Sequence record: PQ462667.1
Length of the DNA stretch: 64,000 bases
Source: Escherichia phage HMD-P3
Direction: 5' to 3' (one strand)
The translations under genes and the position numbers were made by a program. The notes under the pieces are model-generated. The model had not been told where the DNA came from. It was given only the letters and a program-made list of their open reading frames with translations, and ran no database searches. Of the stretch, positions 1 to 64,000 are shown one piece after another; positions within the stretch are counted from its first letter, which is position 1, and each line of letters opens with the position of its first letter.

Positions 1-1
1 C

Positions 2-223
2 GTCGTTTTTGATAGCTTTTACAGCTTTCGCCGCTTTTGGTTTTGCTGGTTTATTTGCTTCTAACCAATCACAAATCGCGGTCGAGTGTTTCGTTGTATC
101 GTAGACCGCTTTTGATATATCGTCGCAGACTTCCAGCTTAGTAGCGCGCAGACGTTTACCGTAGAAATTAAAATCAGCGGCCAGCTTCAGGATAACGGTT
201 TGTTTTTCTGCGGAAAAAATCAT
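2..223 (-). CDS. hypothetical protein, partial (ORF runs off the window start)
   Basis: Minus-strand ORF with ATG at 221-223 and no stop down to position 2; upstream GGAG-type leader (ccctttaatggagtttta) shared with the next three genes. Confidence 0.4.
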   Translation of the reverse strand, partial: MIFSAEKQTVILKLAADFNFYGKRLRATKLEVCDDISKAVYDTTKHSTAICDWLEANKPAKPKAAKAVKAIKND

Positions 224-319
224 GATAATAAAACTCCATTAAAGGGATTAAAAAACGTTTGTTATTGGCAATATTGCCAAATATAACGCCTCGAATAATA
301 GGCGTTATAATTTGCAACA

Positions 320-532
320 TTAATTTAAAGGCATCAGGCTAGAACTAACACCACAAACAACGGCGGCAATAAAACAAATCAGACCTAAACGCTTTGCCAG
401 CCTAGATTTACGTTTAAAATAATACGAATCTAAATCATTTTGAAAATATGCGAACAATAGCGAGGCCGCCATAATAAATAAGCCTAGAATCAATGATTCA
501 GTAGGATAAAAGATCATTTTTAAAAACTCCAA
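320..532 (-). CDS. small membrane protein (two hydrophobic segments)
   Basis: 70-aa ORF with hydrophobic stretches; same conserved GGAG leader upstream. Confidence 0.5.
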   Translation of the reverse strand: MEFLKMIFYPTESLILGLFIMAASLLFAYFQNDLDSYYFKRKSRLAKRLGLICFIAAVVCGVSSSLMPLN

Positions 533-575
533 TTAAAGGGAAATTATAGTGGGGAATAATCCCCACTAGTTAAAT

Positions 576-983
576 TTATTCACCTGCGGCCTGTTTTACC
601 TCATCGGCAACGCCTAACAACTGCGCCACGGCGTCCAGCGTTTCCAGCTTCGCGCTTTCAAGGCTTGCCAGATCATCGGCGTCCTTGATAATGCCGGAAT
701 CGATAGCGTGCTTTGCAATTACTCGTACATAGTGAGCTTTACGGATTGAGCTGCCGCCGCCTACTTTGCGTGGCTTGTCGCTTTTTTGATATGCTTTCGC
801 GCTGGTCAATTTCGAACGAACTGACACGGGAGAAGTCGCGCCAACTGCTTTCGCGATCTCTTTCAGGCCGTCGCTATTTGCGAATTCTAAACCGTTTTCG
901 TTGATTAACTGCTGATACATGGTAACAGCCTGCTGAGTGTTTTCTTCGTTCCAGGAAAATTTTGCGGTTTTTGCGTTGGTCAT
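576..983 (-). CDS. hypothetical protein
   Basis: 135-aa ORF; conserved leader ttaattggagtttatacc directly upstream of the ATG. Confidence 0.55.
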   Translation of the reverse strand: MTNAKTAKFSWNEENTQQAVTMYQQLINENGLEFANSDGLKEIAKAVGATSPVSVRSKLTSAKAYQKSDKPRKVGGGSSIRKAHYVRVIAKHAIDSGIIKDADDLASLESAKLETLDAVAQLLGVADEVKQAAGE

Positions 984-1084
984 GGTATAAACTCCAATTA
1001 ATTTAATTTAAGGGATTAAATGATTAACATAATGTTAATCGTTATATGCCCCGAACTACTGGGGCATATAAAGTTAACACTAAT

Positions 1085-1336
1085 TTATAATACAGCTTCC
1101 CATTTTTCGTTGCGTTGAACAACCTTTACAACGTCGCCAGACTTTACGCGAACGTTATAAATCGGCTTGCCGTTGTTACTGCGCTCATTTTCAGCGTATA
1201 CCGCGTCAATTGTATCGAACGGCATGAGCGCCGCGCCTTTAATACGTTCGGCTTTTCCGGTTAATTCGTCCGTTTTAGTAACGAAAGGAATAAAAACGGA
1301 TTGACCAATTTTAGGCGCGGTAATAACGTTTTTCAT
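1085..1336 (-). CDS. hypothetical protein
   Basis: 83-aa ORF; same leader motif upstream. Confidence 0.5.
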   Translation of the reverse strand: MKNVITAPKIGQSVFIPFVTKTDELTGKAERIKGAALMPFDTIDAVYAENERSNNGKPIYNVRVKSGDVVKVVQRNEKWEAVL

Positions 1337-1370
1337 GGTATAAACTCCAAGTTATTTGTGGATTGTTCCG

Positions 1371-1400
1371 CATTATCTGCTAGAAAATACTAGCAGATAA
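1371..1400. promoter_or_regulatory. perfect 12-bp inverted repeat with 6-nt spacer (operator-like palindrome)
   Basis: attatctgctag-aaaata-ctagcagataat, about 35 nt upstream of the 1085..1336 start; no T-run, so not a typical terminator. Confidence 0.4.
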
Positions 1401-2159
1401 TAAGAAAAAATCCGCTCGCCATTATAAAATCAATTTAAGGAACTCCACGCGGGCCGCTATATCCCAGTTAGGGGGCGGGGCACATTATGGTAAGTACCGA
1501 CCGTCAAATTGTATCAAGTTATCGCTCTTATCGAACTGGGCACATCTTAAAGCCTATCGGCTAGATTGTCAAATAGTTTTTTCGTTTTCTTTTAAGTTAG
1601 GATTTTCCCAACTGAATAACATTTCGCAAAATATTTTCCCATCTTTATGATGGTACGCTATTTCGCTTCCGTGGTTCGCGCAAAAACTGATCACCGCTTC
1701 AGCTTGTTCTACCGTGATATTGTTAGCCGTTTCTTTGATTTTCATATCGTCGATTCCTTATAATGAATAAGTTTACCGCCGATAGGCTTTAAGATATACC
1801 CAATTTTTTTAAAGAGCGCAGCGGTAAACTTCCCGCCGTGTAGTTCGTCATTGCCGCCCTACGAGATAAATAATAACAAACAACGAAAAAGGCGCAACCT
1901 TATATTTGTAAAGAAATGTAAAGACAAACACCACCGGACACCGTGCGGCGACCTGGGCGCGGCGCGTTAAAATTAAAAGAAACGGGCGCGCGAATACCAC
2001 AAAATAGGGCAGATAAGCAAGTAATTTTTTCATTTATATTTGCTTTGCCCTACTTGACAAAATCTAAAAAGCTCGTGGCAGCGATAAACGGCCTATCCCT
2101 TTATGATTGGATGGCCAAAAACTTTATTGCGTTCTAGGGCGTTTTAGGCGCATTCTAGC

Positions 2160-2640
2160 CTTGTTGATAACTTATCCCCAAAAGCAAAAATGAAATTTTC
2201 CTATTTATCCACTTGACTTTTATTTTCCAGTGGATAACTACTTATTTTATAAAATTAATTAATTGACTTTTATTTGTTAGTATGCATCGGAAAGATAGCA
2301 GACTAATAATTGCTGGGATGATAATCATGCTGGTGGATTGTAACGGCTTAAACTATTAGCAGACTATTAATCACGGAAAATCTCATTAGCCAACTAACTA
2401 TTTCATGATATATAATATACTTATAAATTAATGAGAAATAATAACTATAAGAAATCATCACCAATATAATAACTATAAGAAATCATCACCATTATAATAA
2501 TAACGATAAGAAACTATCGGCCTAAGTGAGAACCACTATCATTTAAGTTATCCACAACGTTATCCACAGCACAAAATAATTTGACACGATAGGCGGCGAT
2601 ATGAGGGCTTTTACACAGACTTATCCACAGGTTATCCTAC
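2160..2640. promoter_or_regulatory. cluster of DnaA-box-like 9-mers
   Basis: Three perfect TTATCCACA at about 2548, 2560 and 2621 plus 1-mismatch variants near 2163, 2173, 2205 and 2231; region is ORF-free. Confidence 0.55.
2438..2517. repeat. iteron-like tandem direct repeat (28-bp period, about 2.8 copies)
   Basis: ataataactataagaaatcatcacca at about 2438 and 2466, degenerate third copy about 2494-2517. Confidence 0.6.
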
Positions 2641-2922
2641 TGTATAAATATACAGGGTAAAAAGGCAGTGTTAACGACTGCAATCAATTTTAAGCGGCCT
2701 AAAACGCTTTCTAACGAGCTAAACGATGCGGGGTAATATTAAAGTAAAGCCGCGACACGGCGCCCTGGTGGCTTCGCCGTGTTTTGCTCGTTATTACACC
2801 GCTGCGCGGTTATCATAAAATTAGGCGTTAGGCAAGGAAAATAAAAAGGTAAATTAATCTTTGCCTATGCTAGAAAATTACCGTTATCATTCACTCACCA
2901 ATTAACGAGGGAGGCCGAACAA

Positions 2923-3900
2923 ATGAGGCTTTATAAACCTGATAATGCCACCGTTTTAAAAGGTGCGCTGCGTAACCTGCTGGATGGTAGCAGAACAACC
3001 AGCATTAAGCACTTTGTTAACAAGGCCGAAGATATTCACCAAAATTTTTTTGATGATTTCGACGCCTATGATATGAGTAGTTTTTTGCAACTATATAAGC
3101 AAGGGGCAACGCTTGTTTTATATAATCGGGATAATCACCTGCTCACTAGTCGGGGGCCGGATACTGATTTCATAATCGTAAAAGGCAACACAGTAAAAGC
3201 CTATGATACTGGGGCGGGCTTAGAAGTTTTCACAATAGTAAACTATGAGGCTAATGATAATGATCTTTATGACGTAGAAAATTTTCTTGATTCATTTTGG
3301 CGTTATTTATCAGTTGGCTGGAATCGGTCAATTGGTGACGGGTATCGTCTGGCGGCTGTAATGGCCTTTGATGATGATGGCAATTTTTTGCTACCGTCGG
3401 AAATATACCCCTACATATATGATGGAGATATAGAAAGCGCGGGCTTTTCTTTCTGGAAGGAGAAAGATCAGCCCATTGACAACACGGAAAAACATGCTGT
3501 AAATTCTAGCACTCAAACTACTGAAAACAAAGGAAAAAATGCCATGACCAAGATCTCTAATATCGTTGCCGCCAATAAGTCTGCCGTTGTAAACGCTGCA
3601 AAACTGGAAGCGGGTAAAATTGCACTAACTCAAATCACGAAAGTAGCGGCTAAAAAAGCACCGTTCATGATCAAAGGTTATATCGATACGCCGATTGGTC
3701 GTGTAGTGATCGCTAACCTGCTGAGTGTAGCGGTTGACCAGTACGCCCCGAGTAACCAGAAAGCGAAAGCGGTAGCGGGGGCGGCTATGGAAGCGGCAAT
3801 GTTAGAAATGGTGCAAAGTTTTAACATCGCTGAGATGATCGATGAAATGGTAAAAGGTATCGATATTTCTACTTTTACCGTTAACACCGAAAACGAGTAA
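2923..3900 (+). CDS. hypothetical protein (325 aa)
   Basis: Long ORF with strong SD (gagggagg) 7 nt upstream; followed by a hairpin and T-run. Confidence 0.7.
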   Translation: MRLYKPDNATVLKGALRNLLDGSRTTSIKHFVNKAEDIHQNFFDDFDAYDMSSFLQLYKQGATLVLYNRDNHLLTSRGPDTDFIIVKGNTVKAYDTGAGLEVFTIVNYEANDNDLYDVENFLDSFWRYLSVGWNRSIGDGYRLAAVMAFDDDGNFLLPSEIYPYIYDGDIESAGFSFWKEKDQPIDNTEKHAVNSSTQTTENKGKNAMTKISNIVAANKSAVVNAAKLEAGKIALTQITKVAAKKAPFMIKGYIDTPIGRVVIANLLSVAVDQYAPSNQKAKAVAGAAMEAAMLEMVQSFNIAEMIDEMVKGIDISTFTVNTENE

Positions 3901-3928
3901 TAACTAGCCTATTGTAAAGTTTTGTAAA

Positions 3929-3954
3929 GGTCGCCTTTTATGGTGGCCTTTTTT
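3929..3954 (+). terminator. rho-independent terminator candidate
   Basis: ggtcgcc-ttttat-ggtggcc stem (with G-U pairs) followed by tttttt; a TATAAT hexamer follows at about 3957. Confidence 0.5.
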
Positions 3955-4018
3955 GCTATAATGCCTTTACACCGTTTGAGGACGGTTGAAAATTTTCCCA
4001 AAAATTTGGAGGCTTAAA

Positions 4019-4249
4019 ATGGTTGCTTTTTCTTCTTCTGACGCTCTTTTCACTGGTAAAGGCTGGGTATCAAATCGCTGGATTATTCAAGAAATGGTGC
4101 AAGAATACGGCATCGCTAAAACTTATAATACCATTCAGGCGCTTTATGATAATGATCAAATCGATCAGCAAACGGCGGGCTTTTTACTGGATACCCTGAA
4201 GGCGGAACACTGTACCAAAAAACAAGCCGCTAAAATTGTTTTAATGTAA
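4019..4249 (+). CDS. hypothetical protein (start moved to the ATG behind GGAGG)
   Basis: In-frame ATG at 4019 preceded by ggaggcttaaa; the track start at 3986 is a TTG without an RBS. Confidence 0.55.
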   Translation: MVAFSSSDALFTGKGWVSNRWIIQEMVQEYGIAKTYNTIQALYDNDQIDQQTAGFLLDTLKAEHCTKKQAAKIVLM

Positions 4250-4297
4250 TTAATAACGGGGCGTTACTTTCGCCCCACTAACTAGGGAGTATTACAA

Positions 4298-4480
4298 ATG
4301 ATTATTTTTCGGGCTATTCTGGCGGGTATCTTGGGCGCTATTTTGACCCTTTTCGCCACCGCTTATGGTATTCAAGATTCTTATTGTGGTTTGGTAAACA
4401 CAAAACCTATGGTTATTATTGGCGCGGGCGTCGCTGTATTTTCTTATCTGCTGGGCTGCATGACTAGTAAAGGAGAATAA
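4298..4480 (+). CDS. small membrane protein
   Basis: 60 aa, two hydrophobic segments; RBS ctagggag. Confidence 0.55.
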   Translation: MIIFRAILAGILGAILTLFATAYGIQDSYCGLVNTKPMVIIGAGVAVFSYLLGCMTSKGE

Positions 4481-4482
4481 AA

Positions 4483-4695
4483 ATGATCCGCAACGTTTCT
4501 CTTGCACGTTCGAAAGGCTTTAAGCTGGTGGACGCTAACACGTTCGAGCGTCCAGATTGTAAAATCGAATATGTAGCACGTAATAAAAATGCCTTTCGTG
4601 TTACCGAGAAAAAATTTGATAAGCGCGGCAACGTGATCATTGAAACGGTTAGGCACTTTGCCACCTTTTACGCTGCGTTTCGTGGGGTACTATGA
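4483..4695 (+). CDS. hypothetical protein
   Basis: RBS aaaggagaa; tightly packed with neighbours. Confidence 0.55.
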   Translation: MIRNVSLARSKGFKLVDANTFERPDCKIEYVARNKNAFRVTEKKFDKRGNVIIETVRHFATFYAAFRGVL

Positions 4696-4823
4696 AAAGC
4701 GTTATTGTTGTTCTCCTTGCAATGGCTGGCGGTTTTATCGCCACCTTATTTAAGAATGATCCCATTTCGTTGGGTATCTTTATGCTTTTATCTGGATACC
4801 TGATCGGGAGGATATGCAAATGA
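4692..4823 (+). CDS. small membrane protein (43 aa, below the ORF-track cutoff)
   Basis: ATGA overlap with the upstream stop; hydrophobic product MKSVIVVLLAMAGGFIATLF; hand translation. Confidence 0.4.
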   Translation: MKSVIVVLLAMAGGFIATLFKNDPISLGIFMLLSGYLIGRICK

Positions 4824-5164
4824 TCATTTACGAGGGCAATCGTTTTGTTGCTAATTGCCGCCCGGCATTGTTAGCAAACTATTTGAACCAGCTTTCGCCA
4901 GCTTATAAGGGCGTTATTAATATTTACGAGGGAAAGGCGCATTATAAAATCAATGCGGTCGTTGCCCGTGAACTAGCGTTTCAATTTTTAACCTTTGCAT
5001 CTTGCGACGTTCAGGTTATGGGTGAGGCATTAATTGCAGAAAATGAGGATGATTTTATTAATATTTTTCGCAAGGTATGCACCGAGCGCCTGATAATGAA
5101 AGGCGCATATATTCAATCCACGGCTGATAGTATTGAAACAGCGTTTCGAAAGGTGGCGCAATGA
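4814..5164 (+). CDS. hypothetical protein
   Basis: 116-aa ORF; gggagg RBS. Confidence 0.55.
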   Translation: MQMIIYEGNRFVANCRPALLANYLNQLSPAYKGVINIYEGKAHYKINAVVARELAFQFLTFASCDVQVMGEALIAENEDDFINIFRKVCTERLIMKGAYIQSTADSIETAFRKVAQ

Positions 5165-5376
5165 ATGAAATTACTTGGAATATGTTGCTGAAGGTTAAAC
5201 GGGTAAAATTAACACAGGATTTATGGGGAGTAGGTAAAACAGGGGATGTATTCACTGTGTTTAAAGACGCTCATCATAGGTTTATAAGAAGGAATAACAA
5301 TACCGGTACAGCGTTTTATTTAATTGATTTAATCAAATTACACGGTGAGGATATTTTCAAACTAGAATATGAGTAA
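5161..5376 (+). CDS. hypothetical protein
   Basis: ATGA start/stop overlap with the upstream gene. Confidence 0.5.
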   Translation: MNEITWNMLLKVKRVKLTQDLWGVGKTGDVFTVFKDAHHRFIRRNNNTGTAFYLIDLIKLHGEDIFKLEYE

Positions 5377-5431
5377 CTATATAATTTTGGCGTATTGCAA
5401 TGAGATAGCCAACTAATAACGGGGCGTTATT

Positions 5432-5626
5432 ATGAGCAATAAAATTATTGTAACCAAAACCAGTACAATGGTTGATATTTTTTACGTGCCCGATACGCCG
5501 GAAAACCGACAAGCGGTTGAGCGTGGGGAATATGATAAAGTGATTTATGATCACGATGGTTATTATCAGTATTTAGTGGATTCCTACGGGGAGGAGGAAA
5601 AAATCACGCATCGACTACCAGACTAA
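5432..5626 (+). CDS. hypothetical protein
   Basis: 64-aa ORF preceded by the taataacggggcg element also seen at about 4250. Confidence 0.5.
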   Translation: MSNKIIVTKTSTMVDIFYVPDTPENRQAVERGEYDKVIYDHDGYYQYLVDSYGEEEKITHRLPD

Positions 5627-5665
5627 TAATCATGGGGCGCAACTATCTGGGAGTGCCCCCAATTT

Positions 5666-5690
5666 TCAAATGAGAATGATTCTCATTTGA
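5666..5690. repeat. perfect 25-bp palindrome tcaaatgagaatgattctcatttga
   Basis: Read directly; founding copy of the AAATGAGAAT repeat family. Confidence 0.8.
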
Positions 5691-5889
5691 CCGCGCCCGC
5701 TATGGTTAGCCTGCTAATGGTTAGGGTGTTACGTGTCGCCTTGTGTGATCGTTAGCGTGCTAACTAATTTTCAAGCCTCCTCCAATTTTGCCCTTGTTTT
5801 AGTATCCCCACCAAAATTAAACGCGTTAGAATGCGATCTAGGACGTTTTAGCGGTATATTAGAACTATTCACTGCGTAGGAATACTGTA

Positions 5890-5995
5890 TATTTATCCAG
5901 TAGGATAAGCTGTGGATAAGTCTGTTGATAACGCTTCAAAATGGCTAGAATTTTGTCAAGTCAAATCGTGCTGTTGATAAGTCTGGGGATAACTT
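5890..5995. promoter_or_regulatory. second DnaA-box cluster
   Basis: tgtggataa (perfect, reverse orientation) at about 5921, plus ttatccag, tgttgataa (twice) and ggggataac. Confidence 0.5.
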
Positions 5996-6017
5996 AAATA
6001 ACAGTGTTTCTCACTTC

Positions 6018-6180
6018 CGTTCTTAAATGCGAATCATTATCATTCGCATTCCACTTTTTAAATGAGAATCATTCCACTTTCTAAATGAGATTGATTCTCG
6101 TTTCACTTTCTAAATGCGAATTATTATCATTCTCATTCCGCTTTTTAAATGAGAATGATTCTTATTATCATTCGTATTTA
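6018..6180. repeat. about 6 direct or partly palindromic copies of the ctttttaaatgagaatcatt family
   Basis: Copies at about 6023, 6051, 6073, 6098, 6125 and 6143; ORF-free. Confidence 0.7.
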
Positions 6181-6206
6181 GCGCAGGGCAATTGCCCTGC
6201 GCTTTT
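6181..6206. terminator. GC-rich perfect hairpin (gcgcagggc-aatt-gccctgcgc) followed by TTTT
   Basis: 22-bp palindrome then a T-run; could terminate transcripts from either direction. Confidence 0.55.
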
Positions 6207-6943
6207 GTGCAAATCCGACATTGCTCCACGGGTGTTACGTGCGGGCATGTATGTGCAAATCCGACAATTTTTGGCAGTGTGCAAATCTGACCCGAAAAAT
6301 TTTTATAGTGTGCAAATCCGACAATGAATTTTCCTAAAAACTCCAGCAATCCGATGCTGCGCATCAATCCTGTGGAATTAACTAGAATATGTGCAAATCC
6401 GACATGGGTTTATTTGTGCGAATCCGACAAGATTTTTATGACTTCGATGAGAGGGTGTGTGATTGTGTGAGTTTAGGGAGAAGATGAGAGAGTGAGAGAA
6501 AATTAGGGGAACTACGGAAGGGGCGCATGTTTGGTGCAGGGCACCAGATTTGCGGGGATTTTGGGGAAGAGTTGAGAAGATTTGAGTTAATTTGAGATTA
6601 GTGGAGATAAAGTAAAATTTTATTAGCAAAATGGGGCAAAATAACTTGACAAGTGAAAATTTCTGTGGCTCTAAAAACTCAGGCAATCATGGGCCTTCGG
6701 CCCGAAATAATGCTGCTATTTTCAGGAGATTATGTGTTCCTAAAAACTTAGGTAATTGTGCAAATCCGACCATAAATTTCTAGAAACACAATGTGCAAAT
6801 CCGACAGTAATTTCTGGAAATGTGTTTTCAAAAAATGTCTCCTAGAAATAACCGCCCTCCCCATAACCGCCCTGTATAGGAAAACCGGCCTAGGATATTT
6901 ATAGTAGATGAAAAACTGCCCTAGAACATGTGCAAATCCGATT
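6206..6943 (+). repeat. nine same-orientation copies of the 15-mer TGTGCAAATCCGACA
   Basis: Copies at about 6206, 6252, 6278, 6309, 6390, 6415, 6757, 6792 and 6929 (four with one or two substitutions); irregular spacing. Confidence 0.8.
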
Positions 6944-7351
6944 TAAAGTTCAGTGTAAACCCTAGAGTTAGTGTTCAACTATTCCTAGAAACTTAGGAGT
7001 CTAGAAGAAAGTGTTGTGCCATCCTAGCAGATGAGCGGCAACAGGTGTATCATCTTAAACACAGATATTGCCTTTAAATATTTTTTAGTTATTTAAAAGT
7101 AAATATACCCCCATTTCATGAGAGTTAGCCCCTCTAGGCGCGTGCGATTTGATACATCCTCCTAAGTCTCGGTGTGGAAGAACAATTGACGAGAACCTGC
7201 GAGCAGAACCGTCATCAAGTGTTTTCCTACGAGGAATGATGTAAATCTACGGCCTAGAGGTAAAAACAAGTTGATGTTTTTAATCTATGAGATTATTATA
7301 ACACATTATTCTCACGAATGTCAAGCAGATTTCGTTATTTTTAAATTTTCG

Positions 7352-8189
7352 TCATGAGTTTGGAGTTGGGTAAACTTTTATACAACCTTGACTTAATAGA
7401 TACTCTTCTGCCTCTACAGCTTTAATGTTGAATATCTCTTTTGCTCCATCGAATTTATAATGGTTAGCAAATTTATTTTCGAAAAATTTATGTGCTTGAT
7501 GTTCTATTCTGTAAGCGAGTTCTTTCGATCCTTTTAATGATACGGCGACCACCGAGATCTACACCTGAGGAAACACTCTTTCCCTACACGACGCTCTTCC
7601 GATCTTGATGTTCTATTCTGTAAGCGAGTTCTTTCGATCCTTTCTTATATTGGTAGATACCAAATACTTCCATATCTTCGAAACCCGGCACACGCAATTT
7701 ATCATACTCTAGATTCTTAAACCTTTGATGTGGCTCTCTAGAGACTCCAATCTTTGTCTTTAATTTTTTCCTAGACTGATCTTTATTAGAGAAGATATAG
7801 AGATATGTGGGAAATTGAACATCTTCATCTACTTCTGGCTTCTCGACAGGTGTATTAAGGTTGCTTTCTCTAGCACACTGTAAACAGCCGTGCCCATCTA
7901 GGTGGGATCTAGCAGTTTGCATAAAGTATCCTTTATGCTTATAGCACCATATCTCTACTAACTGATTGGCTGTCTTATAATTAACTTTTTCATACCCATA
8001 TTCTTCTTTCTGGACTTTTAAAGCTTTCCTAATAAAGATAAGGTTTAAGGCCTCTTGTTGGAAGTCAGGGTGAAGTTGCCTAATCTTCGTTATATTAGTA
8101 GAGCCATTTGACTTCAAAAAGTTTTTAAGAGGAAACCTCCGGGCTTCCTCTCGTAGCTTTTTATTAATTTCAGTACGTAAATCATCCAT
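7352..8189 (-). CDS. HNH-like (Cys/His-rich) homing-endonuclease-family protein, reading frame broken by the adapter artefact
   Basis: Track ORFs 7352..7552 and 7584..8189 share the duplicated peptide KGSKELAYRIEHQ; paralog of 10216..10659; motif CYKHKGYF...TARSHLDGHGCLQC. Confidence 0.6.
7536..7605 (+). other. Illumina P5/TruSeq adapter with 8-nt index CTGAGGAA (sequencing artefact)
   Basis: Exact AATGATACGGCGACCACCGAGATCTACAC-CTGAGGAA-ACACTCTTTCCCTACACGACGCTCTTCCGATCT; flanked by a direct duplication of about 40 bp (7494-7535 and 7606-7645). Confidence 0.95.
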
Positions 8190-8907
8190 CTTTATTAACC
8201 TTCAGAATAACCCCTTTTGACGCCATGAAAAGGAATGTTGCTAGGTAAGATGACTCGGAATTTAGCGCAGAATAATCTACACTTCCCCTAGGTCTAGTTT
8301 CTTGTTTAGTGTCAAGAATTGTTGATATATCAAACTTAACAGACTTAGCAACTTTTCTAGCTTGTTCAGGATCACGTAAAACTTCAAAGTGAGCAGCATC
8401 TAGAATAGGGTTAGATGTTGTTGAGTCATCAACTATACTTAGATGAACCTGCGCAAGTGTAGATACGATTCCTAGCTTTAATTCAGATAGAGAAGAATAA
8501 GGTGGTTCTACTTTCTTTGTAAGCCTAGGGAGATGATCGTATTTACATTGCTTTTGAGGAATCATCAAAATGTTAGGATAACATTCTAGACATGACTTTG
8601 CATTTCCTTCTTTAAAATACGGTAGTTCTTTATCTGCAAAGACGTGGAATGAGTCTGCTGAAAATCCTTTAATAGTAGGATCAACAGTTTGAATCAGACG
8701 ACGTAAACTAATATAAGAAGGTGCTAGAGTAACTTCTCCTGCATCTTTATTATATTTAGGTTGTCCACTAGCATTAATATATGCAGGATAAAACTCTGCA
8801 CAAAATGCTACTGCATGTGCCTCTAACTCATTAAGCTGAGAAACACATTTCCCATTACAAGCTCTAGCTAACTTAATAATCTCTGCTAAATTCTTTTTAA
8901 TACTCAT
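8182..8907 (-). CDS. hypothetical protein (241 aa)
   Basis: Long AT-rich ORF, start/stop overlap with neighbours. Confidence 0.6.
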   Translation of the reverse strand: MSIKKNLAEIIKLARACNGKCVSQLNELEAHAVAFCAEFYPAYINASGQPKYNKDAGEVTLAPSYISLRRLIQTVDPTIKGFSADSFHVFADKELPYFKEGNAKSCLECYPNILMIPQKQCKYDHLPRLTKKVEPPYSSLSELKLGIVSTLAQVHLSIVDDSTTSNPILDAAHFEVLRDPEQARKVAKSVKFDISTILDTKQETRPRGSVDYSALNSESSYLATFLFMASKGVILKVNKDG

Positions 8908-9527
8908 TAACTACCTCTCTTGTCCTCATTAATAGCAGCTCCCAACGCCTCCATAATAGCATCCTCTAAACTTCCATGTTTACTAGGATTATTAAAATGA
9001 ATAGTACAAACAGAACTCCTAGAAACTCCAGCATCCGCAGGTGCTACGCTTCGCATATCAGATTCAAAAGCTTCTTGAGTATGTTTTAACTGCACAGAAG
9101 GGCCGTAATCTTCCGCAAATTTATATGACTGCGTACTACTTACCACACCCCCACAAGGAACATTGTGCATATCTGACATTAATCTTTTATCGGAGTTATT
9201 CAGCATTGAGATTGTCCCTGACTGCCACGGATCTCTAATAGTCACTGGAGTACTAGGGCGGTTCACCTCAGTCTTCACAAGTTTGTACCCTGCATCGATT
9301 AATGCGTTAATTAGATTATCAGCCGGGATGCGAGCCTTGCCAAAAATCTCACGAGCGTTGTTGAGCCTGCCTTCAAAACCTTTACATGCTCTAATATTAG
9401 TGTGTGCAAAGGTTAGCTTCATAGATTTGAATTGTACAGTAGCAGTTAAATCTTTAAAGCTATAATCCCATGTATTCAGTTCATGGTCTGGTACTACTTG
9501 AATAGGTTGTTGTACATTAAAAGTCAT
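8907..9527 (-). CDS. hypothetical protein (206 aa)
   Basis: Long ORF, translationally coupled to neighbours. Confidence 0.6.
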   Translation of the reverse strand: MTFNVQQPIQVVPDHELNTWDYSFKDLTATVQFKSMKLTFAHTNIRACKGFEGRLNNAREIFGKARIPADNLINALIDAGYKLVKTEVNRPSTPVTIRDPWQSGTISMLNNSDKRLMSDMHNVPCGGVVSSTQSYKFAEDYGPSVQLKHTQEAFESDMRSVAPADAGVSRSSVCTIHFNNPSKHGSLEDAIMEALGAAINEDKRGS

Positions 9528-9712
9528 TATTTATTCTCCAGTTTGTCTAACAGTTTATGGGCTGCGATGTTATATTGTTTAAGTTCACGATTAAGGATTT
9601 GGTTCTCACTCTTTAGCTCTAGATTCTTATTATTAAGAATACTGCAGATTAGTAGAAGTGCTAGTATTAGTAACAGAGAACCTACGAGCATTAAAAGAAA
9701 AAGAGTTTCCAT
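9527..9712 (-). CDS. small membrane protein with coiled-coil tail
   Basis: N-terminal hydrophobic helix LLMLVGSLLLILALLLI. Confidence 0.5.
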   Translation of the reverse strand: METLFLLMLVGSLLLILALLLICSILNNKNLELKSENQILNRELKQYNIAAHKLLDKLENK

Positions 9713-9957
9713 TATTTAACTCCCATGTAACGTTTGAGATACACAATGAAGTCTTCTGCTGTATGCGCTGTGCTACCTTGAGATACGAATAGCTTGAGAG
9801 CTTCACGTTGTAGTTTTAGACCCGCTACCTCACCACGTAATTTTACTAGATCTTCTGCTAGTTCTCTAGCTCTACGCATAATAGCAAAAGATACAAGTAC
9901 TACGATGAATAACATAACTACTAAAATAATTGCTATGATTTCCATATTAACATCCAA
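9712..9957 (-). CDS. small membrane protein
   Basis: Hydrophobic helix IIAIILVVMLFIVVLV. Confidence 0.5.
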   Translation of the reverse strand: MDVNMEIIAIILVVMLFIVVLVSFAIMRRARELAEDLVKLRGEVAGLKLQREALKLFVSQGSTAHTAEDFIVYLKRYMGVK

Positions 9958-10223
9958 CTTTTATCACACATTTGGGCATGCTCTATCAATTCATTCATTG
10001 ATATACTGGCATCATAAATACTCTCTAGTATATCCCTTCTGTCAAATTCGTCAACCAAATATTCTACGTTATTTATTACTACTTTATACAGATCTGGGAC
10101 TAGTGAGCATGTATTTGGTATTGGGCGACTGCTTAAGTCTATTTCATTATAGCCCCACGTTGTTTTAAATAGTTTGTTACTAAGTGCTGCTAATGGATTT
10201 GACCATATAATATAGCTACTCAC
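9933..10223 (-). CDS. hypothetical protein
   Basis: 96-aa ORF. Confidence 0.45.
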   Translation of the reverse strand: MSSYIIWSNPLAALSNKLFKTTWGYNEIDLSSRPIPNTCSLVPDLYKVVINNVEYLVDEFDRRDILESIYDASISMNELIEHAQMCDKSWMLIWKS

Positions 10224-10659
10224 TATTTATCTCCATTCTTAACTTTGAAAACTTATTATACCAAACTATATGATTATCGTCAATTACAAATTTATGATAA
10301 CATGCTGGCACGGTGTAGGTTCCATAATCCGTGACACGCTGCACAACCTTGTGTGCACACAGTCGACAACCATGCCCTTCTAAATGAGATCTAGCAGTTT
10401 GCCAGTAATAACCATCATGGTCCTGGCAATAGATCTCGACTTGCTGTTGCATTGTTTTATAATTTACACGCTCATACCCAAAGAAAGCTCCATGAGCTGC
10501 AATAGCTTTCTTGATAAATATAAGATTTAGTGCTTCTTGCTGAAAGTCGGGATGTAGCTGCTTAATCTTAGTTCTATTAATAGATCCATCTGATTTGATA
10601 AACCTATTTATTGGGAAGTTGTTAGCTTCCTCGATTAGTAATTCATTTACTTTTTCTCT
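10216..10659 (-). CDS. HNH-like homing-endonuclease-family protein (paralog of 7352..8189)
   Basis: Shared block NxxKIxQLHPDFQQEALNLIFI...QTARSHLxGHGC; start moved to the internal Met (MREKVNELL) to avoid overlap with 10664..10888. Confidence 0.6.
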   Translation of the reverse strand, partial: REKVNELLIEEANNFPINRFIKSDGSINRTKIKQLHPDFQQEALNLIFIKKAIAAHGAFFGYERVNYKTMQQQVEIYCQDHDGYYWQTARSHLEGHGCRLCAHKVVQRVTDYGTYTVPACYHKFVIDDNHIVWYNKFSKLRMEINSE

Positions 10660-10663
10660 CATA

Positions 10664-10888
10664 TTAGATATTCTCACACCTAAGATAGAAACATTCGTAA
10701 GCATCACCAGTAAACTCTTTATCTTGTAGTATACACTTAGCCTGGTCTTCTGGTACTCCAGCATCTAATAATTGTTGTTTACTTGGCTTTTCAGCGAATA
10801 CCTTTACAAAATATTCACCATCCTGATTGTATTCATTTATATCTCTAGTGAGGACATATACTTGCATTTGAAGTTCCTTGAAACACAA
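10664..10888 (-). CDS. hypothetical protein
   Basis: 74-aa ORF. Confidence 0.45.
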   Translation of the reverse strand: MCFKELQMQVYVLTRDINEYNQDGEYFVKVFAEKPSKQQLLDAGVPEDQAKCILQDKEFTGDAYECFYLRCENI

Positions 10889-10921
10889 AAGGCCAGAACA
10901 ATTAAGTCCTGGCCTCTAGAA

Positions 10922-11293
10922 TTAATGAAGTTGTTTACCACTTCTTAACATAGTGGCCGTTTCCATAAGATTTAACGTTGTATCACGCTTTTTGATTTGT
11001 TTGTCGAGTTCATCGGTACGTTTGCCAATGTAAGCGTTAATAGCCATATTCATAGCTGAGGCGAGATCTTCTTTGGTTATCTCTTCATCATCTAAAGCTA
11101 ATTTAGCCAAAGAATCGAAAGTACTAGAAAGTCCTATAAGGTCAGAAGCTTCCCCAGCCAAAATAGGGTTAACATTATCTATTGTTACTTCTAGCATGGA
11201 GTTAACAATATCTTCTCCGTCTACTAGACCAGATTCAATATTACTCTCCCATTCCTTCATCTGCTCCAGCAATGGATTTTTCTTTTCTGTCAT
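10922..11293 (-). CDS. hypothetical acidic protein
   Basis: Start moved to the Met preceded by aggaaacc. Confidence 0.5.
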   Translation of the reverse strand: MTEKKNPLLEQMKEWESNIESGLVDGEDIVNSMLEVTIDNVNPILAGEASDLIGLSSTFDSLAKLALDDEEITKEDLASAMNMAINAYIGKRTDELDKQIKKRDTTLNLMETATMLRSGKQLH

Positions 11294-11702
11294 GGTAGAG
11301 GTTTCCTGTGTCAGTTGGTAAGAAGGACGATTGAGCTTTAGGCGGATGTTGTTTAGCAATCCAGTTAAGAATCAGCACACGACTAGGAACAATATCAGTG
11401 TTGTACCAGAAATCATGAACCCATTGACGAGCATCCTCAAACTTACCAAATTTATACGCTTTCTTAAACAATTTAAATCCAAAACAATCCGGTGTAAAGT
11501 CTACTTCACGATACTGAATTACTTTAGAACCAGTTAGGTCTTGGATCGCTGCATTAATTTCTGTATGAGAGAATTTTGTTTCGTGAAACTTATTAAAGAA
11601 TCGGTAGTTGAAGCGTCCGTTCGTTTCGACAAATAACTGGATAAAGAGATCGTTAAATTGGTTATCAAACCAGTAATTCTGTAGTTGTTGTAGTGCTGTC
11701 AT
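11241..11702 (-). CDS. hypothetical protein
   Basis: 153-aa ORF. Confidence 0.55.
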   Translation of the reverse strand: MTALQQLQNYWFDNQFNDLFIQLFVETNGRFNYRFFNKFHETKFSHTEINAAIQDLTGSKVIQYREVDFTPDCFGFKLFKKAYKFGKFEDARQWVHDFWYNTDIVPSRVLILNWIAKQHPPKAQSSFLPTDTGNLYHDRKEKSIAGADEGMGE

Positions 11703-11899
11703 TTACGAACTCCGTTAATTGCCATAATGATGCCTTCATACATAAAAGGAAGTAGTTCAGAAGTGTAGAAGATATTTTCCGTTATTCCTAGATGTCGAAA
11801 AAGTATATTAAATAATGTTGTTAGAAATACAATCTGAGGCAGTAATACAAAATACTCAGTTACAATCTTTGGTGCCTGATAAACAAGACGTTTTATCAT
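11699..11899 (-). CDS. small membrane protein
   Basis: Hydrophobic segment. Confidence 0.45.
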   Translation of the reverse strand: MIKRLVYQAPKIVTEYFVLLPQIVFLTTLFNILFRHLGITENIFYTSELLPFMYEGIIMAINGVRK

Positions 11900-11998
11900 T
11901 GTTTTTAAGTCTCCTTATTACTTTGGCCTGCTCCACAATAATAAAAACTGCAAGCACTAATAGTGCTATTAGCCCCGCAGTAATTGGTACTAAATCAA

Positions 11999-12325
11999 TC
12001 ATGGGAGACGCCATACGTAATTAGCTGTCTGTAGGATCTTAGGTGTGTCATTATGATACATTACTACAGACTTTGGTGAATAGCTATCAGCTAGTTCTTT
12101 ACGAATCATTTCACACTCTTCACCAGTATCAATATTTTTAACTATCACTTTCATATTAAGCGGTGTTAATACAGAAAGTGGTTTCCAGGAGTCCTCAATC
12201 TCAATTCCTACCTTTTTCTCGATTAACATGAGAACTTCTAATGTATCATCTGGAATACTAATATTATTATTCACAAACTGTAATATCTCATGTAAGGTAT
12301 TTAATTCATTAAAATTAAGCTTCAT
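11999..12325 (-). CDS. hypothetical protein
   Basis: 108-aa ORF. Confidence 0.5.
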   Translation of the reverse strand: MKLNFNELNTLHEILQFVNNNISIPDDTLEVLMLIEKKVGIEIEDSWKPLSVLTPLNMKVIVKNIDTGEECEMIRKELADSYSPKSVVMYHNDTPKILQTANYVWRLP

Positions 12326-12560
12326 CTTTAAGAATATCCTCTACCATATCACAAGACTGTTGCAATTCATTCGCAATTCGTTTAATATCGGTTTTTGTTA
12401 CTTTACCAACTAACATCACCAGTAGCATAGAAAAGATAATAAGTGGAACTGGAATAACAAATAAAGCTACCTTAACAACATTCTTTGGCGTCCATGTGTG
12501 GTATTTAGTAACCAGTACACCAACCACAATTAGATAAAACGCTAGAATAAACATCATCAT
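12315..12560 (-). CDS. small membrane protein
   Basis: Two hydrophobic helices. Confidence 0.5.
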   Translation of the reverse strand: MMMFILAFYLIVVGVLVTKYHTWTPKNVVKVALFVIPVPLIIFSMLLVMLVGKVTKTDIKRIANELQQSCDMVEDILKDEA

Positions 12561-12838
12561 TTTTTAATCTCCGTAATTATCTGTGCACGCATTACTTTAT
12601 TAGGTAATTTTGTATTCCCAGCTATTGCTTCAATATTGTTTAGTTTTTCTTTTAGAATATCTGAGCGTCTTTGTGCTAGTTCAATATCTTGTTCTTGTTC
12701 TATTAAGCGGCAGTGAAGTCCACTATTAGTAGTAAGCATACTCTCTATATTTTTTCGTATGCTTACAATACCAATAATCCCACCTATAGCTACTAGTGTC
12801 ATAAGCACTAGCAATCCAATGAGAATTTCAGTTAACAT
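12557..12838 (-). CDS. small membrane/coiled-coil protein
   Basis: N-terminal transmembrane helix, then coiled coil. Confidence 0.5.
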   Translation of the reverse strand: MLTEILIGLLVLMTLVAIGGIIGIVSIRKNIESMLTTNSGLHCRLIEQEQDIELAQRRSDILKEKLNNIEAIAGNTKLPNKVMRAQIITEIKK

Positions 12839-13001
12839 TAAATACCTCTACATTTTTCGTTATCCGGGACTAATTTACACATTTCTACATTTAACTCGTG
12901 GAGAGATTTGTCTACCTCAGTTAATCGCATGTTAAGAGCAACCATATTATATATTAATACTCCTATAAGGAATGACAGTATTGAAATTGATACTCTTTCC
13001 A

Positions 13002-13271
13002 TTATTTCTTACCTTTCAGTTGCTTAACTTCACGCTCAAAAGATGCTGCACGACGTTCAGCAGTCGCCTGATGTTCTTTCGCAAAACGTGCTTCCTGTTT
13101 TGCAAGGTTGAACGCCATAGCATTCTTATTCAGGGAATCATACATCTTTTTCATTGCCGGAATAGACATCTTCATGAGCTGGCCTTCAAAACCCTGCATG
13201 TCGAGGAGAATTGCCAGAACGTTAGCCATTTCGATTTTTGTCATGTTTTCCATTAGAATTTCCTCTCTCAT
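13002..13271 (-). CDS. hypothetical protein
   Basis: 89-aa ORF directly downstream of a T5-type early promoter/leader. Confidence 0.55.
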   Translation of the reverse strand: MREEILMENMTKIEMANVLAILLDMQGFEGQLMKMSIPAMKKMYDSLNKNAMAFNLAKQEARFAKEHQATAERRAASFEREVKQLKGKK

Positions 13272-13285
13272 TAATTTATGAACTT

Positions 13286-13314
13286 ATTATACAGAATTTT
13301 AAGGCTTAAAGCAA
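13286..13314 (-). promoter_or_regulatory. T5-type early promoter (TTGCTT-N17-TATAAT) with conserved leader
   Basis: Minus-strand reading: ttgctttaagccttaaaattctgtataat, then aagttcataaattaatgagagagga-ATG. Confidence 0.6.
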
Positions 13315-13331
13315 CTGAATTTTTTAATTAC

Positions 13332-13763
13332 TTACCAATCGTTAACAACGCCGGAGAACTCAGAAGCAAAAACTTTTTCAAATTTCTCTGCAATTTCAGG
13401 ATGATCTTTGCAGATCAGCTCAATACAGGCTTCTGGAGTCATCCCTTCATCTTCAGGATCACCATAGTATTTATCCCAAAGATCATCAGGAATGATATGC
13501 TCCGCCAAATCTTGGAAAGAGATTAACTGATAACGTTCTGCCTCCTCAGCGATAAGAATTTCGCACAGATCTTTATCTATATCGCTACGATAATCCGCAA
13601 TTAATAGGGCATTGCAAGCATGACATTCCCAGACCATCAAACGTTCAGAGATAGGGTTAGACTTATCCTGAACGTAAGACTGGAACAAGGTTCGGAAAGT
13701 TGCCTTAACTTGTTCAAACTTATCTGCTGCTGCGAAAACTAGAGCTTTATCAACTTTGTTCAT
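13332..13763 (-). CDS. hypothetical acidic protein
   Basis: 143-aa ORF with promoter/leader module upstream. Confidence 0.55.
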   Translation of the reverse strand: MNKVDKALVFAAADKFEQVKATFRTLFQSYVQDKSNPISERLMVWECHACNALLIADYRSDIDKDLCEILIAEEAERYQLISFQDLAEHIIPDDLWDKYYGDPEDEGMTPEACIELICKDHPEIAEKFEKVFASEFSGVVNDW

Positions 13764-13930
13764 TTTGATTCCTTCTCATCAATTTATAAAGTAATTATAC
13801 AGAAACTTAAGCATTTTAGCAAATAAAACTTTTAATTAAAATGCCTAATCCCGTGCCAATAGCAATACAAATGATTATAAGTATTGCTATCGCTTGTATG
13901 ATTCGTTTAATAATAGCCTCAGCTATATAC

Positions 13931-14521
13931 TTAGACATTTATATCACCACGTAATACAGCAGCTACATCTTCCCCTATTTGTAATACTTCGCCGGTAGTA
14001 CAATTAACTACTCTATCATAGCTAGTAAACTTACCAGACACAATATCCTCTAGTGGAACTGGAGTTTTACTCATTTCAAATGAGACATTAATATAACGTG
14101 GGTCACGTAAAGAAATAGTATGTACATGTCCGTGAATATTTAGTTTACCACGAAGTTCATTGGGGTGCAAAGGGCAGTGAGATAACCAAAACTTTTTGCC
14201 ACCTCCAGTCTGTTTACCTAGAGCCTGAATATCATCATAAACTTCCACTAAGTCCCTAATACTCAGTCCTTGACGCTCCGCATCATGATTACCCATAATC
14301 AGTTGATTAGGAACATTGTGGATAACCGACTTTAATTTGGCCAAGCCTTCACGACCTACTGCAATATCTCCTAGCAAAATAAGTTTTGTTCGCTTACCAA
14401 TATTCTTGGACAAAGTATCTAAAATATACTCATCGTGTTCTTTCATGTTCTTAAACCACGGACGGAAACGTAACGCTCCAGGGTGATCTAGGTGCAAGTC
14501 TGACCAGAATTTAACTTTCAT
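13931..14521 (-). CDS. calcineurin-like metallophosphoesterase
   Basis: Motifs SDLHLDH, GDIAVG, GNHD, GHVH. Confidence 0.7.
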   Translation of the reverse strand: MKVKFWSDLHLDHPGALRFRPWFKNMKEHDEYILDTLSKNIGKRTKLILLGDIAVGREGLAKLKSVIHNVPNQLIMGNHDAERQGLSIRDLVEVYDDIQALGKQTGGGKKFWLSHCPLHPNELRGKLNIHGHVHTISLRDPRYINVSFEMSKTPVPLEDIVSGKFTSYDRVVNCTTGEVLQIGEDVAAVLRGDINV

Positions 14522-14837
14522 TACTCTTTTCCTTATTCTGTATTAAACTATCAGCCCAAGAGGTTAACACTTTGGTTTTAAACTCCTCTGGAGTCTCTCC
14601 TTCCTTAAGGTCTACCTCATTAAGGTAGGTAGTAAGCCTTGTTTCTATCTCTATTTCAGCAGGAGAATTAAAACAAAAATTGACTGCTATTCCAGAATAT
14701 ATTACTCCGGTATCTCCTTTGACGAAAGCATTAACTAATGCCCTCCAACGAAGGGCATCAATACGCATTGCTCGTAATTCTTCTTGTACTTCTTTCATTC
14801 TATCATTCATTAAAGAATCCTCTGTACACCGCAGCAA
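14511..14837 (-). CDS. hypothetical protein
   Basis: 108-aa ORF. Confidence 0.5.
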   Translation of the reverse strand: MLRCTEDSLMNDRMKEVQEELRAMRIDALRWRALVNAFVKGDTGVIYSGIAVNFCFNSPAEIEIETRLTTYLNEVDLKEGETPEEFKTKVLTSWADSLIQNKEKSNES

Positions 14838-15685
14838 TTATTTTTATCTGTGGTAAATGTGGTGATTTTGCCCGTTTCATCATTAACTTGCGCAACCGTC
14901 AACTGCCCGTTGAAAACACCGCCAGTATCAAGATAAACACGGTTTTTATAAAGAAGTGGGTAAGGAACCCCAGTGTGTCCGTGGAACACAAAATCTACCC
15001 CCTTAACTTCTGGCACTTCTACCATGTATTTTTCTTTAAATCCTGCATAACGCTGGAAATATGGGTGTTCCTCACCATTTTTGGACAAGTAGAAGCCTAT
15101 TTCTTGGATTACATCTCGATCCCATAAATATGGTTCAACATGGTATCCCGTATGGTCATGTGGGTCTTCCTTAGCTGCTTCTACTTGCGCAATAAGATTA
15201 TCCCATACTGGGGTTTCTACTTCATTACCGCATTCTTTGTACGTAAAAGGTACACCACCATGAACAACACCAAATTTCTTACCACGATGTCTAACAGTTA
15301 GGAATACTGGCATTTTTTCAGCCATATCTTCGGCAATATTTTTAATGGTGTCTGCATCTAGTTCATTCATAGCCCACATACCACCATTATACATCCAATT
15401 AGCCCAATCTCCCACAATCATAAATTGGTCATGATTACCCCGGACACTGATAAAGCGTGGATTATATAGGAATTTGGCTAAAACTTGTAAGTTTTGTGTA
15501 CCTCGGTCAATTAAGTCACCAACACATACTACGCAATCTTTTTTGCTATTATACCCCGCTAATTTCAGCGCATCTTCTAGCAAATCGTTGCATCCATGAA
15601 TATCACCAACGAAAAACAAGTTGGCCTCATCCGGCACTACTAGAGTTTTATGTACATTGAATTCTTTTTTCATAATTATTCCCAA
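14810..15685 (-). CDS. serine/threonine protein phosphatase (PPP family, lambda-phosphatase-like)
   Basis: Motifs GDIHG, GDLIDRG, GNHD. Confidence 0.8.
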   Translation of the reverse strand: MGIIMKKEFNVHKTLVVPDEANLFFVGDIHGCNDLLEDALKLAGYNSKKDCVVCVGDLIDRGTQNLQVLAKFLYNPRFISVRGNHDQFMIVGDWANWMYNGGMWAMNELDADTIKNIAEDMAEKMPVFLTVRHRGKKFGVVHGGVPFTYKECGNEVETPVWDNLIAQVEAAKEDPHDHTGYHVEPYLWDRDVIQEIGFYLSKNGEEHPYFQRYAGFKEKYMVEVPEVKGVDFVFHGHTGVPYPLLYKNRVYLDTGGVFNGQLTVAQVNDETGKITTFTTDKNNCCGVQRIL

Positions 15686-15921
15686 ATAACAGTTAAAATA
15701 GTTGTGCCATAATCATTAGATAGTTGGAGAGTATAACCCTCTTTATAGAGGGCTTTTATAGCTTCATAACTAATTTCATCACGATTAAACTGTACAAAAG
15801 AGCCTCCAATCTCCACAGAAGAAACTATTCTCTTTTTAACATACTTATATGGTTTCTTTCTGCTATTAATAAGTGCAGCTCTATTTATCCTGGCTAAACG
15901 TTTTGCTTGTTCCGCTAACAT
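15676..15921 (-). CDS. hypothetical protein
   Basis: 81-aa ORF. Confidence 0.45.
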   Translation of the reverse strand: MLAEQAKRLARINRAALINSRKKPYKYVKKRIVSSVEIGGSFVQFNRDEISYEAIKALYKEGYTLQLSNDYGTTILTVIWE

Positions 15922-16018
15922 TTAATCCTCCAATCAATTTATATAAGTATTATACCAAAATTTTTAGCAAAAAGCAAGTAAAATAAAAGCCTGATCAGCT
16001 AAGATCAGGCTTTGTTTA

Positions 16019-16309
16019 TTAGTCCTCTGGATTATCATCCAGGAAATTTTTAATAGCTTCGTGCATAGTTTCTTTACGAAGCTGACGTCCAATCAGAATA
16101 TGATTAGCTTCTACTCGACCATTAGGTAAGCGATCCGCCAGAACTACTACAGGAACTTGGCGCACACCAAATTTCTGCATTAATTCTGTATTATCAGTCT
16201 CTTTATGGATTTCCAAATTATAGTCACTGACTACTTTATCAAATACTGGCTCAAACATTTTGCAAGGATTGCAAGTGGAACCTTTCAATAGATATACTAA
16301 TTTACTCAT
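16019..16309 (-). CDS. thioredoxin/glutaredoxin-fold redoxin-like protein
   Basis: CxxC motif (CNPC) near the N-terminus, size about 10 kDa. Confidence 0.5.
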   Translation of the reverse strand: MSKLVYLLKGSTCNPCKMFEPVFDKVVSDYNLEIHKETDNTELMQKFGVRQVPVVVLADRLPNGRVEANHILIGRQLRKETMHEAIKNFLDDNPED

Positions 16310-16733
16310 AGTTATTAATGGCCTCTAAGAAGTTTCTCATAGTTTTTACGGTTGCGGTGCTTAGATCAAGATTTACACCCAAACACTCGGTTAATGCCTC
16401 CTGATAAGGAGCCTTCAATCTGCCTTCTGGGACTTCTACCTTTTTATACTCTTTATTTTTGACCTTTTTAATCATAGTCTCTAGTACAAGAAGCGGTAAT
16501 TTAGCACCTTCAATATCAGTACCCAAAAGTTCAGTTAAAATTTTATTAAGATCAAGACGAGTTAACTTTTTGCCCTTAGACATAGATGCACCTACCTTTG
16601 TATCAATAGATTTTTCCGCTTTCTTTTCGAGCTTTTTGTACTCAGGAGAGTCATGATCACGGAGTGCAATGTTTAGCTCGTAATGTGGTATACGAAAATG
16701 TTCCGCCATTTGAGTATAGAAACGATCAGACAT
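16302..16733 (-). CDS. hypothetical protein
   Basis: 143-aa ORF. Confidence 0.5.
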   Translation of the reverse strand: MSDRFYTQMAEHFRIPHYELNIALRDHDSPEYKKLEKKAEKSIDTKVGASMSKGKKLTRLDLNKILTELLGTDIEGAKLPLLVLETMIKKVKNKEYKKVEVPEGRLKAPYQEALTECLGVNLDLSTATVKTMRNFLEAINNYE

Positions 16734-16808
16734 AATATATACCTCTCTTAACTAATTTATGTATATATTATATAATAACTAGGGCTAAAAGTCAACTACT
16801 TTTTTATC

Positions 16809-17225
16809 TTAATCTACTACATGTATAAATCTTTTCCTAACTAGATACATAGTTATTGGGTAAATTGAGTACATAAGTATCGGGGAGAAAAGGGTGAAAT
16901 ACGCTGTAACTCCCCCAGCTAACATCAAAGGTATTAATGCTAGAGTAAGGGCCATAAGAATCATGCCGAATGAAACAGCCAAAGCTATGGATACTGGATT
17001 CTCTAGTTCCATCCATAGCCAACAGTACTTCGTATCTCCATGGCAATTGTATTTACAAACGCCGAATGAACCCATAATTATATACTCTAGTCCTTGAATA
17101 ATCTTTATTAATAAGTTATTTCTGGTAACTAGTGCAATGATAGTAAAGATTATCAGTGCAACGAATACTACTAGACTTATTTTCCAGATACCTAGCAGCA
17201 TCATAGTGAATAGTTCTGCAAACAT
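16809..17225 (-). CDS. integral membrane protein
   Basis: Four hydrophobic segments. Confidence 0.5.
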   Translation of the reverse strand: MFAELFTMMLLGIWKISLVVFVALIIFTIIALVTRNNLLIKIIQGLEYIIMGSFGVCKYNCHGDTKYCWLWMELENPVSIALAVSFGMILMALTLALIPLMLAGGVTAYFTLFSPILMYSIYPITMYLVRKRFIHVVD

Positions 17226-17304
17226 GGCTTTCTCCTATCTTTAGAAAATTATTAAAGCCCCCTTTTGCCTAAAAAGGCGGGAATATTCCCGCCTCAGTTA
17301 TTAA

Positions 17305-17718
17305 TTAAACTAGTTCTACATGACCGCCATCATAGGTACCACGTTTTATTTCGTCGTGATAGTCTCCCGAAGCATTCCAATCAGCACCAAAACGAAGTTT
17401 AATACCTAGTTCTTTACCTGCTTGTTCAAAAGCCTTTTTAACTGCCCAAAATGCTTCTAAGTCGTTCCAATCAATCTTGCCATTAATGTATGGAGCAAAA
17501 TCAAGAGCATCCCCAGTAATATGCTTGCTTTTACTAGGATCTTTTAAAAATGAAGTACCATTAGCAATATTCTGGGCACTTTGTGCTACTGTACGAATAC
17601 CTTGTACGATCGTAAAATCATATGGAGATAATTCTAAAGCTCTACGAGCTACTTTTTGTAACTCTGGCTTAACAGTAGCTAACTGTTTTTCGCTATTTTT
17701 ACCAAATTTAAAACTCAT
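17305..17718 (-). CDS. lys: endolysin, L-alanyl-D-glutamate peptidase (M15 zinc peptidase, T5 Lys-like)
   Basis: 137 aa; M15 H...D...H signature (HITGDALD...GGHVE); agrees with my recollection of the T5 endolysin. Confidence 0.85.
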   Translation of the reverse strand: MSFKFGKNSEKQLATVKPELQKVARRALELSPYDFTIVQGIRTVAQSAQNIANGTSFLKDPSKSKHITGDALDFAPYINGKIDWNDLEAFWAVKKAFEQAGKELGIKLRFGADWNASGDYHDEIKRGTYDGGHVELV

Positions 17719-18371
17719 ATTGATCTACCTAAAGATCTCTGTTGTGGGGAACAGAGCTTTGTTAAGTACTCGTTAAATTTCTCAGAATCGGCTGCATCTA
17801 CAGGATTATCTTTCCAAGCAATACCAATATATCCAGCATAGATATTGTTTAGATTGAAATACGGACAAGTGTATATGTAATTAAAAGTAACGTTCTTAAA
17901 CGCAGGTATATTTAACCCCATGTATTTATTTACTTTTACACTTAAGTCCGAGGCGTAGTTAAAGCCGTCTAAGTGTCGTCTATATAGCTCAGACGTTTTA
18001 TTTACTGCTTTATCGGCCAAGTCAGCCCTATCTAATTGCGCATTGCTTTCCCATGCAATAATGTTAGAATAATCATTAACGGCTTCGGGTTTATACTTGA
18101 CAACAAAAACAGCATCCGCACCCGTTTGGGAAAAAAGAACCATGCTCTTTTCTCTAGCTACGTTAGGAAAATTACTTATCCTTTGAGTTTGAACATCCTG
18201 TAGAACCGCAGACGTGGAGAAAGTCTTTAAGAATGACATCACCTCACTAGTATTACTAACAAATAAGAAAATAATGACAGCAACTAAGATAGTTAGCAGA
18301 CGTTTAAGAAGCGATGCTGGATCTTTCGCTTCTTGGAGCAGTACCGTTAATAATTGTAAGAACTTTTCCAA
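17715..18371 (-). CDS. putative holin
   Basis: Immediately upstream of and overlapping the endolysin; transmembrane helix ILVAVIIFLFV. Confidence 0.5.
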   Translation of the reverse strand: MEKFLQLLTVLLQEAKDPASLLKRLLTILVAVIIFLFVSNTSEVMSFLKTFSTSAVLQDVQTQRISNFPNVAREKSMVLFSQTGADAVFVVKYKPEAVNDYSNIIAWESNAQLDRADLADKAVNKTSELYRRHLDGFNYASDLSVKVNKYMGLNIPAFKNVTFNYIYTCPYFNLNNIYAGYIGIAWKDNPVDAADSEKFNEYLTKLCSPQQRSLGRSI

Positions 18372-18527
18372 TTGTAACCTCCTCTAACCAGTACCATTAT
18401 ACTAATTTTGGAGGAAAATTACAATGTGTTTTTAAAGATCACTTCTGGAGCATAAAATTTTGTCGTTGTCAAGAAGAATTTTAGATAAAAGAAAAGCCAG
18501 GGTCGTTAAACCCTGGCTTAAAACTAC

Positions 18528-19127
18528 TTACTCTTTGTTGTGCTCCTCGAATTGAGGTAACTGGGCTTTATTATATTGCTCAGATCGATATTTTGCCAAG
18601 ATTTCAATACGCTTATGGATTTCTTTGCTATCTAGATAGATATTTTTATTGTCTTTTACCATCTCGTCGATTTCGTCTATTGAGAAGAACGGATAGTAGA
18701 CATCTAGCATCATATCTTCTACGAACTTGTTGTAAGATTCATAGGCTTTCTTGATTTCTTGACCCTTCTCACAGAATCCGCCAGAGAACGTGTGTCCCAT
18801 TAGCGTAGCATGTGGATGTACTACCCACCCATGGCAGGATAGGAAAATTGTGCAGTAAGCAGAAGCACTAGGACCAACCAGATGCCCTATAACTGTTCCA
18901 CGGCAATTAGCAATTAAGTTAGATAACTGTGCAGCAGTATCAACATAACCACCCGGGCCATTAATCATCAGATTAATTTCGTCATCCTCATGTGCCTGCA
19001 TAAGTACCATTGATAAATCACGGTATTCATCCGGCGGGCCTAATTCTTCATCAAAGAAAAAGGTATACTCGTTAGATTGGCGAATGGAGTGAAACAGGTT
19101 AGTCTTTTCTTCTTTTTTATTAGTCAT
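18528..19127 (-). CDS. ClpP-like serine protease
   Basis: NGPGG motif and GPSAS serine-containing segment resembling ClpP. Confidence 0.5.
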   Translation of the reverse strand: MTNKKEEKTNLFHSIRQSNEYTFFFDEELGPPDEYRDLSMVLMQAHEDDEINLMINGPGGYVDTAAQLSNLIANCRGTVIGHLVGPSASAYCTIFLSCHGWVVHPHATLMGHTFSGGFCEKGQEIKKAYESYNKFVEDMMLDVYYPFFSIDEIDEMVKDNKNIYLDSKEIHKRIEILAKYRSEQYNKAQLPQFEEHNKE

Positions 19128-19139
19128 AGCGATCCTTGA

Positions 19140-19892
19140 TTATCCAACTAGTGGTTCTAGCTCTAAGTCACAGAAGTTATAAACTTCTAGTTTAAGATTA
19201 TTGATACCATCGAATTTATTAACTAATTCGTGAGTAATATATTTTGCAGGAATACCACTTTCAGATGGATGATCTGATTTAATAGTGAACTTCTGCTCAG
19301 CGGGTACTACATTTACTATCAAAGAATCCATATCTAAATGGTTTGTTTCTCTGAGTAACTCTCCTTCGTTGGGGAATCTAACATCTGTTATTACGGCGAC
19401 GTCTGGGTCGTCTTTAGCGATGGATTGCTCCAGAATTATGAGCCAAATGCGTTCATGCACCAGCTGCCTTCCTAGCTCTGTCCCTACGAGCTGTAACATT
19501 TTTCTCGGAGAAATAAATAAACTATAAAGTCCGTCTTCTTTATTCTCTGAGATAAGTTGTTGAGGATTAAGGTATTTTTCCTCAAAAATAGGCCAAACGT
19601 ACGAGAAGTCTTCAAACTTATCGATACCGTACTTAAACCACACATCTCTGGCTCGCTCCAATTGAGATTGTGTGACCGTAAACCATTGGTCAATCTCTTT
19701 TCCCCTGCGCTCTCCTAGAAACTCTGGAGTTACACCGAGGATTACGGATGCAAGTTCATAAACGGGCTTAGCAAAACTATAACGACGGGATAAACACGTT
19801 GGATACGTGTCATTACACCAATCGATAATTAATTTTGCAACGGTATCTTTTCCCGAACCAGCTTCACCATGTAAACCGACTAATACTGACAT
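19140..19892 (-). CDS. dnk: deoxynucleoside monophosphate kinase
   Basis: Walker A GEAGSGKDT at the N-terminus; 250 aa as for T5 dNMP kinase. Confidence 0.75.
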   Translation of the reverse strand: MSVLVGLHGEAGSGKDTVAKLIIDWCNDTYPTCLSRRYSFAKPVYELASVILGVTPEFLGERRGKEIDQWFTVTQSQLERARDVWFKYGIDKFEDFSYVWPIFEEKYLNPQQLISENKEDGLYSLFISPRKMLQLVGTELGRQLVHERIWLIILEQSIAKDDPDVAVITDVRFPNEGELLRETNHLDMDSLIVNVVPAEQKFTIKSDHPSESGIPAKYITHELVNKFDGINNLKLEVYNFCDLELEPLVG

Positions 19893-20245
19893 TAATCTTT
19901 CCTATTGTTAATTGGTGGATAATATACTAAACAACGTTTTTCTTGCAAATCCTGACGATAGAAGCAAACCATACCTGTCAGTCGTGAAATATATGAATAT
20001 TCTGCCTCACGGCATTTTGCCAACATATTCCAATCTTTATATGGTACAACAACTACTACGCCATCTTCTCCATTTGTAGCTAATTTCTTTTCAAACTTAA
20101 AGTCAAAGCTACAAGGTTGGAGTCCTTTAGGCCAATCTACATGAGCTGTTGGTAACTCATGTGAGGGTTCTGGCTTTATTTCTTGCGCACAGCCTGTGAT
20201 TGTGATTGCGGCTGCGAGCAGTATTCCACACTTCCAGAAAGACAT
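19892..20245 (-). CDS. putative o-spanin (outer-membrane lipoprotein, Rz1-like)
   Basis: Signal peptide with lipobox ITGC; 5' end overlaps the 3' end of the upstream gene by 70 nt. Confidence 0.5.
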   Translation of the reverse strand: MSFWKCGILLAAAITITGCAQEIKPEPSHELPTAHVDWPKGLQPCSFDFKFEKKLATNGEDGVVVVVPYKDWNMLAKCREAEYSYISRLTGMVCFYRQDLQEKRCLVYYPPINNRKD

Positions 20246-20619
20246 GCTAATCTCTCCTCAAATTCTTTACTCTGCTTTTTAGCATTTAATGTTACCAATC
20301 CAGGCTTTGCAGCTATAATGTCTTGACGACTAAGTGCTTTATCAAGCTGACTAATCTTTTTGTCTAGATCTGCTTGCGAAATATTATTCATTGTGAAATA
20401 CTGATTCATTCTAGTCTCACGAAGTTCGCTTTCAGCTTTCACTTTATTAAGTGAAGTCTCTAGAGAAGAAATCTTTTTAGTAGCTACCGCAAGATCTCCC
20501 GCCAAAGTCTCCACTTTATTTACTAAGTGATAAGCACCGAATCCGATGCCTATCGCTAGACCTGCTCCCAGGATATACCACTTACCTTTCCATAGAGAAC
20601 CGATAAAGTTTTTTATCAT
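20176..20619 (-). CDS. putative i-spanin (Rz-like)
   Basis: N-terminal transmembrane helix YILGAGLAIGIGFGAY, then coiled coil. Confidence 0.5.
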   Translation of the reverse strand: MIKNFIGSLWKGKWYILGAGLAIGIGFGAYHLVNKVETLAGDLAVATKKISSLETSLNKVKAESELRETRMNQYFTMNNISQADLDKKISQLDKALSRQDIIAAKPGLVTLNAKKQSKEFEERLACLSGSVEYCSQPQSQSQAVRKK

Positions 20620-21296
20620 CTTTTCATATTCCTGAATGACGTAACCGTATCAAATCCATGTGCTGCTAGACGGTCTTTATCTGATACAGTAATCATATCA
20701 GGCTCGCCCGTCCCTAACACGCCCCAGATATATTGCTCGATCATCTGGTGCAAACGGTATAAGTTACTTTCAATTTCCTGCCACGGAATACCTGATAGGT
20801 GTAGACGCGGATTAGTTATAATCTTGAAGTATTTATTGCTATCTTTATCATTTGGAACTAATGAATCTAGAACTGCTAGCGGTACTCTTAGCTCAGATAA
20901 GGCTTCTTTAGCTTTCGGGGTAACTTCTTCTTGCCACGATAAGATCGACTCTTTTGGCTTCCCTCTGTTTATGTCTAGCAAAGAAAACCCTGTTGACCAT
21001 CCCTTCTCATCTAAAATTTCTAACGCCTTGTCCAGGCTGAAGGTTTTTACTTGGGTATCCAGTACATCAATGTGGTATAACCAGTAAATCTCCCCAGCTA
21101 GGAAGAAAGGCAAAATTTTAAAGTAGCCAATCTTCCCCTCAATACGAGCAATCCTACGTTCTTGCATGATCATATAGTTGCCCTCATCTGGGGCTTTTAT
21201 TGTTAGCTCTTCAGTTTTACGTTCCCAAACACGATCTGCGTCAAATAAACTGTTCTGCAAATCATACACATCTACGAATTTAGAGATGATTCTCAT
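20616..21296 (-). CDS. hypothetical protein (226 aa)
   Basis: Long ORF. Confidence 0.55.
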   Translation of the reverse strand: MRIISKFVDVYDLQNSLFDADRVWERKTEELTIKAPDEGNYMIMQERRIARIEGKIGYFKILPFFLAGEIYWLYHIDVLDTQVKTFSLDKALEILDEKGWSTGFSLLDINRGKPKESILSWQEEVTPKAKEALSELRVPLAVLDSLVPNDKDSNKYFKIITNPRLHLSGIPWQEIESNLYRLHQMIEQYIWGVLGTGEPDMITVSDKDRLAAHGFDTVTSFRNMKR

Positions 21297-21450
21297 ATTT
21301 AATCCTCTTGCCTCAATCTATGAGTATATTATACAAAAGTTTGGGCATCTAAGCAACTAAAATTTTATTATAAAAATAGCCCAGTCGCAAAAGTGCAGGC
21401 TGGGCTTTGTCATTATTTGCTTTTGCTAGTAAGTTGATTTAGCATCAATC

Positions 21451-21831
21451 TTATGTAATATTAGTTTCTCTAGCTTTGTGTAGTACCCCTGCATTTCTCC
21501 ACAATTTGATGTCAGCAACTGTTTCTTTATAAGGAGCTATGGTAAAACCTAGTGGGCCAGCACCAAATAATCCTAAGAATCCTATTGCACGCATGTAGAA
21601 TAAACATTCTTCGCCTGTCATTTCTTCAACTGCTTTTCTTTGTTTTTCGTTTTCAAACCCGTGCTCCTTGTTGTCTATACGAAGGTGTTTAATGAACCAT
21701 TCAGCAGAATATTCATCTAAGTGTCTAAGTATAGCTATTGCATATCCAGCGCCAATTAAAAACCAAGCGGTAACAAGAATTAGTACTATAGTCATATAAT
21801 CTCCAGTTAAGGTCAGCGACCAACTCACCAC
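21451..21831 (-). CDS. membrane protein
   Basis: Hydrophobic segments. Confidence 0.5.
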   Translation of the reverse strand: MVSWSLTLTGDYMTIVLILVTAWFLIGAGYAIAILRHLDEYSAEWFIKHLRIDNKEHGFENEKQRKAVEEMTGEECLFYMRAIGFLGLFGAGPLGFTIAPYKETVADIKLWRNAGVLHKARETNIT

Positions 21832-21906
21832 TTACCGCACTAAGGGGGCACGACTCCCTTATCCGTAACAGTTGCAGGTGACGCAACTCGGTCCTACGCG
21901 AGTTCT

Positions 21907-22191
21907 TTAGGTATTCTGCATTTCAGCTTTAAATTTTTTCATATTACGAGTCTTTCTATAAAAGAAAAACACAGATGTTGGGCCTAGAAGAATATCCACA
22001 ATAAATATCATAGATCTAGCACATCTGAGTAATGTTTTATCATCAAGAGGAGGCAGATCTAACGGTCGAGTTTTATGTATAACGTATAATATTACATCTT
22101 TATTCTTAGAAACATACAGATCATCAACCAAGCTGTAAATAGCTACTATAGATCCAATGACGAACCAAAGAGCAAATGGAGAGATAATCAT
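21907..22191 (-). CDS. small membrane protein
   Basis: Hydrophobic N-terminus. Confidence 0.45.
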   Translation of the reverse strand: MIISPFALWFVIGSIVAIYSLVDDLYVSKNKDVILYVIHKTRPLDLPPLDDKTLLRCARSMIFIVDILLGPTSVFFFYRKTRNMKKFKAEMQNT

Positions 22192-22484
22192 TTCAGATCC
22201 TTTTCATTAATTAGAATATTAGTAAACAGTGGAGTAACTCCTAGACTCATAGTAGGTCCAAACGTATTCATGGCTACCCACAATTGCATAGTGATCATCC
22301 CATCTTTAATCTCTGGATCTTTATATTCTTCGATACGTTTTTTGGCAAAGGCAACTACATCTGGAGTACTACCGTTCTTTACAACATGATCATGCCAAAA
22401 CTGAGCGTTTTCACTCCGTAGGAATGTTAAAACATCCTTAGTTGCTGGAATCTGCACTGTGCTATTGATGTTTAGTCTTTTCAC
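22188..22484 (-). CDS. hypothetical protein
   Basis: 98-aa ORF. Confidence 0.45.
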   Translation of the reverse strand: MKRLNINSTVQIPATKDVLTFLRSENAQFWHDHVVKNGSTPDVVAFAKKRIEEYKDPEIKDGMITMQLWVAMNTFGPTMSLGVTPLFTNILINEKDLK

Positions 22485-22881
22485 GTTCTTCTCTCCGACG
22501 TTTGCGTTCTTTCATCATATGAGCTGCTACAACTTCATGGTAGTAGTCATTAATGTTACCTTCTGGTAAGAAATGCTTAATAGTCTCTAACTGACAAATA
22601 ACTCGATGAAGATGGTTATTTGGTAGACATAATTTTATACCTGCAACAAATCCAGAGAAGCCTGGAATACTGAACATGGGTTGGGCTTCTGCTCTACCTT
22701 CAGAGTTGATATTAAGCTCAATTGAGATACCCATTTTCATACTATAAAGCTGGCAATATTCTCCATTACCAGACCTTGACCAAACAGTGAAATCCTCATC
22801 AATTTGATCTTGAATTTCCGTAATTGCAAATTTAATTCTAGGGTCTAAATTATTCATCTTCACCTTCAAAGTCGCAATCAT
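22462..22881 (-). CDS. hypothetical protein
   Basis: 139-aa ORF. Confidence 0.5.
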   Translation of the reverse strand: MIATLKVKMNNLDPRIKFAITEIQDQIDEDFTVWSRSGNGEYCQLYSMKMGISIELNINSEGRAEAQPMFSIPGFSGFVAGIKLCLPNNHLHRVICQLETIKHFLPEGNINDYYHEVVAAHMMKERKRRREEREKTKHQ

Positions 22882-23155
22882 AACGACAAGTAAAAGAACT
22901 GGAGCTATTAGTACGTTGAGTGGTTATTTCACCACGTTTGCTAATAGTAACGGCTGGAGTAGAGAAGTTTTTATTAGTATAGATCTCTACTTTACCATTA
23001 CGTTCCTTAACATCACGAACTTTACCATACTCGGTAATAATGCCGTTCTGTTGGACTTTAACATTACCATTTTTCATAGAAACTTTGGTAGATGCCAGAG
23101 AACCGAAACTAACTGTGGAGATCATCAGTGCAATAATAAACTTATTCATCTTCAT
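22850..23155 (-). CDS. secreted/periplasmic protein (signal peptide)
   Basis: Start moved to MKMNKFIIALMISTVSFGSLAS. Confidence 0.5.
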   Translation of the reverse strand: MKMNKFIIALMISTVSFGSLASTKVSMKNGNVKVQQNGIITEYGKVRDVKERNGKVEIYTNKNFSTPAVTISKRGEITTQRTNSSSSFTCRYDCDFEGEDE

Positions 23156-23423
23156 CCTCCCCACTACAATCACGACATACATCATAATCGTTGAAAGAAC
23201 GTTCGTGAGCTTCACACCACCAAGAACAAGAATCGCAGAGAAACATTTCGGTTTTCTCTAGTGCTTGGCCTAAAAGATCATCAGCTTCCTCAGCAGTAAT
23301 CTTCAATCCGCACACATCTGCCACACGTTCTTTAATTAAACGACCTGCTTCGTGGTAAGACATACAGGTTCCCGCAACATCATGTTCAAGAACATGAACA
23401 GCACAGTCTAGACGAGTTTTCAT
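23142..23423 (-). CDS. Cys-rich zinc-finger-like protein
   Basis: CDSCSWWC...CRDCSGED; promoter/leader module upstream. Confidence 0.5.
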   Translation of the reverse strand: MKTRLDCAVHVLEHDVAGTCMSYHEAGRLIKERVADVCGLKITAEEADDLLGQALEKTEMFLCDSCSWWCEAHERSFNDYDVCRDCSGEDEDE

Positions 23424-23499
23424 TTCAAACCTCTCTCATCAATTTATAAACATATTATAGCAAGAAAAGAGAGGTTTAGCAAATGAATTATTTCAGAAT

Positions 23500-23847
23500 T
23501 TAGTCATAGCACCACCATAATCCACGCTTACGCATGTCATGATCGCGATTATAATCATAATTTTCTGGATCTTTCATCACGCGGTGGAGTTCTTGACGAT
23601 TCCCTTGACGAACCATTTTATTAGAATGCCACTTAACATTCTTACTAATAGAATTCCAGTTATAACCATCCTTTTTCTCATTACGAATGGTTGCTTCCTT
23701 CATTTCCTGTTCTACATCATCCCAGGATTTAGCATAAATAACACGAATCCAGTAGCCATTTTCTTTGAGGAAAGAATATTCTTGAGAGAAGTGTTCTTTA
23801 GACTTCCACCACTGATCACCAGATTGTCTACGATAAGTACGGCTCAT
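23500..23847 (-). CDS. hypothetical basic protein
   Basis: 115-aa ORF. Confidence 0.5.
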   Translation of the reverse strand: MSRTYRRQSGDQWWKSKEHFSQEYSFLKENGYWIRVIYAKSWDDVEQEMKEATIRNEKKDGYNWNSISKNVKWHSNKMVRQGNRQELHRVMKDPENYDYNRDHDMRKRGLWWCYD

Positions 23848-23968
23848 ATTACCTCCATTAAGTCTTTTAAATTAACCTAATGTGGGTGAATTTTATTATA
23901 CATAAACTATTTTCCTGTATACAGAAAAACCCCAGACTACTTATTCAATAGCTGGGGTTTGTTATTAA

Positions 23969-24283
23969 TTACAGATCGGGGCGTTCATCTTCGAAACAGC
24001 CTGAGCTAATTCCTTCTCCGAATCCTACAAAGCCATCAAATTCATCATTTGAGATGCCCATAATCATTGCTTCCATTTTCCTAATCTCCGAGATTTTCAT
24101 GCCTGCTTTACTATTCTTATAGTACTTGCGAGGGTTCCCACACATCCAACAAGAACAGATGCAAGGAGTAGTAGTGATAATACCTAACCGCTTAGGGCTT
24201 TCTTCATGTGGAAAGACTGTCCAGTACTTCTTGCGGTTGTTCTTCACACGTTGCCGGTGATGACGTCTTAATGCTCGATCCAC
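23969..24283 (-). CDS. Cys-rich protein
   Basis: CICSCWMCG cluster. Confidence 0.45.
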   Translation of the reverse strand: MDRALRRHHRQRVKNNRKKYWTVFPHEESPKRLGIITTTPCICSCWMCGNPRKYYKNSKAGMKISEIRKMEAMIMGISNDEFDGFVGFGEGISSGCFEDERPDL

Positions 24284-24364
24284 ACATTTCTCCTAAAACT
24301 TGGGAGATAAACGGAGTTTGCTCGACTACCTTGCGTAGCTGGGAGAAATCGTATCCAAACCCCA

Positions 24365-24733
24365 TTACATCGCCTGAGTAAATGTACGACTAATAACGTC
24401 GTTCTGTTGTTCACGAGTCAGTGCATTAAATCGAACAGCGTAGCCAGAGACACGGATGGTCAACTGAGGATATTTTTCAGGATGTTTCTGCGCATCCAAA
24501 AGCTGATCACGGCTTAACACATTGACATTTAGGTGCTGACCACCTTCGATTTGAGGGGCGACTTCCACTTTGACTTCACGGAAGGCTTCGGGATCGAATT
24601 GTGGTGTGATACCTTCTAGATCTTCAACTAGAACTTTCTGTTTAAGTTCACCATTGTCGGAGTATAGCTGAATAATCTGATTTTCATGAACAAGGTTAAT
24701 TACGCCAGATTTAAGATTTTGATATGCTTTCAT
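24365..24733 (-). CDS. grcA: autonomous glycyl-radical cofactor (GrcA/YfiD-like)
   Basis: C-terminal [29 protein letters not shown], near-identical to the E. coli YfiD glycyl-radical motif. Confidence 0.85.
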
Positions 24734-24756
24734 TAGATCTCCCCGATGTTAGAATT

Positions 24757-24832
24757 TGGTAGTTAGTAGTGGATTTGAACCACTGTAGTCGCTCCGTATG
24801 AAGGAGGTGCATAACCACTCTGCCAACTAACT
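24757..24832 (-). tRNA. tRNA, anticodon CAT (Met or Ile2)
   Basis: Hand fold: acceptor agttagt/actaact, T-loop ttcaaat, anticodon loop ttCATac, encoded CCA. Confidence 0.6.
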
Positions 24833-24928
24833 ATTATGTTTTATTAGGCTAAGTAAGTATTCTTTATACTCTCTAGTCCAATTAGCTTTTTTAAACTTTC
24901 CTGGACGCATAGTCTTAATTCCTAAATT

Positions 24929-25005
24929 TGGTACTCCGGGAGGGATTTAAACCCCCGATCTCTCGGTTATCAGCCGAGTGCTTTAGATCGCTAAGCTACC
25001 GAAGC
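24929..25005 (-). tRNA. tRNA-Ile (GAT)
   Basis: Anticodon arm ctcgg-ctGATaa-ccgag; T-arm and CCA present. Confidence 0.7.
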
Positions 25006-25006
25006 A

Positions 25007-25234
25007 TTAACATTTCACAGCAGAACGTTTGCCATTTCTAGGTGCACCTGGAAGTCGTGCACGTTCTGCCATTCTTCGCTTAATCTTTGAGATATTTTCT
25101 AGTGTTTGTTCTTCAGGCTTAATACCTGAAACACTACACCACTGATTACCATCCCATGCGGTAATGATCATAACACCATTACCCATAATCTTTTCTGTGA
25201 AAGTAATTCTCATTATAGCAACTCGTCTAAGCAA
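25007..25234 (-). CDS. hypothetical protein
   Basis: 75-aa ORF. Confidence 0.45.
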   Translation of the reverse strand: MLRRVAIMRITFTEKIMGNGVMIITAWDGNQWCSVSGIKPEEQTLENISKIKRRMAERARLPGAPRNGKRSAVKC

Positions 25235-25506
25235 GAGGTATATTTAAGTTTACCATCTTTATCTACTTTGATTTCGACTTCCGCTCGTGGTACTTGACGA
25301 ACTACACCATGAATCATCTTATAGCGAATGCCTTTAGCTGGTTCACGATCTTTTGGAAATACTTGCTTAACCGTTACTACTTTATACCCTTCACGCGGTG
25401 TTAACACTACTACTTGATCACCTTCTTTGATCTTCCAAGAGCTAGGAAATTCATAGGTATAGCGTTGACCACCAGTTTGGAACACAACAGAAAGATAACG
25501 TTTCAT
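25213..25506 (-). CDS. hypothetical protein
   Basis: 97-aa ORF with promoter/leader module upstream. Confidence 0.5.
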   Translation of the reverse strand: MKRYLSVVFQTGGQRYTYEFPSSWKIKEGDQVVVLTPREGYKVVTVKQVFPKDREPAKGIRYKMIHGVVRQVPRAEVEIKVDKDGKLKYTSCLDELL

Positions 25507-25573
25507 TTGGTTTCCCTCTCATTAATTTATATAAATATTATAACAATAAATAAGAGAGAAAGCAAATGAATTT

Positions 25574-25741
25574 TTAATAAAGTTTAGTCACTTCATAAAC
25601 TATACTACGAGATTCTTTATTACGTTGTATTAAATTAGCATATGCTTCTTCAGCTTCATTTTTAGTATTAAAGTCTATAACGTGAGAGGTATTAGCTCTG
25701 TTTGATTGGCTATACCAGATAACTACTAGGAGTTTAAACAT
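25574..25741 (-). CDS. hypothetical small protein
   Basis: Start moved to an internal Met to avoid overlap with the tRNA 3' end. Confidence 0.35.
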   Translation of the reverse strand: MFKLLVVIWYSQSNRANTSHVIDFNTKNEAEEAYANLIQRNKESRSIVYEVTKLY

Positions 25742-25755
25742 ACTAATCCTTAAAT

Positions 25756-25842
25756 TGGTGCTGGGCACAGGATTCGAACCTGCAACGGGATTACTCCTCC
25801 TGATTACAAATCAGGTGCATTCAACCATTCTGCCAACCCAGC
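25756..25842 (-). tRNA. tRNA with long variable arm, anticodon ambiguous (loop UUUGUAA)
   Basis: Acceptor gctgggt/gcccagc, T-arm gcagg-ttcgaat-cctgt, 15-nt variable arm; UGU by standard numbering, GUA if shifted. Confidence 0.6.
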
Positions 25843-26007
25843 AGAACCCGTTATTTCAACGGGATTTCTTTTTCAATAACAGAAGACTTATCAGTCATAA
25901 CTGTCATTGCCATTTGTTGTAGAAATTCAAAGGTGAAGGCTACACGTTCTTCACCAATCTCTACTTCTACACGTTTCTTTTGTTTATCGATCTTAACTTT
26001 TAGGTTA

Positions 26008-26229
26008 TCAGCCATCTTCTGGTTCTCGTTGCTGCACTACTTCTAGCCAGTCTGGTAGAAGAAACTTTGTACGAAATTCTTCGTAAGTTTCTTTGGGATA
26101 AAAGCTAAAACCTCCTTTCTCGTCATTCAGGATAACAGAGCCGTCAGTCTGTTCGTATGCTCGGTATGTTTCTCCAATAACAATAACTCGTTTATCGGTA
26201 CTTTTATTACGAAATTCAAAAACGTGCAT
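26008..26229 (-). CDS. hypothetical protein
   Basis: 73-aa ORF. Confidence 0.45.
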   Translation of the reverse strand: MHVFEFRNKSTDKRVIVIGETYRAYEQTDGSVILNDEKGGFSFYPKETYEEFRTKFLLPDWLEVVQQREPEDG

Positions 26230-26246
26230 AATGTTTCCTTAAAAAT

Positions 26247-26321
26247 TGGTGCGGGATACGAGAGTCGAACTCGTGTCTACTGGTTGGAAGCCAGTTATTC
26301 TAGCCACTGAACTAATCACGC
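26247..26321 (-). tRNA. tRNA-Gly (TCC)
   Basis: Anticodon arm actgg-ctTCCaa-ccagt; T-arm acgag-ttcgact-ctcgt; CCA. Confidence 0.65.
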
Positions 26322-26327
26322 GTAAAT

Positions 26328-26402
26328 TGGCAGGAAAGTAGGGATTCGAACCCTAACTAAGAGATTCAAAATCTCCAGTGCTAACCATTACACTACTTTC
26401 CA
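26328..26402 (-). tRNA. tRNA-Gln (TTG)
   Basis: Anticodon loop ttTTGaa; 3' end ...GCCA as in E. coli tRNA-Gln. Confidence 0.6.
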
Positions 26403-26408
26403 ATTGTT

Positions 26409-26484
26409 TGGCTGGGATGCCACGGATCGAACGTGGAACCTTCGATGTCAGAAATCGACGATCTGCCAATTGATCTACACCCCA
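26409..26484 (-). tRNA. tRNA-Gln (CTG)
   Basis: Acceptor tggggtg, anticodon arm tcgat-ttCTGac-atcga, T-arm ccacg-ttcgatc-cgtgg, 3' AGCCA. Confidence 0.65.
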
Positions 26485-26500
26485 ATAATTTCATCTCATT

Positions 26501-26695
26501 CTACGGAAAAATTGTTGTTGGCTCAGATTCTTCCAAACGTTTGCCTTCATGATCTACTCGAATAACTCCGCATCCTTCGCAAATCACAACAGCACCGTAG
26601 CCTTCTTTAACTTCTGCTTCTGTAATCAAACCAGAAAGATCACCAGTATCTTTACCCCACATATCAATGGAGCATTGTTTGCAGAAATCAGCCAT
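26501..26695 (-). CDS. zinc-ribbon protein
   Basis: CKQC...CEGC. Confidence 0.45.
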   Translation of the reverse strand: MADFCKQCSIDMWGKDTGDLSGLITEAEVKEGYGAVVICEGCGVIRVDHEGKRLEESEPTTIFP

Positions 26696-26720
26696 ATTTT
26701 ATTTCCTATTTAAGTTAATT

Positions 26721-26797
26721 TGGGGTGGCTAGTGGAATTCGAATCCACATAGGCCTGATTCACAATCAGGATCATTAACCAATTATGATATAGCCAC
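26721..26797 (-). tRNA. tRNA-His (GTG)
   Basis: Anticodon arm cctga-ttGTGaa-tcagg; discriminator C. Confidence 0.65.
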
Positions 26798-27165
26798 AAT
26801 TGAAAACTCGCAGGGTTAGCGAAACCTCCCTCAATTAGCATGTTCTAGAATACTAATCAAGTTATCTCCTATTGCACGCAGCTCAAGACGAGTACGAATT
26901 TTCAATTGTGGCGGCTCTCCGAAACTCTTCTACTCTAGCCTTAGCAGCTTACTCCCGAACGCATGTCGGGGAAGTCTTACTAAGAGCATCAAATAGCACC
27001 GTTACACTTTGAGCCATAGATATATCAAGAAGTAGAAGGACTTGAACCTTCACGAGATAGACCATTTATCTCAGCCGCTTTATGAGGTATGTTGTAGGGA
27101 GTGGATGTTCCCTATAAACCTTTTAGGCAGCCCCGTCTACCGATTCCGGCATACTTCAAGAACTT

Positions 27166-27348
27166 TTATAAACCAGCAGAAGCCTCATTTAAAGCATCAA
27201 CAATAGCCTGTTGTTGCGTCCATCCTCTACCAGTAGAATTAACATGTGGAAGATATACTTCCCAATAACCGTCCTCTAGTAAGGTTATTTGTGCACTAAA
27301 CTCTGTGCCATCAGTTAGTGTAACCTTCACAGTTTTTGTTAAAGACAT
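27166..27348 (-). CDS. hypothetical protein
   Basis: 60-aa ORF. Confidence 0.4.
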   Translation of the reverse strand: MSLTKTVKVTLTDGTEFSAQITLLEDGYWEVYLPHVNSTGRGWTQQQAIVDALNEASAGL

Positions 27349-27364
27349 ATATTATCCTATAAGT

Positions 27365-27454
27365 TGGCAGAAGATAATGGAGTCGAACCATCACCGTATC
27401 GCTACAGCGGGCTGGTTTTCAAGACCAGTTACGTACCACTACGTCCTATCTTCT
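27365..27454 (-). tRNA. tRNA-Ser (TGA)
   Basis: Long variable arm; anticodon arm ctggt-ctTGAaa-accag; discriminator G. Confidence 0.7.
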
Positions 27455-27467
27455 AGTATTTATTGTA

Positions 27468-27815
27468 CTAATAGTCACTCGTACTAGTGAAGTTTTCTAC
27501 TTTTCCACAAATTTTACAAGTCCTACGATGGTAGTAGGTAATTTTTACTTTAGACCAGCCATCGTGATCATTACCTAGGTTTTCTGTTACTCCCCAAGTA
27601 TGAGAACACTCATTTTCAATTTGCTTAGTAAGAGCGTTATAGCGAGTATAAAACTCCTCCTGAGCAATAGCAAATTCTTTCTGTAGTTTATCACGAGCAA
27701 TAATAGCACGTTCCAGATATGTTAAATCAGGCATTCCAGCTTTTTCAGCAGCATCTATAATCTTATCTTCATCTAAAGATGCTAAAAACTCTAGAGCTTT
27801 ATCTTTTGCTAGCAT
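27468..27815 (-). CDS. zinc-finger-containing protein
   Basis: CSHTWG...CKICGKV. Confidence 0.5.
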   Translation of the reverse strand: MLAKDKALEFLASLDEDKIIDAAEKAGMPDLTYLERAIIARDKLQKEFAIAQEEFYTRYNALTKQIENECSHTWGVTENLGNDHDGWSKVKITYYHRRTCKICGKVENFTSTSDY

Positions 27816-27834
27816 TATTATTACCTCAAATGTT

Positions 27835-27925
27835 TGGCGGAAGAGGAGAGATTTGAACTCTCAAGCCGTTTTACCAGTCAGCCACTTTCCAAGCGGTTTT
27901 CGTCGCCAATTCGATTTGCTCTTCC
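27835..27925 (-). tRNA. tRNA-Ser (GGA)
   Basis: Long variable arm; anticodon loop ttGGAaa; 3' GCCA. Confidence 0.6.
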
Positions 27926-28037
27926 AATAATAAGATGATGCCTCTATCACGCCAGGCAGTTACGCCTCGCTGGGATTCGAACCCATTAAAACAGCTCAAC
28001 CGAGATAGTAGGTTTAATTTACTCTGACCATCAAATT

Positions 28038-28120
28038 TGGTGCTTGCGGAGGGACTCGAACCCACACGAATTAACACGAACTCCTAAGGATCGCGCGTCT
28101 ACCAATTACGCCACGCAAGC
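28038..28120 (-). tRNA. tRNA-Leu (TAG)
   Basis: 5' gcttgcgtggcgtaattggtagac resembles E. coli tRNA-Leu; anticodon loop ctTAGga. Confidence 0.6.
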
Positions 28121-28606
28121 AATTATTTCTTCAAGTGGAGCATGAACCCACTCATTATTTCTAGATGAAAAAGAACTTAGGATTTCTTTTTCTTTGAGTT
28201 CATAATTATCTACTAGTTTATAATACTCTAATACATAGTCCCGAAAAGGGGAGTATGTTTGATAGGTATTTAATCTAGTCTCAGCATCTTTGGCTGCTCC
28301 TACTTTAAACCAGCCTGGAAAAGCTGGATTAGATATTATATAAATATATCCCAGCTTATTATTTATATTATTGATATAACAGTAAAGCTGTACTACTCTT
28401 AGGGATCTTTGATAGCTATGCTCTAGTCTCTTTTGGTATGTATTTGACTTCTTATCCTTACTAGGATTGGCCTTTCTAACTATATACCCATTATACCATA
28501 GAGCTATTTGCATGTAATTACTAGCGGTTACGTCTAGTTTGTTATTGTGGAGGAATATTTCTAACTCATTTAAGTTATCTTTTCTCCCATTTTTAGCTAT
28601 CTTCAT
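28106..28606 (-). CDS. T5orf172/GIY-YIG-like domain protein (homing-endonuclease-like)
   Basis: GYIYIISNPAFPGWFKVGAA...YQTYSPFRDY; paralog of 31392..31937. Confidence 0.65.
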   Translation of the reverse strand: MKIAKNGRKDNLNELEIFLHNNKLDVTASNYMQIALWYNGYIVRKANPSKDKKSNTYQKRLEHSYQRSLRVVQLYCYINNINNKLGYIYIISNPAFPGWFKVGAAKDAETRLNTYQTYSPFRDYVLEYYKLVDNYELKEKEILSSFSSRNNEWVHAPLEEIIACVA

Positions 28607-28624
28607 ACTACATACCCTTTAATT

Positions 28625-28700
28625 TGGTGGACAGTAGGAGAGTCGAACTCCTCACTCCTGAGTGCAAGTCAGGTATTTTCCCCAGATAAACTAACCGCCC
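28625..28700 (-). tRNA. tRNA-Ala (TGC)
   Basis: G3-U70 pair in the acceptor stem; anticodon arm cctga-ctTGCac-tcagg. Confidence 0.7.
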
Positions 28701-28985
28701 AAACTCTTTAGTTTACTAAGGCTATTAGCTCGGCGTAACTACAGCACCTTCGCTTCAAGCGGAAGGAACCGCGTCATCTCGCAAACCCGATACACTATTC
28801 AGTTGCCGCTGAATCTAGTGGACTAATCTAGAACTTCTCCCGAATCATAGGGATCGTGCTTTTTGGCAGCCAGTCCTAGGTCGAGCTAATACCTTAGTGA
28901 ACTATGATGAGGATTTCTCCTCATCAATTTATATAAATATTATAACAAGAAATTAAGCATCAAGCAACTGCATTTTTCTTGAAAT

Positions 28986-29064
28986 TGGTGGGTCGCCTGG
29001 GACTCGAACCCAGAACCTTCCGATTAAAAGTCGGATGCTACTAAACCTATTGAGCTAGCAACCC
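28986..29064 (-). tRNA. tRNA-Lys (TTT)
   Basis: Anticodon arm tccga-ctTTTaa-tcgga; T-arm ctggg-ttcgagt-cccag. Confidence 0.7.
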
Positions 29065-29073
29065 AAAATAACT

Positions 29074-29151
29074 TGGTAGCGGGTTCCAGTACTGCCCTGG
29101 ACTTACTTAGCTTATGAGACTAAGAAGAACTCTATGCCTCCCACCCGCAAT
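29074..29151 (-). tRNA. tRNA-like element, anticodon CAT, with non-canonical T-loop (GGCAGUA) and unpaired 1:72
   Basis: Anticodon arm ttagt-ctCATaa-gctaa, D-stem gagg/cttc, T-stem tccag/ctgga, CCA encoded. Confidence 0.35.
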
Positions 29152-29155
29152 TGTT

Positions 29156-29231
29156 TGGTCAGTGCGGCAGGACTCGAACCTGCGACCCGAAGCATCCAAG
29201 GCTCCCACGCTACCAACTGCGCTACGCACTG
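29156..29231 (-). tRNA. tRNA-Pro (TGG)
   Basis: 76 nt; anticodon loop ctTGGat; T-arm gcagg-ttcgagt-cctgc. Confidence 0.7.
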
Positions 29232-29240
29232 TTAATTCTT

Positions 29241-29438
29241 TTATTGTGGAGGAATATTAATAATTCGTCCATCTACACAATAAACGGTACTAGGAATCGT
29301 ACTATATATGTAGAAATTCTTTATATTACTCTCTCCGCCACAGAAATTTTTAGCAAATTCATACTCTTTATTAATGGTTGAGTCAAATTTAAAACAACCA
29401 GTAAGTAGGAATACAGATAGTAATAAAACTTTCTTCAT
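29241..29438 (-). CDS. small lipoprotein
   Basis: MKKVLLLSVFLLTGC (signal peptide with lipobox). Confidence 0.5.
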   Translation of the reverse strand: MKKVLLLSVFLLTGCFKFDSTINKEYEFAKNFCGGESNIKNFYIYSTIPSTVYCVDGRIINIPPQ

Positions 29439-29891
29439 TTAGCTTTCCTTCTCTTCACTTTATAAGATATATTATACAGAGAATTAAGCAGAATAGCAAA
29501 TGAATTTTTAATAAATTTACTTATTGTGTAGGCCACCTGGAGGCTACCAACCCCACGGCTGACAAAGAAGTTTGCGAGACCTCTCTTAAATGCCAGAATA
29601 GACCCGCCGATCTATCGGAACCTACATAATAAGTAAACTTTATAGTGTCATTCTAGACAGGACTCGAACCTGTTATCACTTGTGCGGACTTACGAGAACC
29701 ATTCTTTCACTCGAATCGAACGAGCTTCTGCCCTCGCCAAGCTGGTTTCCCCATCAACCACGCTAGAATGTTTGATTATTTTCAGTGCAAGAGTCCGAGT
29801 CTTGGACACGACCGCTTCGCAAGTACATAGGCAGCTTATCATGAGTCAGCACTTCCGAATTGCTAGCCCCGTGTTCTGCACTGAAATTTTG

Positions 29892-30239
29892 TTAATTTAA
29901 CAGTAAAGTACGATCTACTTCACCATTAATTGTTCGGCATTCTTCTGGGATCTCTGGTGTAGCCTTATATTCCCACCACTCAGAACCGTCATATTCACCA
30001 CGTTCTAACCAAGTTCCGTCAGTAAACCATACATTACCATAAAGCAATTGCCCACCATAACCAGAATCATATTTAAAGTCTAGATTATTTAGAAAATCTT
30101 CAATATCTTTTTCTGTATAACCTACGGGCAATACCCAAACTTCTTTGTCCCCATAATAACCGAATTCTATCTTAATACACTTAACTTCAGAATTAGTATT
30201 CTTTAGGGCAAGTAACAACTCTTCTTTAGCATTAATCAT
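29892..30239 (-). CDS. hypothetical protein
   Basis: 115-aa ORF. Confidence 0.5.
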   Translation of the reverse strand: MINAKEELLLALKNTNSEVKCIKIEFGYYGDKEVWVLPVGYTEKDIEDFLNNLDFKYDSGYGGQLLYGNVWFTDGTWLERGEYDGSEWWEYKATPEIPEECRTINGEVDRTLLLN

Positions 30240-30265
30240 AGCATATTTCTCGTGCTAGTTTAATT

Positions 30266-30342
30266 TGGCGCGACCGATGGGATTTGAACCCACATTCCCT
30301 CCCGTGACAGGGGAGTACCATTACCAAGCCAGCCCCGGTCGC
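30266..30342 (-). tRNA. tRNA-Asp (GTC)
   Basis: Anticodon loop ctGTCac; discriminator G. Confidence 0.7.
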
Positions 30343-30351
30343 ATAATTCAT

Positions 30352-30537
30352 TTACTCAGCTTTGAGTTTTTCAATAGCTGCATTAAGTTCCTTAAGAAAC
30401 TCTTTCCGTACATTAAGCTCTCGAATACTCATTAAAAGATCAGCCTTTCGAGCTTCAATATCTTTTTGTCGGCACTTAATGTTATTAGCTGTGTTATCAC
30501 GATGAACTTCTAACTGTGCAATTACATTCTTGGACAT
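30352..30537 (-). CDS. small coiled-coil protein
   Basis: 61-aa ORF. Confidence 0.4.
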   Translation of the reverse strand: MSKNVIAQLEVHRDNTANNIKCRQKDIEARKADLLMSIRELNVRKEFLKELNAAIEKLKAE

Positions 30538-30639
30538 GCTTGTTTCCTCAGTTATTAATGAAAATGGTATCTGTGGCTGAATTCGATGTCAGCAATGATA
30601 GCTGGTTGGCTACCGGCTTACTTAACTCTACACAGAATT

Positions 30640-30722
30640 TGGCGGGCCGTGTAGGATTCGAACCTACGTTGTCTTTCGACACGGATTAACAATCCGCCAC
30701 CAAACCGCTTGGCTAACGACCC
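30640..30722 (-). tRNA. tRNA, anticodon GTT (Asn?) with unusually long variable region
   Basis: Anticodon arm gcgga-ttGTTaa-tccgt; T-arm gtagg-ttcgaat-cctac; 83 nt. Confidence 0.5.
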
Positions 30723-30730
30723 TAAAAATT

Positions 30731-30806
30731 TGGACGACCGCATGAGATTTGAACTCACATAAAAAGGATTTGCAATCCTTCGCCTAAGCCATTCAGCCAA
30801 CGGTCG
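30731..30806 (-). tRNA. tRNA-Cys (GCA)
   Basis: Anticodon arm aagga-ttGCAaa-tcctt; discriminator U as in tRNA-Cys. Confidence 0.7.
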
Positions 30807-30875
30807 ATTTATCTTGTTCTGCCATGTTGCTTCTCCAGTTCAATTTATGTAATTATTATACAGAACTTTTGTAAA

Positions 30876-31163
30876 CTAAGCAACTACATTTTTTAAGAAT
30901 TTGATGCCTTTCTTTTTCTTCTTATATTTCCACGTTAAGGGATTCTGTCGATTATGAACGCTTGAGATCTTCGTCTCATCAAAGTTCTTCAATATCATGT
31001 AATCACAAGATAGTTGTTCTAGTGGAATGTGATCACCGTCAAAAGCATATACATAAGGCTGTTGACTAGCACGATAATGATAGACTTTGTTAATTCTACG
31101 TTTCAGCGACTTATCCGCGCAGTAAATAAAGAAATTTTCAGGATGCATCAGCAGCTCCTTCAA
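30876..31163 (-). CDS. hypothetical protein
   Basis: 95-aa ORF. Confidence 0.45.
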   Translation of the reverse strand: MKELLMHPENFFIYCADKSLKRRINKVYHYRASQQPYVYAFDGDHIPLEQLSCDYMILKNFDETKISSVHNRQNPLTWKYKKKKKGIKFLKNVVA

Positions 31164-31165
31164 AT

Positions 31166-31240
31166 TGGTGCACCCTGTTCGTATCGAACGAACCTCTCAA
31201 GCTCTTCAGGCAAGCGCTAATCCATCTCAGCTAAAGGTGC
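31166..31240 (-). tRNA. tRNA, probable Phe (GAA)
   Basis: Acceptor, D-stem and T-arm (gttcg-ttcgata-cgaac) are good; anticodon stem has two mismatches in my reading. Confidence 0.5.
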
Positions 31241-31246
31241 AAATTT

Positions 31247-31322
31247 TGGCAAACCTACTAGGACTCGAACCTAGACCGTACGGTTTTGGAGACCGACATG
31301 CTGTCCAGTAACACTCTAGGAA
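31247..31322 (-). tRNA. tRNA, probable Trp (CCA)
   Basis: Anticodon loop ctCCAaa and T-arm ctagg-ttcgagt-cctag are good; acceptor pairing poor in my reading. Confidence 0.4.
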
Positions 31323-31331
31323 TGCAGAAAT

Positions 31332-31406
31332 TGGTACACCCACGGAGAATTGAACTCCGATTCTCAGATTGAAATCCTGATGTCCTAACCATTAGACGAT
31401 AGGTGC
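31332..31406 (-). tRNA. tRNA-Glu (TTC)
   Basis: D-arm tcgtctaatggttaggaca resembles E. coli tRNA-Glu; anticodon loop atTTCaa. Confidence 0.6.
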
Positions 31407-31937
31407 ATTAACTATTTCTTTATTAACTTTCTGTACTAAATGTTCCAAGCCAGAAAGTTTATTAATTTGTTCAAATATTTTATTTAGTTTTCTCTGAGGC
31501 AACTTAACCCATTCATGGTCCCTATCTTGATAGAGGCTATGGACAAACTTTTCGCCTTCCTTTCTATCAAACCAGAAAGACCAGTGTAGCATTGTATAGT
31601 CCCTAAAAGGGCTATATGTTTGATAGTTTGCTAAGCGTTTCTTTGGGTTAGCTGACATACCAATCTTAAAATAATTGGGCCAGGCCTTATTTGCTATAAA
31701 ATATATGAAGCCTTCTTTTATGGGAAGTTTATTTTCTTGCTTAAATTTAATTAAGGATAAGCACAATAGTTTAACATTATATCTAAGATCTCCTAAGGAG
31801 ACTTTCTTAGCCTTTGTATTACTTAACTCTAAGTAAACTTTCGAGCATTCAACTATTAAATCTGGAGTTATATCAAACTCCTTAGTTTTTGTTATTATCT
31901 GTCTTTTTTGAAGCTCATTTATTAACTTATTGTGCAT
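31392..31937 (-). CDS. T5orf172/GIY-YIG-like domain protein (homing-endonuclease-like)
   Basis: GFIYFIANKAWPNYFKIGMS...YQTYSPFRDY; paralog of 28106..28606. Confidence 0.65.
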   Translation of the reverse strand: MHNKLINELQKRQIITKTKEFDITPDLIVECSKVYLELSNTKAKKVSLGDLRYNVKLLCLSLIKFKQENKLPIKEGFIYFIANKAWPNYFKIGMSANPKKRLANYQTYSPFRDYTMLHWSFWFDRKEGEKFVHSLYQDRDHEWVKLPQRKLNKIFEQINKLSGLEHLVQKVNKEIVNAPIV

Positions 31938-31955
31938 ATTACTTCCTTAGTAATT

Positions 31956-32036
31956 TGGTGGGGGATGGAGGACTCGAACCTCCGCGTGATATACCCGGTC
32001 TACAGCCAGGCGCCGTCGCCACTGAGCCAATCCCCC
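31956..32036 (-). tRNA. tRNA-Tyr (GTA)
   Basis: Acceptor gggggat; anticodon arm cctgg-ctGTAga-ccggg; long variable arm. Confidence 0.65.
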
Positions 32037-32225
32037 ATATTTGAATGAAAAGTAAGTCGGTTAAACTCAAGGTGGAATATTTCAGGATTTCCTGACTTTA
32101 CCCCTAAAGGCAACTCGCCTAATTACTTCTCATTCAGATATGTTTCCAAATTAGATAAATATTATATCAAGTTTTATAGTATTGGGCAAGTCAAATTTTA
32201 AAGAACTTGCCCAATGCTGTATTAG

Positions 32226-32501
32226 TTAGTCGAACTTAGGAGTGACAGTTAAGGAGAACGGAAGTTCAAAAACTTCTTCGCCCTCATCACTAACAGTGAT
32301 TACACGACCTTTAAGTTCAGACATTGAAATATCAATATCAGCTTTTGCATCTGGAGCCATGCCAGCTTCAACACATTTAGCTTTAATTTCCGGCAGAAGT
32401 TCTACATCGTAGAAATAAAGCCATTCAATCTCACCTTCCCAGCCTTCCCAGGATTTACAGATTGCACTTTCAATACCAGCTGCTATAACACGATTTTGCA
32501 T
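32226..32501 (-). CDS. hypothetical protein
   Basis: 91-aa ORF with promoter/leader module upstream. Confidence 0.5.
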   Translation of the reverse strand: MQNRVIAAGIESAICKSWEGWEGEIEWLYFYDVELLPEIKAKCVEAGMAPDAKADIDISMSELKGRVITVSDEGEEVFELPFSLTVTPKFD

Positions 32502-32591
32502 TCGTTAACTCCTTCATCAATTTATACAACTATTATACCAGAAATTTAAAGCAAAAGGCAAGTACATTTTTAAAAATTCTGTTTGGAGGAG

Positions 32592-32798
32592 CTAAACTCC
32601 AGATTCTTCAGCCAAGTCTAGACTAATAAGAGATATAGCCATAATTGCCGCTCCATGTTCTTTTTCTCCAGTCTCTTTAGCTAGAGTTATAATGTCAAGA
32701 AATTGCTTATGAAAATCTGCAACCTCTTGAGTTATACCTGCCTCAGCAATCATGCCTTTAAGCATGAAACGTTGTGCTGTAATTTCAGGATTAGCCAT
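32592..32798 (-). CDS. hypothetical protein
   Basis: 68-aa ORF. Confidence 0.4.
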   Translation of the reverse strand: MANPEITAQRFMLKGMIAEAGITQEVADFHKQFLDIITLAKETGEKEHGAAIMAISLISLDLAEESGV

Positions 32799-32973
32799 GT
32801 TGTTTCTCCAGTTTCATCTTTAATAATCTACAAATAAAATCAATGTCTTCATCCGTGCCTAGATCTCTGTCTTCAAGAGTTGCCTTGAAGTTTTTAGTCA
32901 ATTCCATGAGGATAACTTCCCTAGAACGACGTGTTGGCGGAGGTGGATGTCTATACATCTTATTTCCTTAATT

Positions 32974-33050
32974 TGGTAGGGGTGGTGGGATTCGAACCCA
33001 CAAAACCTGAATTTTAAGTCCAGTACCTATGCCAATTCGATTACACCCCC
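32974..33050 (-). tRNA. tRNA, anticodon TAA (Leu-UAA-like) with short variable arm
   Basis: Anticodon arm ctgga-ctTAAaa-ttcag; T-arm gtggg-ttcgaat-cccac; 77 nt. Confidence 0.5.
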
Positions 33051-33151
33051 ATGTAATCAGTTTATTAGTTGATACATATTATAGCCTAGTGAAAATCCTA
33101 CTACTAGTCCTACAAACCAACCAATATAATAATCTTTTAGTTTCACAGGTA

Positions 33152-33337
33152 TTATCCTCGTTCAATATCTAGGGAAATACCGCAGTTAGGATTAATACCT
33201 GTACCCTTGCAATTTGGGCAAACCCAGATATTGCAAAAAGTATCTCCTGCTTCTGCATCAGAACTTTCACCAATTCCCCTACACTCAGGGCAGGCACATT
33301 CTTCTAGCTCTTGCTTGAGTTCTTGAAACTTAGACAT
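33152..33337 (-). CDS. zinc-ribbon protein
   Basis: CPECRG...CPNCKG. Confidence 0.45.
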   Translation of the reverse strand: MSKFQELKQELEECACPECRGIGESSDAEAGDTFCNIWVCPNCKGTGINPNCGISLDIERG

Positions 33338-33346
33338 AAAGTCTCC

Positions 33347-33535
33347 TTAGTCAATTACTTTTGAGGCTTCAAGGTAGTCGATATAGTGTACGTTTTCTAC
33401 CGTAATCATATAATCAGCCACTTTATCCATAGCTTGGGCTTCAGAGGTAGCTCTGGCTAACCTATATCCTTTTTTATATTCATCCGGGTATTCTCTATCT
33501 TGAATAAACACAACATAAACTATATATAGATCCAT
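33347..33535 (-). CDS. hypothetical protein
   Basis: 62-aa ORF. Confidence 0.4.
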   Translation of the reverse strand: MDLYIVYVVFIQDREYPDEYKKGYRLARATSEAQAMDKVADYMITVENVHYIDYLEASKVID

Positions 33536-33553
33536 TTGTGACCTCTATTTAAT

Positions 33554-33631
33554 TGGTGGCTCCCCGAGGATTCGAACCTACGTACCTTCCGGTTATGAGC
33601 CGGGTGCTCATACCATATGAGCTTGAGAACC
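33554..33631 (-). tRNA. tRNA, anticodon CAT (Met or Ile2)
   Basis: Acceptor ggttctc/gggagcc (G-U pairs), D-stem gctc/gagc, anticodon loop ctCATaa. Confidence 0.55.
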
Positions 33632-33637
33632 AAAATC

Positions 33638-33726
33638 TGGCGGAAGAAGTGGGAATCGAACCCACAAGGCTATATTTCAAACCGACAGATTAGCAATCTG
33701 CTGCAATACCGTTATGCTATTCTTCC
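33638..33726 (-). tRNA. tRNA-Ser (GCT)
   Basis: Long variable arm; anticodon arm gcaga-ttGCTaa-tctgt; T-arm gtggg-ttcgatt-cccac. Confidence 0.65.
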
Positions 33727-33747
33727 GAATTTATAAGATATATTATA

Positions 33748-34317
33748 TTAGAAATTTAGCTTCATAGCAAGAAAATTTTTCAAGTTTTCGGTAGACATCT
33801 CATCCACATCTACAGGAGAAACAAATCCATTTAATTGTCTAGCAAACTTTTCACCAGCAGGATCGTTGTCCCCAACAGCTACTAATTTGAAAGGTAATAA
33901 TTTCAGTTGCTTTAATAACGCTTTTCCTGGAGAAGAACCCAGCATTGCCAGGGCTGGATAACCAGCATTATGTAATGCAACTGCCTTAAATACAGATTCA
34001 GCAATCAATACTACTTTTTCATCTCCATTGAGAGTTTCTAGTCCCCATACACACTGTGTAGTGGAGTAGGTAAAATATTTAGCCTCAAAGGGGCACTTAC
34101 CATGCCCTTTTGGAGCAGAAGGATTATACGTCTGATAGCCCCGCAACATCCCAGAGAAGTCATACAATGGGACTGTTAGCCACCCTTCCGGGCTTAACCA
34201 GCAATGATATTTATCTGTATCAAATCCTCTAGATAAGAGGTGCTGTGTTAGCTCATCAACATTCATATTTGGTTCCTCTCTCAAATTTATAGATATATTA
34301 TACAGAGAATTTAGCAT
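33748..34317 (-). CDS. Toprim-domain-like protein (189 aa)
   Basis: VVLIAESVFKA ... LVAVGDNDPAGEKFA matches the Toprim E...DxD layout; call by motif only. Confidence 0.45.
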   Translation of the reverse strand: MLNSLYNISINLREEPNMNVDELTQHLLSRGFDTDKYHCWLSPEGWLTVPLYDFSGMLRGYQTYNPSAPKGHGKCPFEAKYFTYSTTQCVWGLETLNGDEKVVLIAESVFKAVALHNAGYPALAMLGSSPGKALLKQLKLLPFKLVAVGDNDPAGEKFARQLNGFVSPVDVDEMSTENLKNFLAMKLNF

Positions 34318-34441
34318 TCAAGCAATCAAATTTTTTAACTTTTTAGAGGAAAATCATAGGGCACTTAAGGGTAGCAGATAAGTGGTGAGGACCAAAATTT
34401 GTGACTCCACTAAAAATCCGGGGGCAATTTTTAAAGACCCC

Positions 34442-34470
34442 TTGACATTTTTGTTGGGGTAGTGTAAAGT
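34442..34470 (+). promoter_or_regulatory. sigma70-like promoter (TTGACA-N17-TAAAGT) for the plus-strand island
   Basis: Read directly upstream of 34533; differs from the TTGCTT/TATAAT early module. Confidence 0.45.
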
Positions 34471-34532
34471 ATATGTTATGGATGAGTGATCAAAGAGACA
34501 CACATTTTCTATATACTAGGAGGTGTCAAAAA

Positions 34533-35525
34533 ATGACAGAAGAAGTAGCTAAGAGTCCTGAGACCGTCGCTAGCGTTGCAGCAGAACTGCACCGTCACGA
34601 GGAATCAGATAAGAAAAAGTGGGAGAAGGTCAGAGCCTACGAAGAAAAACATCGTGAACACGATGAAGATGATGAAGAAGATGACGATGATGAACATTGT
34701 CATAAATATGGAAAACATAAAATGCAAGAACCAGTAAACGTATTCACTAGTGGCTTCCCTGGCCTAATGGGCGGTTACCCAGCAAACGCAGGTGCTTTTG
34801 GTGGTGAAGGTATGGGTCTATTCGGAGCTATCCTAATCGGTGCTCTATTAACAGGCGGATTCGGTGGTTTCGGTGGATTCGGTGGACGTGGTGTAGTTGG
34901 TGATGGTAGCGCAGTTGATGCAGTGCTTCAGAATCAAGATACCGCTAGTATTCTAGCAGCTATTAACACTACTCGTACAGAAGCTAATCAGGGTACTGGA
35001 GCTGTTTTAAGCGCAGTTAATAATGGTTTTAGCCAGACATCCCAAAACCAGAGCCGTGATACTCAGTCTGTACTAACTACGATCTATGGTACGGGTGCTA
35101 ATCTGTCTAATCAAATCTGCCAGGAAACTCGCAACGTTATTCAGGGTCAGTTCGATCTTTCTCGCCAGATTGATCAATCTTTCGCAGCTAACCAGATAGC
35201 TCGTGCACAAGATAAGTTTGATTCTGCACAGATCGCTTTCCAGCAGACTTTACAAACTAATAACCAGTTTGCAGCTGTTCAGGCTCAGATGTGTGCTAAC
35301 CAGAACTCTCTGGAACGTCAGATCGCTGAATGTTGCTGTGAACTTCAGACTGCGATCGCTGGTGTAACTACTGCACGTATCCAGGACGAGTTAGACGCAT
35401 GTCGCCTACGTGAAGCAATCGCTGCGGGTAGTGGTGCTAACGGTCAGGTAATTAATCAAATCGCTTTAAGTCTTGGTGCTATCACTCAGACTCTGGCTGG
35501 TCTGCAGGCTAAACTGCCGGCTTAA
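34533..35525 (+). CDS. acidic N-terminus / glycine-zipper hydrophobic segment / Q,N,S,T-rich protein
   Basis: Start moved to the ATG behind taggaggtg; DEDDEEDDDDEH tract, GMGLFGAILIGALLTGGFGGFGGFGG, long polar low-complexity tail, CCCE; E. coli-like codon usage. Confidence 0.65.
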   Translation: MTEEVAKSPETVASVAAELHRHEESDKKKWEKVRAYEEKHREHDEDDEEDDDDEHCHKYGKHKMQEPVNVFTSGFPGLMGGYPANAGAFGGEGMGLFGAILIGALLTGGFGGFGGFGGRGVVGDGSAVDAVLQNQDTASILAAINTTRTEANQGTGAVLSAVNNGFSQTSQNQSRDTQSVLTTIYGTGANLSNQICQETRNVIQGQFDLSRQIDQSFAANQIARAQDKFDSAQIAFQQTLQTNNQFAAVQAQMCANQNSLERQIAECCCELQTAIAGVTTARIQDELDACRLREAIAAGSGANGQVINQIALSLGAITQTLAGLQAKLPA

Positions 35526-35546
35526 TATTAAGGGGAGGAGCCCATT

Positions 35547-35963
35547 ATGAGTAAATATGGTTTTGTAAATAACGGACTTAATCAAAGTATGGGCTCCCAG
35601 CAGCCCATTCCAGGTCTGGATAACCCCTACTTACAACAGTTGCAACAGCGTTTAGCAGAAGCGCAACAGATGCAGCAACAACTCCAGCAAAATCCTAGAA
35701 GTGTGAGTCCTATACAAATGATGCAGCAAATGAGCGGGCAGTCGCAAATGCCTCAACAAATGCAGCAACAGATGCCGCAGCAGCAAGTTCAGCAACAAAC
35801 CCAACAACCGCAGGTTTCTGCGGAAGGACAGGCAGTACTAGCCCTTTTCGAAGACTTCGCAAAGACAGAGGATGGGAAGCAGCTTGTATCACTTATGGGT
35901 AAGTTTAATAGCTTCTGCCAAAGCCAAATTGCAAAAGCTCAAAATAGCGGTGATAACTCCTAA
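35547..35963 (+). CDS. glutamine-rich protein
   Basis: Q-rich runs (QQLQQRLAEAQQMQQQLQQ, MPQQMQQQMPQQQVQQQTQQPQ); RBS aaggggagga. Confidence 0.6.
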   Translation: MSKYGFVNNGLNQSMGSQQPIPGLDNPYLQQLQQRLAEAQQMQQQLQQNPRSVSPIQMMQQMSGQSQMPQQMQQQMPQQQVQQQTQQPQVSAEGQAVLALFEDFAKTEDGKQLVSLMGKFNSFCQSQIAKAQNSGDNS

Positions 35964-35972
35964 GGAGGAATT

Positions 35973-36167
35973 ATGTGTTGCAGAAAATCTGTTTCGTGCT
36001 GCCCAATGCCTGTAGCACGTTGTTGCTCTCCAGCAATGTTTACGCAAATACCGGCGTTCAATCCGTTTGCCTTTAAGCCTACTCTTATCCTGCCCCCTAG
36101 AGTAGATTTTCAGTCAAGATTGGCCTCCCGTATGGGTGGTTGCTGTACACCGAGAGTGTGGTTCTAA
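35973..36167 (+). CDS. Cys-rich small protein
   Basis: MCCRKSVSCCPMPVARCC...GGCC; RBS aaggagga. Confidence 0.5.
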   Translation: MCCRKSVSCCPMPVARCCSPAMFTQIPAFNPFAFKPTLILPPRVDFQSRLASRMGGCCTPRVWF

Positions 36168-36180
36168 ACCAAAAAACAAA

Positions 36181-36213
36181 AGCCCCTGCCGAAAGGTAAG
36201 GGGCTTTTTCTTT
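36181..36213 (+). terminator. rho-independent terminator
   Basis: gcccct-gccgaaaggta-aggggc followed by ttttt. Confidence 0.65.
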
Positions 36214-36217
36214 TGCC

Positions 36218-36259
36218 TTAAATACAGAAAAGCCCGCGCTCTCAGAGGAAACGCGGGCT
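36218..36259 (-). terminator. rho-independent terminator (convergent)
   Basis: agcccgcg-ctctcagaggaaa-cgcgggct with a T-run on the minus strand (plus aaatacagaaa). Confidence 0.6.
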
Positions 36260-36283
36260 TGGTTAGAAGATTACGTGTAACTA

Positions 36284-37231
36284 TTACTTGTTACGCATAT
36301 CCATGATCATTTGACCATCGTAGCCAGTACCTACCACAGTCTGAGGCACACCACCTTGATACTTCTGAGCACGAATCATTTCAACTTCCAGTTGCTTCCA
36401 GCGAATCATCTCAGGAGTAATGGTACGTTGCAATGCGGCGTTAGCTTCAGCTTCTTTTTTAGCTGCGTACAGTTTAGCATCTGCGTCACGTTCATTAGCA
36501 ATAGCTTGGTTGTTGCGAGCTTCACGATCTGCTTCTGCTTGTTTAACTTTTTGCTGTGCTTCCTGTTCAACGCGGGCAAGTTCAGCTTTCGCAGCGTTAA
36601 CTTGCTCTTCACGAACTTTGGTATTCTGTACCTGTTCCATGATTACCGGTGGCAAAGTAATATCCTGAAGAAACACCTGCTTAACTGTGTAACCATATGG
36701 GCGTGCATACTCTTCAACTTCCTGTTGAATTGCAGTTTGCAATTGAGCCTGAATTTTAGCATCAAACAAATCTTGTGCTTTAGGTACAGACTTACCAAAC
36801 TCACGAATAGTAGACAGTAATTTTTCAGTTACATATTTGTCTAATGCTTGATCCTGGGTACCTGCATTAATACGGTTAATCGGTGCCTTAGAACCATCAA
36901 ACTGCAACATAACAGTCAGGTCAACAGTGGATTTAAACTTATCCTGACTAGGAACCTGAAGTTTATCTAATTTTAGAGCAATATCTTTAGTACTAAAAGT
37001 ATCGAAAGAAGCAAAAGGATTTACAATATGAAAGCCGGGTAATACTGGGCTAGGGTCAACTTTACCCAGGAAAGTCTGGGTTTTAACAGTACCGTCTTGG
37101 ACAACAGTATAAGAGTTAAGAGCCAGAACTAAACCTACCAAACCAACTGCAGCACCAATACCCCAACGTTTGATATTACGCATTAATTTTTGCTCATAAG
37201 TCAGTTCTTTAGTGTTTTTAGTAGCAAACAT
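36284..37231 (-). CDS. SPFH/band-7 (prohibitin/HflC-like) membrane protein
   Basis: N-terminal transmembrane helix WGIGAAVGLVGLVLAL, central domain, C-terminal Ala/Glu/Gln-rich coiled coil. Confidence 0.55.
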   Translation of the reverse strand: MFATKNTKELTYEQKLMRNIKRWGIGAAVGLVGLVLALNSYTVVQDGTVKTQTFLGKVDPSPVLPGFHIVNPFASFDTFSTKDIALKLDKLQVPSQDKFKSTVDLTVMLQFDGSKAPINRINAGTQDQALDKYVTEKLLSTIREFGKSVPKAQDLFDAKIQAQLQTAIQQEVEEYARPYGYTVKQVFLQDITLPPVIMEQVQNTKVREEQVNAAKAELARVEQEAQQKVKQAEADREARNNQAIANERDADAKLYAAKKEAEANAALQRTITPEMIRWKQLEVEMIRAQKYQGGVPQTVVGTGYDGQMIMDMRNK

Positions 37232-37265
37232 ATATTTCCTTTGTTTTAGTTACAGTTAATAAAAT

Positions 37266-37340
37266 TGGCCGAGGTGACAGGATTCGAACCTGCATAAAGG
37301 AATTTAGAAGACTCCTGCCTCTCCCTTAGACTACACCTCG
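37266..37340 (-). tRNA. tRNA-Arg (TCT)
   Basis: Perfect acceptor cgaggtg/cacctcg; anticodon arm ggagt-ctTCTaa-attcc. Confidence 0.6.
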
Positions 37341-37844
37341 TTTAAGTATTTTTAAGAACTCTCGTAAAAACTCTTAAAAATACAGACGATACCGGGAGAG
37401 TCATAAGTCTCACTCATTAAGTATTTCAAGACAAAATACGGTAACGTCTACTATTTTCCAGTTTAAGTCAGGGTGACTTAGTGGTTATGTCCTGCGGTAT
37501 ATTGAGGACTCGGTTAGGCTCGGGGTCATGACTTCCCGCCTTTTGCTGCTACTCAACAGGAGTTATCGCGAATTACCTGTGCTATTGTGCACCATTAGTG
37601 ACATCTCTCATGCCAGCATTTCCCACTTTGTGGATAGCTTGAAAAACTACTCCGATATGGAGAAAGAACTTCACTATCCTAGAATACCTTCTAAAGTTCT
37701 TCTTTAGCCTGGACATAGTTAAATCGTAATAAAACTATTCAGCAGACTGGTTGGTTAGTCTGGAACCAACTACCGCGTGGTTTAGGCAGTGCGCAACTAA
37801 CCTCGGAAGCTTTTACTTTAAAAGCATCAGTTATCCAGTTCTTA

Positions 37845-37920
37845 CCGACCATAGGATTCGAACCTACATCTTCCACCAGTTACGGCTTGATAATACCAAT
37901 TATACTAGGACGGCAGTGTT
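37845..37920 (-). tRNA. tRNA-like element, no encoded CCA, anticodon not resolved
   Basis: T-arm gtagg-ttcgaat-cctat and 6/7-bp acceptor found; anticodon arm not convincingly foldable by hand. Confidence 0.3.
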
Positions 37921-38174
37921 ACTACATAAGTGATTTCCACACCCCACTATTTATAAATTAGAGAAGAGTTTAGGGGAGAGGTTTCAGACGCCTCATTTTA
38001 CACGTTCTAGCCACTAACCGGGATTGCCGCCCCCTGTGTACTAGTTTTACAACTAACCCACCGACTCTATTCAATGCGCTTCGGTTGGGATTATGCATTC
38101 AGCGTAATCGGCTCGCTGTTCCCTAATTTATGAATATATTATACAGAATTTAAAGGCATTTAGCAAATAAATTT

Positions 38175-38618
38175 TTAATTAAATTCGCCAGCAATCTGAG
38201 CAGCAGTACCACCATCATAACGCCCAGGAAATTCTTCCTTAATCGCTTTCATCAGCATACCTTTTGTAATTCCAGGGTTTAGCTTAACTAATTCTGCAAA
38301 GTATTTACGAATCTCAGTATCAGATAACTGAGGAGGCAGATACTCCTGCAACCACTTATTTAGAATGTATTCATACTGAGCAGACTGCAAGCTATAGCTA
38401 TCAAGATCTTGACCATGAAGTTTAGCTTTCATCTGGTTAATGCTTTTTAGTTGAGCTTTGAGATAAGACACAAATTGTTCAGAAGTGATGAAATCTTTAT
38501 CAATACGCTGAAGATCCCCGATTATGGTCTGATAACTTTTAGCGACTTCTTTATCAGAACCATTAAACTTAGAATCCTGCAAAGCTCTACGCAAAACATC
38601 TAAAATATTCTCTTCCAT
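38175..38618 (-). CDS. hypothetical protein
   Basis: 147-aa ORF. Confidence 0.55.
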   Translation of the reverse strand: MEENILDVLRRALQDSKFNGSDKEVAKSYQTIIGDLQRIDKDFITSEQFVSYLKAQLKSINQMKAKLHGQDLDSYSLQSAQYEYILNKWLQEYLPPQLSDTEIRKYFAELVKLNPGITKGMLMKAIKEEFPGRYDGGTAAQIAGEFN

Positions 38619-38788
38619 TATTTCATTCCTAGCGCTTGGTTAAAAGATTGTTCTGTCATAACTGCTGAGACTTTGGCGAAATCAAACTTTTTAGGGTTCG
38701 TAGTGATTTCAGCAACGTTAGAAGTTTTAACAGTTTTCGTAGTACGAATACCGCGAGTGTTAACACCAATAATTACAACTGATTTCAT
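38618..38788 (-). CDS. small protein (56 aa, below the ORF-track cutoff)
   Basis: Hand translation MKSVVIIGVNTRGIRTTK...; TAATG overlap with the downstream gene; promoter/leader module upstream. Confidence 0.4.
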   Translation of the reverse strand: MKSVVIIGVNTRGIRTTKTVKTSNVAEITTNPKKFDFAKVSAVMTEQSFNQALGMK

Positions 38789-38856
38789 ACTTCGCTTCCT
38801 CTCATTAATTTATGGAAGTATTATACGGAAATTTAAGTAGTTAAGCAAGTAAATTT

Positions 38857-39324
38857 TTAAGTTTTAGTGACAACAGGTTTATAGAATGTATGTCCCTTAA
38901 TTTTAGTTGTTTTCTTAAATTTCTTTGTCCAGTAAGGTTTATCTTTACCACTATGGAAGTATAGTGCTCCATGTGTAGGATCTTGTGGTAAATCAACGTA
39001 GTATATCACTCTAGCTAAATTCTTAGCGGTTTGCCAAGCCTCATCAGTTTTATCAACTTTTGGTCTCTTAGATACCCAAGAGAACTGGTTAGACTGATAT
39101 ACTACTTTACAGTAGGAATCTGGGAATTTACCGGAGTTTACACGGTTTTTAGTAACATGTGCAATCGCCGTCATTCCCTTTATGCCCTCACCACGACTTT
39201 CGAAATAGATATTTTTAGCAATGCAATCTATTTCTTTTGCATCGTGCGATGCCTGACTACTAAAGCTGAAGGTAAGGGCAGCTACTAAAAGCAAAGCTGC
39301 CTTCATTCTTTTTACTCCTGCCAA
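38857..39324 (-). CDS. secreted cell-wall hydrolase (SleB/CwlJ Hydrolase_2-like)
   Basis: Signal peptide; NIYFESRGEGIKGMTAIAHVTKNRV ... QFSW. Confidence 0.65.
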   Translation of the reverse strand: MAGVKRMKAALLLVAALTFSFSSQASHDAKEIDCIAKNIYFESRGEGIKGMTAIAHVTKNRVNSGKFPDSYCKVVYQSNQFSWVSKRPKVDKTDEAWQTAKNLARVIYYVDLPQDPTHGALYFHSGKDKPYWTKKFKKTTKIKGHTFYKPVVTKT

Positions 39325-39629
39325 TCATATTCAACACGATTGGGATTTTCTTTATACCCTAAGTCAAGCAAATCATTACGCATATTTTGCTTAGCTACTG
39401 GGTTCGAGGTTACTAGTACCACTTTCTTTGGTCTCTGCCCAAATTCTAATAGTAAACGAAGAATTTGATAACCTTCCATACCATCTACAGCCAAGTCATT
39501 ATCCATATAAACGAAATGGCCTGTGGTATCAGTTTTATTCAGAAACTCTACAGCGGCTTCTGGGGTTCGAATGATAATGTCCATTCCGTGAAGATTACGC
39601 ACATCATCAATCAAAATATGAAAAGTCAT
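39312..39629 (-). CDS. hypothetical protein
   Basis: 105-aa ORF with promoter/leader module upstream. Confidence 0.5.
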   Translation of the reverse strand: MTFHILIDDVRNLHGMDIIIRTPEAAVEFLNKTDTTGHFVYMDNDLAVDGMEGYQILRLLLEFGQRPKKVVLVTSNPVAKQNMRNDLLDLGYKENPNRVEYDWQE

Positions 39630-40071
39630 AATAGCCTCGTTTCATCAATTTAAAAATATATTATACATATAATTTAGTAGATTAGCAAATACATTTTTAA
39701 ATTGTGAAACTAGTAAACCGATAAACAGCCTAGAGGCGCCACAGGCCATACCTTATGAGCCATGTACCTTTGATCTAGGGTTTTAATCATCAACGAATAC
39801 TTTGCATCTTTTAGCTTTAGAAGTTTAGAAGTTTGAGTTCTTTAAACTTTTCAGCTTTCATACTTAAATGTTGATCTTTGAAGTTGTGTCGGTAATATCA
39901 ACGACGCTTTGTTTTTACGTGTCAGCTTAAAAGGCTGGTGTAATAAACATAATCTCCAATAGATTATACTTTATAGTATGGTCAGCGGTCCTATTTAACC
40001 TCGTATTTCAACCGCTGCTGCGAGGTAAGATGCTTGGGCTTTCGTCTACCGATTTACTAGCTTTTAAATTA

Positions 40072-40710
40072 TTACTCTACTTCAATGAAGGTAGAGGCGT
40101 TAGACTCGGACAGAACAAAGTCAACATTTGTTGCAAAGTCCTGATATTCCTCGTCATGCTGCTTAATCAGCTTTTCCAGTTCCAGCGGATCAATCAAGAA
40201 TGGAGTATTCTTGAGTTCCAGCAGGTTGAGCTGCATTTTAACTTCATCTTCGGAAGTTTTCTTATCGCGAGTAGCCATGCTATCCTGCAAACGCTCATAT
40301 TTAGCATCAAACTGTGCTTTCTGCGTATTAAACTTAACCGTAGCGGCATGGAACTGCTTACGCATGTTAGCAAGCAGTTGAGCTTTAAGTTCCATAGAAC
40401 GCTTAGCTTCAATTGCTTCCGCAACAGTCATCTTACGAGAGCCAATCTCAACGATTGTTTCTGCATTGCTCTTAATCAGAGCAGATTTGATACTATCACG
40501 CTTAGACATCATATCCAGCAGAGACTGGAAATCAGTCTTAATACGAGTAGACAGATCGGCTACTTCGATTGCAGCGCCAACTACAACCTGGTTTTTATCC
40601 TTACCTTCACCAACAGCGATCAGAAGCTGCTGTTCAGTAGCTTTACGGATTTTAGCTTCCAGAGATTTGATAGTTGCCAGAGCACGAGTTTTAGAAATAC
40701 GAGTAGTCAT
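40072..40710 (-). CDS. hypothetical coiled-coil protein
   Basis: 212-aa ORF. Confidence 0.55.
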   Translation of the reverse strand: MTTRISKTRALATIKSLEAKIRKATEQQLLIAVGEGKDKNQVVVGAAIEVADLSTRIKTDFQSLLDMMSKRDSIKSALIKSNAETIVEIGSRKMTVAEAIEAKRSMELKAQLLANMRKQFHAATVKFNTQKAQFDAKYERLQDSMATRDKKTSEDEVKMQLNLLELKNTPFLIDPLELEKLIKQHDEEYQDFATNVDFVLSESNASTFIEVE

Positions 40711-40763
40711 TATTTGCTTCCTTATATGAAGTTTGAGATTTGAATTTGTTTGAATTTGGTCTA

Positions 40764-40946
40764 TTACAGACCAATTGCCAGCAGAGTGCGCAGAACAGTA
40801 TCGTTACTGTTATCAATTTTAGGATTAGCACGATTTAGTAGATTAAAGATTTTCTGGATACCTGATTGACGTTCAGCCATACGACGGATACCCAGATTAC
40901 GAGTAGCTTTCTTACCATTTTTACGAACATTTTTAGATACTGGCAT
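40764..40946 (-). CDS. small basic protein
   Basis: 60-aa ORF with promoter/leader module upstream. Confidence 0.45.
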   Translation of the reverse strand: MPVSKNVRKNGKKATRNLGIRRMAERQSGIQKIFNLLNRANPKIDNSNDTVLRTLLAIGL

Positions 40947-41016
40947 ATTTGTTTTCCTTTTATTGTTTTCTCAAATTTATGAATATATTATACAGAATTT
41001 TGGAGCCGGAAGCAAA

Positions 41017-41718
41017 TCAAATTTTCATTTTTTCGATCATAGCTGCAACACAATAGCTCTCAACTAAGGCATCAAATGCAGGATCATGCTTAACCGGATA
41101 AATCCCATAACGAATAGTGTCCATCTTCTCCATTTTAGCTATTGCCCAGCTAATACCTTCGGTCTCTAGAGCTTTATAACTGTATCCAGCTTGCATCCAG
41201 AGATTACGAAGAGATCGAACATTGCCCAAATTCCAGAATTTCCACGGAACTACTTCTTCATTGGTTCCAGCATGGAACGTGTTTGCAGAGTAGATAGTCA
41301 TATCAAACTCTGGGCCATTGCCATAATACAAAGCATTTTCGCCTAGAGCCAACTCCATAATATTTTTAGCCATAGAGAAGGCAGCATAGTTTGAGCCAAG
41401 TTTATTAGTGCAATGATGTTTACCATTTTGGAAGGCAATCAGTTTTGGATTACGCTCGTTCATAGCTTCCATAATGTGGATAGCAGACGGGCTATTTTTA
41501 GCTTGATCCATCCAGAATGCTAGAGTAGATGCTGTAACTTTGGCACCAGAATTAAGTTGATCTTGCACATCCAAAGTAACAAATACTAGATCAGGGTCTT
41601 TATCAATCCCATGCATAGCTACAAAAGCGAAAGAAGGCATTGCGATATGAGTAGTACCACAATCTCCTGGAGTTCCTAGAGATTCAATATCTAGCATACC
41701 AAATGGTTTTACTTTCAT
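41017..41718 (-). CDS. putative DEDD-family 3'-5' exonuclease
   Basis: N-terminal MLDIESLG (Exo I D-x-E). Confidence 0.45.
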   Translation of the reverse strand: MKVKPFGMLDIESLGTPGDCGTTHIAMPSFAFVAMHGIDKDPDLVFVTLDVQDQLNSGAKVTASTLAFWMDQAKNSPSAIHIMEAMNERNPKLIAFQNGKHHCTNKLGSNYAAFSMAKNIMELALGENALYYGNGPEFDMTIYSANTFHAGTNEEVVPWKFWNLGNVRSLRNLWMQAGYSYKALETEGISWAIAKMEKMDTIRYGIYPVKHDPAFDALVESYCVAAMIEKMKI

Positions 41719-41746
41719 AAGTTATCCTTTATTGTGTAGAAAACTA

Positions 41747-41968
41747 TTAAAGAGCTGTCTCTTTAATAGACTCCCACTTCTTGGGGTCTTTAAAACCAGG
41801 GAGCATATCCTCACTGACATCCCAGTTCTCCTCCATATAGAGGTCATCTAAGTCTAACTCACCCACTGCTAAATCCATTACCTCATGACTAGAAAGTCGT
41901 GTATAATCCCTAGCGGACTTATGAGTGCTAGCACGGTTAAAATCATTCTTTGCTACAAAATTACGCAT
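41747..41968 (-). CDS. hypothetical acidic protein
   Basis: 73-aa ORF. Confidence 0.45.
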   Translation of the reverse strand: MRNFVAKNDFNRASTHKSARDYTRLSSHEVMDLAVGELDLDDLYMEENWDVSEDMLPGFKDPKKWESIKETAL

Positions 41969-42009
41969 AGTTTCTCCGATTAAGAGGGGCTTTCGCCCCT
42001 ATTTATCTA

Positions 42010-42525
42010 TTACTTCGCTTTACGCTTGCGAGCTGGTTTAGCAGATTTACGAGCAGAATCACCCGTGAACTTAATGCCTACACCGTAACACAGAGCACGA
42101 ACATTATCTTTACTATACTCTACACCAAAGATATTTGGCTTAACAGAACCAAACTGTCCACGAGTATCACGCAATACATCTGCTGTTGGTTTACGCTTCT
42201 GGTTAACTGCCTTCTCATAGTCTTTCATAGACATACCATTACGAGAGAACAATTCAGCCCCAGCGTTGAAGCTCAGGGAAACTGGGACAGATTTGTGGCC
42301 GTAATTTTCTACATACATAACCATTTTGTAGGATTTACGGGTGGCATTTTTAGCTTTAGGCTTCTGACGAATCGGAGCCGGATTATTCAGTGCTTGCGCA
42401 GCCTGAGCATCGGTAGGATGCTTACGCAGGTGACGTTCCAGACGAGCTTTGCGATTAGCCTCAGTCTTCGGGAAAGTTTTAACTGCCGGAGCTGCTTGAG
42501 TTTTTGCGTTTTTCTGCTTAGCCAT
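42010..42525 (-). CDS. basic, Lys/Arg-rich putative nucleic-acid-binding protein
   Basis: Basic N- and C-termini. Confidence 0.5.
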   Translation of the reverse strand: MAKQKNAKTQAAPAVKTFPKTEANRKARLERHLRKHPTDAQAAQALNNPAPIRQKPKAKNATRKSYKMVMYVENYGHKSVPVSLSFNAGAELFSRNGMSMKDYEKAVNQKRKPTADVLRDTRGQFGSVKPNIFGVEYSKDNVRALCYGVGIKFTGDSARKSAKPARKRKAK

Positions 42526-42608
42526 TATTTGTTTTCCTTTTTGTTTATCAATTTATGAAGTATATTATACGAGAATTTGAAGCGTTTAGCAAATGAATTT
42601 TTTAAAAA

Positions 42609-42887
42609 TTATCTACCAACCATCTTAGCTTGTTCGGCATCTGAGACATATTGATACGCCCCTTTATTATACGCTGGAGCAGTACACATTTTCTTACGCT
42701 CAATCTCTTCTTGAGCTTTTCTTTCGCGTTCAGCTAACTCTTCGTCCAGATAAACTAAACGTTGCTCTGGAGGAGGTGGAAGACGTGTTTCTGGCTCACC
42801 AATATTAGCCTTTCTTATTTGACGAGGTGATTGTGCACGTTTTCTCAATGGCTTAAATCCTAATGAATTTGAGTTATAAATCCGCAT
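42609..42887 (-). CDS. hypothetical protein
   Basis: 92-aa ORF. Confidence 0.45.
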   Translation of the reverse strand: MRIYNSNSLGFKPLRKRAQSPRQIRKANIGEPETRLPPPPEQRLVYLDEELAERERKAQEEIERKKMCTAPAYNKGAYQYVSDAEQAKMVGR

Positions 42888-42963
42888 AAAGCCCTCCTCA
42901 CTTTCAATATGAATATTATACTAAATTAGAGGGCTTTAAGCAAGTGAATTTTTAATTTATTTA

Positions 42964-43440
42964 TTACATCTCAGCCATTTCAGCTTCAGTAATAACTGTA
43001 TTACACAATGCATCTACAGCTTCATTACCACTAATACCAGAATGTCCTTTGACCTTAATAAAGGTAGGGTTAGTGTTATGAAAGTTGATATACTGCTGTG
43101 TTAATTTAAATGCTTCCTGCCAAAGTTCTAGATTAAGAGGAACTTCACCATCTGCTTTCTTCCATCCTTTCCTTTGCCAAGAAAACATCCAACTTTCCAT
43201 GCCATTTTTGCAATAAGCAGAGTCAGTATAGATAGCAATTGGTCTATTATCTTTTTTAACAGACCAACGTAGAGCTTCTACAATAGCTGTGAGTTCCATC
43301 TCATTATTTGTAGTTTTAGGATTATAACCAGATTTAGAACCTAAACGATCGTCGTTATCATCATAGACAATAAAACCCCAAGCACCTGGACCTGGATTAG
43401 ACTTACAAGCACCATCTGTGTAAATGTGGAAAACGCTCAC
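42964..43440 (-). CDS. rnh: ribonuclease H
   Basis: IYTDGAC...TNNEMEL...YTDS...GHSG RNase HI motifs. Confidence 0.85.
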   Translation of the reverse strand: MSVFHIYTDGACKSNPGPGAWGFIVYDDNDDRLGSKSGYNPKTTNNEMELTAIVEALRWSVKKDNRPIAIYTDSAYCKNGMESWMFSWQRKGWKKADGEVPLNLELWQEAFKLTQQYINFHNTNPTFIKVKGHSGISGNEAVDALCNTVITEAEMAEM

Positions 43441-43985
43441 TTATTAAGTTCCTCTACTGGTGGGTAATAGTTGGTATAGAAATCTTCTATAACTGCTTCG
43501 CTACCATGAAGTGTTTTTCTTAGTTCATTAGCCTTTATGACCGCACTTTCTAGATCTAAGTAGTCAAAAACACCCCCGTAAATATTTTTACCATTATTAT
43601 CAATTACCTGTACTTGCCATTTCTGTAGTTGTTTGTTCCAGTGTACACCTAGATATCCAGATTTACTCGATGCGGTACAATTTCTATTATTAGACTGGCT
43701 TGTAGCTTCTCTTAGATTTATCCACCTATTATCTGACCTAATTCTATTTTTGTGGTCTATTAAATCAGGTATTGATCCTGTCATGTATAGAAAGGCTAAC
43801 CTATGTGCTAAATAATCTATTTTATCTATCTTAATAGTTATATAGCCATCTTTTCTTAGGTATCCAGCGGGCGAACCTGCTTTTCCTCCCCTACCACGAC
43901 TCACCTTATTAGTAAATATACCAGTATCTGGATCATAGATTAGTATTTCTTTTAATCTTTCTTGGCTAGGTAGCTTTTTACTCAT
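43437..43985 (-). CDS. HNH homing endonuclease
   Basis: YLAHRLAF...DHKNRIRSDNRWINLR...QSNNRN. Confidence 0.65.
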   Translation of the reverse strand: MSKKLPSQERLKEILIYDPDTGIFTNKVSRGRGGKAGSPAGYLRKDGYITIKIDKIDYLAHRLAFLYMTGSIPDLIDHKNRIRSDNRWINLREATSQSNNRNCTASSKSGYLGVHWNKQLQKWQVQVIDNNGKNIYGGVFDYLDLESAVIKANELRKTLHGSEAVIEDFYTNYYPPVEELNK

Positions 43986-44361
43986 CTAACCATCCTATGT
44001 CTATACTAAGTAGTGCTTTTATTCCTGTAATACCTGTACCATAAGTATTATATCGAATAGCACTTCTGCTCTTTACTTCAAGTATATTTTCATGCTCTGT
44101 ATTTTCTAGAATTTCTGTAGATATACCTAAATATCCTAATTGATCTTCCTCGTCCCAACCCATATCTTCTAGAAGATTTAGACGTAACTCTACCTTCTCA
44201 TCTCCATTTCCTACAGAGTAGTGGTCTTCTAAAGTCCTGAATTTAGAAGTGATAGAATCTAGTATTAATAATACCTGTTCCTTAGTAATAGTTTCTTTAT
44301 CACCCTGTAAGTAATTGGAGTAATTCAGAAGGGCTTGTTCTAATTCAATTTCTTTACTCAT
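43978..44361 (-). CDS. hypothetical acidic protein
   Basis: 127-aa ORF. Confidence 0.5.
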   Translation of the reverse strand: MSKEIELEQALLNYSNYLQGDKETITKEQVLLILDSITSKFRTLEDHYSVGNGDEKVELRLNLLEDMGWDEEDQLGYLGISTEILENTEHENILEVKSRSAIRYNTYGTGITGIKALLSIDIGWLDE

Positions 44362-44374
44362 TTTATTATCCTTT

Positions 44375-44434
44375 TGTACTTATTGAGTATATTATATTTG
44401 AAATTGTACTCAATAAGCGAGTACAATTTCAAAT
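44375..44434. promoter_or_regulatory. nested inverted repeats overlapping a promoter -10 region
   Basis: 16-bp perfect IR atttgaaattgtactc / gagtacaatttcaaat (about 44395-44434) plus 11-bp IR cttattgagta / tactcaataag (about 44379-44417); terminator-like hairpin agccccgaagggct at about 44441. Confidence 0.5.
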
Positions 44435-44460
44435 ATAATAGCCCCGAAGGGCTACTTAAG

Positions 44461-45300
44461 TTAAGAGGACATCTTAGCTTTAAGAGCTGGATGTGGATCA
44501 TATCCTTCCAGCTTGAAAGACCAGGCCGCAGTATTATTCTCTAATAAATCATAAAGATCTACAAATTCTGGCATTACTAGAGCTGGCAAAGGACGTGGTT
44601 TACGTTTCAATTGCTCCTCTACTTGCCCTATATGATCACTATAAATATGTGTATCTCCACCACTAAAGATGAGATAACGAGGTTTTAATCCAGTCAGTTT
44701 TGCTAGGATATGTGTTAGTAAAGCATAACTAGCAATATTGAAAGGTAGACCTAGAAAACAGTCTACAGAACGTTGTGTCCATTTAAGATCTAAGTATCCA
44801 TCATTACTTACGTAACATTGGAAACCATAGTGACACGGTGGTAATGCCATCTTATCCAGTTCAGCTACGTTCCATGCAGATACTAGGTGTCTACGACCAT
44901 GTGGATTATTCTTGAGACCCTCAATGAGTTCTAGGATCTGATCTCGTCCACCAAAGTTGCGCCATTGTTTACCATATACTGGCCCCAGATTACCTCTGTC
45001 ATAACCCATGCTTATGGCTTGGTCTTCATAATTTGGAGTCCAGATAGTCCACTGTCCTTCGTCACGCCCAAATGTGAATACTCGTAGATCATGGAGATTT
45101 GTAGATCCAGATAAAAACCATAGGAGTTCTCCAACTACCGATTTCCAAGCTAGACGTTTAGTGGTTACAGCTGGAAATCCTTCACGTAGATCGAACTTAG
45201 CATAGGAATCGAAAATCGAAACTGTGCCTGTCCCCGTACGATCGTTACGTGGTTCACCTAGTAAAATTACATCTGTTAGAATTTTTAAATATTGTTGCAT
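44461..45300 (-). CDS. thyA: thymidylate synthase
   Basis: PCH active-site cysteine; DCFLGLPFNIASYALL. Confidence 0.9.
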   Translation of the reverse strand: MQQYLKILTDVILLGEPRNDRTGTGTVSIFDSYAKFDLREGFPAVTTKRLAWKSVVGELLWFLSGSTNLHDLRVFTFGRDEGQWTIWTPNYEDQAISMGYDRGNLGPVYGKQWRNFGGRDQILELIEGLKNNPHGRRHLVSAWNVAELDKMALPPCHYGFQCYVSNDGYLDLKWTQRSVDCFLGLPFNIASYALLTHILAKLTGLKPRYLIFSGGDTHIYSDHIGQVEEQLKRKPRPLPALVMPEFVDLYDLLENNTAAWSFKLEGYDPHPALKAKMSS

Positions 45301-45833
45301 TAATAAGTAACCAATTCCTGTACAAATCGCAGGCTGTTATCACTGTTTGCGCCAGTTGCGTAAACTAAACGAGTAGATTCATAGTTGTAATCTAGAATCG
45401 TATTATCCAGATGTACATCTGCCTCTAGTTTTTGATTACTAAAGATTGTGGATACGAAAGCACTTTCAATATGACCATGAATATACATTTCGTACAGTAA
45501 TGTTGCGCCACCTAAAACCACTGTCTGTTGATCTTTTAAGAATGTAGGTAATGTATCCCCAATCTTAGAAATTGGAGTGTAAATACCATGTTTAATATCA
45601 TCAGGCAGAGGACGATCCGCACGAATAAAGAGGTCAGATTCTCCAATCATACGTTGCCGAACAACTTCTGGAAGTGCTAAATAAGTACCCGCACCAATGA
45701 TGATGTTATCTGGGTTCAACACGTCCAGTTGAGAGTAGAAAGCATCTAGTTCTTCTTTGAAGGAACCCCATGGAAGTTTACCTCGGAGGCCGAACTCCCC
45801 ATTCGGCCCAACTGCATATAATGCCGTTATCAT
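45300..45833 (-). CDS. frd: dihydrofolate reductase
   Basis: AVGPNGEFGLRGKLPW N-terminal motif; ATGA overlap with thyA. Confidence 0.75.
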   Translation of the reverse strand: MITALYAVGPNGEFGLRGKLPWGSFKEELDAFYSQLDVLNPDNIIIGAGTYLALPEVVRQRMIGESDLFIRADRPLPDDIKHGIYTPISKIGDTLPTFLKDQQTVVLGGATLLYEMYIHGHIESAFVSTIFSNQKLEADVHLDNTILDYNYESTRLVYATGANSDNSLRFVQELVTY

Positions 45834-46975
45834 AAGAAATCTCCAAATTCATTGCCCAGATCTTTCAGAGTATCAGTAGAGGTCTCAGTTACCTGACCTA
45901 CACGGTATGCTGCACCAATCTGGATTTCTTGTGGAGCAGGCTGTAGAGAAGTAGTATCCAACCAGTTCATGATCCACGGAATAGGGTTTTTGGTAATTAC
46001 TGGTAAGTGACTAGGCCATTCTACACCAATGTGCATAAATGCGTTACGTCCCACAAAGTACAAATACTCTTCTAGAAGTTCTGCGTTCAAACCAATCAGG
46101 CTACGACCTTTGAAAATGAAATGACCCCATTCAATTTCAGTTTTCAGAGTTTTCAGGAGCTGTGCTGGTGCTTTAGCCACTGCTTCATCTACCAGATCTT
46201 TGTCAAATTGCTGAAACATAATCTGGATGATTGCTTTGGACATCTGAGTATGCAGAGCTTCATCTTTAGCGATTAATTGCAGATTTTTAGCAATACCTTG
46301 CAGAATATCGTTCTCTGCTAATGCAAAGGTACATGCAAAGGATGCGTAAAACTGCATTGCTTCCAGACCATAGATCGCAAAGTAAGCGTCTAATAGTTTA
46401 GCCTGAGTTTCACGTTTAACTTCAGGGAACTCAGTTTCTGGGTATGTATTGTCGCCACGATGATCGCGTACTGCGATGAAATACTGACCTAACTGGTACA
46501 GTTCATCGAATAGTTCAACAGAATCAGCGATGCGTGCGAATGCTTCTTGGTTTTTGGTTACAGAATCAATAAATTCTGCTGGATCAGTTAACACATTACG
46601 AATAATATTGCTATAAGCACGACTATGCAGATCTTCAAAATAGCTCCACTGCTTGAGCATACCTTCCAATTCTGGACGACTTACAAGCGGCATAATAGCT
46701 GCTTCAGGAGCACGACTGATAAAGGAGTCGGTTTGGGTTTGCCATGCTAAGTTCAGGAGTGTAATTTCCTGAATTTCACGCGGAAGGTTAGGCCATTGTT
46801 TCTTATCTGCTTCCAGACTGATTTCAGTTTCAGTCCAAAATTGAGAGCGTTGCAGTAGTGCCAGACGTTCTAGTTCTGGATGTGCTACACGTACGTAATC
46901 TGCGATACCGAGAGAATCTCCCAGGAAAAGGTCAGCGTTAGTATGATCCCAATTCAGGTTTAGTAAAGTAGTCAT
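45830..46975 (-). CDS. nrdB: ribonucleotide reductase class Ia small subunit
   Basis: Di-iron ligand pattern (...EALH...), 381 aa. Confidence 0.85.
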   Translation of the reverse strand: MTTLLNLNWDHTNADLFLGDSLGIADYVRVAHPELERLALLQRSQFWTETEISLEADKKQWPNLPREIQEITLLNLAWQTQTDSFISRAPEAAIMPLVSRPELEGMLKQWSYFEDLHSRAYSNIIRNVLTDPAEFIDSVTKNQEAFARIADSVELFDELYQLGQYFIAVRDHRGDNTYPETEFPEVKRETQAKLLDAYFAIYGLEAMQFYASFACTFALAENDILQGIAKNLQLIAKDEALHTQMSKAIIQIMFQQFDKDLVDEAVAKAPAQLLKTLKTEIEWGHFIFKGRSLIGLNAELLEEYLYFVGRNAFMHIGVEWPSHLPVITKNPIPWIMNWLDTTSLQPAPQEIQIGAAYRVGQVTETSTDTLKDLGNEFGDFL

Positions 46976-47006
46976 TGATTTTCCTCTTTCTCACTATTTC
47001 AGGAAT

Positions 47007-47035
47007 ATTATAGCAAATCTGGTAGAGATTAGCAA
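47007..47035 (-). promoter_or_regulatory. T5-type promoter (TTGCTA-N17-TATAAT) for nrdB
   Basis: Minus-strand reading: ttgctaatctctaccagatttgctataat. Confidence 0.55.
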
Positions 47036-47045
47036 GTAAAATTTC

Positions 47046-47075
47046 AAAGAAAAAGGAGACCCGAAGATCTCCTTG
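47046..47075. terminator. hairpin with flanking A- and T-runs between nrdA and nrdB
   Basis: aaaaaggagacccgaagatctccttgttttt. Confidence 0.5.
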
Positions 47076-47081
47076 TTTTTA

Positions 47082-49412
47082 TTAAATAGTACAACCACCG
47101 GATGCACAACCGGCTGCTTCTTCTCCAGCACCTCCACCATTTGCGGTATTGAAGTTAGCATAATACCAAGTTTTCCACCCATACTTAACAGCAGTCATGA
47201 AATCACGAACTACTACTGGGCCAGGAATGATTTCATTCTCAAACTTGGTGTAGTCATAGTACATATTCGTACTGATAGACTGACTGAAGAATTTCTGCAT
47301 AGTTGCTACCCATTTGATCCACTCGATACGATCTACATCATAAGCCAGTTTATAGCTCATTAACGTTTCCCAATCGGTTGCGCCTGGAGCAATTGCAATT
47401 ACTTTATTTACTGCACTACCTTTAATAGATACAATCTTACGGGGTGGTTCGATAGAGTTAGTAACACCTAACAGAACAGAAGAACTTTCCCCTGGCATCT
47501 GAGCAGTCAGAACAGAGTTACGCATACCATATTTCAGAATATCTGCACGCAGAGACTCCCAATCCATTTCTAGACCTACGGATACCAGTTCATCAACAGT
47601 TTTCTTGTACGTGTCGATTACCAGAATTCCTTTAGATGGTTTAGTACGATCAAACCACTCACATGCACCCTGTTCTTTAGCTAGGCGTACAGAGGCTTTA
47701 TGCAGGAAGTAAGACAGTTTTTCAGCTTCACGGTGAATCCAGTTACGGGCTTCAATACCTTCATAAGCCAGACCTTCTGCCGCCATTGCACCTGCTGCGT
47801 TCATCAGGCCAATACCAACATTACGACGTTTCTTAGCCGTATATTCCATAGTTGGGAACGGATAATCCTGAATTTCAATAATTGTATCAACGAATTTCAG
47901 GAGGATGTAGCAAGTTTTTTCCCACTCAGCCAAAGATTCCATGCGCCCAAGTACAACACCACCTAAGTTACACAGAGATACTTCACCAATATCCTCCGGC
48001 TTCATTTGATCAAGCTGCTCTTTTGTCTTGTACAGCTCTGTAATGTGATGGAACGGGCGTGTAGGCTGAGTAATTTCAACACAAAGGTTTGTCATACGGA
48101 TCGGATCAAGGAAGTTACCGTGACGATTAGATTCCCCGATGTGATGAGCATACATACGTCCTGTTTCCATTCGGATACGTAGCCAAGTATCTAGGATTTC
48201 TTTTGCAGAGACTTTAGGAGCTGCTGGAACTGTTTTTCCTTCGTGGTCGATCTTTGTAAGAGATGCCACACGTTTCTCCGCTGCCACGTAGATTTCTTCA
48301 AATTTAGCCTCGTCATCACTATAAAACGCTTCATGAACTTCTGGAGCATAGAAGTATGACATTAGCGTAATATCTTCGTTTTTCAGATAACGTTTTAACA
48401 AAAGATTGTTGAAGCTCAGAGAGTAATCCATCTTATCGATTTTATTCTCATCTGTAGCACGTTGTTGCTTAACCTGCATCAATTGAATGATTTCAGGGTC
48501 GAAGTATGGATAAGACACTGTAGCAGAACCACCACGAGTTTGCTGAGTATTGGCCTTTACTGAGCGGTCAATGTGTCGATAATATGGCAGTTTTCCGGAA
48601 TGCGGGAATGCCCCATTTCGCACCGGATCAGCAATTGATCGGCTTTCAAGATGATACCCGATTCCCGCTCTGGCTGCGACCATTTTGAAGACGATGTGCT
48701 CGGCGGTGTCGATTGAATCCAACGTGTCAGTGGAATCCACGAGGCAGCAACTAGCAAATCCACGGTCACTAGAGCGCAGACCAACCAGTGGCGGCGTAGG
48801 AACGTTAATTTTGTGGAGCGACATTGCGTTGTAGAGGTCGATTGCATCTAGAATTGTCCAGTTAGGTTGAGATAGCATCGCCATTGCCATACCCATGTAG
48901 GCAAACTGCGGAGTTTCATAAATTTCACCAGTGGCTATGTTACGGCGGGAATACTTATCAAAGAACTGCTTCAGCCCACCACTAGTAAAAAGACGGTCAC
49001 GATCATGGTCGATAACCTGATTCAGAGCTTCAAATTGCTCATCGGTAATCCATGCACTCATGTCTTCCCATGCACCTACGCTAACCATATGGTCATGGAA
49101 GAAACGCAGAGAAGGCGGTTCGAAGGAATCATAAAGGCGTTTACGCATTTGCGCAAGACGTAATTCCTTTGCTGGCACATCATATGCTGGATTATCTTTG
49201 ATAAGACTTTCAGCAGCTTTAATTAATGCATCCATCAGAGTGTCGGAATCTACAACCCCTTTAGGCAGAGTTTTTTGAGCAGCCATAGTAATGGCTGACC
49301 AACTTACATCAACTGTTTTGCAACCATACTCTGCCCAACCATTGATTTTTTCAGGAGCAAAGTCTTCTACAGTACCGTCACGTTTAATTACTTTTTCAAT
49401 GCGATGGCTCAT
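47082..49412 (-). CDS. nrdA: ribonucleotide reductase class Ia large subunit
   Basis: Start moved to MSHRIEKVIKRDG (ATP-cone, RBS aaaggaaag); active-site region NLCVEI...; 776 aa. Confidence 0.9.
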   Translation of the reverse strand: MSHRIEKVIKRDGTVEDFAPEKINGWAEYGCKTVDVSWSAITMAAQKTLPKGVVDSDTLMDALIKAAESLIKDNPAYDVPAKELRLAQMRKRLYDSFEPPSLRFFHDHMVSVGAWEDMSAWITDEQFEALNQVIDHDRDRLFTSGGLKQFFDKYSRRNIATGEIYETPQFAYMGMAMAMLSQPNWTILDAIDLYNAMSLHKINVPTPPLVGLRSSDRGFASCCLVDSTDTLDSIDTAEHIVFKMVAARAGIGYHLESRSIADPVRNGAFPHSGKLPYYRHIDRSVKANTQQTRGGSATVSYPYFDPEIIQLMQVKQQRATDENKIDKMDYSLSFNNLLLKRYLKNEDITLMSYFYAPEVHEAFYSDDEAKFEEIYVAAEKRVASLTKIDHEGKTVPAAPKVSAKEILDTWLRIRMETGRMYAHHIGESNRHGNFLDPIRMTNLCVEITQPTRPFHHITELYKTKEQLDQMKPEDIGEVSLCNLGGVVLGRMESLAEWEKTCYILLKFVDTIIEIQDYPFPTMEYTAKKRRNVGIGLMNAAGAMAAEGLAYEGIEARNWIHREAEKLSYFLHKASVRLAKEQGACEWFDRTKPSKGILVIDTYKKTVDELVSVGLEMDWESLRADILKYGMRNSVLTAQMPGESSSVLLGVTNSIEPPRKIVSIKGSAVNKVIAIAPGATDWETLMSYKLAYDVDRIEWIKWVATMQKFFSQSISTNMYYDYTKFENEIIPGPVVVRDFMTAVKYGWKTWYYANFNTANGGGAGEEAAGCASGGCTI

Positions 49413-49562
49413 TTGGCTTTCCTTTTTATAGTTATCAGGATTTAAGGAATATTCTACTTTATTATCGGTCATTAGGCAAATAAAATTTTCTGATAGAAAA
49501 GGCCCGAGTATTTTCATACCCAGGCCCTATATATTACCAGTCTAGCTTTTTAGCTTATTCAA

Positions 49563-49847
49563 TTACTTTAGCTCTCTAGCTACTTCTTTTAATAGAATAT
49601 CTATGGAGGTGCTCAGCTCGTTATAATTGAATGGTTTATTTGGATTTGAGGTTACAATTTTCCACGCTAGGGTTGTCTTAGGACTTTCTTCCCCTTCCTT
49701 ACGTGTAATCATATTAGCAGCACTCAGTGAAGTACGATGTATTTTAGTTTTACGGCTCAGATGAACGACGTTTCCCATATTACACCTTCCCCATGTCTTT
49801 AAAAATATCATAGAATGCTTTAGACTCAACAGAACGAACGTTATCAA
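49563..49847 (-). CDS. hypothetical protein
   Basis: 94-aa ORF. Confidence 0.45.
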   Translation of the reverse strand: MITFVLLSLKHSMIFLKTWGRCNMGNVVHLSRKTKIHRTSLSAANMITRKEGEESPKTTLAWKIVTSNPNKPFNYNELSTSIDILLKEVARELK

Positions 49848-50541
49848 TCAATTCGATCATTGAGAATGGGGCATTTTCGTATTTCTCATAGACTTCCATA
49901 AGGAGCGCTAGACCTGAGTCACCTTTAATGTCTTTCTGAGCTATATCTCCGCAGATAATTAAACGGCAGTCTTGCCCTACACGAGTTAGGAGACAAATCA
50001 TTGCCTCAACGGAAATATTCTGAGCTTCATCGACAATTACATAGGAGTTGTTGAAAGTTCTGCCACGAGCATGTTCGATAGCCAAAAATTTAATTTTCTG
50101 ACGTTCGACATATCCTTTATATGCATGATCGCCGATGGCCCATTTCATACCATCAGCTATTGGCTCCAACCAAGGCTCTAGCTTTTCCGCTAGATCACCA
50201 GGAAGCATACCAAGAGACTTACCTAGAGGTTCATTAGGACGTACGAGGATCACTTGCTCAATATCTGAGTGAATGTCTACGAGTTCCTGAGCTGCAAGAA
50301 CGGACGGAATAAAGGTTTTACCAGTACCTGGCTCACCTATACCTACAGTCACTGTGTTGTTCTTGATCATATTGATATATGATTTTTGCTCGCGGTTTTT
50401 ACCTACTAGGGATTTAGCAACTGGGTTAGCGTAATCAGTAGAAAAATCAGCCTGAATTACGTTATTCTCATATTTGTTGCCACGCTTTCTTGAACCATTG
50501 CGGTTCTCTCTTTTTTGACGTGCTTTTCCCATAAATAACAC
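49780..50541 (-). CDS. phoH: PhoH-like ATPase
   Basis: Walker A GEPGTGKTF; PhoH-like size and layout. Confidence 0.8.
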   Translation of the reverse strand: MLFMGKARQKRENRNGSRKRGNKYENNVIQADFSTDYANPVAKSLVGKNREQKSYINMIKNNTVTVGIGEPGTGKTFIPSVLAAQELVDIHSDIEQVILVRPNEPLGKSLGMLPGDLAEKLEPWLEPIADGMKWAIGDHAYKGYVERQKIKFLAIEHARGRTFNNSYVIVDEAQNISVEAMICLLTRVGQDCRLIICGDIAQKDIKGDSGLALLMEVYEKYENAPFSMIELIDNVRSVESKAFYDIFKDMGKV

Positions 50542-50605
50542 TCCTATAGTGTACTTCGCTAACAGAGGATCAACAAAAAGATCTTGTTTATCAACTTACA
50601 AATAT

Positions 50606-50634
50606 ATTATACCAATATATACAGTAAAAAGCAA
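50606..50634 (-). promoter_or_regulatory. T5-type promoter (TTGCTT-N17-TATAAT) for phoH
   Basis: Minus-strand reading: ttgctttttactgtatatattggtataat. Confidence 0.55.
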
Positions 50635-50826
50635 CTACAATTTTAAATAAGCCTATGATATTGCATTTAAATAAAAAATTTGCTTGCTTTTAACGTGAGA
50701 TGTGTGATACTAGATAATCATTTTATATCGCGTGCACGAGTGCGTGATTATACAATTTTTAATAGAGATTGGCAAATAAAATTTTTTGACTCAGATCATG
50801 TTACAGAACTTTATAGTAAAATATTG

Positions 50827-50855
50827 TTGACATCCGCCCTCGAATGAGTTATAAT
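50827..50855 (+). promoter_or_regulatory. consensus sigma70 promoter (TTGACA-N17-TATAAT) for nrdD
   Basis: ttgacatccgccctcgaatgagttataat, 30 nt upstream of the ATG. Confidence 0.7.
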
Positions 50856-50884
50856 AGTAGTCTTAGTTAGAGAAGGAGAGTATA

Positions 50885-52759
50885 ATGAATCGCAATGAAG
50901 AACTAAAGTATAAAGAAATGCAGGCGTTAATTAGAAACTGCAAAGAGATTATCGAAGGGTCAGCAGATGAAGAGCTGCTGTTTAATAATGCTAATAAACC
51001 CTCAGAACGTTTCCCTACACAAAGGGATATGCTTGCAGGTGAATTGAGTAAGTATCTGATTCTAGAAGAAATGCCAATTCAGATTCGAAATGCTCATATG
51101 ATTGGGGATATTCATTTCCATGATGCTGATTATGCTGCATTAGGCATGACTAACTGTTGTCTGGTAGCTCTGGAAGATATGCTGAAGAATGGTATGAAGG
51201 TTGGTAATGCTGAAATTAGCACTCCAAACTCTATCACTACTGCGGCGGCTATTACTGCTCAGATTATCACTCAGGTTAGCTCTCATCAGTATGGTGGTAC
51301 TTCTGTAGATCGCCTTGATGAAGTATTAGCCCCTTATGTTCGTAAATCCTATGACAAAAATCATGCGTTTGCAAAACGTTGGACTAAGGATGAAGCCAAA
51401 GCATCAGTAATGGCTACGGAGATGACTGAAAAGGAAGTCTATGATGCCTGTCAGGGTCTAGAGTATGAAATCAATACGATGTTCAACTCTAACGGTCAGA
51501 GTCCATTTATTACCTTTGGTTTTGGTCTAGGAACTTCTTGGGAAGCACGTCTAGTACAGAAAGCAATACTGAAAGTACGCATGGATGGTTTAGGTATCAA
51601 TAAACGTACAGCTATCTTCCCGAAACTGGTATTTGTACTTCGTGATGGAGTAAATATGAAACCAGGAGATGTTAATTATGACATCAAGAAGTTAGCTATG
51701 AAATGTACTGCTGAACGTATGTATCCAGACTATATCAGCTATGATAAGGTTGTGGAAGTTACTGGGGACTACAAAGTTTCTATGGGTTGTCGTTCATTCC
51801 TAGCTGCTACAGAAGATGGTGAAACTGCCGGTCGTAATAACTTAGGTGTTGTTTCTGTAAACTTGCCTAGAATTGCTATCGAAGCTGAAGGAAATATTGA
51901 CCTATTCTTTGATTTGCTTGAGCTACGTGTAGATACAGCGTTAAAAGCGTTGGAGTGGAGAGTTGATCGCTTAAAATACATTCAAGCTAAAGCTGCACCC
52001 ATCCTGTATATGTCAGGAGCCTTTGGACTGCGCTTGGAGCCTGATGAATATGTATTCGATCATTTCTATAACCGTGCTTCTGTATCTCTAGGGTATATTG
52101 GTTGCCATGAAATGCTACAGTTTATGTTTGGCAAAGATGTAGACACAATGTCCGAGACCTGCATCAAGTTTGTTCAGCGTGTATTGCAGTACATGCGGGA
52201 TAGAGTCGATCAGAAGAAGGAAGAAACTAAATTAGGTTATAGCCTGTATGCTACACCATCAGAATCCCTATGTGACCGTTTTTGTCGTCTAGACCGTGAA
52301 TATTTCCCAGAGCATGAAGATATTCTGTCCAAAGGATACTACACTAACTCGCACCACCTTGATGTAGAACGTAAAGTTGCTCCCAATGTGAAATTTGATT
52401 ATGAATCTAACTTTACTCCGATTGCTTCTGGTGGGTGCATTTCCTATGTAGAACTACCGGATATGAAACGATTCCCAGATGCACTGGAATGGGTTATTAA
52501 TTATGCTGCTAGTAAGGTTCATTACTTCGGTATTAATACCCCAGTGGATTCTTGTGGTAAATGTGGATTCTTAGGTGAAACAATAGCATCCGAAGATGGA
52601 TTTAAGTGCCCTATCTGTGGTAATCATGACCCCGAAACTCTTGAAGTAACTCGTCGAGTTTGTGGGTATCTTGGAAATCCGGGTGCTCGTCCATTTAACC
52701 CCGGCAAACAGCACGAGGTGATGGGCAGAGTGAAGCATCAGGATATTCGAGCTAAGTAA
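50885..52759 (+). CDS. nrdD: anaerobic ribonucleoside-triphosphate reductase (class III)
   Basis: C-terminal glycyl-radical motif RVCGYLG and Zn ribbon CGKCGF...CPICG. Confidence 0.9.
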   Translation: MNRNEELKYKEMQALIRNCKEIIEGSADEELLFNNANKPSERFPTQRDMLAGELSKYLILEEMPIQIRNAHMIGDIHFHDADYAALGMTNCCLVALEDMLKNGMKVGNAEISTPNSITTAAAITAQIITQVSSHQYGGTSVDRLDEVLAPYVRKSYDKNHAFAKRWTKDEAKASVMATEMTEKEVYDACQGLEYEINTMFNSNGQSPFITFGFGLGTSWEARLVQKAILKVRMDGLGINKRTAIFPKLVFVLRDGVNMKPGDVNYDIKKLAMKCTAERMYPDYISYDKVVEVTGDYKVSMGCRSFLAATEDGETAGRNNLGVVSVNLPRIAIEAEGNIDLFFDLLELRVDTALKALEWRVDRLKYIQAKAAPILYMSGAFGLRLEPDEYVFDHFYNRASVSLGYIGCHEMLQFMFGKDVDTMSETCIKFVQRVLQYMRDRVDQKKEETKLGYSLYATPSESLCDRFCRLDREYFPEHEDILSKGYYTNSHHLDVERKVAPNVKFDYESNFTPIASGGCISYVELPDMKRFPDALEWVINYAASKVHYFGINTPVDSCGKCGFLGETIASEDGFKCPICGNHDPETLEVTRRVCGYLGNPGARPFNPGKQHEVMGRVKHQDIRAK

Positions 52760-52801
52760 GCTAATCAGCCGGGTTGCTAGTCGACCTGGCTTTTATTTTA
52801 T

Positions 52802-52830
52802 TTGCTTTCAGCCAAAAATTTATATATAAT
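52802..52830 (+). promoter_or_regulatory. T5-type promoter (TTGCTT-N17-TATAAT) with conserved leader
   Basis: tttgctttcagccaaaaatttatatataat, then agatttataaatttgagaggag-ATG. Confidence 0.6.
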
Positions 52831-52858
52831 AGATTTATAAATTTGAGAGGAGAAAGAT

Positions 52859-53239
52859 ATGGAATTAAAGCCCTATATAGTTGAATCTACATGTGGTAGT
52901 TTCCATCTGGGTGTGGATAATATTGCTGAGGCTGTCTTTGCTGCTACAGGTGATTACTCGCATATAGAGGGTGTTGCATACCCTACCATTATTGGCGATT
53001 GGGTGGGAACAAATCTAGATGTATCGCCTTATAACCCATATTGCTTGTTTGATGAAGACAGAGATGAAGTAAAATGTAATCTTGAATTTGTGTATAATAG
53101 AGTGTTAAAAGTGTACCAACGTAGCCCCAATGGGTACGAAGATATTACTTGGAGTATTAAACAGTATCTTAAAGATATATACTCTAGTTTTTCTGACGAA
53201 GACCTAGAAACAGTTGCAGTGGAGTTTAATAATGACTAA
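52859..53239 (+). CDS. hypothetical acidic protein
   Basis: 126-aa ORF behind the promoter/leader module. Confidence 0.55.
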   Translation: MELKPYIVESTCGSFHLGVDNIAEAVFAATGDYSHIEGVAYPTIIGDWVGTNLDVSPYNPYCLFDEDRDEVKCNLEFVYNRVLKVYQRSPNGYEDITWSIKQYLKDIYSSFSDEDLETVAVEFNND

Positions 53240-53438
53240 GAATGTGAAACACCTTAAATATCGCTTAATTTACAACGGACGTATGGAAACAGAAGATCTG
53301 GCCCAGTTAGCTATTAATTCTAATGAGGTTACAGTACGCGCGCTGGCAATTGAAAAGTTGCGTGCCTCTTATGAAAATCGTGTTATGGAACTAGAGGAGA
53401 AACTTTATGGCATTCTCGAAGCCGATGCTACCAGATAA
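53214..53438 (+). CDS. hypothetical protein
   Basis: 74-aa ORF. Confidence 0.45.
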   Translation: MQWSLIMTKNVKHLKYRLIYNGRMETEDLAQLAINSNEVTVRALAIEKLRASYENRVMELEEKLYGILEADATR

Positions 53439-53628
53439 GGGTTTAAACGCCGCTTTGGAAAACGCATTAATGCAGCGCTGGGAAACTGGCTATAAGGATG
53501 GTGTTGAATCCTGCGCTACTATGCTAGAAGTTATTGCTAATACCTTAATGGAGAAAGGCAATAAAGAATTAGCTGAGCTATTAGACAGTATTGGGCAAAA
53601 CTTCAGAGAACAGGTGAAAAATGCGTAG
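53407..53628 (+). CDS. hypothetical protein
   Basis: 73-aa ORF. Confidence 0.45.
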   Translation: MAFSKPMLPDKGLNAALENALMQRWETGYKDGVESCATMLEVIANTLMEKGNKELAELLDSIGQNFREQVKNA

Positions 53629-54436
53629 ATTAATTATTATTAGTGGTGCAGGTTTGAGTGTTGAAAGTGGTGTACGAGCTTTTCGTACTGATACTGCTAG
53701 CGGTAAAGCATTGTGGGATGATTATGATCTAGAAGAAGTATGTAATATTCATGCCTTTCGCGGTAATTTTTATCATAAAACCCATATGTTTTACAACAAG
53801 CGTCGTGAAGAACTAAAAACTGTTGAACCCAATCTTGCGCATTTGCGTATTGGTGAATGGTATAAACAATATCCAGGTCAAATAGTAAACTTGACTACCA
53901 ATGTTGATGACCTTATTGAGCGTGCTGGCGTTCCACATAGTGACATTCTGCACATTCACGGATATTTAAAAGAGGTTGTTGTAGCTGATAACTACAATAG
54001 TAGCAATAAACGGATTATTGATGTAGGATACAATTCTATTGATCCAGATGATTATAAATGGGTTAAACCTAATGTAATCTTCTTTGGAGAGCATGCTCCA
54101 GCATATGCGGAGATGTACAATGTTTTTGATGGTATTACCAGTCAAGATATGATCATTGTGGTTGGTTGCTCCAACCAAGTAATTAACTTCTACTGGGAAT
54201 TATTTCCTGTTCTTAATTTGACTGCTGCTAAGCTAATGGTTGTTAACTACTATGATAGTGCCCTAGCGGTGGAACCGGGCTATCAAGGTATGACTCGTAG
54301 TGAGATGTATCAACTGGAAGAACGTGGTATCCCTTACTGGAGTAAAGGTGCGGTAGATGCTTTCAGTGATCCTGATTTTATTGCTCGTGTAGAAGCTCAT
54401 TTAGGGGGTAGACCTTATGTATCAGGAACTAAGTAA
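53621..54436 (+). CDS. Sir2-family NAD-dependent deacylase-like protein
   Basis: IISGAGLSVESGVRAFR (sirtuin Rossmann motif), NVDDL, IFFGE. Confidence 0.7.
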   Translation: MRRLIIISGAGLSVESGVRAFRTDTASGKALWDDYDLEEVCNIHAFRGNFYHKTHMFYNKRREELKTVEPNLAHLRIGEWYKQYPGQIVNLTTNVDDLIERAGVPHSDILHIHGYLKEVVVADNYNSSNKRIIDVGYNSIDPDDYKWVKPNVIFFGEHAPAYAEMYNVFDGITSQDMIIVVGCSNQVINFYWELFPVLNLTAAKLMVVNYYDSALAVEPGYQGMTRSEMYQLEERGIPYWSKGAVDAFSDPDFIARVEAHLGGRPYVSGTK

Positions 54437-54929
54437 TACTCCAATTATTTTTCTAGACATTGATGGGGTGCTCAATTCGAGCATCTCCCACCATCATGCA
54501 CCTGATAATGAAAAGATTTTCTTTGGAAGTGACTGGGTTTTCAAACCGCTTCTCAAGGCTTTTCAGGACTTTATTCGTCCTTCTCCAATAATGATTGTTG
54601 GAGTATCATCTTGGTTCTCTGTCAGAAATGAGATGGAGAACGTTCAGATTATGACCGGATTAGGTCTTATCGATCGCTTTCTTGGTACAACGGATTTTAC
54701 TGGTGGTGGATTATCTAGGGGTAATTCTGTTCTTCGTTTCGTCGAAAAGCATAAGCTCAAACATTGGTGTGTACTTGATGATGCGGGTGCTATGATGTAT
54801 CAGTATCCAACGGTTATAGTCAACGGTAGAACTGGGATAAATCTTCAAGATTTAAAAGCTGTTAGCTATATGCTAGAATTTAGCCCAGATCTTGAAATGT
54901 GTAAATCCTTACAACAATTTAAGGTGTAA
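54417..54929 (+). CDS. HAD-superfamily phosphatase-like protein
   Basis: N-terminal IIFLDIDGVLN (HAD motif I). Confidence 0.5.
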   Translation: MYQELSNTPIIFLDIDGVLNSSISHHHAPDNEKIFFGSDWVFKPLLKAFQDFIRPSPIMIVGVSSWFSVRNEMENVQIMTGLGLIDRFLGTTDFTGGGLSRGNSVLRFVEKHKLKHWCVLDDAGAMMYQYPTVIVNGRTGINLQDLKAVSYMLEFSPDLEMCKSLQQFKV

Positions 54930-54931
54930 AT

Positions 54932-55360
54932 ATGTTCAATAATGTATTCTCTAAAGAAGCTAACCCAATTTTGGTTAACTTTTGGCGTACTCTCCCGGCT
55001 AGCCTGTATAATGAGGCTATTAACTCCTTGAAAATATGGTGTGAGAATAACGAAATCTCTTTTGCTTTTAAAGATGATGTTGATGAGGCCCCTTGTATTG
55101 GTTTAAGTGTGCAGGTAGAGGAGGGTCTTGAAGAGATTGTCGGCTGGAAAGAGTTAGATGAAATGGGCTTAGTTTTTGCGTTAAACTATAAGCTGTTTAT
55201 GCCTGCTAAGCATCGCCTCGTTGTTAACTATAAAACTAGTGAATCTCCTGGTTTTCAGGTTAATGAACGTTATGGTTGGTCTTACTCACCGGAAGAAGTA
55301 AATGAGGGGATTCAGAAACTTCGACGTTTCGGGTATATAATCCCAGGTTTAACTGCTTAA
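54932..55360 (+). CDS. hypothetical protein, paralog A
   Basis: Shares PCIG...W.EL...GL..ALN and C-terminal G(Y/I)..PGL(T/S) with 55370..55759. Confidence 0.55.
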   Translation: MFNNVFSKEANPILVNFWRTLPASLYNEAINSLKIWCENNEISFAFKDDVDEAPCIGLSVQVEEGLEEIVGWKELDEMGLVFALNYKLFMPAKHRLVVNYKTSESPGFQVNERYGWSYSPEEVNEGIQKLRRFGYIIPGLTA

Positions 55361-55369
55361 GGAGGCAGA

Positions 55370-55759
55370 ATGGAACAAGTATATTGGCGTCAGATTGACC
55401 CTAGTTTGGTGAAACGTGCGGAGAAGCTGCTACAACGTTGGTTGGGGGTAAGACAAGCCTCCTTTACTTTTCCGGAACAGCAAATAGATGACCCCTGCAT
55501 TGGTGTTTTCCTGTCTGGATATGCCGGGGAATGGGAATTGGATTGGAATGAATTGTCTGCTATGGGCTTGATTGTTGCCCTAAACTTCTCTATATTCCAT
55601 CCACGTGGTTTGGCCATATGTCGTGTGCCGGATGATGGTTGTTCGCCCCATCTTTTACAGGTGGAAGATGATATTTGGGAGTACACTCCAGATATTCTCA
55701 AAGAAGCTAAAGAACAATTAAACCGTGTTGGGATCTATGTTCCGGGGTTAAGTGACTAA
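55370..55759 (+). CDS. hypothetical protein, paralog B
   Basis: Tandem paralog of 54932..55360. Confidence 0.55.
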   Translation: MEQVYWRQIDPSLVKRAEKLLQRWLGVRQASFTFPEQQIDDPCIGVFLSGYAGEWELDWNELSAMGLIVALNFSIFHPRGLAICRVPDDGCSPHLLQVEDDIWEYTPDILKEAKEQLNRVGIYVPGLSD

Positions 55760-55785
55760 TGATTTTTATTAGCTGAACTCTGATT

Positions 55786-55812
55786 ACCGAGTCATTTTGG
55801 CTCGGTTTTCTC
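55786..55812 (+). terminator. rho-independent terminator
   Basis: ccgag-tcattttgg-ctcgg followed by ttttc. Confidence 0.6.
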
Positions 55813-55853
55813 TATGCTCAAGGACACTGATAGCACCTTTGGGAAAATTTTAC

Positions 55854-55882
55854 TTGCAGGATGCCCAAAATCTTGATATAAT
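55854..55882 (+). promoter_or_regulatory. T5-type promoter (TTGCAG-N17-TATAAT) heading a 650-nt leader
   Basis: ttgcaggatgcccaaaatcttgatataat. Confidence 0.5.
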
Positions 55883-56515
55883 ATTTATATTGAATTGAGA
55901 GACATTAGTAAAAATTGATTTTGCTAATTTTTCTTGTTTACAATCCGCGATACGGAACAGTTAGGCTGCCCCATTAAGGGTTGTTTTAACTGTTACGTGT
56001 TAGTTTTTAAACAAATAATTAATAGAATACTTAGCGATCTACATCCCGTAGGAACCCTGGTAAGGCCTCGAAGCAACCTAGTGTGAGGTGGTTGTGAAGT
56101 GAGACGGGAAGAGTGAAAAACTCTGAGAAGTGATGACGTAAGGTATACTGCATCTAGTATGAGCTAGTATATGAAGCATTAGGTGAGCAAATCTGGCTTA
56201 GCGGCCATCCTCAAGGATTTGTGCGGTATAGTGAAGCGGCAGTGTAGCGTGAAAGGGGAAGTTGCCACCCCCCTTCAGTATTTGCGATTAATTGTTGAGA
56301 AATTGACAGTAACAGTTGTTCTATTCTTTCTGAATAGTCCTAAAGAAAACTTATTTCATTTCCAACACAGGAGTATTGTTGTGTTCTCAATCCTACAAGG
56401 TCATGCAGGATTTCATCGCGATTTAGCCACAGGCAATTGGCGGGAAGTTAAAGCAGAAAACTATCTTTTTGCTAAAAGATTTTCCTCAAAGCATCCTGAA
56501 GGTAAACCAGCTTCA

Positions 56516-59170
56516 ATGCCCTTCAAGTTTGATGTAATTGATGAAGTTGATCCTCAAACCCTAGTAGAAATGCTCCCTCTTATGAGACGTTTAACGTCTG
56601 ACCCTCATATCGTTGCGGTACGAGGTCGATGTCTTGCACCTAAAAATAATGTGCGACGTAAGAAGGGCAACTTTAATGTATCTAACCCAAGTCATATAAT
56701 TGCAATGGACGTGGATGGTATTGTAGATACAGGTGGTTGTAACAAGTTTGATCTTGTTGGCATGGCTCGACATATTATTAGAATGTTAAATAGTATTAGT
56801 GAGGATATGTTTCCTCTTGATGCAGGGTTTATCGCTCATGCATCGTCTTCGGCTGGGCTAAAACCAGGTATCCGAATGCACTTAATACTAGAATCTAATG
56901 TTAAAGTAACTCAGGGTCAAATCAAATTCTTATTTACATCTATCAACGAAAGTAGTAGACAAAAGTATGGCTTTGATATTGCCGACTTAGCTTATTACTC
57001 TTCCGTACAGCTCCATTATTTTGCAGATCCGTTATTTACTGATGGTATAGTAGATCCGTTTAAAGCGGAGGGTGCTTCACGTCTGGTATTTGTTAAGGGT
57101 TCTAAGGTAAACTTACCCAATAATCTGGTTGATTATGAAACAACTAGAGGTGAGTTTAAAGAGGAGTTTTACTCTTTACTCGACCAAATTAAGGGTAAAA
57201 AAGCTGCCTCTGATAAAGTAGAGGAAACTATCAGCGAACTAGAAGAAGCTGAGGATGGAGTGTACCTACGTATCATACCTAAACTCTATCACAGAGCTTT
57301 AGAGGATGGTGTTGATTTTGCGTGGCTAGAAAAAGAAATCCGTCCAGCCTTATCAGAATATATTGCAACTAAAGATAATAGTCGTAATATTCAAGATTAC
57401 TTTAATAACGGTCGTAAACAGGCTCTGAAAGCGTTTGTTAATAATTCTAAACGCGATATACCTGATGTTTTAAAAGGTATTCCACTTAAAAAGCTAGAAA
57501 CTAATTCTTTAGAAACTGATAACTTCTTGAAATTAAATACTGTACCACCAGAAGGTTATATGACTTTTGTAAAAGCAAGTCTAGGTACAGGTAAAACTAC
57601 GGCGGTTGTGCGTTGGTTAGATTCAGGAGTTATTAAGGGTAATTTCTTAGCAATTACCAATACTCGAGCACTGGTATCTTCAAATGCTAAGAAATTTAGT
57701 GCAGGACAATATGATAAGTCTGTAGATATGCTTAATTTTAAGCGTGGCGCTATTGACCGTATGTCCACAACTATTCACTCTTTGCATAAGTTCAAGAGTT
57801 TTATTGGTCAAATCGATGCAATCTTTATCGATGAATGTGATGCTGTAATGAATGACCTATTATTCGCCCCGGTTGTTAAACAACGTCGTGAATGTATTCA
57901 GGTTCTTCGGGATATTCTTGCAACTGCAAAAATCATTATATTATCTGATGGGGATATTAGTGCTGAAACAATTGAAGCATATGGTTCTTTGATTGAGTTT
58001 GATAAACCGGTTGCATTTTATAATCACCACCGTAAGATGCTGTCAAAAGCTCATGCTTATGAATTCCCTGATGAATCCAGTATTTGGGTTGCACTTCAGA
58101 CTTCTCTAGAGATGGGTGAGAAGTCTATCCTAGTATCTGACTGTGGTCCAGATGAACTGAATGAGAAGGGTATGGCATTGCGTCGTAATACGGGTGCGTT
58201 AGTTAAGGAAATCCACTCAAACTCTACGTCTGATGTAGATATTCGACGTATTCTGGATTACACAACTAATGAGCTAATTGACCAACAAATTGATTGCTTA
58301 TTATGTAGTCCATCCGTAACGAGTGGTGTTGACTTTAACTATTTTGATAACGTATTCGTTATCACTAGAACCTCAAACCAAGCGCCAAACATGCGTTTTC
58401 AAGCAATCAGGCGCGACCGTGGCGCTCAGAACATTTATTATTTTATTGATAAATCTACGAGTGGATTCTCCGCAGGTTCTGAACAATATAACATTGATGA
58501 AGGTTGGCTGGAGTTAGCACAGCAATTATACGCACGTCGTAGGGAGCTGGAATCTAGGAACTATACTAGTACTTTACGTTATTACTTGCTTGATCAGGGT
58601 GCAACTATTGATATTTTCAGTGAAAGCTGGGGAACTATCGAAGGTGCAGGAAAAGAGTATACGGAAGAGCGAATCAAAGCTATTTTGTATTCAACTCCTG
58701 ATTATTGTGCTCCACGCCATGCAGATGCGTATGAGGCTAAACTACTTCTTGTTCGCTATTATCATCTTGAGTCTATTAAAGATGTAACAGTTGAGCACGT
58801 TGAACAATATATCAAGGATAAACCGAATGATCGAGCTGCATTCTTCCATAAGATGCACGAGATGTTCTGGGAAGATATTAAGAAGTGTTCAAATGTCACT
58901 ATCAAACCATTCATAGAAGCTCTGAAAGGTAAGAAGAAAGATTTCTTCCTTAAAACAGGTCAGAGTGCTAACCCAAAATATGCAAGAATGTATCTTGGTA
59001 TGATGGGTATTGGTAAGGATATGAACACTGAAAATATTGTAGACTGGTACAGAACCTATTGTAAAATCGAGTGTATGCCAATCCCGTATAAGTTTATGAC
59101 TGATGAGGAGAAACATATGCATGATGAAGCAATGGCAGAGCTAGGTGCTAGAAATGACAGTGAAGAATAA
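56516..59170 (+). CDS. large P-loop NTPase / helicase-like protein (putative replication initiator)
   Basis: Walker A ASLGTGKTT and Walker B IFIDECD; start moved to MPFKF because the first 111 codons of the track ORF lie in a C-poor leader; the true start is uncertain. Confidence 0.65.
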   Translation: MPFKFDVIDEVDPQTLVEMLPLMRRLTSDPHIVAVRGRCLAPKNNVRRKKGNFNVSNPSHIIAMDVDGIVDTGGCNKFDLVGMARHIIRMLNSISEDMFPLDAGFIAHASSSAGLKPGIRMHLILESNVKVTQGQIKFLFTSINESSRQKYGFDIADLAYYSSVQLHYFADPLFTDGIVDPFKAEGASRLVFVKGSKVNLPNNLVDYETTRGEFKEEFYSLLDQIKGKKAASDKVEETISELEEAEDGVYLRIIPKLYHRALEDGVDFAWLEKEIRPALSEYIATKDNSRNIQDYFNNGRKQALKAFVNNSKRDIPDVLKGIPLKKLETNSLETDNFLKLNTVPPEGYMTFVKASLGTGKTTAVVRWLDSGVIKGNFLAITNTRALVSSNAKKFSAGQYDKSVDMLNFKRGAIDRMSTTIHSLHKFKSFIGQIDAIFIDECDAVMNDLLFAPVVKQRRECIQVLRDILATAKIIILSDGDISAETIEAYGSLIEFDKPVAFYNHHRKMLSKAHAYEFPDESSIWVALQTSLEMGEKSILVSDCGPDELNEKGMALRRNTGALVKEIHSNSTSDVDIRRILDYTTNELIDQQIDCLLCSPSVTSGVDFNYFDNVFVITRTSNQAPNMRFQAIRRDRGAQNIYYFIDKSTSGFSAGSEQYNIDEGWLELAQQLYARRRELESRNYTSTLRYYLLDQGATIDIFSESWGTIEGAGKEYTEERIKAILYSTPDYCAPRHADAYEAKLLLVRYYHLESIKDVTVEHVEQYIKDKPNDRAAFFHKMHEMFWEDIKKCSNVTIKPFIEALKGKKKDFFLKTGQSANPKYARMYLGMMGIGKDMNTENIVDWYRTYCKIECMPIPYKFMTDEEKHMHDEAMAELGARNDSEE

Positions 59171-59387
59171 AAAATGGGAAACAAGGAAGTTCCCAGTAAA
59201 AGAACGTAAAGTTCCTGTTTACGACACTTCGGAAAAGCTATGTAGGGTGGTACCGCATAGATTAGTTGGCATCCCTAACATATCCGAGTGGTTACTTAAA
59301 CAACGGAAAACAAACGTGTCTCTTCGCATCGGCTTTGAGTTAGATAAAGTCTATGCTGAACTTGCTTCTTTGCTCAAGGAATCGTAA
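59145..59387 (+). CDS. hypothetical protein
   Basis: 80-aa ORF. Confidence 0.4.
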   Translation: MLEMTVKNKKWETRKFPVKERKVPVYDTSEKLCRVVPHRLVGIPNISEWLLKQRKTNVSLRIGFELDKVYAELASLLKES

Positions 59388-59395
59388 AAATTTAT

Positions 59396-59424
59396 TTGCT
59401 TTCAGGAAAATTTTTCTGTATAAT
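59396..59424 (+). promoter_or_regulatory. T5-type promoter (TTGCTT-N17-TATAAT) with conserved leader
   Basis: ttgctttcaggaaaatttttctgtataat, then agatttataaatttgagagaggag. Confidence 0.6.
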
Positions 59425-59455
59425 AGATTTATAAATTTGAGAGAGGAGTTTAAAT

Positions 59456-60160
59456 ATGGCTGGTTCTCGTAGAAAGAAACACATTCATGAAATCCCGGAT
59501 GAAGTCTTTAAAAAGGTTATAGAGCATCTGGAGAACGGTGGTACTAAGAAAGCAGCATGTGAAATGCTCGGCGTATCGTCCAATCCAACTATGGAAAGGA
59601 TGATTGAAGAATGGCAAGACCGCCAGATCCAAGTTGCCGAAATGAAGAAAAAGAAACGTGGCACACTTATTGAAGGCATCGAGTTAGCTAACGTTATTGA
59701 GCAGTATTTATCTGGTGATTCTTTTGAAGAAATTGCCGATCGTAATTATCGCTCTGTAGCAATGGTTAAATCTGTTCTGGAACGATACGGTGCTCTACTT
59801 CGTTTGAATGATATTGTAGATCCATTGAATCCTCCGATTATTCCTGATGATGCTGTAGCAGAAGAATTTGCAGTTGGTGAACTTGTTTGGGTTCCTGGAT
59901 ACCAGTGTATCGGTGAAATCAAAAAAGCAATGGATAATCCTGTTGGTTGCTACCGTGTATGGCTTCTATCAGAAGGCAAACAACAGAACGTCCATTATAT
60001 GAATTACGAGCTGGCTTCTGTTAAACATCTGGAAAAGTTAGGGGTAGACGTAAAATCTCTGGGGTATAAATGGACTCGTGAAGAAATTATTACGTTGATT
60101 AACGAAGCTGTTAAGGCTGCCCTGAAACTTGATAAAGAAAAAGGAAAACGCCGTGAGTAA
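59456..60160 (+). CDS. putative DNA-binding protein (helix-turn-helix-like N-terminus)
   Basis: GGTKKAACEMLGVSSNPTMERMI resembles an HTH. Confidence 0.5.
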   Translation: MAGSRRKKHIHEIPDEVFKKVIEHLENGGTKKAACEMLGVSSNPTMERMIEEWQDRQIQVAEMKKKKRGTLIEGIELANVIEQYLSGDSFEEIADRNYRSVAMVKSVLERYGALLRLNDIVDPLNPPIIPDDAVAEEFAVGELVWVPGYQCIGEIKKAMDNPVGCYRVWLLSEGKQQNVHYMNYELASVKHLEKLGVDVKSLGYKWTREEIITLINEAVKAALKLDKEKGKRRE

Positions 60161-60383
60161 ACTAACAGATTTGCTTAAAGATGGAGATGTAAAATATCTC
60201 CAGCGTGATAGTTGGGAAAATAATAAATACTTTACAGTGGTTTTAGAATTTAACGTAGGGCAGGGTACAGTGACCGAACATGTGTGGGAGAACGGTATGG
60301 AATCCCCACTTATCCGTCAAGTAAACCTTACCCTAGACGAGGCTCTGGCCGACGATTGGGAGATCATTGAGCTAGATGTGTAG
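60129..60383 (+). CDS. hypothetical protein
   Basis: 84-aa ORF. Confidence 0.45.
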   Translation: MIKKKENAVSKLTDLLKDGDVKYLQRDSWENNKYFTVVLEFNVGQGTVTEHVWENGMESPLIRQVNLTLDEALADDWEIIELDV

Positions 60384-60489
60384 CAATTACAGAAAAATTT
60401 CAGTTGCTTAATCCTATAATTCTTGATATAATATTCTCATAGTTTGAAAGAACTATTCTGTTTAATTCTTAATTAAGGAAATATAAAAT

Positions 60490-60900
60490 ATGACTACTCC
60501 AACTCAGTGGACTGATGAACTGTTCGAAAAAATGTCTTCCGAATACGTTGCTCGTATGGAGCAATTCCCAGAGGATGAACGTCCGGGTGTTAGCATGGAA
60601 ATTGTTAGCGAAATTGCCCAGGAAAATGGTGTAACTCCGAACGGTTTTCGTATGAAGCTGACTAAAGCAGGTTTGTATATCAAGAAAGCTGCTGGCTCTG
60701 CTTCTAAATCTAGCGCATCTACTGGAGAAAAAGCTTCTGGTGGTTCTCGTACTTCCAAAGCCCAGGCGCATGCAGATCTTCGTTCAGCGTTCTCTGATGC
60801 TGGCCTAGCACCAGATTTTCTGGATGATGCAATTATCGACAAACTGACCGGTAAAGCGGCTGCTCATCTGGCAGAAGCAATCCGAGCTATCACTAAGTAA
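60490..60900 (+). CDS. hypothetical protein
   Basis: 136-aa ORF; promoter ttgctt...tataat at about 60404-60432; E. coli-like codon usage. Confidence 0.55.
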   Translation: MTTPTQWTDELFEKMSSEYVARMEQFPEDERPGVSMEIVSEIAQENGVTPNGFRMKLTKAGLYIKKAAGSASKSSASTGEKASGGSRTSKAQAHADLRSAFSDAGLAPDFLDDAIIDKLTGKAAAHLAEAIRAITK

Positions 60901-60936
60901 TTTTTAGATAAATCCACCAACAAAAGGAACACAGTT

Positions 60937-61233
60937 ATGACCAAAGCTGAAATTATCGCACAATGTGAAAAATTTGGTGAGTTTTATCTTCATTACGAGA
61001 AACTTCGTCAGAAAGGAACCACGTACCTTCAGGGTACGATGGAATTTGATCCAGCCCAAGATAAATATCTGGCTGAGCGTATTAAACGTGAACGTATTCG
61101 TAAAGCGAAAGATGATGAAATCCTTGTCTTCTCTCGTACTAATGATAGCTTCCGTTTTATTCCTGTCGAGAAAGTCCGTCGTGTGACTAGCCTCCAATCA
61201 GAGTTAGATCGTGCTTCTCCAGTAGGCCGATAA
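60937..61233 (+). CDS. hypothetical protein
   Basis: 98-aa ORF; RBS aaaaggaaca. Confidence 0.5.
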   Translation: MTKAEIIAQCEKFGEFYLHYEKLRQKGTTYLQGTMEFDPAQDKYLAERIKRERIRKAKDDEILVFSRTNDSFRFIPVEKVRRVTSLQSELDRASPVGR

Positions 61234-61243
61234 GAAACCAATT

Positions 61244-61266
61244 AGCCCCTATATGGGGCTTTTTGT
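61244..61266 (+). terminator. rho-independent terminator
   Basis: agcccc-tatat-ggggct followed by ttttt. Confidence 0.65.
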
Positions 61267-61283
61267 GTATTTGGGATATGTAA

Positions 61284-61592
61284 ATGAGCGAACAGGTAAA
61301 TCAAAACTATGAAGGACACGTTGATGACCAGTCCATCATACTTTGGGAGAAGGAGGGAGAACAAGTAAGATTAACAGTATCTGAATTTCGTGGGAATCTA
61401 TACATGGGTATTCGTTACTGGCTTCTTGATATTAATGATGAATGGTTTCCAACGAAATCTGGCTTCTCTTTTCCTTACACCCTAGAAACAACATCACAGC
61501 TTTTCTATGCGTTTACACAGATTCTTAGCGAATCTGAGGTTTTACATGAAGTACAGAAACGAGCTGAAGAACTCAAAGCCAAGAATGCCTAG
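61284..61592 (+). CDS. hypothetical protein
   Basis: 102-aa ORF; terminator hairpin gccaagaa-tgcctag-ttcttggc-ttttt overlaps the stop. Confidence 0.5.
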   Translation: MSEQVNQNYEGHVDDQSIILWEKEGEQVRLTVSEFRGNLYMGIRYWLLDINDEWFPTKSGFSFPYTLETTSQLFYAFTQILSESEVLHEVQKRAEELKAKNA

Positions 61593-61619
61593 TTCTTGGC
61601 TTTTTCTTTATAAATGTAT

Positions 61620-61648
61620 TTGCTTTCAACTCAGTTTTGTTATATAAT
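61620..61648 (+). promoter_or_regulatory. T5-type promoter (TTGCTT-N17-TATAAT) with conserved leader
   Basis: ttgctttcaactcagttttgttatataat, then atttatataaattgatgagaggatc. Confidence 0.6.
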
Positions 61649-61659
61649 ATTTATATAAA

Positions 61660-61866
61660 TTGATGAGAGGATCAATTATGAACATAACACTTCCAAAAAT
61701 TCAAGCAAAGTTAAACCTAGTATCAACTGCTAGAAATAACTATCTAGATAACTTTGGTGGAATCAACGATAAAGCGTACAAAGATGCGTGGTTGAAAGAA
61801 GCGCAAGAGTTAGCCGATCTCACTACTCAGTATAGTAAAGAACTACAGGTAGAAATGAATGACTAA
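61660..61866 (+). CDS. hypothetical protein
   Basis: 68-aa ORF behind the promoter/leader module. Confidence 0.5.
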   Translation: MMRGSIMNITLPKIQAKLNLVSTARNNYLDNFGGINDKAYKDAWLKEAQELADLTTQYSKELQVEMND

Positions 61867-62830
61867 TGTAAAAGACTTTATTAAACGTTGTCAAGAAGCA
61901 TATTACCAGGGAATGTCTTTAATCTCTGACGAAGAATATGATCGTCTGATTAAAAGATTTCCGTTAGAAGAAGAGATCGGGCCTAAGGGTGATATTCCAC
62001 ATCTGTATCGTATGTATTCTTTACAGAAAGTTTATTATAATCGTGGAGATAAACCTCCGTTTAACCCATTAGGTCAGGTAGAAACTGATAAGTTAGATGG
62101 TTGTGCGATTTCTCTGTTATATATTAATGGCGAATTTGTTCAAGCACTAACTCGTGGTAATGGTATTCTAGGGAACGATGTCACAAGCAACGTAAGATTG
62201 CTGAACATTCCTAAAAAGATTTCCCAAAAAGTACCTACTCAAATCACTGGTGAAGTTCTAATTACAAAAGAAGTAGAAAATAAACGTAACTTTGCCTCTG
62301 GTGCTATTAACCTCAAAGATAGTGATGATTTCGTACAGCGTATCGGAGAAGGTGGTTTAATCTTCGTTGCATACGGTATCCAGTGTTCTGGTGAATCTGT
62401 AGGTATTACAGAAACGTATTTAAAAGATATGCTTTGGCTAGAGAATGAGAACTTCTTAACAGTTGTTAATGTGCGTTCCTTCTTTAAGTGGATTCCAACG
62501 GATGGTAAAGTTGTTCGTATTAATGACAACAACAAATTCTTCCGAGAAGGCTGGACTAATAAATTTCCTCGTGGAGCATTCGCTATTAAAGAGGATGAAG
62601 AAGGTGAGATTACTACTCTTACTAAAGTTGAATGGCAGGTAGGGGCTTCTGGTAAAGTAACTCCAGTTGGTTATTTCGAACCGGTAATTATTGATGATGC
62701 TACAATTGTTAAGGCGACTCTTAATAACGTTGATTATATTAACTCTCTCGATCTAGAGATCGGTTGCCAGATTCGAGTAATTCGTGCTGGTGGTGTAATC
62801 CCGTGCATAGTAGAGCGAGTATACGATTAA
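61859..62830 (+). CDS. ligA: NAD-dependent DNA ligase, adenylation-domain subunit
   Basis: KxDG adenylation motif in ETDKLDGCAISLLY. Confidence 0.8.
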   Translation: MTNVKDFIKRCQEAYYQGMSLISDEEYDRLIKRFPLEEEIGPKGDIPHLYRMYSLQKVYYNRGDKPPFNPLGQVETDKLDGCAISLLYINGEFVQALTRGNGILGNDVTSNVRLLNIPKKISQKVPTQITGEVLITKEVENKRNFASGAINLKDSDDFVQRIGEGGLIFVAYGIQCSGESVGITETYLKDMLWLENENFLTVVNVRSFFKWIPTDGKVVRINDNNKFFREGWTNKFPRGAFAIKEDEEGEITTLTKVEWQVGASGKVTPVGYFEPVIIDDATIVKATLNNVDYINSLDLEIGCQIRVIRAGGVIPCIVERVYD

Positions 62831-62973
62831 TACATAACCCTTTGCTACCCATCTACCATATCGGAATTATAAAGTGGTTATTGACATTTTCGCCGCTTAG
62901 GTATATACTATTATCATTCAGTTGAGGGATAGAAAGTTATGGCGAGGGTAAGCAAAGTTAGTTAAAATTGTAG

Positions 62974-63002
62974 TTGCTAAATGCTTAAATACTTGCTATA
63001 AT
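62974..63002 (+). promoter_or_regulatory. T5-type promoter (TTGCTA-N17-TATAAT) for ligB
   Basis: ttgctaaatgcttaaatacttgctataat, then atttatataaattgataaggaag; a second TTGACA-N17-TATACT lies at about 62880-62908. Confidence 0.55.
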
Positions 63003-63029
63003 ATTTATATAAATTGATAAGGAAGAAAT

Positions 63030-63812
63030 TTGATGAAAATCGAAATTCCAATACAATGTCCCTCTTGTGGTTCTAAGCTAGATCTTGTCAACGGACAATT
63101 ATTCTGTCGGAATAAGTCCAACTGTCCAGCGCAATCAAGTAAGTTAATTGAGAACTTCTGTACAAAAATGAAGTTAAAGGGCTTTGGCCCAAAAACTATT
63201 GAGAAGCTGGAGCTGACGAAGATTTCAGAACTATTCTACCTAACCGAAGAAGATTTGGTTAGAGCCGTGGGTAGCAAGGTTGCCGCTAAATTAATTAGCG
63301 AATTAAATACTAAAGTTCGCGGAGACATTGACTTTGGTTCAGTTCTCGGTTCTTTAGGAATCCCTCTAATTGGAGAGGTTGCAGCAAAGAAATTATCCCA
63401 AAATTGCACTAGCTTCCACGATGTGAAGGCTGACGGCAAGGCTGGAGAAAACTATAAAACCTGGCTAAATTCCCCACAAGGCAAGGATGTTATTGAATTA
63501 CCGTGGAAATTCTCAACTGGTATCAGAGGTGCAAAAGCTAATATTATCATTACAGATGAATTAGTTGCCCAGCCAAACGGAATCGCGGTATGTATTACCG
63601 GATCTTTGCAAGATTTTGCAAATCGAACGGATGCAACAAACTATTTAGAAAGTCTAGGATATACGGTTAAGAAATCCGTTACCAAAGACGTCAAATACCT
63701 AATCTGTGAGGATGAATCAAAACGTTCTTCCTCATCTTATAAGAAAGCCGAAACGAATGGGATAGAAATCCTGTCGATTAAAGAACTATTGGAGAAAAAT
63801 AATAATGTCTAA
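63030..63812 (+). CDS. ligB: NAD-dependent DNA ligase, C-terminal subunit (Zn finger / HhH / BRCT-like)
   Basis: CPSCGSKL...C...C zinc finger at the N-terminus; separate ORF from ligA. Confidence 0.75.
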   Translation: MMKIEIPIQCPSCGSKLDLVNGQLFCRNKSNCPAQSSKLIENFCTKMKLKGFGPKTIEKLELTKISELFYLTEEDLVRAVGSKVAAKLISELNTKVRGDIDFGSVLGSLGIPLIGEVAAKKLSQNCTSFHDVKADGKAGENYKTWLNSPQGKDVIELPWKFSTGIRGAKANIIITDELVAQPNGIAVCITGSLQDFANRTDATNYLESLGYTVKKSVTKDVKYLICEDESKRSSSSYKKAETNGIEILSIKELLEKNNNV

Positions 63813-64000
63813 ACTGAACTGGAACGTAGAAGGTGTAACCGAGTCTCTGAAAGCAAAAGCCACTGCTCTGGGTGTTGCTGTAATCTCTCAAGAACAAGTA
63901 GCTGCTATCGCTGCTGAACTGGCTGCTGAAACTGGCAAAGACGTTACAGCTCGCTCTGTCGGCTCTAAACTGCGTAAAGAAGGTTTTGAAGTACAGAAAG
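63806..64000 (+). CDS. hypothetical protein, partial (runs off the window end)
   Basis: ATG overlapping the ligB stop (aataATGtctaa); open to the window end; E. coli-like codon usage. Confidence 0.5.

What the first reader, a model, noticed from the sequence alone, without database searches (positions are those of the whole stretch)
33748..34317. Small stand-alone Toprim-like protein at the edge of the tRNA cluster
The 189-aa product has the Toprim layout (hydrophobic strand ending in IAES, then LVAVGDNDPAGEKFA with a DxD) but no primase zinc-binding domain, helicase or OLD-type ATPase. Isolated Toprim proteins in phages could be minimal nucleases, primase accessory factors or anti-defence decoys. 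The call rests on short motifs only.
Basis: partly seen in the sequence, partly recalled or inferred. Interest (0 to 1): 0.5.

Follow-up and report, generated by a model that had tools for sequence, protein, structure and literature searches.

The report
Known phage anti-retron gene rad
This small gene is the already described T5-family anti-retron gene rad (SP15 ORF75 / T5.076), whose product is a stripped-down primase catalytic core; how it disarms retrons is still unsettled.

Summary
The ORF is real and its Toprim motifs are real. The window is a T5-like phage, and the product is 171/172 identical to ORF75 of phage SP15 (T5.076). That gene has been shown experimentally to let T5-like phages escape retron defence, and a 2023 preprint named it Rad.

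Two details of the finding need correcting:
- The protein is 172 aa, not 189. The first ATG lies between the -35 and -10 hexamers of its own early promoter.

T5 carries a complete DnaG-type primase elsewhere, and viable T5 variants lack this gene, so it is an accessory gene rather than the replicative primase.

Its position in the tRNA region fits the published idea of an anti-defence island. According to the preprint, Rad lowers the retron's msr-msd ncRNA and msDNA, and point mutants at R13, P33, I88, D135 and E156 weaken it. The peer-reviewed version leaves the mechanism open.

New here:
- The family has about 856 clusters.
- The proven anti-retron members share a Lys-for-Asp change in the Toprim motif.
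- Family members are fused to CCA-adding enzymes.

Verdict: already known, moderate interest.

The parts
33748..34266 (-). rad coding sequence (172 aa plus stop); equivalent to T5.076, AY587007 ORF071 and SP15 ORF75
   Evidence: ORF listed. It is 171/172 identical to SP15 E0157_075 and 168/172 identical to T5.076. PHROG 849 scores E=2e-62. T5 annotates a 172-aa CDS.
34021..34266 (-). Residues 1-82. A family-specific N-terminal helix (H9, L10, R13) followed by the N-terminal beta subdomain of the primase catalytic core, carrying DnaG-like motif II (T31-x-P33-L...G39...G43-Y-Q-x-Y47) and motif III (K63-Y64-F-T66)
33751..34020 (-). Residues 83-172: the Toprim subdomain. It contains motif IV E90-S-V-F-K94, motif V D133-N-D135-P-A-G138 and motif VI P151-V-D153-V-D155-E156
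   Evidence: Pfam Toprim_2 covers residues 105-166 of the 189-aa form. The profile alignment to E. coli DnaG pairs the family's 'tEGvFda' with DnaG 'VEGYMDV' and 'igDnDkaG' with 'YDGDRAG'. The RNase M5 Toprim aligns only to this half.
34267..34317 (-). It is not coding; it holds the promoter spacer, the -10 hexamer, the transcription start region and the ribosome-binding site
   Evidence: Sequence, T5 promoter P15a annotation, and 95% nucleotide conservation of the region. The published mutant numbering fits only the 172-aa form.
34297..34325 (-). Early promoter P15a core: -35 TTGCTT (34325-34320), a 17-nt spacer, and -10 TATAAT (34302-34297)
   Evidence: Read. It is invariant in T5, SP15, SSP1 and the window. 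T5 annotates promoter P15a at the same place. The consensus scan missed it because the -35 hexamer matches TTGACA at only 3 of 6 positions.
34273..34282 (-). Ribosome-binding site GAGAGAGGAA, ending about 7 nt before ATG 34266
   Evidence: conserved.
33742..33770 (-). Promoter-like site (TTGCTA, 17 nt, TATAAT) overlapping the 3' end of rad. It corresponds to T5 promoter P15b, which reads into tRNA-Ser
   Evidence: T5 annotation.
33638..33726 (-). tRNA-Ser(GCU), the first tRNA downstream of rad in the leftward tRNA-rich region

Best explanation
The gene is rad (retron anti-defence; SP15 ORF75 = T5.076). It is an early, dispensable counter-defence gene of T5-like phages, located in the tRNA-rich 'anti-defence island'.

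Its 172-aa product is the catalytic core of a DnaG/T7-type primase (N-terminal subdomain plus Toprim). It has lost the zinc-binding domain that selects DNA templates and the part that docks onto a helicase.

Shown experimentally by others: expressing this protein lets T5-like phages, and T7, escape several retrons (Eco2/Ec67, Eco7/Ec78, Ec83, Ec48, Se72).

Reported in a preprint only: it lowers the retron msr-msd ncRNA and msDNA but not the RT or effector mRNAs, and substitutions at R13, P33, I88, D135 and E156 weaken it.

My inference: the primase-core groove normally holds a single strand and a short RNA-DNA hybrid. Here it binds the retron ncRNA/msDNA, the one component all these retrons share. 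The Toprim metal centre (E90, D133, D135, D153, D155/E156) then cleaves or otherwise processes it, so that a functional RT-msDNA-effector sensor is not maintained. In the anti-retron subclade, Lys94 replaces the second acidic residue of the canonical E-G-x-x-D motif.

I am nearly certain of the identity and the anti-retron role. The chemical step (nuclease versus polymerase-type versus binding) is inferred.
For: Identity:
- 171/172 identical to SP15 E0157_075 and 168/172 identical to T5.076.

Phenotype:
- ORF75 is the determinant that rescues phages from retrons Eco2 and Eco7 (PMC11555353).
- The preprint adds Ec83, Ec48 and Se72, the drop in ncRNA and msDNA, and the point mutants.
- All five mutated residues are present here and are conserved across the family. 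R13 and D135 are at least 90% conserved, D135 is the second Asp of the DxD motif, and E156 lies in motif VI.

Accessory status:
- T5Mos carries a viable deletion, 30661-38625, that spans T5.076 at 37279-37797 (PMC11464382).
- T5n, SP15m and the sequenced BF23 strain also lack the gene.
- T5 has a complete primase of its own, T5.121, with Zn ribbon, DNAG_N and Toprim domains.
- Kagunavirus genomes that carry a homologue also encode a separate helicase-primase, and the homologue is present in only some close relatives (PMC10783031).

Fold:
- pLDDT 88.9.
- Foldseek top hits are all DnaG or T7 primase cores.

Anti-defence company elsewhere:
- Family members are fused to an Arr-type ADP-ribosyltransferase, GNAT, Mom and ParB_N.
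- They also sit near RNA-repair genes that counter tRNA nucleases.
Against: - The ncRNA-degradation claim exists only in the preprint. [quoted passage not shown]
- No nuclease activity has been shown with purified protein.
- For several retrons, loss or cleavage of msDNA is what triggers the effector (PMC12475279). Simple destruction of ncRNA/msDNA might therefore be expected to activate the system rather than silence it.
- Conservation of the primase motifs II and III is more than a plain Toprim nuclease such as RNase M5 needs, which leaves polymerase-type chemistry open.
- The point mutants (to His, Thr or Glu) could act through misfolding.
Confidence: 0.7

Rival explanations
1. It is an auxiliary DNA primase. 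A zinc-finger-less catalytic subunit makes RNA primers on phage DNA, with template recognition supplied in trans, for example by the zinc-binding domain of the T5 primase T5.121 or by a separate zinc-ribbon protein.
For: - The full DnaG/T7-type catalytic-core fold and motifs II-VI are conserved.
- In Kagunavirus the homologue overlaps the stop codon of an SNF2-type helicase gene inside the replication module.
- In Proteus phage P59 it lies about 1 kb upstream of the DNA polymerase gene.
- One family member is fused to a DUF3268 zinc-finger domain.
- Jumbo phages are reported to pair DnaG-like Toprim proteins with stand-alone primase zinc ribbons (PMC7824862).
Against: - The gene is dispensable in T5, SP15 and BF23.
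- T5 and Kagunavirus carry complete primases elsewhere.
- In T5-likes it sits in the tRNA region, far from the replication genes.
- The proven subclade has Lys where DnaG has an acidic residue reported to bind metal.
- The nearby 61-aa zinc-ribbon ORF is of the CxxCxGxG type, not a primase type, and is absent from T5 itself.
- The only demonstrated phenotype is anti-retron.
Confidence: 0.08
2. It is primarily an RNA- or tRNA-end processing or repair enzyme. In this reading the family acts on tRNA or other structured RNAs together with CCA-adding enzymes, RNA ligases and polynucleotide kinase-phosphatase, and the anti-retron effect follows from keeping tRNAs functional or from a general activity on structured RNA.
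For: - The domain is fused to complete CCA-adding enzymes in both orders: P0274 at the N-terminus and P0072 at the C-terminus.
- It overlaps the CCA-enzyme gene in Vibrio phage F98.
- One member is fused to a HAD phosphatase.
- The most recurrent neighbours within 6 kb, across 19 lineages, are Rnl1-type RNA ligase (5 lineages), HD_4 (5) and an AAA_33 polynucleotide-kinase-like protein (4). Thg1 and Rnl2 appear in one locus.
- It lies inside tRNA clusters in distant Demerecviridae (37% identity) and in an unrelated 147-kb phage contig.
- The effectors of retrons Eco7 and Eco2 cleave tRNAs.
Against: - According to the preprint, Rad also blocks Ec48 and Se72 and lowers ncRNA and msDNA, which points to the shared retron RNA/DNA rather than to tRNA.
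- Most related loci have no tRNA within 8 kb.
- The RNA-repair neighbours are a few kb away rather than adjacent.
- No null expectation was computed, and accessory regions of large phages collect such genes anyway.
- The locus sample was seeded from only two proteins.
Confidence: 0.12
3. It is a non-catalytic binder or decoy. The protein sequesters msDNA/ncRNA, or mimics a Toprim effector domain, and blocks retron assembly or activation without performing chemistry.
For: - It is small and highly expressed from a strong early promoter.
- The K94 substitution removes one canonical acidic ligand.
- Shielding msDNA from the phage nucleases that trigger retrons would explain protection.
Against: - E90, D133, D135 and D153 are 87-99% conserved over about 130 diverse members, which is typical of an active enzyme.
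- D135H and E156H weaken activity.
- The preprint reports less msDNA, not stabilised msDNA.
Confidence: 0.08

Closest known systems
Rad / ORF75 of Escherichia phage SP15 (= T5.076, ORF071 of T5 AY587007)
   Same: It is the same gene: 171/172 identical, same promoter, and same position upstream of tRNA-Ser in the tRNA-rich region. All five residues whose mutation weakens Rad are present.
   Different: Nothing of substance. The literature gives 189 aa, whereas the evidence here favours 172 aa. The literature describes only 'primase/helicase and TOPRIM/RNase domain', whereas here the whole chain is assigned to the DnaG-type catalytic core.
RNA-polymerase domain of DnaG-type primases (E. coli/Aquifex DnaG, T7 gp4, T4 gp61, Twinkle)
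   Different: It has no zinc-binding domain (motif I), no C-terminal helical or helicase-binding domain, and Lys94 in place of the second acidic residue of E-G-x-x-D. It is dispensable, encoded away from the replication genes, and its known role is anti-defence rather than priming.
RNase M5 and small stand-alone Toprim proteins (PDB 6tg6, 2i5r)
   Different: In those proteins the Toprim is N-terminal and there is no primase N-subdomain. RNase M5 has its own C-terminal domain. There is no sequence-level family match.
Mycoplasma MG010 'DNA primase-like protein' (TIGR00646)
   Same: It is also a short DnaG-like protein. There is a weak profile match over residues 22-148 (E=2.9e-4).
   Different: The score is 20 bits against a cut-off of 260, so this protein is not a member. 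MG010 is cellular, not viral, and its function is unknown.
Toprim nuclease effectors of defence systems (OLD, Gabija GajA, PARIS AriB, retron Eco2 Toprim)
   Same: They use a Toprim catalytic domain in phage-host conflict, and several of them cut tRNA or other RNA.
   Different: Those are host or prophage weapons coupled to ABC-type ATPases or an RT, and they lack the primase N-subdomain. Rad is a phage counter-weapon with no partner domain.

Membership tests
Rad (retron anti-defence protein, SP15 ORF75) | Sequence identity with the characterised protein | tested here: met
   171/172 identical (172-aa form) and 187/189 identical (annotated form) to SP15 E0157_075.
Rad (retron anti-defence protein, SP15 ORF75) | Residues whose substitution weakens anti-retron activity (R13, P33, I88, D135, E156) | tested here: met
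   All five are present at those positions in the 172-aa numbering. R13 and D135 are at least 90% conserved in the family.
Rad (retron anti-defence protein, SP15 ORF75) | Location in the dispensable tRNA-rich region / anti-defence island of T5-like phages | tested here: met
   There are 21 tRNAs downstream at 24757-33726 and one more at 37266-37340. Synteny with SP15 ORF71-77 and T5.072-T5.080 is preserved.
Rad (retron anti-defence protein, SP15 ORF75) | Neutralises retron defence when expressed | not testable with these tools
   Shown for the near-identical SP15 protein (PMC11555353; preprint 10.1101/2023.03.15.532788). Not tested for this exact sequence.
DnaG-type (Toprim) DNA primase | Zinc-binding domain (motif I) for template recognition | tested here: not met
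   There is no Zn_ribbon_DnaG hit, whereas T5.121 has one. The model starts with a single helix and goes straight into the catalytic core.
DnaG-type (Toprim) DNA primase | Catalytic-core fold: N-terminal subdomain plus Toprim | tested here: met
DnaG-type (Toprim) DNA primase | Complete set of acidic metal ligands (E, D of E-G-x-x-D; D-x-D; D-x-D of motif VI) | tested here: inconclusive
   E90, D133, D135, D153 and D155 are present. The second acidic residue of motif IV is Lys94 here and in 46 of 130 stand-alone members, while the rest mostly have Asp.
DnaG-type (Toprim) DNA primase | Helicase-interaction region and linkage to a replicative helicase | tested here: not met
   The chain ends after the Toprim subdomain. 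The T5 DnaB-like helicase D6 and the true primase lie about 32 kb away.
DnaG-type (Toprim) DNA primase | Template-directed oligoribonucleotide synthesis; required for replication | not testable with these tools
   Activity has not been assayed. Genetic data argue against a required role, because viable deletions remove the gene.
RNase M5-type Toprim ribonuclease | N-terminal Toprim followed by the RNase M5 C-terminal domain | tested here: not met
OLD / AriB / GajA Toprim nucleases | Toprim coupled to an ABC-type ATPase, either in cis or as an operon partner | tested here: not met
   There is no ATPase domain, and the neighbours are tRNAs and small ORFs.

The most novel reading that the evidence does not exclude
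Rad-family proteins are not simple nucleases. They would be zinc-finger-less primase cores that use polymerase-type, or reverse-polymerase-type, chemistry on RNA-DNA hybrids or RNA 3' ends.

In T5-like phages this would remodel the msr-msDNA junction that all retrons share. In the wider family (about 856 clusters) the same activity would work together with CCA-adding enzymes, RNA ligases and kinase-phosphatases, as an unrecognised arm of phage tRNA/RNA end repair against host tRNA-targeting immunity.
Probability: 0.15. Interest if true: 0.7.

Novelty: already known. Interest (0 to 1): 0.3.

Why it matters
As a discovery it does not stand, because the gene and its anti-retron phenotype are published.

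It matters in a narrower way. Rad is, to my knowledge of the papers searched here, the only phage protein reported to inhibit a broad range of retrons, and its mechanism is openly unresolved.

Three observations give concrete hypotheses and mutants for the biochemical work that is missing:
- Rad is a complete primase catalytic core without its template-reading zinc finger.
- The active subclade carries a Lys in the Toprim motif.
- Relatives are fused to CCA-adding enzymes and sit among RNA-repair genes.

The start-codon correction (172 versus 189 aa) matters for anyone expressing the protein.

Tried and rejected
- Single-sequence and shallow-profile searches of PDB sequences gave only noise (xylanases, L4). 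Only the 89-sequence profile reached DnaG.
- hhalign of the shallow profile against the T5 primase T5.121 was not significant (probability 1.4%), so Rad is not a recent duplicate of the phage's own primase.
- The search for related loci with the 89-sequence alignment failed because no stretch was conserved enough.
- A zinc-ribbon partner was considered. The 61-aa ORF at 33152-33337 has CxxCxGxG motifs with only weak Anti-TRAP/TFIIB Pfam hits, and in T5 it is replaced by hegA, so I rejected it as a primase zinc-finger surrogate.
- A universal tRNA-cluster association was tested. Only about a dozen of roughly 80 related metagenomic loci have any tRNA within 8 kb, and 6 of them have clusters of 7 or more. 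The link is lineage-specific, not general.
- No Rfam or RNA-structure work was done, because the feature is a protein gene.
- Literature searches for later mechanistic work on Rad returned mostly 'Bio-Rad' false positives or bare citations.
- PADLOC was not run, because it models defence proteins rather than anti-defence proteins.
- No null model was computed for the RNA-repair neighbourhood, because the fetched loci hold only the flanks.

Full report
**What the window is.** The region around the finding is 98.7% identical to Salmonella phage GSP044 and 96-98% identical to many Tequintavirus genomes. The window carries 22 tRNA genes on the minus strand, like the tRNA region of phage T5.

**The ORF and its annotation.** The 189-aa ORF at 33748..34317(-) exists. 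Its counterpart in T5 is T5.076, annotated 'DNA primase' because of an InterPro Toprim match. In SSP1 and other RefSeq records it is also called 'DNA primase'.

**Start codon.** T5 and SSP1 annotate 172 aa.
- On the minus strand the sequence reads TTGCTT, then 17 nt, then TATAAT, followed by ATATCTATAAATTTGAGAGAGGAACCAAAT and the ATG at 34266.
- The promoter block is virtually invariant in T5, SP15, SSP1 and the window.
- T5 annotates promoter P15a immediately upstream of the 172-aa CDS.
- Homologues in other phage lineages begin at the equivalent methionine.

I therefore place the gene at 33748..34266. A second promoter-like site, at 33770-33742, overlaps the 3' end and corresponds to T5 P15b, which reads into tRNA-Ser.

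**Is it Toprim, and is it only Toprim?**
- Pfam Toprim_2 passes its gathering score.
- PHROG 849 'DNA primase' matches residues 16-184 at E=2e-62, but only to positions 141-337 of a 435-position profile. This is the middle of a primase, without either end.
- A HMMER search of 1.84 billion representative proteins found 856 clusters at E<=1e-3. Most are stand-alone proteins of 160-190 aa.
- A profile of 89 members hits solved DnaG primases at E about 1e-6.
- The AlphaFold model is confident (pLDDT 88.9, pTM 0.86).
- Foldseek's best 30 PDB hits are all catalytic cores of DnaG, T7 gp4, T4 gp61 or Twinkle.

The protein is therefore the whole two-subdomain RNA-polymerase core of a DnaG/T7-type primase. 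It has no zinc-binding domain and no helicase-binding part.

**Conserved positions.** In 130 stand-alone members the conserved positions are:
- a family-specific N-terminal helix (H9, L10, R13);
- DnaG-like motifs II and III (G43-Y-Q-x-Y47, [RK]63-Y64-x-T66);
- E90, F93, D133-x-D135-x-A-G138, and P151-x-D153.

The alignment to E. coli DnaG pairs E90 with the Glu of VEGYMDV, and D133/D135 with the DxD of YDGDRAG.

**It is not the replicative primase.**
- T5 encodes a full primase, T5.121 (Zn ribbon, DNAG_N and Toprim), next to its DnaB-like helicase.
- A shallow family profile does not even align significantly with that primase.
- T5Mos is a viable T5 variant with a deletion of 30661-38625 (PMC11464382). 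That interval contains T5.076 at 37279-37797.

**What it is.**
- The source is Azam et al. In the preprint (10.1101/2023.03.15.532788), ORF75 of phage SP15, named rad, is the determinant within an approximately 8-kb 'anti-defence island'. That island is missing from the mutants T5n and SP15m.
- According to the preprint, rad rescues phages from retrons Ec67, Ec78 and Ec83, and also inhibits Ec48 and Se72.
- A homologue from Proteus phage Privateer also works.
- Rad lowers msDNA and the msr-msd ncRNA, but not the RT or effector transcripts.
- R13E, P33T, I88T, D135H and E156H weaken it.
- The peer-reviewed paper (PMC11555353) keeps the genetic result: ORF75 lets the phage evade Eco2 and Eco7. 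It drops the name and says the mechanism could not be determined.

I checked the correspondence directly. SP15 locus tag E0157_075 is the hit, and the window protein is 171/172 identical to it. The published mutant numbering fits the 172-aa form only. In the 189-aa numbering, positions 33, 88 and 135 would be D, Q and L.

**How it most likely works.**
- Shown by others: the anti-retron phenotype.
- Reported only in a preprint: the loss of ncRNA and msDNA, and the mutant effects.
- Added here: the mutated residues map to the primase-core architecture. D135 lies in the DxD metal site and E156 in motif VI. I88 sits in the strand that leads to the catalytic E90. P33 lies in motif II, and R13 in the family-specific N-terminal helix.
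- Inferred: a primase core is built to hold a single strand and a short RNA-DNA hybrid at a Toprim metal centre. The retron ncRNA/msDNA is the only component common to all the retrons inhibited, and it contains both single-stranded and RNA-DNA hybrid parts. I therefore take metal-dependent cleavage or processing of that molecule as the most likely step.
- The main difficulty: msDNA degradation by phage nucleases is reported to activate type I-A retrons (PMC12475279). How its removal by Rad could be protective is unexplained.

- SP15, and a Privateervirus relative examined here (Proteus phage P59), carry E-S-x-F-K-A in motif IV. So do the other T5-like phages and Kagunavirus.
- This puts a lysine where DnaG has its second acidic residue.
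- I did not check the Shigella phage and vB_Sen_I1 sequences themselves.
- Most environmental members keep the canonical E-G-x-F-D.
- Anti-retron activity has therefore been shown only for members that, where examined, carry the Lys form.
- From memory, E-S-x-x-K-A resembles the type IA topoisomerase Toprim motif, which supports strand cleavage. I did not test this.

**Context of the wider family.** The context is heterogeneous.
- *Replication modules.* In Kagunavirus the gene overlaps the end of an SNF2-type helicase gene inside the replication module. Those phages also encode a separate helicase-primase. Only some close relatives have the small gene (PMC10783031).
- *tRNA clusters.* In a distant Demerecviridae member (37% identity) the gene lies in the middle of the tRNA cluster. 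In an unrelated 147-kb contig it lies inside a 24-25-tRNA cluster. However, most of about 80 related loci have no tRNA within 8 kb.
- *Recurrent neighbours.* Across 19 lineages, the commonest neighbours within 6 kb are Rnl1-type RNA ligase (5 lineages), HD_4 (5), an AAA_33 polynucleotide-kinase-like protein (4), NAMPT (4), and Metallophos and DSP phosphatases (3 each). One locus also has Thg1, Rnl2 and PNKP.
- *Fusions.* The domain is fused to complete CCA-adding enzymes in both orders (P0274 and P0072). It overlaps the CCA-enzyme gene in Vibrio phage F98. Other fusions are to a HAD phosphatase, an Arr-type ADP-ribosyltransferase, GNAT, Mom, ParB_N and a DUF3268 zinc finger.

I read this as the family living in counter-defence and RNA-repair islands, which agrees with the anti-defence role. 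It also keeps open a more general RNA-end function. I computed no null model, and the locus sample was seeded from only two proteins.

**Verdict.** The gene is already known as Rad/ORF75, so the finding is not novel. What remains open is the chemistry of the reaction, and the structural assignment, the Lys94 signature and the CCA-enzyme fusions give testable leads.

Noticed in passing
window 32226-32501(-), 32592-32798(-), 32791-32958(-): Three small ORFs (91, 68 and 55 aa) are the homologues of SP15 ORF71, ORF72 and ORF73 (85/91, 51/68 and 35/38 identical). The preprint reports that a pair of these neutralises retron Ec83, though its text and figure legend disagree on which pair. ORF72 is notably more diverged (75%) than its neighbours.
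   Followed up: partly
window 33152-33337(-): A 61-aa protein with two CxxCxGxG zinc-ribbon motifs. It is annotated 'antitermination protein Q-like' in relatives but has only weak Pfam Anti-TRAP/TFIIB hits, so that annotation looks unfounded. In T5 this ORF and the 62-aa ORF at 33347-33535 are absent, and the homing endonuclease gene hegA sits there.
   Followed up: partly
window 34473-35525(+) and 35547-35963(+): A divergently transcribed pair next to rad (T5.077 and T5.078 homologues). One is a 350-aa protein with an acidic/His-rich N-terminus, a Gly-rich stretch and a Q/A-rich C-terminal half. The other is a 138-aa Q-rich protein. Neither has a Pfam or NCBIfam hit. They are lost together with rad in the sequenced BF23 strain.
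   Followed up: no
window 33985-33987 (codon K94); alignments A2/A3: The members examined from clades with proven anti-retron activity (T5-likes including SP15, Privateervirus P59), and Kagunavirus, carry E-S-x-F-K-A in Toprim motif IV. Most environmental members carry the canonical E-G-x-F-D.
   Followed up: partly
P0274 (692 aa), P0072 = L015:4038-5786, L006:2724-4558: The Rad-like domain is fused to a complete CCA-adding tRNA nucleotidyltransferase at either end. In Vibrio phage F98 its gene overlaps the 3' end of the CCA-enzyme gene by 112 nt.
   Followed up: partly
L008:5843-6235: ARAGORN calls a tmRNA-like gene (tag ANDSRFLMAA) inside a 24-25-tRNA cluster of a 147-kb phage contig, immediately upstream of the Rad homologue. 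This was not verified with Rfam.
   Followed up: no
L005:4001-4511 (Erwinia phage pEa_SNUABM_30) and other Erwinia jumbo phages: The homologues appear as two tblastn pieces and are annotated as two short ORFs. They may be frameshifted or decaying copies.
   Followed up: no
L097:7353-9386 (Escherichia phage PhiR41_1): This 108-kb circular phage record carries a Rad homologue among Ea22/EaA-type accessory genes, with a methionyl-tRNA synthetase gene 2 kb downstream.
   Followed up: no
window 31392-31937(-): The gene for a T5orf172-domain protein (181 aa) overlaps the 3' end of tRNA-Glu (31332-31406) by 15 nt.
   Followed up: no

What the first reader, a model, noticed from the sequence alone, without database searches (positions are those of the whole stretch)
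34442..36215. Opposite-strand three-gene island inside the tRNA cluster: glycine-zipper/QN-rich protein, Q-rich protein and Cys-rich peptide
This is the only rightward unit between 7 and 50 kb, with its own TTGACA-type promoter and terminator. It encodes (1) a 330-aa protein with a polyacidic tract, a glycine-zipper hydrophobic segment (GMGLFGAILIGALLTGGFGGFGGFGG) and a long Q/N/S/T-rich tail with a CCCE motif; (2) a 138-aa glutamine-rich protein with prion-like runs; (3) a 64-aa peptide with about 10 cysteines. Codon usage is more E. coli-like than neighbours. It converges on an SPFH/band-7 gene with back-to-back terminators. The composition suggests a membrane-active or aggregation-prone effector set (bacteriocin-like or host-takeover or superinfection-exclusion), but I cannot assign it to any known system.
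Basis: partly seen in the sequence, partly recalled or inferred. Interest (0 to 1): 0.75.

Follow-up and report, generated by a model that had tools for sequence, protein, structure and literature searches.

The report
Dispensable T5 accessory operon T5.077–079
This is a real, conserved three-gene operon of a T5-like phage (T5.077-T5.079) that the phage can lose without harm in the laboratory. Its function is unknown, and its main protein belongs to a very large, never-studied protein family shared by T1-, T5-, N4- and crAss-like phages.

Summary
Window 34442-36216 is a self-contained rightward unit: promoter TTGACA-17-TAAAGT, three genes with strong ribosome-binding sites, and an intrinsic terminator. 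It lies between leftward tRNA and early genes of a Tequintavirus. It is not new as an entity: in phage T5 it is annotated as promoter P12, T5.077/078/079 and a bidirectional terminator.

Three lines of evidence show it is dispensable. The viable T5st0 mutant lacks it, spontaneous tRNA-rich-region deletions remove it, and CRISPRi-ART scores all three genes "Not Fit". No Pfam, NCBIfam, PADLOC, PDB or Foldseek match assigns a function.

What I add:
- The three genes travel together, in divergent T5-like phages and in one N4-like phage, each time next to tRNA genes.
- ORF1 belongs to a superfamily of more than 3,000 proteins (PHROGs 8119, 9288, 16490) in T1-like, eiAU-like, Sasha-like, Vibrio and crAss-like phages. 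The family is defined by a glycine-rich hydrophobic segment, long uncharged helices and an invariant CCC triplet.
- ORF2's glutamine run is a variable spacer. ORF3 is a real gene with conserved MCC and CC.

My best guess, at low confidence, is an abundant, cysteine- or metal-linked, membrane-associated complex that gives a conditional benefit at the cell envelope. Spanin, fusion-protein, bacteriocin and prion readings failed their tests.

The parts
34442..34470 (+). Sigma-70 promoter TTGACA-17-TAAAGT (T5 'P12' / 'T5P21')
   Evidence: Scan match of 10/12. Both hexamers and their spacing are conserved in divergent Demerecviridae loci L014 and L013. Annotated as a promoter in NC_005859 and AY587007. 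Its temporal class has not been measured.
34533..35525 (+). ORF1 = T5.077 homologue, 330 aa, PHROG 8119
   Evidence: Translation. PHROG E 9e-206. 396 phage records hold the region. CAI 0.437. AF2 predicts mostly helix, mean pLDDT 51.6.
34533..34787 (+). ORF1 N-domain (aa 1-85): confident helix 12-45, polyacidic/His tract, conserved MQEPVNVF motif
   Evidence: Block pLDDT 83-93 for aa 11-40. The domain is absent from distant homologues, which start near M64. The 9-bp repeat GATGAAGAT x3.7 explains its length variation.
34788..34910 (+). ORF1 glycine-rich hydrophobic segment (aa 86-126, 44% Gly)
   Evidence: KD19 maximum 1.72 at aa 95-113. G93, G95, L101, G103, L105, G109, G112 and G114 are invariant in the T5/N4 group. 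The 9-bp repeat GGATTCGGT occurs x3.3. The AY587007 copy is frameshifted here.
35331..35339 (+). Invariant CCC triplet (aa 267-269) in the motif RQIAECCCE
   Evidence: Invariant in alignments A5 and A4. Present in 126 of 126 retrieved family members.
35547..35963 (+). ORF2 = T5.078 homologue, 138 aa, PHROG 7894
   Evidence: PHROG E 5.5e-78. 117 clusters, all T5-like. There is a conserved N-terminal helix, a conserved C-terminal module LFEEFAKTEDGKQLVSYMGKFNSFCQS with invariant C124, and a variable Q/P/M spacer. pN/pS 0.16.
35973..36167 (+). ORF3 = T5.079 homologue, 64 aa, four CC pairs
   Evidence: Present in all 23 loci examined, including three divergent ones. M1, C2, C3, P13, C17, C18 and P41 are invariant. 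pN/pS 0.37. It has no PHROG and no true relatives among 1.84 billion representatives.
36178..36216 (+). Intrinsic terminator of the operon (hairpin plus U-run; A-run upstream, so bidirectional)
   Evidence: -20.2 kcal/mol, z -4.1. Annotated 'efficient bidirectional rho-independent transcription terminator' in NC_005859.
36230..36260 (-). Convergent terminator of the SPFH gene; also carries the T5 32.6% nick-site motif
   Evidence: -19.9 kcal/mol, z -4.1. The nick is annotated at the equivalent place in T5.

Best explanation
T5.077-079 is a self-contained, horizontally mobile accessory ('moron'-type) operon.

Proposed mechanism:
- Host sigma-70 RNA polymerase transcribes it from the conserved promoter P12 and stops at the bidirectional terminator.
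- gp077 (ORF1) is made in large amounts. It associates with the cytoplasmic membrane through its glycine-zipper-like hydrophobic segment and oligomerises through its long, uncharged helices.
- gp078 has two conserved helical modules on a flexible Q-rich tether. gp079 is a peptide that starts Cys-Cys once Met is removed. Both dock on gp077.
- The nine cysteines conserved across the set (C254 and CCC in ORF1, C124 in ORF2, two CC pairs in ORF3), together with the His/acidic tract, hold the complex together. The bond is most likely a thiolate-metal centre, or disulfides if the domain is outside the cytoplasm.
- The complex alters the envelope of the infected cell in a way that helps only under natural conditions. 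The most likely benefit is to hinder entry or action of competing phages or of host envelope-linked defences. It is not needed for replication, assembly or lysis in laboratory hosts.

Shown: gene structure, conservation as a unit, dispensability, family membership, motifs.
Inferred: membrane insertion, complex formation, metal binding, envelope function.
For: - Unit structure and a conserved promoter and terminator.
- The three genes are kept together at 36-47% ORF1 identity in Demerecviridae and in an N4-like phage that encodes a virion RNA polymerase.
- Purifying selection acts on ORF2 and ORF3.
- Dispensability: the T5st0 deletion covers the unit, T5st0 is the standard infectious lab strain, CRISPRi-ART scores the genes 'Not Fit', and spontaneous 8-kb tRNA-rich-region deletions are viable.
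- The unit is nevertheless retained in about 396 of about 452 T5-like records.
- High CAI and strong Shine-Dalgarno sequences point to abundance.
- The hydrophobic segment reaches a transmembrane-like score in T5-like members, with KD13 means of 2.28 and 1.63 across 126 members.
- CCC is invariant in 126 of 126 members, and cysteines are conserved in all three proteins.
- Polyacidic/poly-His tracts are fused to ORF1 here and sit in the neighbouring gene in the Sasha, T1-like and eiAU cassettes. There is a weak ferritin-like neighbour in a myophage.
- In other phages the neighbours are often membrane or lysis proteins: holin and LysB-like in crAss-like phages, endolysin and TM proteins in Vibrio phage, and transmembrane (apparently LemA-like, by eye) proteins in L014.
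- In other phages too, the homologue sits in independent opposite-strand units with their own terminators.
Against: - There is no experimental localisation.
- The hydrophobic segment is too weak for a transmembrane helix in the T1-like member (KD19 1.13). In eiAU no Gly-rich-segment window is the KD19 maximum (1.36, which lies elsewhere in the protein).
- Flanking charges give no topology.
- ORF2 and ORF3 have no signal peptides, so the side of the membrane is unresolved.
- AF2 confidence is low.
- No heptad periodicity was detected.
- The uncharged Q/N/S/T/A-rich helices resemble extracellular fibre proteins more than cytoplasmic ones.
- No similarity to any known exclusion protein was found.
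- tRNA-rich-region deletion mutants showed changed plating only on retron Eco2 and Eco7 strains, and that effect maps to other genes.
Confidence: 0.35

Rival explanations
1. Counter-defence module. The cassette is one more cargo of the tRNA-rich anti-defence island. It neutralises a host immune system that has not yet been tested, for example by titrating or sequestering an effector.
For: - It lies directly beside T5.076/SP15 ORF75, an experimentally shown anti-retron gene, and among tRNAs that rescue phage from retron Eco7/PtuAB.
- In the N4-like phage the cassette is again next to tRNA-Asn, Gln and Tyr.
- It is dispensable on defence-poor lab strains but kept in most isolates.
- It has its own sigma-70 promoter in the early region, annotated as early.
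Against: - Of the nine tRNA-rich-region fragments tested, only F6 and F8 rescued the deletion phages from the two retrons. The determinants were tRNA-Tyr and ORF75, not ORF76/77.
- On the Gao panel only those two retrons differed.
- A large, abundant, glycine-rich helical protein is unlike known small anti-defence proteins.
- Homologues in T1-like, crAss-like and myophages sit in late or structural regions.
Confidence: 0.2
2. Non-essential virion-associated fibre or decoration. gp077 would be a helical stalk protein attached to the particle. It was missed because T5 structural work uses the deletion strain T5st0.
For: - The helices are low in charge and rich in Q/N/S/T/A, like fibre proteins.
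- A single 130-residue helix is predicted for the crAss homologue, with block pLDDT 53-86.
- Homologues follow lateral tail-fibre genes in T1-like and eiAU phages, lie between capsid and connector genes in a myophage, and precede structural genes in crAss-like phages.
- Depositors labelled crAss members 'viral fiber' or 'spike glycoprotein'.
- T5st0 lacks the gene.
Against: - In T5-likes it lies in the early region behind a promoter annotated as early, whose discriminator ATATG is one base off the early-class ATATT.
- Its loss causes no infectivity defect.
- ORF2 and ORF3 have no counterpart in known fibre systems.
- In Sasha and Vibrio phages it is an opposite-strand unit outside the structural operons.
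- No PDB virion protein matches it.
Confidence: 0.12
3. Lysis-related membrane factor. This could be an auxiliary fusion- or spanin-like protein, or a lysis-timing protein, that acts together with the holin or the SPFH protein.
For: - The architecture is a Gly-rich hydrophobic segment followed by long helices with cysteines.
- ORF1 contains the literal string GLFGAI, as in the influenza fusion peptide, and there are weak HA2 hits (E 0.16-0.3).
- Holin, LysB-like and endolysin genes are neighbours in crAss-like and Vibrio phages.
- T5 keeps its lysis genes in the early region.
Against: - T5-likes already have holin, endolysin and Rz-like spanin genes elsewhere.
- ORF3 has no lipobox or signal peptide.
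- The HA2 similarity is not significant.
- No heptad signal was detected.
- T5st0 lyses normally.
- The SPFH adjacency is not conserved.
Confidence: 0.1

Closest known systems
T5.077 / T5.078 / T5.079 with promoter P12 and the bidirectional terminator (NC_005859)
   Same: Orthologous genes, the same order, and the same promoter and terminator positions. The nucleotide sequence is 97-98% identical to many Tequintavirus isolates.
   Different: Nothing essential differs. There are small length differences in the repeat tracts (321 against 330 aa) and two C-terminal variants of ORF3 (CCTPRVWF and CCNKSIWF).
PHROGs 9288 and 16490: T1-like/Sasha/eiAU 'hypothetical' or 'putative sugar-binding' proteins, and crAss-like 'spike protein/glycoprotein' or 'outer capsid protein/viral fiber'
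   Same: All share a short N-terminal V-x-V-(F/L)-P motif, a glycine-rich hydrophobic segment, Q/N-rich helices, an invariant (E/R)CCCE motif and a K-(L/Q)-P motif near the C-terminus. The profile-profile match is 98.6% probability, E 9e-16.
   Different: These homologues lack the 63-residue acidic/His N-domain. Their partners differ: a His/acid-rich ~110-120 aa protein plus two others in siphophages, and DUF7841 in crAss-like phages. Some carry a GCCG or GCGCGC tail. Their genomic contexts are late.
Two-component spanins (Rz/Rz1)
   Same: A membrane-associated N-terminal part followed by a long helical domain with cysteines, paired with a small Pro- and Cys-containing partner.
   Different: There is no lipobox or signal sequence in ORF3 and no family match. 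T5-likes already carry Rz-like genes, and the operon is not in a lysis cassette.
Class I viral fusion subunits (influenza HA2)
   Same: A Gly-rich hydrophobic peptide (literal GLFGAI) directly followed by a long helix with a cysteine knot near a helix break.
   Different: The E-values are 0.16-0.3. There is no C-terminal anchor, no cleavage-generated N-terminus, no heptad signal and no Foldseek match.
Moron-encoded superinfection-exclusion or envelope proteins (T5 Llp, HK97 gp15, T4 Imm/Sp)
   Same: These are dispensable, independently transcribed accessory genes that act at the envelope and are often placed near tail or receptor-binding genes. This comparison rests on my own knowledge of those systems.
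   Different: No annotated exclusion family turned up in any Pfam or PHROG scan. This unit has three proteins and a far larger main subunit, and no exclusion phenotype has been tested.

Membership tests
PHROG 8119 / 7894 (T5.077 / T5.078 families) | Full-length profile match | tested here: met
   E 9.3e-206 over 1-330 and E 5.5e-78 over 1-138.
CCC superfamily (PHROGs 8119 + 9288 + 16490) | Glycine-rich hydrophobic segment, helical Q/N-rich domain and an invariant CCC; significant profile-profile match between subfamilies | tested here: met
   hhalign 98.6% probability, E 9.3e-16 over 218 columns between non-overlapping alignments. Cross-hits of distant members to PHROG 8119. CCC in 126 of 126 members.
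Two-component spanin | o-spanin with a lipoprotein signal peptide and lipobox Cys | tested here: not met
   ORF3 starts MCCRKS with no hydrophobic h-region; its KD19 maximum is 0.85.
Two-component spanin | Family match to Rz/Rz1, and location in or substitution for the lysis cassette | tested here: not met
   No Rz PHROG or Pfam hit. Rz-like spanins, holin and endolysin are annotated elsewhere in a T5-like genome.
Class I fusion protein (HA2-like) | Significant sequence or fold similarity and heptad-repeat coiled coil | tested here: not met
   Best PDB E-value 0.16. Foldseek returned 0 hits. Power at 3.3-3.8-residue periodicity equals that of shuffles, with 228 of 500 shuffles reaching it.
Integral single-pass membrane protein | Hydrophobic helix of about 19 residues above the TM threshold, conserved in the family, with a charge bias that sets topology | tested here: inconclusive
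   KD19 is 1.72 here but 1.13-1.81 in relatives. Flank charge bias is weak.
Bacteriocin / colicin-like | Cytotoxic domain, immunity gene, and an export or release signal | tested here: not met
   No toxin or immunity family in Pfam, NCBIfam or PADLOC. No leader peptide is visible in the sequence.
Prion-like Q/N domain protein | A conserved Q/N-rich domain under selection as such | tested here: not met
   The Q-rich stretch of ORF2 is the least conserved, length-variable part (106-146 aa homologues). It is made of a 12-bp tandem repeat.
SPFH-NfeD type operon partner | Conserved linkage to the SPFH gene | tested here: not met
   The genes are convergent, not co-transcribed. SPFH is absent next to the cassette in L013, L014 and L015.
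Cysteine/histidine metal-binding assembly | Bound metal; cysteines required for function | not testable with these tools
   Only motifs are available: invariant CCC, CC pairs, and His/acid tracts in cis or in neighbouring genes.
Anti-defence gene | Rescue of phage on a strain that carries a defined defence system | not testable with these tools
   Published tests attribute retron Eco2/Eco7 evasion to ORF75 and tRNA-Tyr, not to this cassette. Other systems are untested.

The most novel reading that the evidence does not exclude
The CCC proteins would be a previously unrecognised, pan-Caudoviricetes class of membrane-active oligomers, present in T1-, T5-, N4-, crAss-like and other phages. They would be built like a viral fusion subunit: a Gly-rich hydrophobic peptide, a very long helix and a metal- or disulfide-locked triple-cysteine knot. 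With lineage-specific small partners, here a Q-tethered adaptor and an MCC peptide, they would remodel or seal the host envelope during infection. That would be a new mechanism of phage exclusion or envelope control.
Probability: 0.15. Interest if true: 0.8.

Novelty: new variant of a known kind. Interest (0 to 1): 0.5.

Why it matters
The operon itself is ordinary in one sense: it is annotated, dispensable and of unknown function. Its main protein, however, anchors a family of thousands of sequences in the most abundant gut phages (crAss-like) and in the classic coliphage groups (T1, T5, N4). The family has an absolutely conserved CCC motif and no known function.

T5 offers a tractable model. 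Deletion strains already exist, and the genes can be knocked down without killing the phage. Solving the function in T5 would therefore annotate a large block of phage 'dark matter'. If the envelope or exclusion reading is right, it would add a new type of phage-phage or phage-host interaction, encoded next to a known anti-defence island.

Tried and rejected
- Spanin reading: rejected. ORF3 has no lipobox, and Rz-like genes lie elsewhere.
- HA2 / class I fusion homology: not significant, and no heptad signal.
- Fold searches: both AF2 models have low confidence (mean pLDDT 51.6 and 55.8). Foldseek against the PDB and BFVD gave nothing.
- Pfam, NCBIfam and PADLOC, run on the three proteins. Pfam was also run on 59 family members. 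Only sub-threshold low-complexity hits appeared, such as Rifin and Cluap1.
- The Q-rich 128-aa protein beside a myophage homologue looked like ORF2, but BLASTP shows no similarity.
- Internal duplication in ORF1: not detected.
- Topology from flanking charges: inconclusive.
- The 'cAMP-dependent protein kinase' label on ORF2 in some records appears to be an artefact of the glutamine run; there is no kinase family hit.
- A functional SPFH partnership: rejected on lack of conserved linkage.
- ORF3 relatives outside the cassette: none. Only one true cluster was found among 1.84 billion representatives.
- Virion proteomics of T5-like phage phiR2-01: the gene-block layout the paper reports has no forward-strand genes within g011-g090, so that phage seems to lack the unit, and its tables were not available.
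- Literature searches for T5.077-079, the PHROG numbers and DUF7841 found no functional study.
- A related-loci scan with the broad alignment failed for lack of a conserved stretch.
Full report
**1. What the window is**

The region is 97-98% identical to many Tequintavirus (T5-like) genomes, and 396 phage records hold it. In the T5 reference genome, NC_005859, the same unit is annotated as promoter P12, T5.077, T5.078, T5.079 and an [quoted passage not shown]. It is followed by the convergent SPFH gene T5.080. A second T5 record calls the promoter "putative early promoter T5P21".

**2. Check of the observation**

The three ORFs are at 34533-35525 (330 aa), 35547-35963 (138 aa) and 35973-36167 (64 aa). 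Each has a strong Shine-Dalgarno sequence.

The promoter TTGACA-17-TAAAGT lies at 34442-34470. A consensus match alone means little. However, both hexamers and their spacing are kept in two divergent Demerecviridae loci whose ORF1 is only 42-47% identical, which argues for function.

The + strand terminator folds at -20.2 kcal/mol and the convergent one at -19.9 kcal/mol. Both have z = -4.1 against shuffles.

tRNA genes on the - strand flank the unit. No other + strand ORF of at least 100 aa between 7 and 50 kb belongs to a phage protein family. At 40.0-40.7 kb it is the - strand ORF that matches PHROG 1491.

- ORF3 has 8 cysteines, not about 10.
- Only ORF1 has raised CAI: 0.437 against a window mean of 0.274 (sd 0.083).
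- ORF2 and ORF3 are at 0.23, which is average.

**3. Are all three real genes?**

Yes.
- ORF1 and ORF2 match PHROGs 8119 and 7894 over their full length.
- ORF3 has no PHROG, but an MCC-initiated ORF follows ORF2 in all 23 loci examined.
- Three of those loci are very divergent. Between them, M1, C2, C3, P13, C17, C18 and P41 are invariant.
- pN/pS is 0.37 for ORF3 and 0.16 for ORF2.

**4. The unit is dispensable**

- The st0 deletion mutant of T5 (AY692264) has its recombination site just after tRNA-Asp. Its sequence resumes in the gene next to the cell-wall hydrolase. The deletion therefore removes the Toprim gene, T5.077-079, the SPFH gene and tRNA-Arg (compared).
- T5st0 is used as the standard infectious strain.
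- CRISPRi-ART scored T5.077, T5.078, T5.079 and T5.080 as "Not Fit" and of unknown function (PMC11879866 supplement).
- Azam et al. found spontaneous ~8-kb deletions of this tRNA-rich region in T5 and SP15 stocks. The mutants were viable and lost only evasion of retrons Eco2 and Eco7. That effect mapped to ORF75 and tRNA-Tyr (PMC11555353).
- SP15 ORF75 is the homologue of window 33748-34317, and ORF76/77 are ORF1/ORF2.
- One T5 record has ORF1 frameshifted within the GGF repeat.
- Even so, the cassette is found in about 396 records, against 452 for a core replication gene. It is therefore maintained in nature.

**5. The cassette is mobile and travels as a unit**

ORF1-ORF2-ORF3 occur together in divergent T5-like contigs (L013, L014). 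They also occur in a 71-kb contig that encodes an N4-type virion RNA polymerase (L015). Each time they lie on the strand opposite to the neighbouring genes and directly beside tRNA genes. The SPFH gene is not next to the cassette in any of these. In L014 the convergent neighbours are other membrane proteins. ORF2 relatives exist only with this cassette.

**6. ORF1 belongs to a very large uncharacterised family**

- A single-sequence search found weak hits outside T5-like phages. A profile search returned 3,378 proteins at E <= 0.001 among the 8,000 candidates scored.
- A clean profile-profile test used T5/N4-type sequences only against crAss-type sequences only. It gives 98.6% probability, E 9e-16 over 218 columns.
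- Members hit PHROGs 9288 and 16490 as well as 8119.
- All 126 retrieved members contain CCC. The triplet is invariant in both subfamily alignments.

Hosts and contexts of the homologues:

| Phage group | Context of the homologue |
|---|---|
| crAss-like Suoliviridae | Between holin and LysB-like genes and the structural block; labelled "spike protein/glycoprotein" or "viral fiber" |
| A myophage | Between capsid and connector genes |
| Edwardsiella phage eiAU and T1-like Drexlerviridae | After the lateral tail fibre, followed by three small genes |
| Sashavirus | The same four genes, with annotated terminators, amid opposite-strand genes |
| Vibrio phage | A two-gene opposite-strand unit beside endolysin and TM proteins |

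**7. Anatomy**

ORF1 has four parts.
- An N-terminal domain found only in the T5/N4 branch, with one confidently predicted helix (aa 12-45) and a polyacidic/His tract.
- The conserved motif MQEPVNVF.
- A segment of 44% Gly whose core GLFGAILIGALLTGGFGGF scores KD19 1.72.
- About 200 residues predicted helical, with 14.7% Q, 16.2% A and only about 13% charged residues. This part contains C254, the triplet C267-269 at a helix break, and a nearly invariant C-terminus GQVINQIAVSLGAITQTLAALQAKLPA.

A crAss homologue is predicted to form one 130-residue helix that starts at the CCC motif, with block pLDDT 53-86. A simple Fourier test finds no heptad periodicity.

The hydrophobic segment is weaker in the T1-like member, so membrane insertion is plausible but not a proven family trait.

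ORF2 has a conserved N-terminal helix and a strongly conserved C-terminal module with invariant C124. The two are joined by a Q/P/M spacer of variable length. ORF3 keeps two CC pairs.

In the Sasha, T1-like and eiAU cassettes, the gene after the CCC protein carries polyacidic and poly-His tracts, for example DDDDDEEEDVEIHHHHHYHHGHH. These resemble the N-domain that is fused to ORF1 here. A myophage neighbour gives a sub-threshold ferritin-like hit, and the crAss neighbour is DUF7841. Taken together, the Cys and His/acid themes suggest metal binding, but this is inference only.

**8. Known families tested**

- Pfam, NCBIfam, PADLOC, PDB sequences and Foldseek gave no significant match.
- Spanin: ORF3 lacks a lipobox, and T5-likes have Rz-like genes elsewhere.
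- HA2: E is only 0.16-0.3 despite the literal GLFGAI string.
- The bacteriocin, prion-like and SPFH-partner readings each fail a defining feature (see the membership table).

**9. Interpretation**

What is firmly supported is a dispensable, mobile accessory operon whose three products probably act together. I rank the readings as follows:
- 0.35: an abundant, cysteine- or metal-linked, membrane-associated complex with a conditional envelope function such as exclusion or protection.
- 0.20: a counter-defence role tied to the neighbouring anti-defence island.
- 0.12: a non-essential virion fibre that was missed because structural work uses T5st0.
- 0.10: a lysis-related role.

The temporal class of P12 is unmeasured. 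Its discriminator ATATG is one base off the ATATT reported for T5 early promoters. The divergent neighbouring promoter P15A is experimentally early.

**10. Verdict**

The finding is real and correctly described, but it is already annotated and experimentally shown to be non-essential. The added value is threefold: the cassette-level conservation, the link to a huge CCC superfamily, and the exclusion of several tempting analogies. Interest is moderate.

Noticed in passing
window 36230-36260 (motif about 36236-36240, - strand): The SPFH-side terminator hairpin carries the Pu|GCGC motif. At the equivalent place both T5 GenBank records annotate the major single-strand nick (32.6% interruption). 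A site-specific nick therefore sits inside a terminator stem between convergent units.
   Followed up: partly
window 33748-34317 (-): The divergent upstream Toprim-domain gene (189 aa) is the homologue of SP15 ORF75 / T5.076, which was shown experimentally to let T5-like phages evade retrons Eco2 and Eco7. Its mechanism is unknown.
   Followed up: partly
window 33557-33631 (-) and 37843-37914 (-): Rfam finds two further tRNA-like genes (40.3 and 33.7 bits) that ARAGORN did not report.
   Followed up: no
L042 (Sasha) 6049-6417; L039 (KarlJaspers) 7578-7901; L011 (eiAU) 6346-6711: In siphophage versions of the cassette, the gene after the CCC protein has polyacidic and poly-His tracts. These are fused to a conserved helical domain, EMEY(K/R)ELM...GI(E/K)KELTDLAAACI (PHROG 9157). 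Two more conserved small genes follow (PHROGs 8329 and 7239), all of unknown function.
   Followed up: partly
L009 and L010 (crAss-like cr4_1, cr53_1): Many in-frame stop codons appear in the table-11 translations of neighbouring genes. This suggests stop-codon reassignment in these crAss-like phages.
   Followed up: no
window 34662-34694, 34857-34893, 35745-35779: Short in-frame tandem repeats (9, 9 and 12 bp) underlie the acidic tract, the GGF run and the QMPQ linker. They explain length variation among homologues. One T5 record is frameshifted in the GGF run.
   Followed up: partly
window 40030-40743 (+) vs 40072-40710 (-): Two long ORFs overlap on opposite strands, and T5 records disagree on which one to annotate. 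Only the - strand ORF matches a PHROG (1491, labelled 'tail fiber protein').
   Followed up: partly
L014 6573-8206 (-): In a divergent T5-like phage the SPFH gene is replaced, as the convergent neighbours of the cassette, by a 190-aa protein with an N-terminal hydrophobic stretch (LemA-like by eye) and a 353-aa protein with hydrophobic stretches at both ends. Neither was scanned against a family library.
   Followed up: no
L015 4278-4675 (-): The N-like... N4-like contig carrying the cassette has tRNA-Asn, Gln and Tyr directly beside it. tRNA-Tyr is the anti-retron-Eco7 tRNA in T5-like phages.
   Followed up: no

What the first reader, a model, noticed from the sequence alone, without database searches (positions are those of the whole stretch)
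36284..37231. Phage-encoded SPFH/band-7 membrane protein convergent with the island
The product has an N-terminal transmembrane anchor, a central domain and a long Ala/Glu/Gln-rich coiled coil, the layout of HflK/C, stomatin and prohibitin-like scaffolds. Such proteins regulate membrane proteases or organise microdomains, so a phage copy could modulate host FtsH/HflKC or protect against abortive infection. The call is by architecture.
Basis: partly seen in the sequence, partly recalled or inferred. Interest (0 to 1): 0.5.

Follow-up and report, generated by a model that had tools for sequence, protein, structure and literature searches.

The report
T5.080-type phage SPFH membrane scaffold
This gene is the already-catalogued T5.080 protein of T5-like phages, a genuine SPFH/band-7 membrane scaffold that probably builds a ring or cage on the periplasmic face of the host inner membrane; it is dispensable in the laboratory and its role in infection has never been tested.

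Summary
ORF 36284-37231 (-) encodes a 315-aa protein with one N-terminal TM helix, an SPFH core and a 76-residue Ala/Glu/Gln-rich helix. It scores 63.9 bits on Pfam Band_7 (cut-off 23.6). Its AF2 model (pLDDT 80.6) matches erlin, prohibitin, HflK/C, stomatin and QmcA cage subunits over the full length.

The window is a T5-like phage and the gene is the ortholog of T5.080. Identical proteins are already deposited, some labelled "SPFH/band 7" and many mislabelled "lipoprotein" (there is no cysteine).

What this work adds:
- Charge bias, plus distant relatives that carry lipoprotein signal peptides instead of the TM helix, point to a periplasm-facing domain, as in HflK/C.
- No NfeD, protease, ATPase or second SPFH paralog accompanies it in phages or in bacterial chromosomal relatives.
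- It lies inside the deletion of the viable T5 st0 mutant, so it is accessory.
- It has spread between T5-, T4-, FelixO1- and N4-like virulent phages, with up to 83% identity across families.
- No similar DNA was found in 5,426 E. coli genomes.
- It is transcribed behind RNAX and tRNA-Arg and ends at twin terminators shared with the convergent T5.077-079 genes.

The FtsH and abortive-infection ideas remain untested. This is a known gene with low-to-moderate interest.

The parts
38138..38166 (-). Sigma-70-type promoter (TTGCTA-17-TATAAT) at the position of T5 promoter 'P 16-17'. It is the likely start of the transcription unit RNAX, tRNA-Arg, SPFH gene.
   Evidence: The consensus scan gives 10 of 12 matches. 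T5 annotates promoter P 16-17 at the same place, overlapping the end of T5.081. Function here is inferred, not shown.
37341..38130 (-). Non-coding 'RNAX' stretch between the promoter and tRNA-Arg. It contains a second tRNA-like element at 37843-37914.
   Evidence: T5 and DT57C annotate RNAX as 'stable RNA with unknown functions' at the syntenic position. Rfam tRNA scores 33.7 bits against a gathering score of 29 at 37843-37914. ARAGORN did not report it.
37266..37340 (-). tRNA-Arg(UCU), which ends 34 nt upstream of the SPFH start codon on the same strand.
   Evidence: ARAGORN. Rfam tRNA 51.2 bits. The arrangement is the same in T5 and DT57C.
37237..37241 (-). Ribosome-binding site AAGGA, 5 nt before the ATG.
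   Evidence: Read directly from the sequence.
36284..37231 (-). CDS for the 315-aa SPFH/band-7 protein, ortholog of T5.080 (stop codon included).
   Evidence: ORF list. Pfam Band_7 63.9 bits. phrog_200 E 1.5e-85. 95% identical to T5.080 and to DT57C_000058. 100% identical to proteins of phages ABTNLsp4 and vB_CfrD-Cit2.
37103..37165 (-). Codons for the N-terminal transmembrane anchor (about residues 23-43). The preceding residues 1-22 are K/R-rich and predicted to be cytoplasmic.
   Evidence: Hydropathy and flank charges: 6 K+R in the N flank (net +5) against net +1 in the C flank. AF2 helix 12-38.
36656..37111 (-). Codons for the SPFH1/SPFH2 alpha/beta core (residues 41-192).
   Evidence: AF2 secondary structure with pLDDT 80-91. 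Pfam match to residues 52-225. Foldseek hits to SPFH domains of stomatin, erlin, PHB and HflK/C.
36422..36649 (-). Codons for CC1, a single 76-residue Ala/Glu/Gln-rich helix (residues 195-270). This is the 'wall' element of SPFH cages.
   Evidence: AF2 helix 195-270. Composition. It aligns with the CC1 helices of solved cages. CC1 is described in PMC12624060.
36287..36415 (-). Codons for CC2 (residues 273-290) and the conserved C-terminal tail (291-315, motif Y.G.VPQTVVG..Y.G..IMD.R.K). This is the 'cap' region of SPFH cages.
   Evidence: AF2 helix 273-290; the tail is low confidence, pLDDT below 50. The tail motif is conserved across 27 family members.
36230..36260 (-). First hairpin after the stop codon (12-bp stem, then a U-rich run). 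It contains A|GCGC at 36240/36239, the same offset from the stop codon as T5's annotated major single-strand nick.
   Evidence: Terminator scan. The RNA fold of 36165-36283 has z -4.17. T5 annotation of the 'major DNA single-chain interruption'. Sequence read directly.
36171..36216 (.). Second hairpin with U-runs on both strands. It is a bidirectional terminator shared with the convergent T5.077-079-like operon.
   Evidence: Folds on both strands, z -4.17 and -3.84. T5 annotates an 'efficient bidirectional rho-independent transcription terminator' at the syntenic position.

Best explanation
The gene encodes the T5.080-type SPFH (band-7) protein of T5-like phages. It is made from an early-region transcription unit (promoter, RNAX, tRNA-Arg, SPFH gene, twin terminators). 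The protein inserts into the host inner membrane through one N-terminal helix. Its short basic N-terminus stays in the cytoplasm, and its SPFH1/2 core, CC1 wall helix, CC2 and C-terminal tail lie in the periplasm. By analogy with every solved SPFH protein of this layout (HflK/C, prohibitin, erlin, QmcA, stomatin, flotillin), it should self-assemble side by side into a closed ring or dome. With no second paralog, this would be a homo-oligomer. The ring would fence off a patch of inner membrane and whatever membrane proteins sit in it. The fenced client is unknown. The precedent for exoplasm-facing SPFH cages is control of membrane-protein turnover. The gene is an accessory fitness function, not part of the core lytic programme. 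Shown here: family membership, domain layout, absence of a lipobox, absence of a linked partner, dispensability in T5 st0, and spread between phage families. Inferred: periplasmic orientation, oligomeric cage, early expression. Speculative: the client and the benefit to the phage.
For: Family and fold:
- Pfam Band_7 63.9 bits against a cut-off of 23.6.
- AF2 model with pLDDT 80.6, ordered TM, alpha/beta core, 76-residue helix, short helix, tail.
- Full-length Foldseek matches at probability 1.0 to erlin1/2, PHB1/2, HflK/C, stomatin, QmcA and flotillin subunits, E 1e-14 to 1e-8.
- This is the same domain order as described for erlin and PHB in PMC12624060.

Orientation:
- All 27 aligned family members have a K/R-rich N flank (net +1 to +6) and a near-neutral C flank.
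- Among 109 wider representatives with a clear TM, the N flank is more positive in 74 and the C flank in 24.
- Six to eight distant members replace the TM with a lipoprotein signal peptide (LLGAC|S, LLGSC|S, LITSC|T) directly before the conserved SPFH start, so the domain is exported in those proteins.

Homo-oligomer without a partner:
- The gene is single-copy, and none of the ten nearest ORFs scanned (33152-40710) has an NfeD, protease or second SPFH match.
- Bacterial chromosomal relatives have no conserved partner either.

Accessory role:
- The T5 st0 deletion removes wild-type T5 33.68-41.88 kb, including T5.080.
- T5st0 is routinely propagated on E. coli F (10.1101/2022.09.22.509047).
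- DT57C keeps the gene but lacks the neighbouring island.

Selection and mobility:
- 83% amino-acid identity between T5-like siphoviruses and Slopekvirus/Karamvirus myoviruses.
- No similar DNA in 5,426 complete E. coli genomes.

Transcription unit.
Against: - No oligomer could be modelled or observed here. The cage is inferred from homologs that share only 15-20% identity.
- The best sequence-level match among solved structures is QmcA (E 1.9e-6). From my own knowledge (Chiba, Ito & Akiyama 2006, Mol Microbiol), QmcA faces the cytoplasm.
- The charge bias is reversed in 24 of 109 representatives.
- The topology rests on the positive-inside rule and on distant lipoprotein-type relatives, not on an experiment or a dedicated predictor.
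- The model's pTM is only 0.49 and the C-terminal tail is low confidence.
- Early expression is inferred from gene position and T5's annotated promoter, not measured.
- Nothing here identifies a client or a phenotype.
Confidence: 0.6

Rival explanations
1. Viral HflK/C mimic. The phage cage captures host FtsH hexamers through their periplasmic domains, or intercalates into or displaces HflK/C. This would re-tune FtsH proteolysis of membrane or regulatory proteins during infection.
For: The predicted N-in/C-out orientation is the one shared by HflK/C and prohibitin. Both of those enclose AAA proteases (PMC12048511 and PMC13376388, listed). HflK/C chains are full-length structural matches, E 2e-12 to 1e-8. 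The family profile detects HflC weakly, E 2.4e-3.
Against: There is no specific similarity to HflK/C beyond the generic SPFH fold. HflK is not detected by sequence, and HflC scores only 20 bits. The protein is a single gene, not a K/C pair. No protease-related gene is linked to it in any phage or bacterial context examined. The carriers identified belong to virulent phage groups, so the classical FtsH/HflKC target (lambda CII/CIII) is irrelevant. Loss of the gene in T5 st0 gives no gross defect.
Confidence: 0.15
2. Membrane-integrity or lysis-timing factor. The scaffold stabilises the inner membrane or its proton motive force after DNA entry and during late infection, or it helps restrain holin triggering, so that lysis is not premature.
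For: In T4-like phages the gene always lies in the tk to rI region, within 0.2-3 kb of the antiholin gene rI (PF24205) and DUF5856. In T5-like phages it lies 1.6 kb from a signal-peptide-bearing SleB-type cell-wall hydrolase. SPFH proteins are general membrane organisers (PMC12624060).
Against: The tk-rI region varies in gene content among the three T4-like genomes compared and, from my own knowledge, is a recognised plasticity hot spot, so adjacency may be positional only. T4 itself has rI but no SPFH gene (own knowledge). The FelixO1-like and N4-like contexts show no lysis genes nearby. There is no direct evidence.
Confidence: 0.12
3. Superinfection exclusion or inter-phage competition. The periplasm-facing cage sequesters or shields inner-membrane components that other phages need for DNA entry, or it blocks incoming tail tips.
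For: The gene is accessory, apparently early-expressed, envelope-located and horizontally mobile among virulent phages that share enterobacterial hosts. This is the profile of known exclusion genes such as T4 imm/sp and T5 llp (own knowledge).
Against: No similarity to any known exclusion protein, and no PADLOC hit. Purely circumstantial.
Confidence: 0.08
4. Cytoplasm-facing stomatin/QmcA-like scaffold. The N-terminal helix is N-out, and the cage sits on the cytoplasmic face of the membrane.
For: QmcA is the top sequence hit among solved structures, E 1.9e-6. The charge bias is reversed in 24 of 109 representatives.
Against: The window protein has six K/R residues before the TM and a near-neutral C flank, and all 27 close relatives behave likewise. 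Relatives with lipoprotein signal peptides must be exported. No NfeD partner is present, unlike QmcA-YbbJ (PDB 8z5g title).
Confidence: 0.1
5. Lipoprotein, as annotated in RefSeq T5, KP15, Aeh1 and PHROG 200.
For: The annotation label. A few distant family members do carry lipoboxes.
Against: The protein, T5.080 and 24 of the 27 aligned relatives contain no cysteine at all, so lipid modification at a lipobox Cys is impossible.
Confidence: 0.01

Closest known systems
Phage T5 ORF T5.080 (YP_006908; T5p078-type) and its orthologs in Demerecviridae
   Same: 95% identical over all 315 residues, with the same flanks: promoter P16-17, RNAX, tRNA-Arg upstream; nick site, bidirectional terminator and T5.077-079 downstream. 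Proteins 100% identical to the window's are deposited for phages ABTNLsp4 and vB_CfrD-Cit2.
   Different: Nothing material. The annotations differ ('lipoprotein', 'putative membrane protein/protease', 'SPFH domain / band 7 family protein', 'hypothetical'), and none is backed by an experiment that I could find.
E. coli HflK/HflC (FtsH-modulating periplasmic SPFH cage)
   Same: N-terminal TM anchor with a predicted N-in/C-out orientation. The same order of SPFH core, long CC1, CC2 and C-terminal cap. Full-length structural match.
   Different: One gene instead of an HflK/HflC pair. Sequence relation is only at superfamily level (HflC 20 bits, HflK undetected). The phage protein is shorter than the 334-residue HflC chain. 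No evidence of FtsH binding.
Prohibitin 1/2 and erlin 1/2 (organellar exoplasm-facing SPFH cages)
   Same: These are the top structural matches, E 1e-14 to 1e-12, about 300 aligned columns. Identical domain order with an N-terminal TM helix and the domain on the non-cytosolic side (PMC12624060). PHB2 and PHB1 are the second and third best sequence hits in the PDB. Some GenBank records already name the phage protein 'prohibitin family/PHB domain'.
   Different: They are eukaryotic hetero-oligomers of two paralogs. Identity is 16-20%. Erlin's CC1 has 101 residues against 76 here.
E. coli QmcA-YbbJ (SPFH-NfeD complex, PDB 8z5g)
   Same: Best sequence-level hit among solved structures, E 1.9e-6 over residues 40-266. 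It is a homo-oligomeric ring (26 chains in the entry).
   Different: QmcA faces the cytoplasm (own knowledge: Chiba et al. 2006) and works with an NfeD partner encoded next to it. Here the predicted orientation is opposite, and no NfeD-like gene is among the neighbours.
Chromosomal SPFH genes of Providencia/Morganella and of methylotrophic Gammaproteobacteria
   Same: They belong to the same subfamily: 58-61% identity for Providencia/Morganella and 37-40% for Methylococcaceae/Methylophagaceae. They have the same length and architecture.
   Different: They are chromosomal, in housekeeping contexts that are stable within each taxon (accD-folC, an Ndh-type oxidoreductase, a racemase). In an unbootstrapped NJ tree the Morganellaceae copies nest inside the phage-type clade, which suggests exchange with phages.

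Membership tests
SPFH / Band 7 superfamily (Pfam PF01145) | Significant match to the Band_7 profile above the curated gathering score | tested here: met
   63.9 bits against 23.6, E 2.5e-17, residues 52-225 covering profile positions 13-176 of 176. All listed homologs carry PF01145.
SPFH / Band 7 superfamily (Pfam PF01145) | Alpha/beta SPFH fold | tested here: met
   AF2 core residues 41-192 at pLDDT 80-91. Foldseek matches isolated SPFH domains of mouse stomatin (4fvj, rmsd 2.4-3.6 A) and P. horikoshii stomatin 3bk6.
Cage-forming SPFH proteins (HflK/C, PHB, erlin, stomatin, flotillin, QmcA) | Domain order: membrane anchor, SPFH1/2, long CC1 helix, CC2, C-terminal cap | tested here: met
   Model elements H12-38, strands/helices 41-192, H195-270, H273-290 and tail 291-315. 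About 260-310 aligned columns against solved cage subunits. The layout is defined in PMC12624060.
Cage-forming SPFH proteins (HflK/C, PHB, erlin, stomatin, flotillin, QmcA) | Assembly into a closed ring or dome of many subunits | not testable with these tools
   Only monomer prediction is available. This needs multimer modelling or EM.
HflK/HflC | Two paralogous subunits encoded side by side that alternate in the ring | tested here: not met
   There is a single SPFH gene. None of the ten nearest ORFs scanned (33152-40710) has a Band_7 match. The same is true in the T4-like, FelixO1-like and N4-like contexts.
HflK/HflC | N-in/C-out topology with the SPFH domain in the periplasm | tested here: met
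   This is a prediction only. The positive-inside bias holds in 27 of 27 close relatives and in 74 against 24 wider relatives. Relatives with lipoprotein signal peptides exist.
HflK/HflC | Specific sequence relationship to HflK or HflC | tested here: not met
   HflC is detected only by the family profile, at 20 bits and E 2.4e-3. HflK is not detected. No NCBIfam model matches.
HflK/HflC | Binds and modulates FtsH | not testable with these tools
   Needs pull-down, crosslinking or complex modelling.
Stomatin/QmcA-NfeD operon pairs | Adjacent NfeD-family partner gene | tested here: not met
   Pfam scan of the ten nearest ORFs finds Toprim, YqeY, DUF7616, a SleB hydrolase and cREC_REC, but no NfeD. 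The bacterial relatives have none either. The rest of the window was not scanned.
Bacterial lipoproteins (the label given by RefSeq and PHROG 200) | Signal peptide ending in a lipobox with an invariant Cys | tested here: not met
   The protein has zero cysteines. T5.080 and 24 of the 27 relatives also have none.
Known anti-phage defence system components (PADLOC-DB) | Match to a defence-system protein model | tested here: not met
   No PADLOC family at E<=0.01.

The most novel reading that the evidence does not exclude
A single-gene viral counterpart of HflK/C. Virulent phages of several unrelated lineages pass around a homo-oligomeric, periplasm-facing SPFH cage that their E. coli hosts lack. 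They deploy it early in infection to corral a specific host inner-membrane machine, either FtsH or a phage-entry or defence component. This would make it a new class of host-takeover or anti-competitor factor acting through membrane compartmentalisation.
Probability: 0.15. Interest if true: 0.65.

Novelty: already known. Interest (0 to 1): 0.3.

Why it matters
[quoted passage not shown] What they fence in, and why, is still debated. Phage copies have been noticed in genome papers since 2006 but never studied. A small, single-gene, dispensable, strongly conserved viral SPFH protein that moves between T5-, T4-, FelixO1- and N4-like phages would be a convenient minimal system for asking what an SPFH cage does. 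It could also reveal a host inner-membrane process that virulent phages need to control. As it stands, the finding is a correct annotation of a known gene. The useful outputs are the corrected label (not a lipoprotein), the predicted periplasmic orientation and a short list of decisive experiments.

Tried and rejected
1. NfeD or protease partner. A Pfam scan of the ten ORFs nearest the gene found none.
2. Defence or anti-defence identity. No PADLOC hit and no NCBIfam hit.
3. Lipoprotein annotation. Rejected because the protein has no Cys.
4. Conserved partner from bacterial relatives. 61 genome loci were retrieved. I clustered the neighbours of 18 of them and Pfam-scanned ten neighbour families. 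Only taxon-specific housekeeping genes and a generic ABC-F ATPase recur.
5. AAA-ATPase link. FelixO1-like phage SE131 has a PF00004-type ATPase directly upstream of its SPFH gene. That ATPase is soluble and matches p97 only weakly. It is unrelated to the MoxR-like ATPase near the Vibrio N4-like phage's copy, and neither has a homolog in the window. Rejected as a conserved partner.
6. Host copies. A blastn 'distant' search of 5,426 complete E. coli genomes found nothing.
7. Literature. Searches on SPFH with bacteriophage T5, phage-encoded, anti-phage, superinfection exclusion and T5-like, and on T5.080, returned only genome-description papers stating that the function is unknown.
8. Weak Rfam hits over 36174-36263 (anti-hemB, ctRNA, Bp2_287). 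All are far below their gathering scores and simply reflect the terminator hairpins.
Full report
**Observation**

The ORF list shows an ATG-started reading frame of 315 codons at exactly 36284..37231 on the - strand. An AAGGA ribosome-binding site lies 5 nt before the ATG.

- One N-terminal hydrophobic segment at residues ~23-43, with no second one anywhere in the protein.
- A central globular domain.
- A helical region, 195-290, that is 45.8% Ala+Glu+Gln against 19.1% in the first 194 residues, with no glycine and one proline in 195-270.

The + strand ORFs 34473-35525, 35547-35963 and 35973-36167 do converge on the gene.

**Family test**

- The hit is present: Band_7 at 63.9 bits against a gathering score of 23.6, E 2.5e-17, residues 52-225.
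- PHROGs places the protein in phrog_200 (E 1.5e-85), whose label is 'lipoprotein'.
- NCBIfam and PADLOC give nothing.
- Among solved structures the best sequence matches are QmcA (E 1.9e-6), prohibitin-2 and prohibitin-1. HflC appears only weakly, and only with a family profile.

**Structure**

An AF2 model built on a 27-sequence family alignment has mean pLDDT 80.6. Its elements are:

| Element | Residues |
|---|---|
| TM helix | 12-38 |
| Alpha/beta core | 41-192 |
| Long uninterrupted helix | 195-270 |
| Short helix | 273-290 |
| Low-confidence C-terminal hairpin | 300-310 |

- Foldseek against the PDB returns, at probability 1.0 and over ~260-310 aligned columns, the subunits of erlin1/2, prohibitin1/2, HflK/C, stomatin, QmcA and flotillin, with major vault protein further down (E 1e-14 to 1e-6).
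- The order TM, SPFH1/2, CC1, CC2, C-terminal region is the one described for erlin and prohibitin cages. In those cages the CC1 helices form the wall and CC2 plus the tail form the cap (PMC12624060).
- TM-scores are only ~0.5 and rmsd values are large. The relative angle of the long helix differs between a free monomer model and subunits packed in a cage.

**Which phage and which gene**

- The region is 98% identical to Salmonella phage GSP044 and 97% to Spc35 and many other T5-like phages.
- tblastn finds the protein in 723 phage records, with 100% identical copies in phages ABTNLsp4 and vB_CfrD-Cit2.
- In DT57C it is annotated as the homolog of 'T5.080, putative membrane protease'.
- In RefSeq T5 it is T5.080, 'lipoprotein ... 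contains single transmembrane domain', 95% identical to the window protein.
- Several GenBank records already call it 'SPFH domain / band 7 family protein'.
- SPFH domains were tabulated for T4-like phages 44RR, Aeh1 and RB43 in 2006 (PMC1524935).
- Later genome papers repeat that the function in phages is unknown (PMC7760394 and PMC13239085).
- BFVD shows the fold in many other phages and giant viruses.

The identification is therefore correct but not new.

**Not a lipoprotein**

The protein has no cysteine. T5.080 and 24 of the 27 aligned relatives also have none. The label is wrong for this protein.

It probably arose because some distant members really do carry lipoprotein signal peptides. 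Examples are ...ALLGAC|S...LLGSC|S and ...LITSC|T, each immediately before the conserved start of the SPFH domain.

**Topology**

Those lipoprotein-type relatives are informative, because their SPFH domain must be exported.

The charge distribution points the same way:
- All 27 close relatives have a K/R-rich N flank (net +1 to +6) and a near-neutral C flank.
- Among 109 wider representatives with a clear TM, the N flank is more positive in 74, the C flank in 24, and 11 are tied.

I therefore predict N-in/C-out, with the domain facing the periplasm. That is the orientation of HflK/C, and of prohibitin and erlin in their compartments. From my own knowledge it is the opposite of QmcA (Chiba et al. 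2006). This is an inference, not a measurement.

**Search for partners**

In the window, the ten nearest ORFs carry the following:
- Toprim (T5.076)
- YqeY
- DUF7616
- a SleB-type hydrolase with a signal peptide
- a cREC_REC domain
- otherwise no confident Pfam match (two sub-threshold zinc-finger hits in the 61-aa ORF)

There is no NfeD, no protease and no second SPFH gene.

Other phage contexts gave these results:
- **T4-like phages:** the gene always sits in the tk to rI stretch, next to or within 3 kb of the antiholin rI (PF24205) and DUF5856 (KP15, RB43, Aeromonas phage 60AhydR15PP). That region varies in gene content among these three genomes.
- **FelixO1-like SE131:** a soluble AAA-type ATPase lies directly upstream.
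- **Vibrio N4-like phage:** a MoxR-like ATPase lies three genes upstream.
- The two ATPases are unrelated to each other and have no homolog in this window, so I rejected this lead.

**Bacterial relatives**

- A scan of one genome per species found chromosomal members. Every Providencia and Morganella entry retrieved has one at 55-60% identity (58-61% in the trimmed alignment). Methylococcaceae, Methylophagaceae and other Gammaproteobacteria have members at 33-41%.
- Their neighbourhoods are conserved within each taxon but not between taxa, and they are housekeeping: accD-folC, an Ndh-type flavoprotein, an Asp/Glu racemase, a bestrophin-like protein.
- In an unbootstrapped NJ tree the Morganellaceae copies nest within the phage-type clade.
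- No similar DNA exists in 5,426 complete E. coli genomes. The phage therefore brings a subtype of SPFH protein that this host species lacks.

**Mobility**

Identity reaches 83% between T5-like siphoviruses and Slopekvirus/Karamvirus myoviruses. It is ~74% to a FelixO1-like phage and ~63% to Aeromonas T4-likes. Unrelated phage families that share enterobacterial hosts are exchanging the gene. The carriers identified belong to virulent phage groups.

**Dispensability**

- Aligning the T5 st0 record with wild-type T5 shows a single deletion of wild-type coordinates ~33.68-41.88 kb. T5.080 lies at 39,791-40,738, inside that interval.
- tblastn finds no copy in the st0 locus.
- T5st0 is a standard laboratory phage grown on E. 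coli F (10.1101/2022.09.22.509047).

The gene is therefore an accessory function under laboratory conditions.

**Transcription unit**

- A TTGCTA-17-TATAAT promoter at 38166-38138 coincides with T5 promoter P16-17.
- Next comes the 'RNAX' stretch, which contains a tRNA-like element at 37843-37914.
- tRNA-Arg(UCU) follows at 37266-37340, and then the SPFH gene.
- Two hairpins follow the stop codon, and their fold has z -4.17.
- The first hairpin (36230-36260) contains A|GCGC at the offset where T5 annotates a major single-strand nick.
- The second hairpin (about 36171-36216) has U-runs on both strands. It corresponds to T5's 'efficient bidirectional terminator', shared with the convergent T5.077-079 genes.

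**Mechanism**

The best-supported account is as follows. The protein is made early and sits in the inner membrane, facing the periplasm. It assembles through its SPFH2, CC1 and CC2 contacts into a homo-oligomeric ring or dome. That ring isolates a patch of inner membrane together with its resident proteins.

My confidence in each step:

| Claim | Confidence |
|---|---|
| Member of the SPFH family | >0.95 |
| Forms a cage-type oligomer | ~0.75 |
| Faces the periplasm | ~0.65-0.7 |
| Accessory role | ~0.9 |
| FtsH is the fenced client | ~0.15 |

Membrane stabilisation or lysis timing, and superinfection exclusion, are comparably weak alternatives for the client question.

**Verdict**

The functional speculation is reasonable but unsupported. 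The gene is already catalogued. Interest is modest, and it lies in the open question of why virulent phages trade a periplasm-facing SPFH scaffold.

Noticed in passing
window 37843-37914 (-), within 37341-38130: A second tRNA-like element (Rfam tRNA 33.7 bits, above the gathering score of 29) lies inside the non-coding 'RNAX' stretch between the promoter and tRNA-Arg. ARAGORN did not report it. T5 and DT57C annotate RNAX only as 'stable RNA with unknown functions'.
   Followed up: partly
window 36239-36240 (-), in hairpin 36230-36260: The motif A|GCGC sits 44-45 nt after the SPFH stop codon. That is the same offset at which T5 annotates a 'major DNA single-chain interruption' (consensus Pu|GCGC). 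The site lies in the 3' arm of a terminator-like hairpin.
   Followed up: partly
window 34473-36167 (+): The convergent 'island' consists of three genes. The first encodes 350 aa with an acidic/His-rich N-terminus, a Gly-rich hydrophobic stretch (GGFGGFGGFGG) and a Q/N/T-rich C-terminal half (phrog_8119). The second encodes a 138-aa Gln-rich protein (phrog_7894). The third encodes a 64-aa peptide with nine cysteines, eight of them as four CC doublets. They occupy the position of T5.077-T5.079 in T5; the second and third match T5.078 and T5.079 exactly in length, and orthology was not tested by alignment. They have no Pfam match, are absent from DT57C, and sit in a local G+C rise (0.44 against about 0.38). 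Function unknown.
   Followed up: partly
window 38857-39324 (-): A SleB-type cell-wall hydrolase (PF07486, 89.5 bits) carries an apparent Sec signal peptide (MKAALLLVAALTFSFSSQASHD). It is encoded in the early region, 1.6 kb upstream of the SPFH gene. It would be a periplasmic peptidoglycan hydrolase.
   Followed up: no
window 39312-39629 (-): A small ORF (105 aa) matches the cREC_REC 'cyclic-phosphate processing receiver' domain (PF20274, 56.8 bits). It is the T5.084 ortholog.
   Followed up: no
L070 3707-4915 (Salmonella phage SE131, FelixO1-like): A soluble AAA-type ATPase (PF00004 33.4 bits, plus weak nSTAND matches) lies directly upstream of that phage's SPFH gene. It is not conserved next to SPFH genes in other lineages.
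   Followed up: yes
L002, L068, L069 (KP15, RB43, Aeromonas phage 60AhydR15PP): In T4-like phages the SPFH gene is always placed between tk and the antiholin rI/DUF5856 pair. In KP15 and RB43 it sits directly after that pair.
   Followed up: partly
L006-L018 (Providencia and Morganella chromosomes): Every Providencia and Morganella species genome retrieved has a chromosomal copy of this phage-type SPFH gene (55-60% identity by tblastn). The copies sit at different loci in the two genera and nest within the phage clade in an NJ tree. This suggests capture from, or donation to, phages.
   Followed up: partly
window 24757-33726 (-): A dense array of 21 tRNA genes lies on the - strand upstream of the Toprim gene, typical of the T5 tRNA region. 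It falls in the region where T5 deletions such as st0 are tolerated.
   Followed up: no
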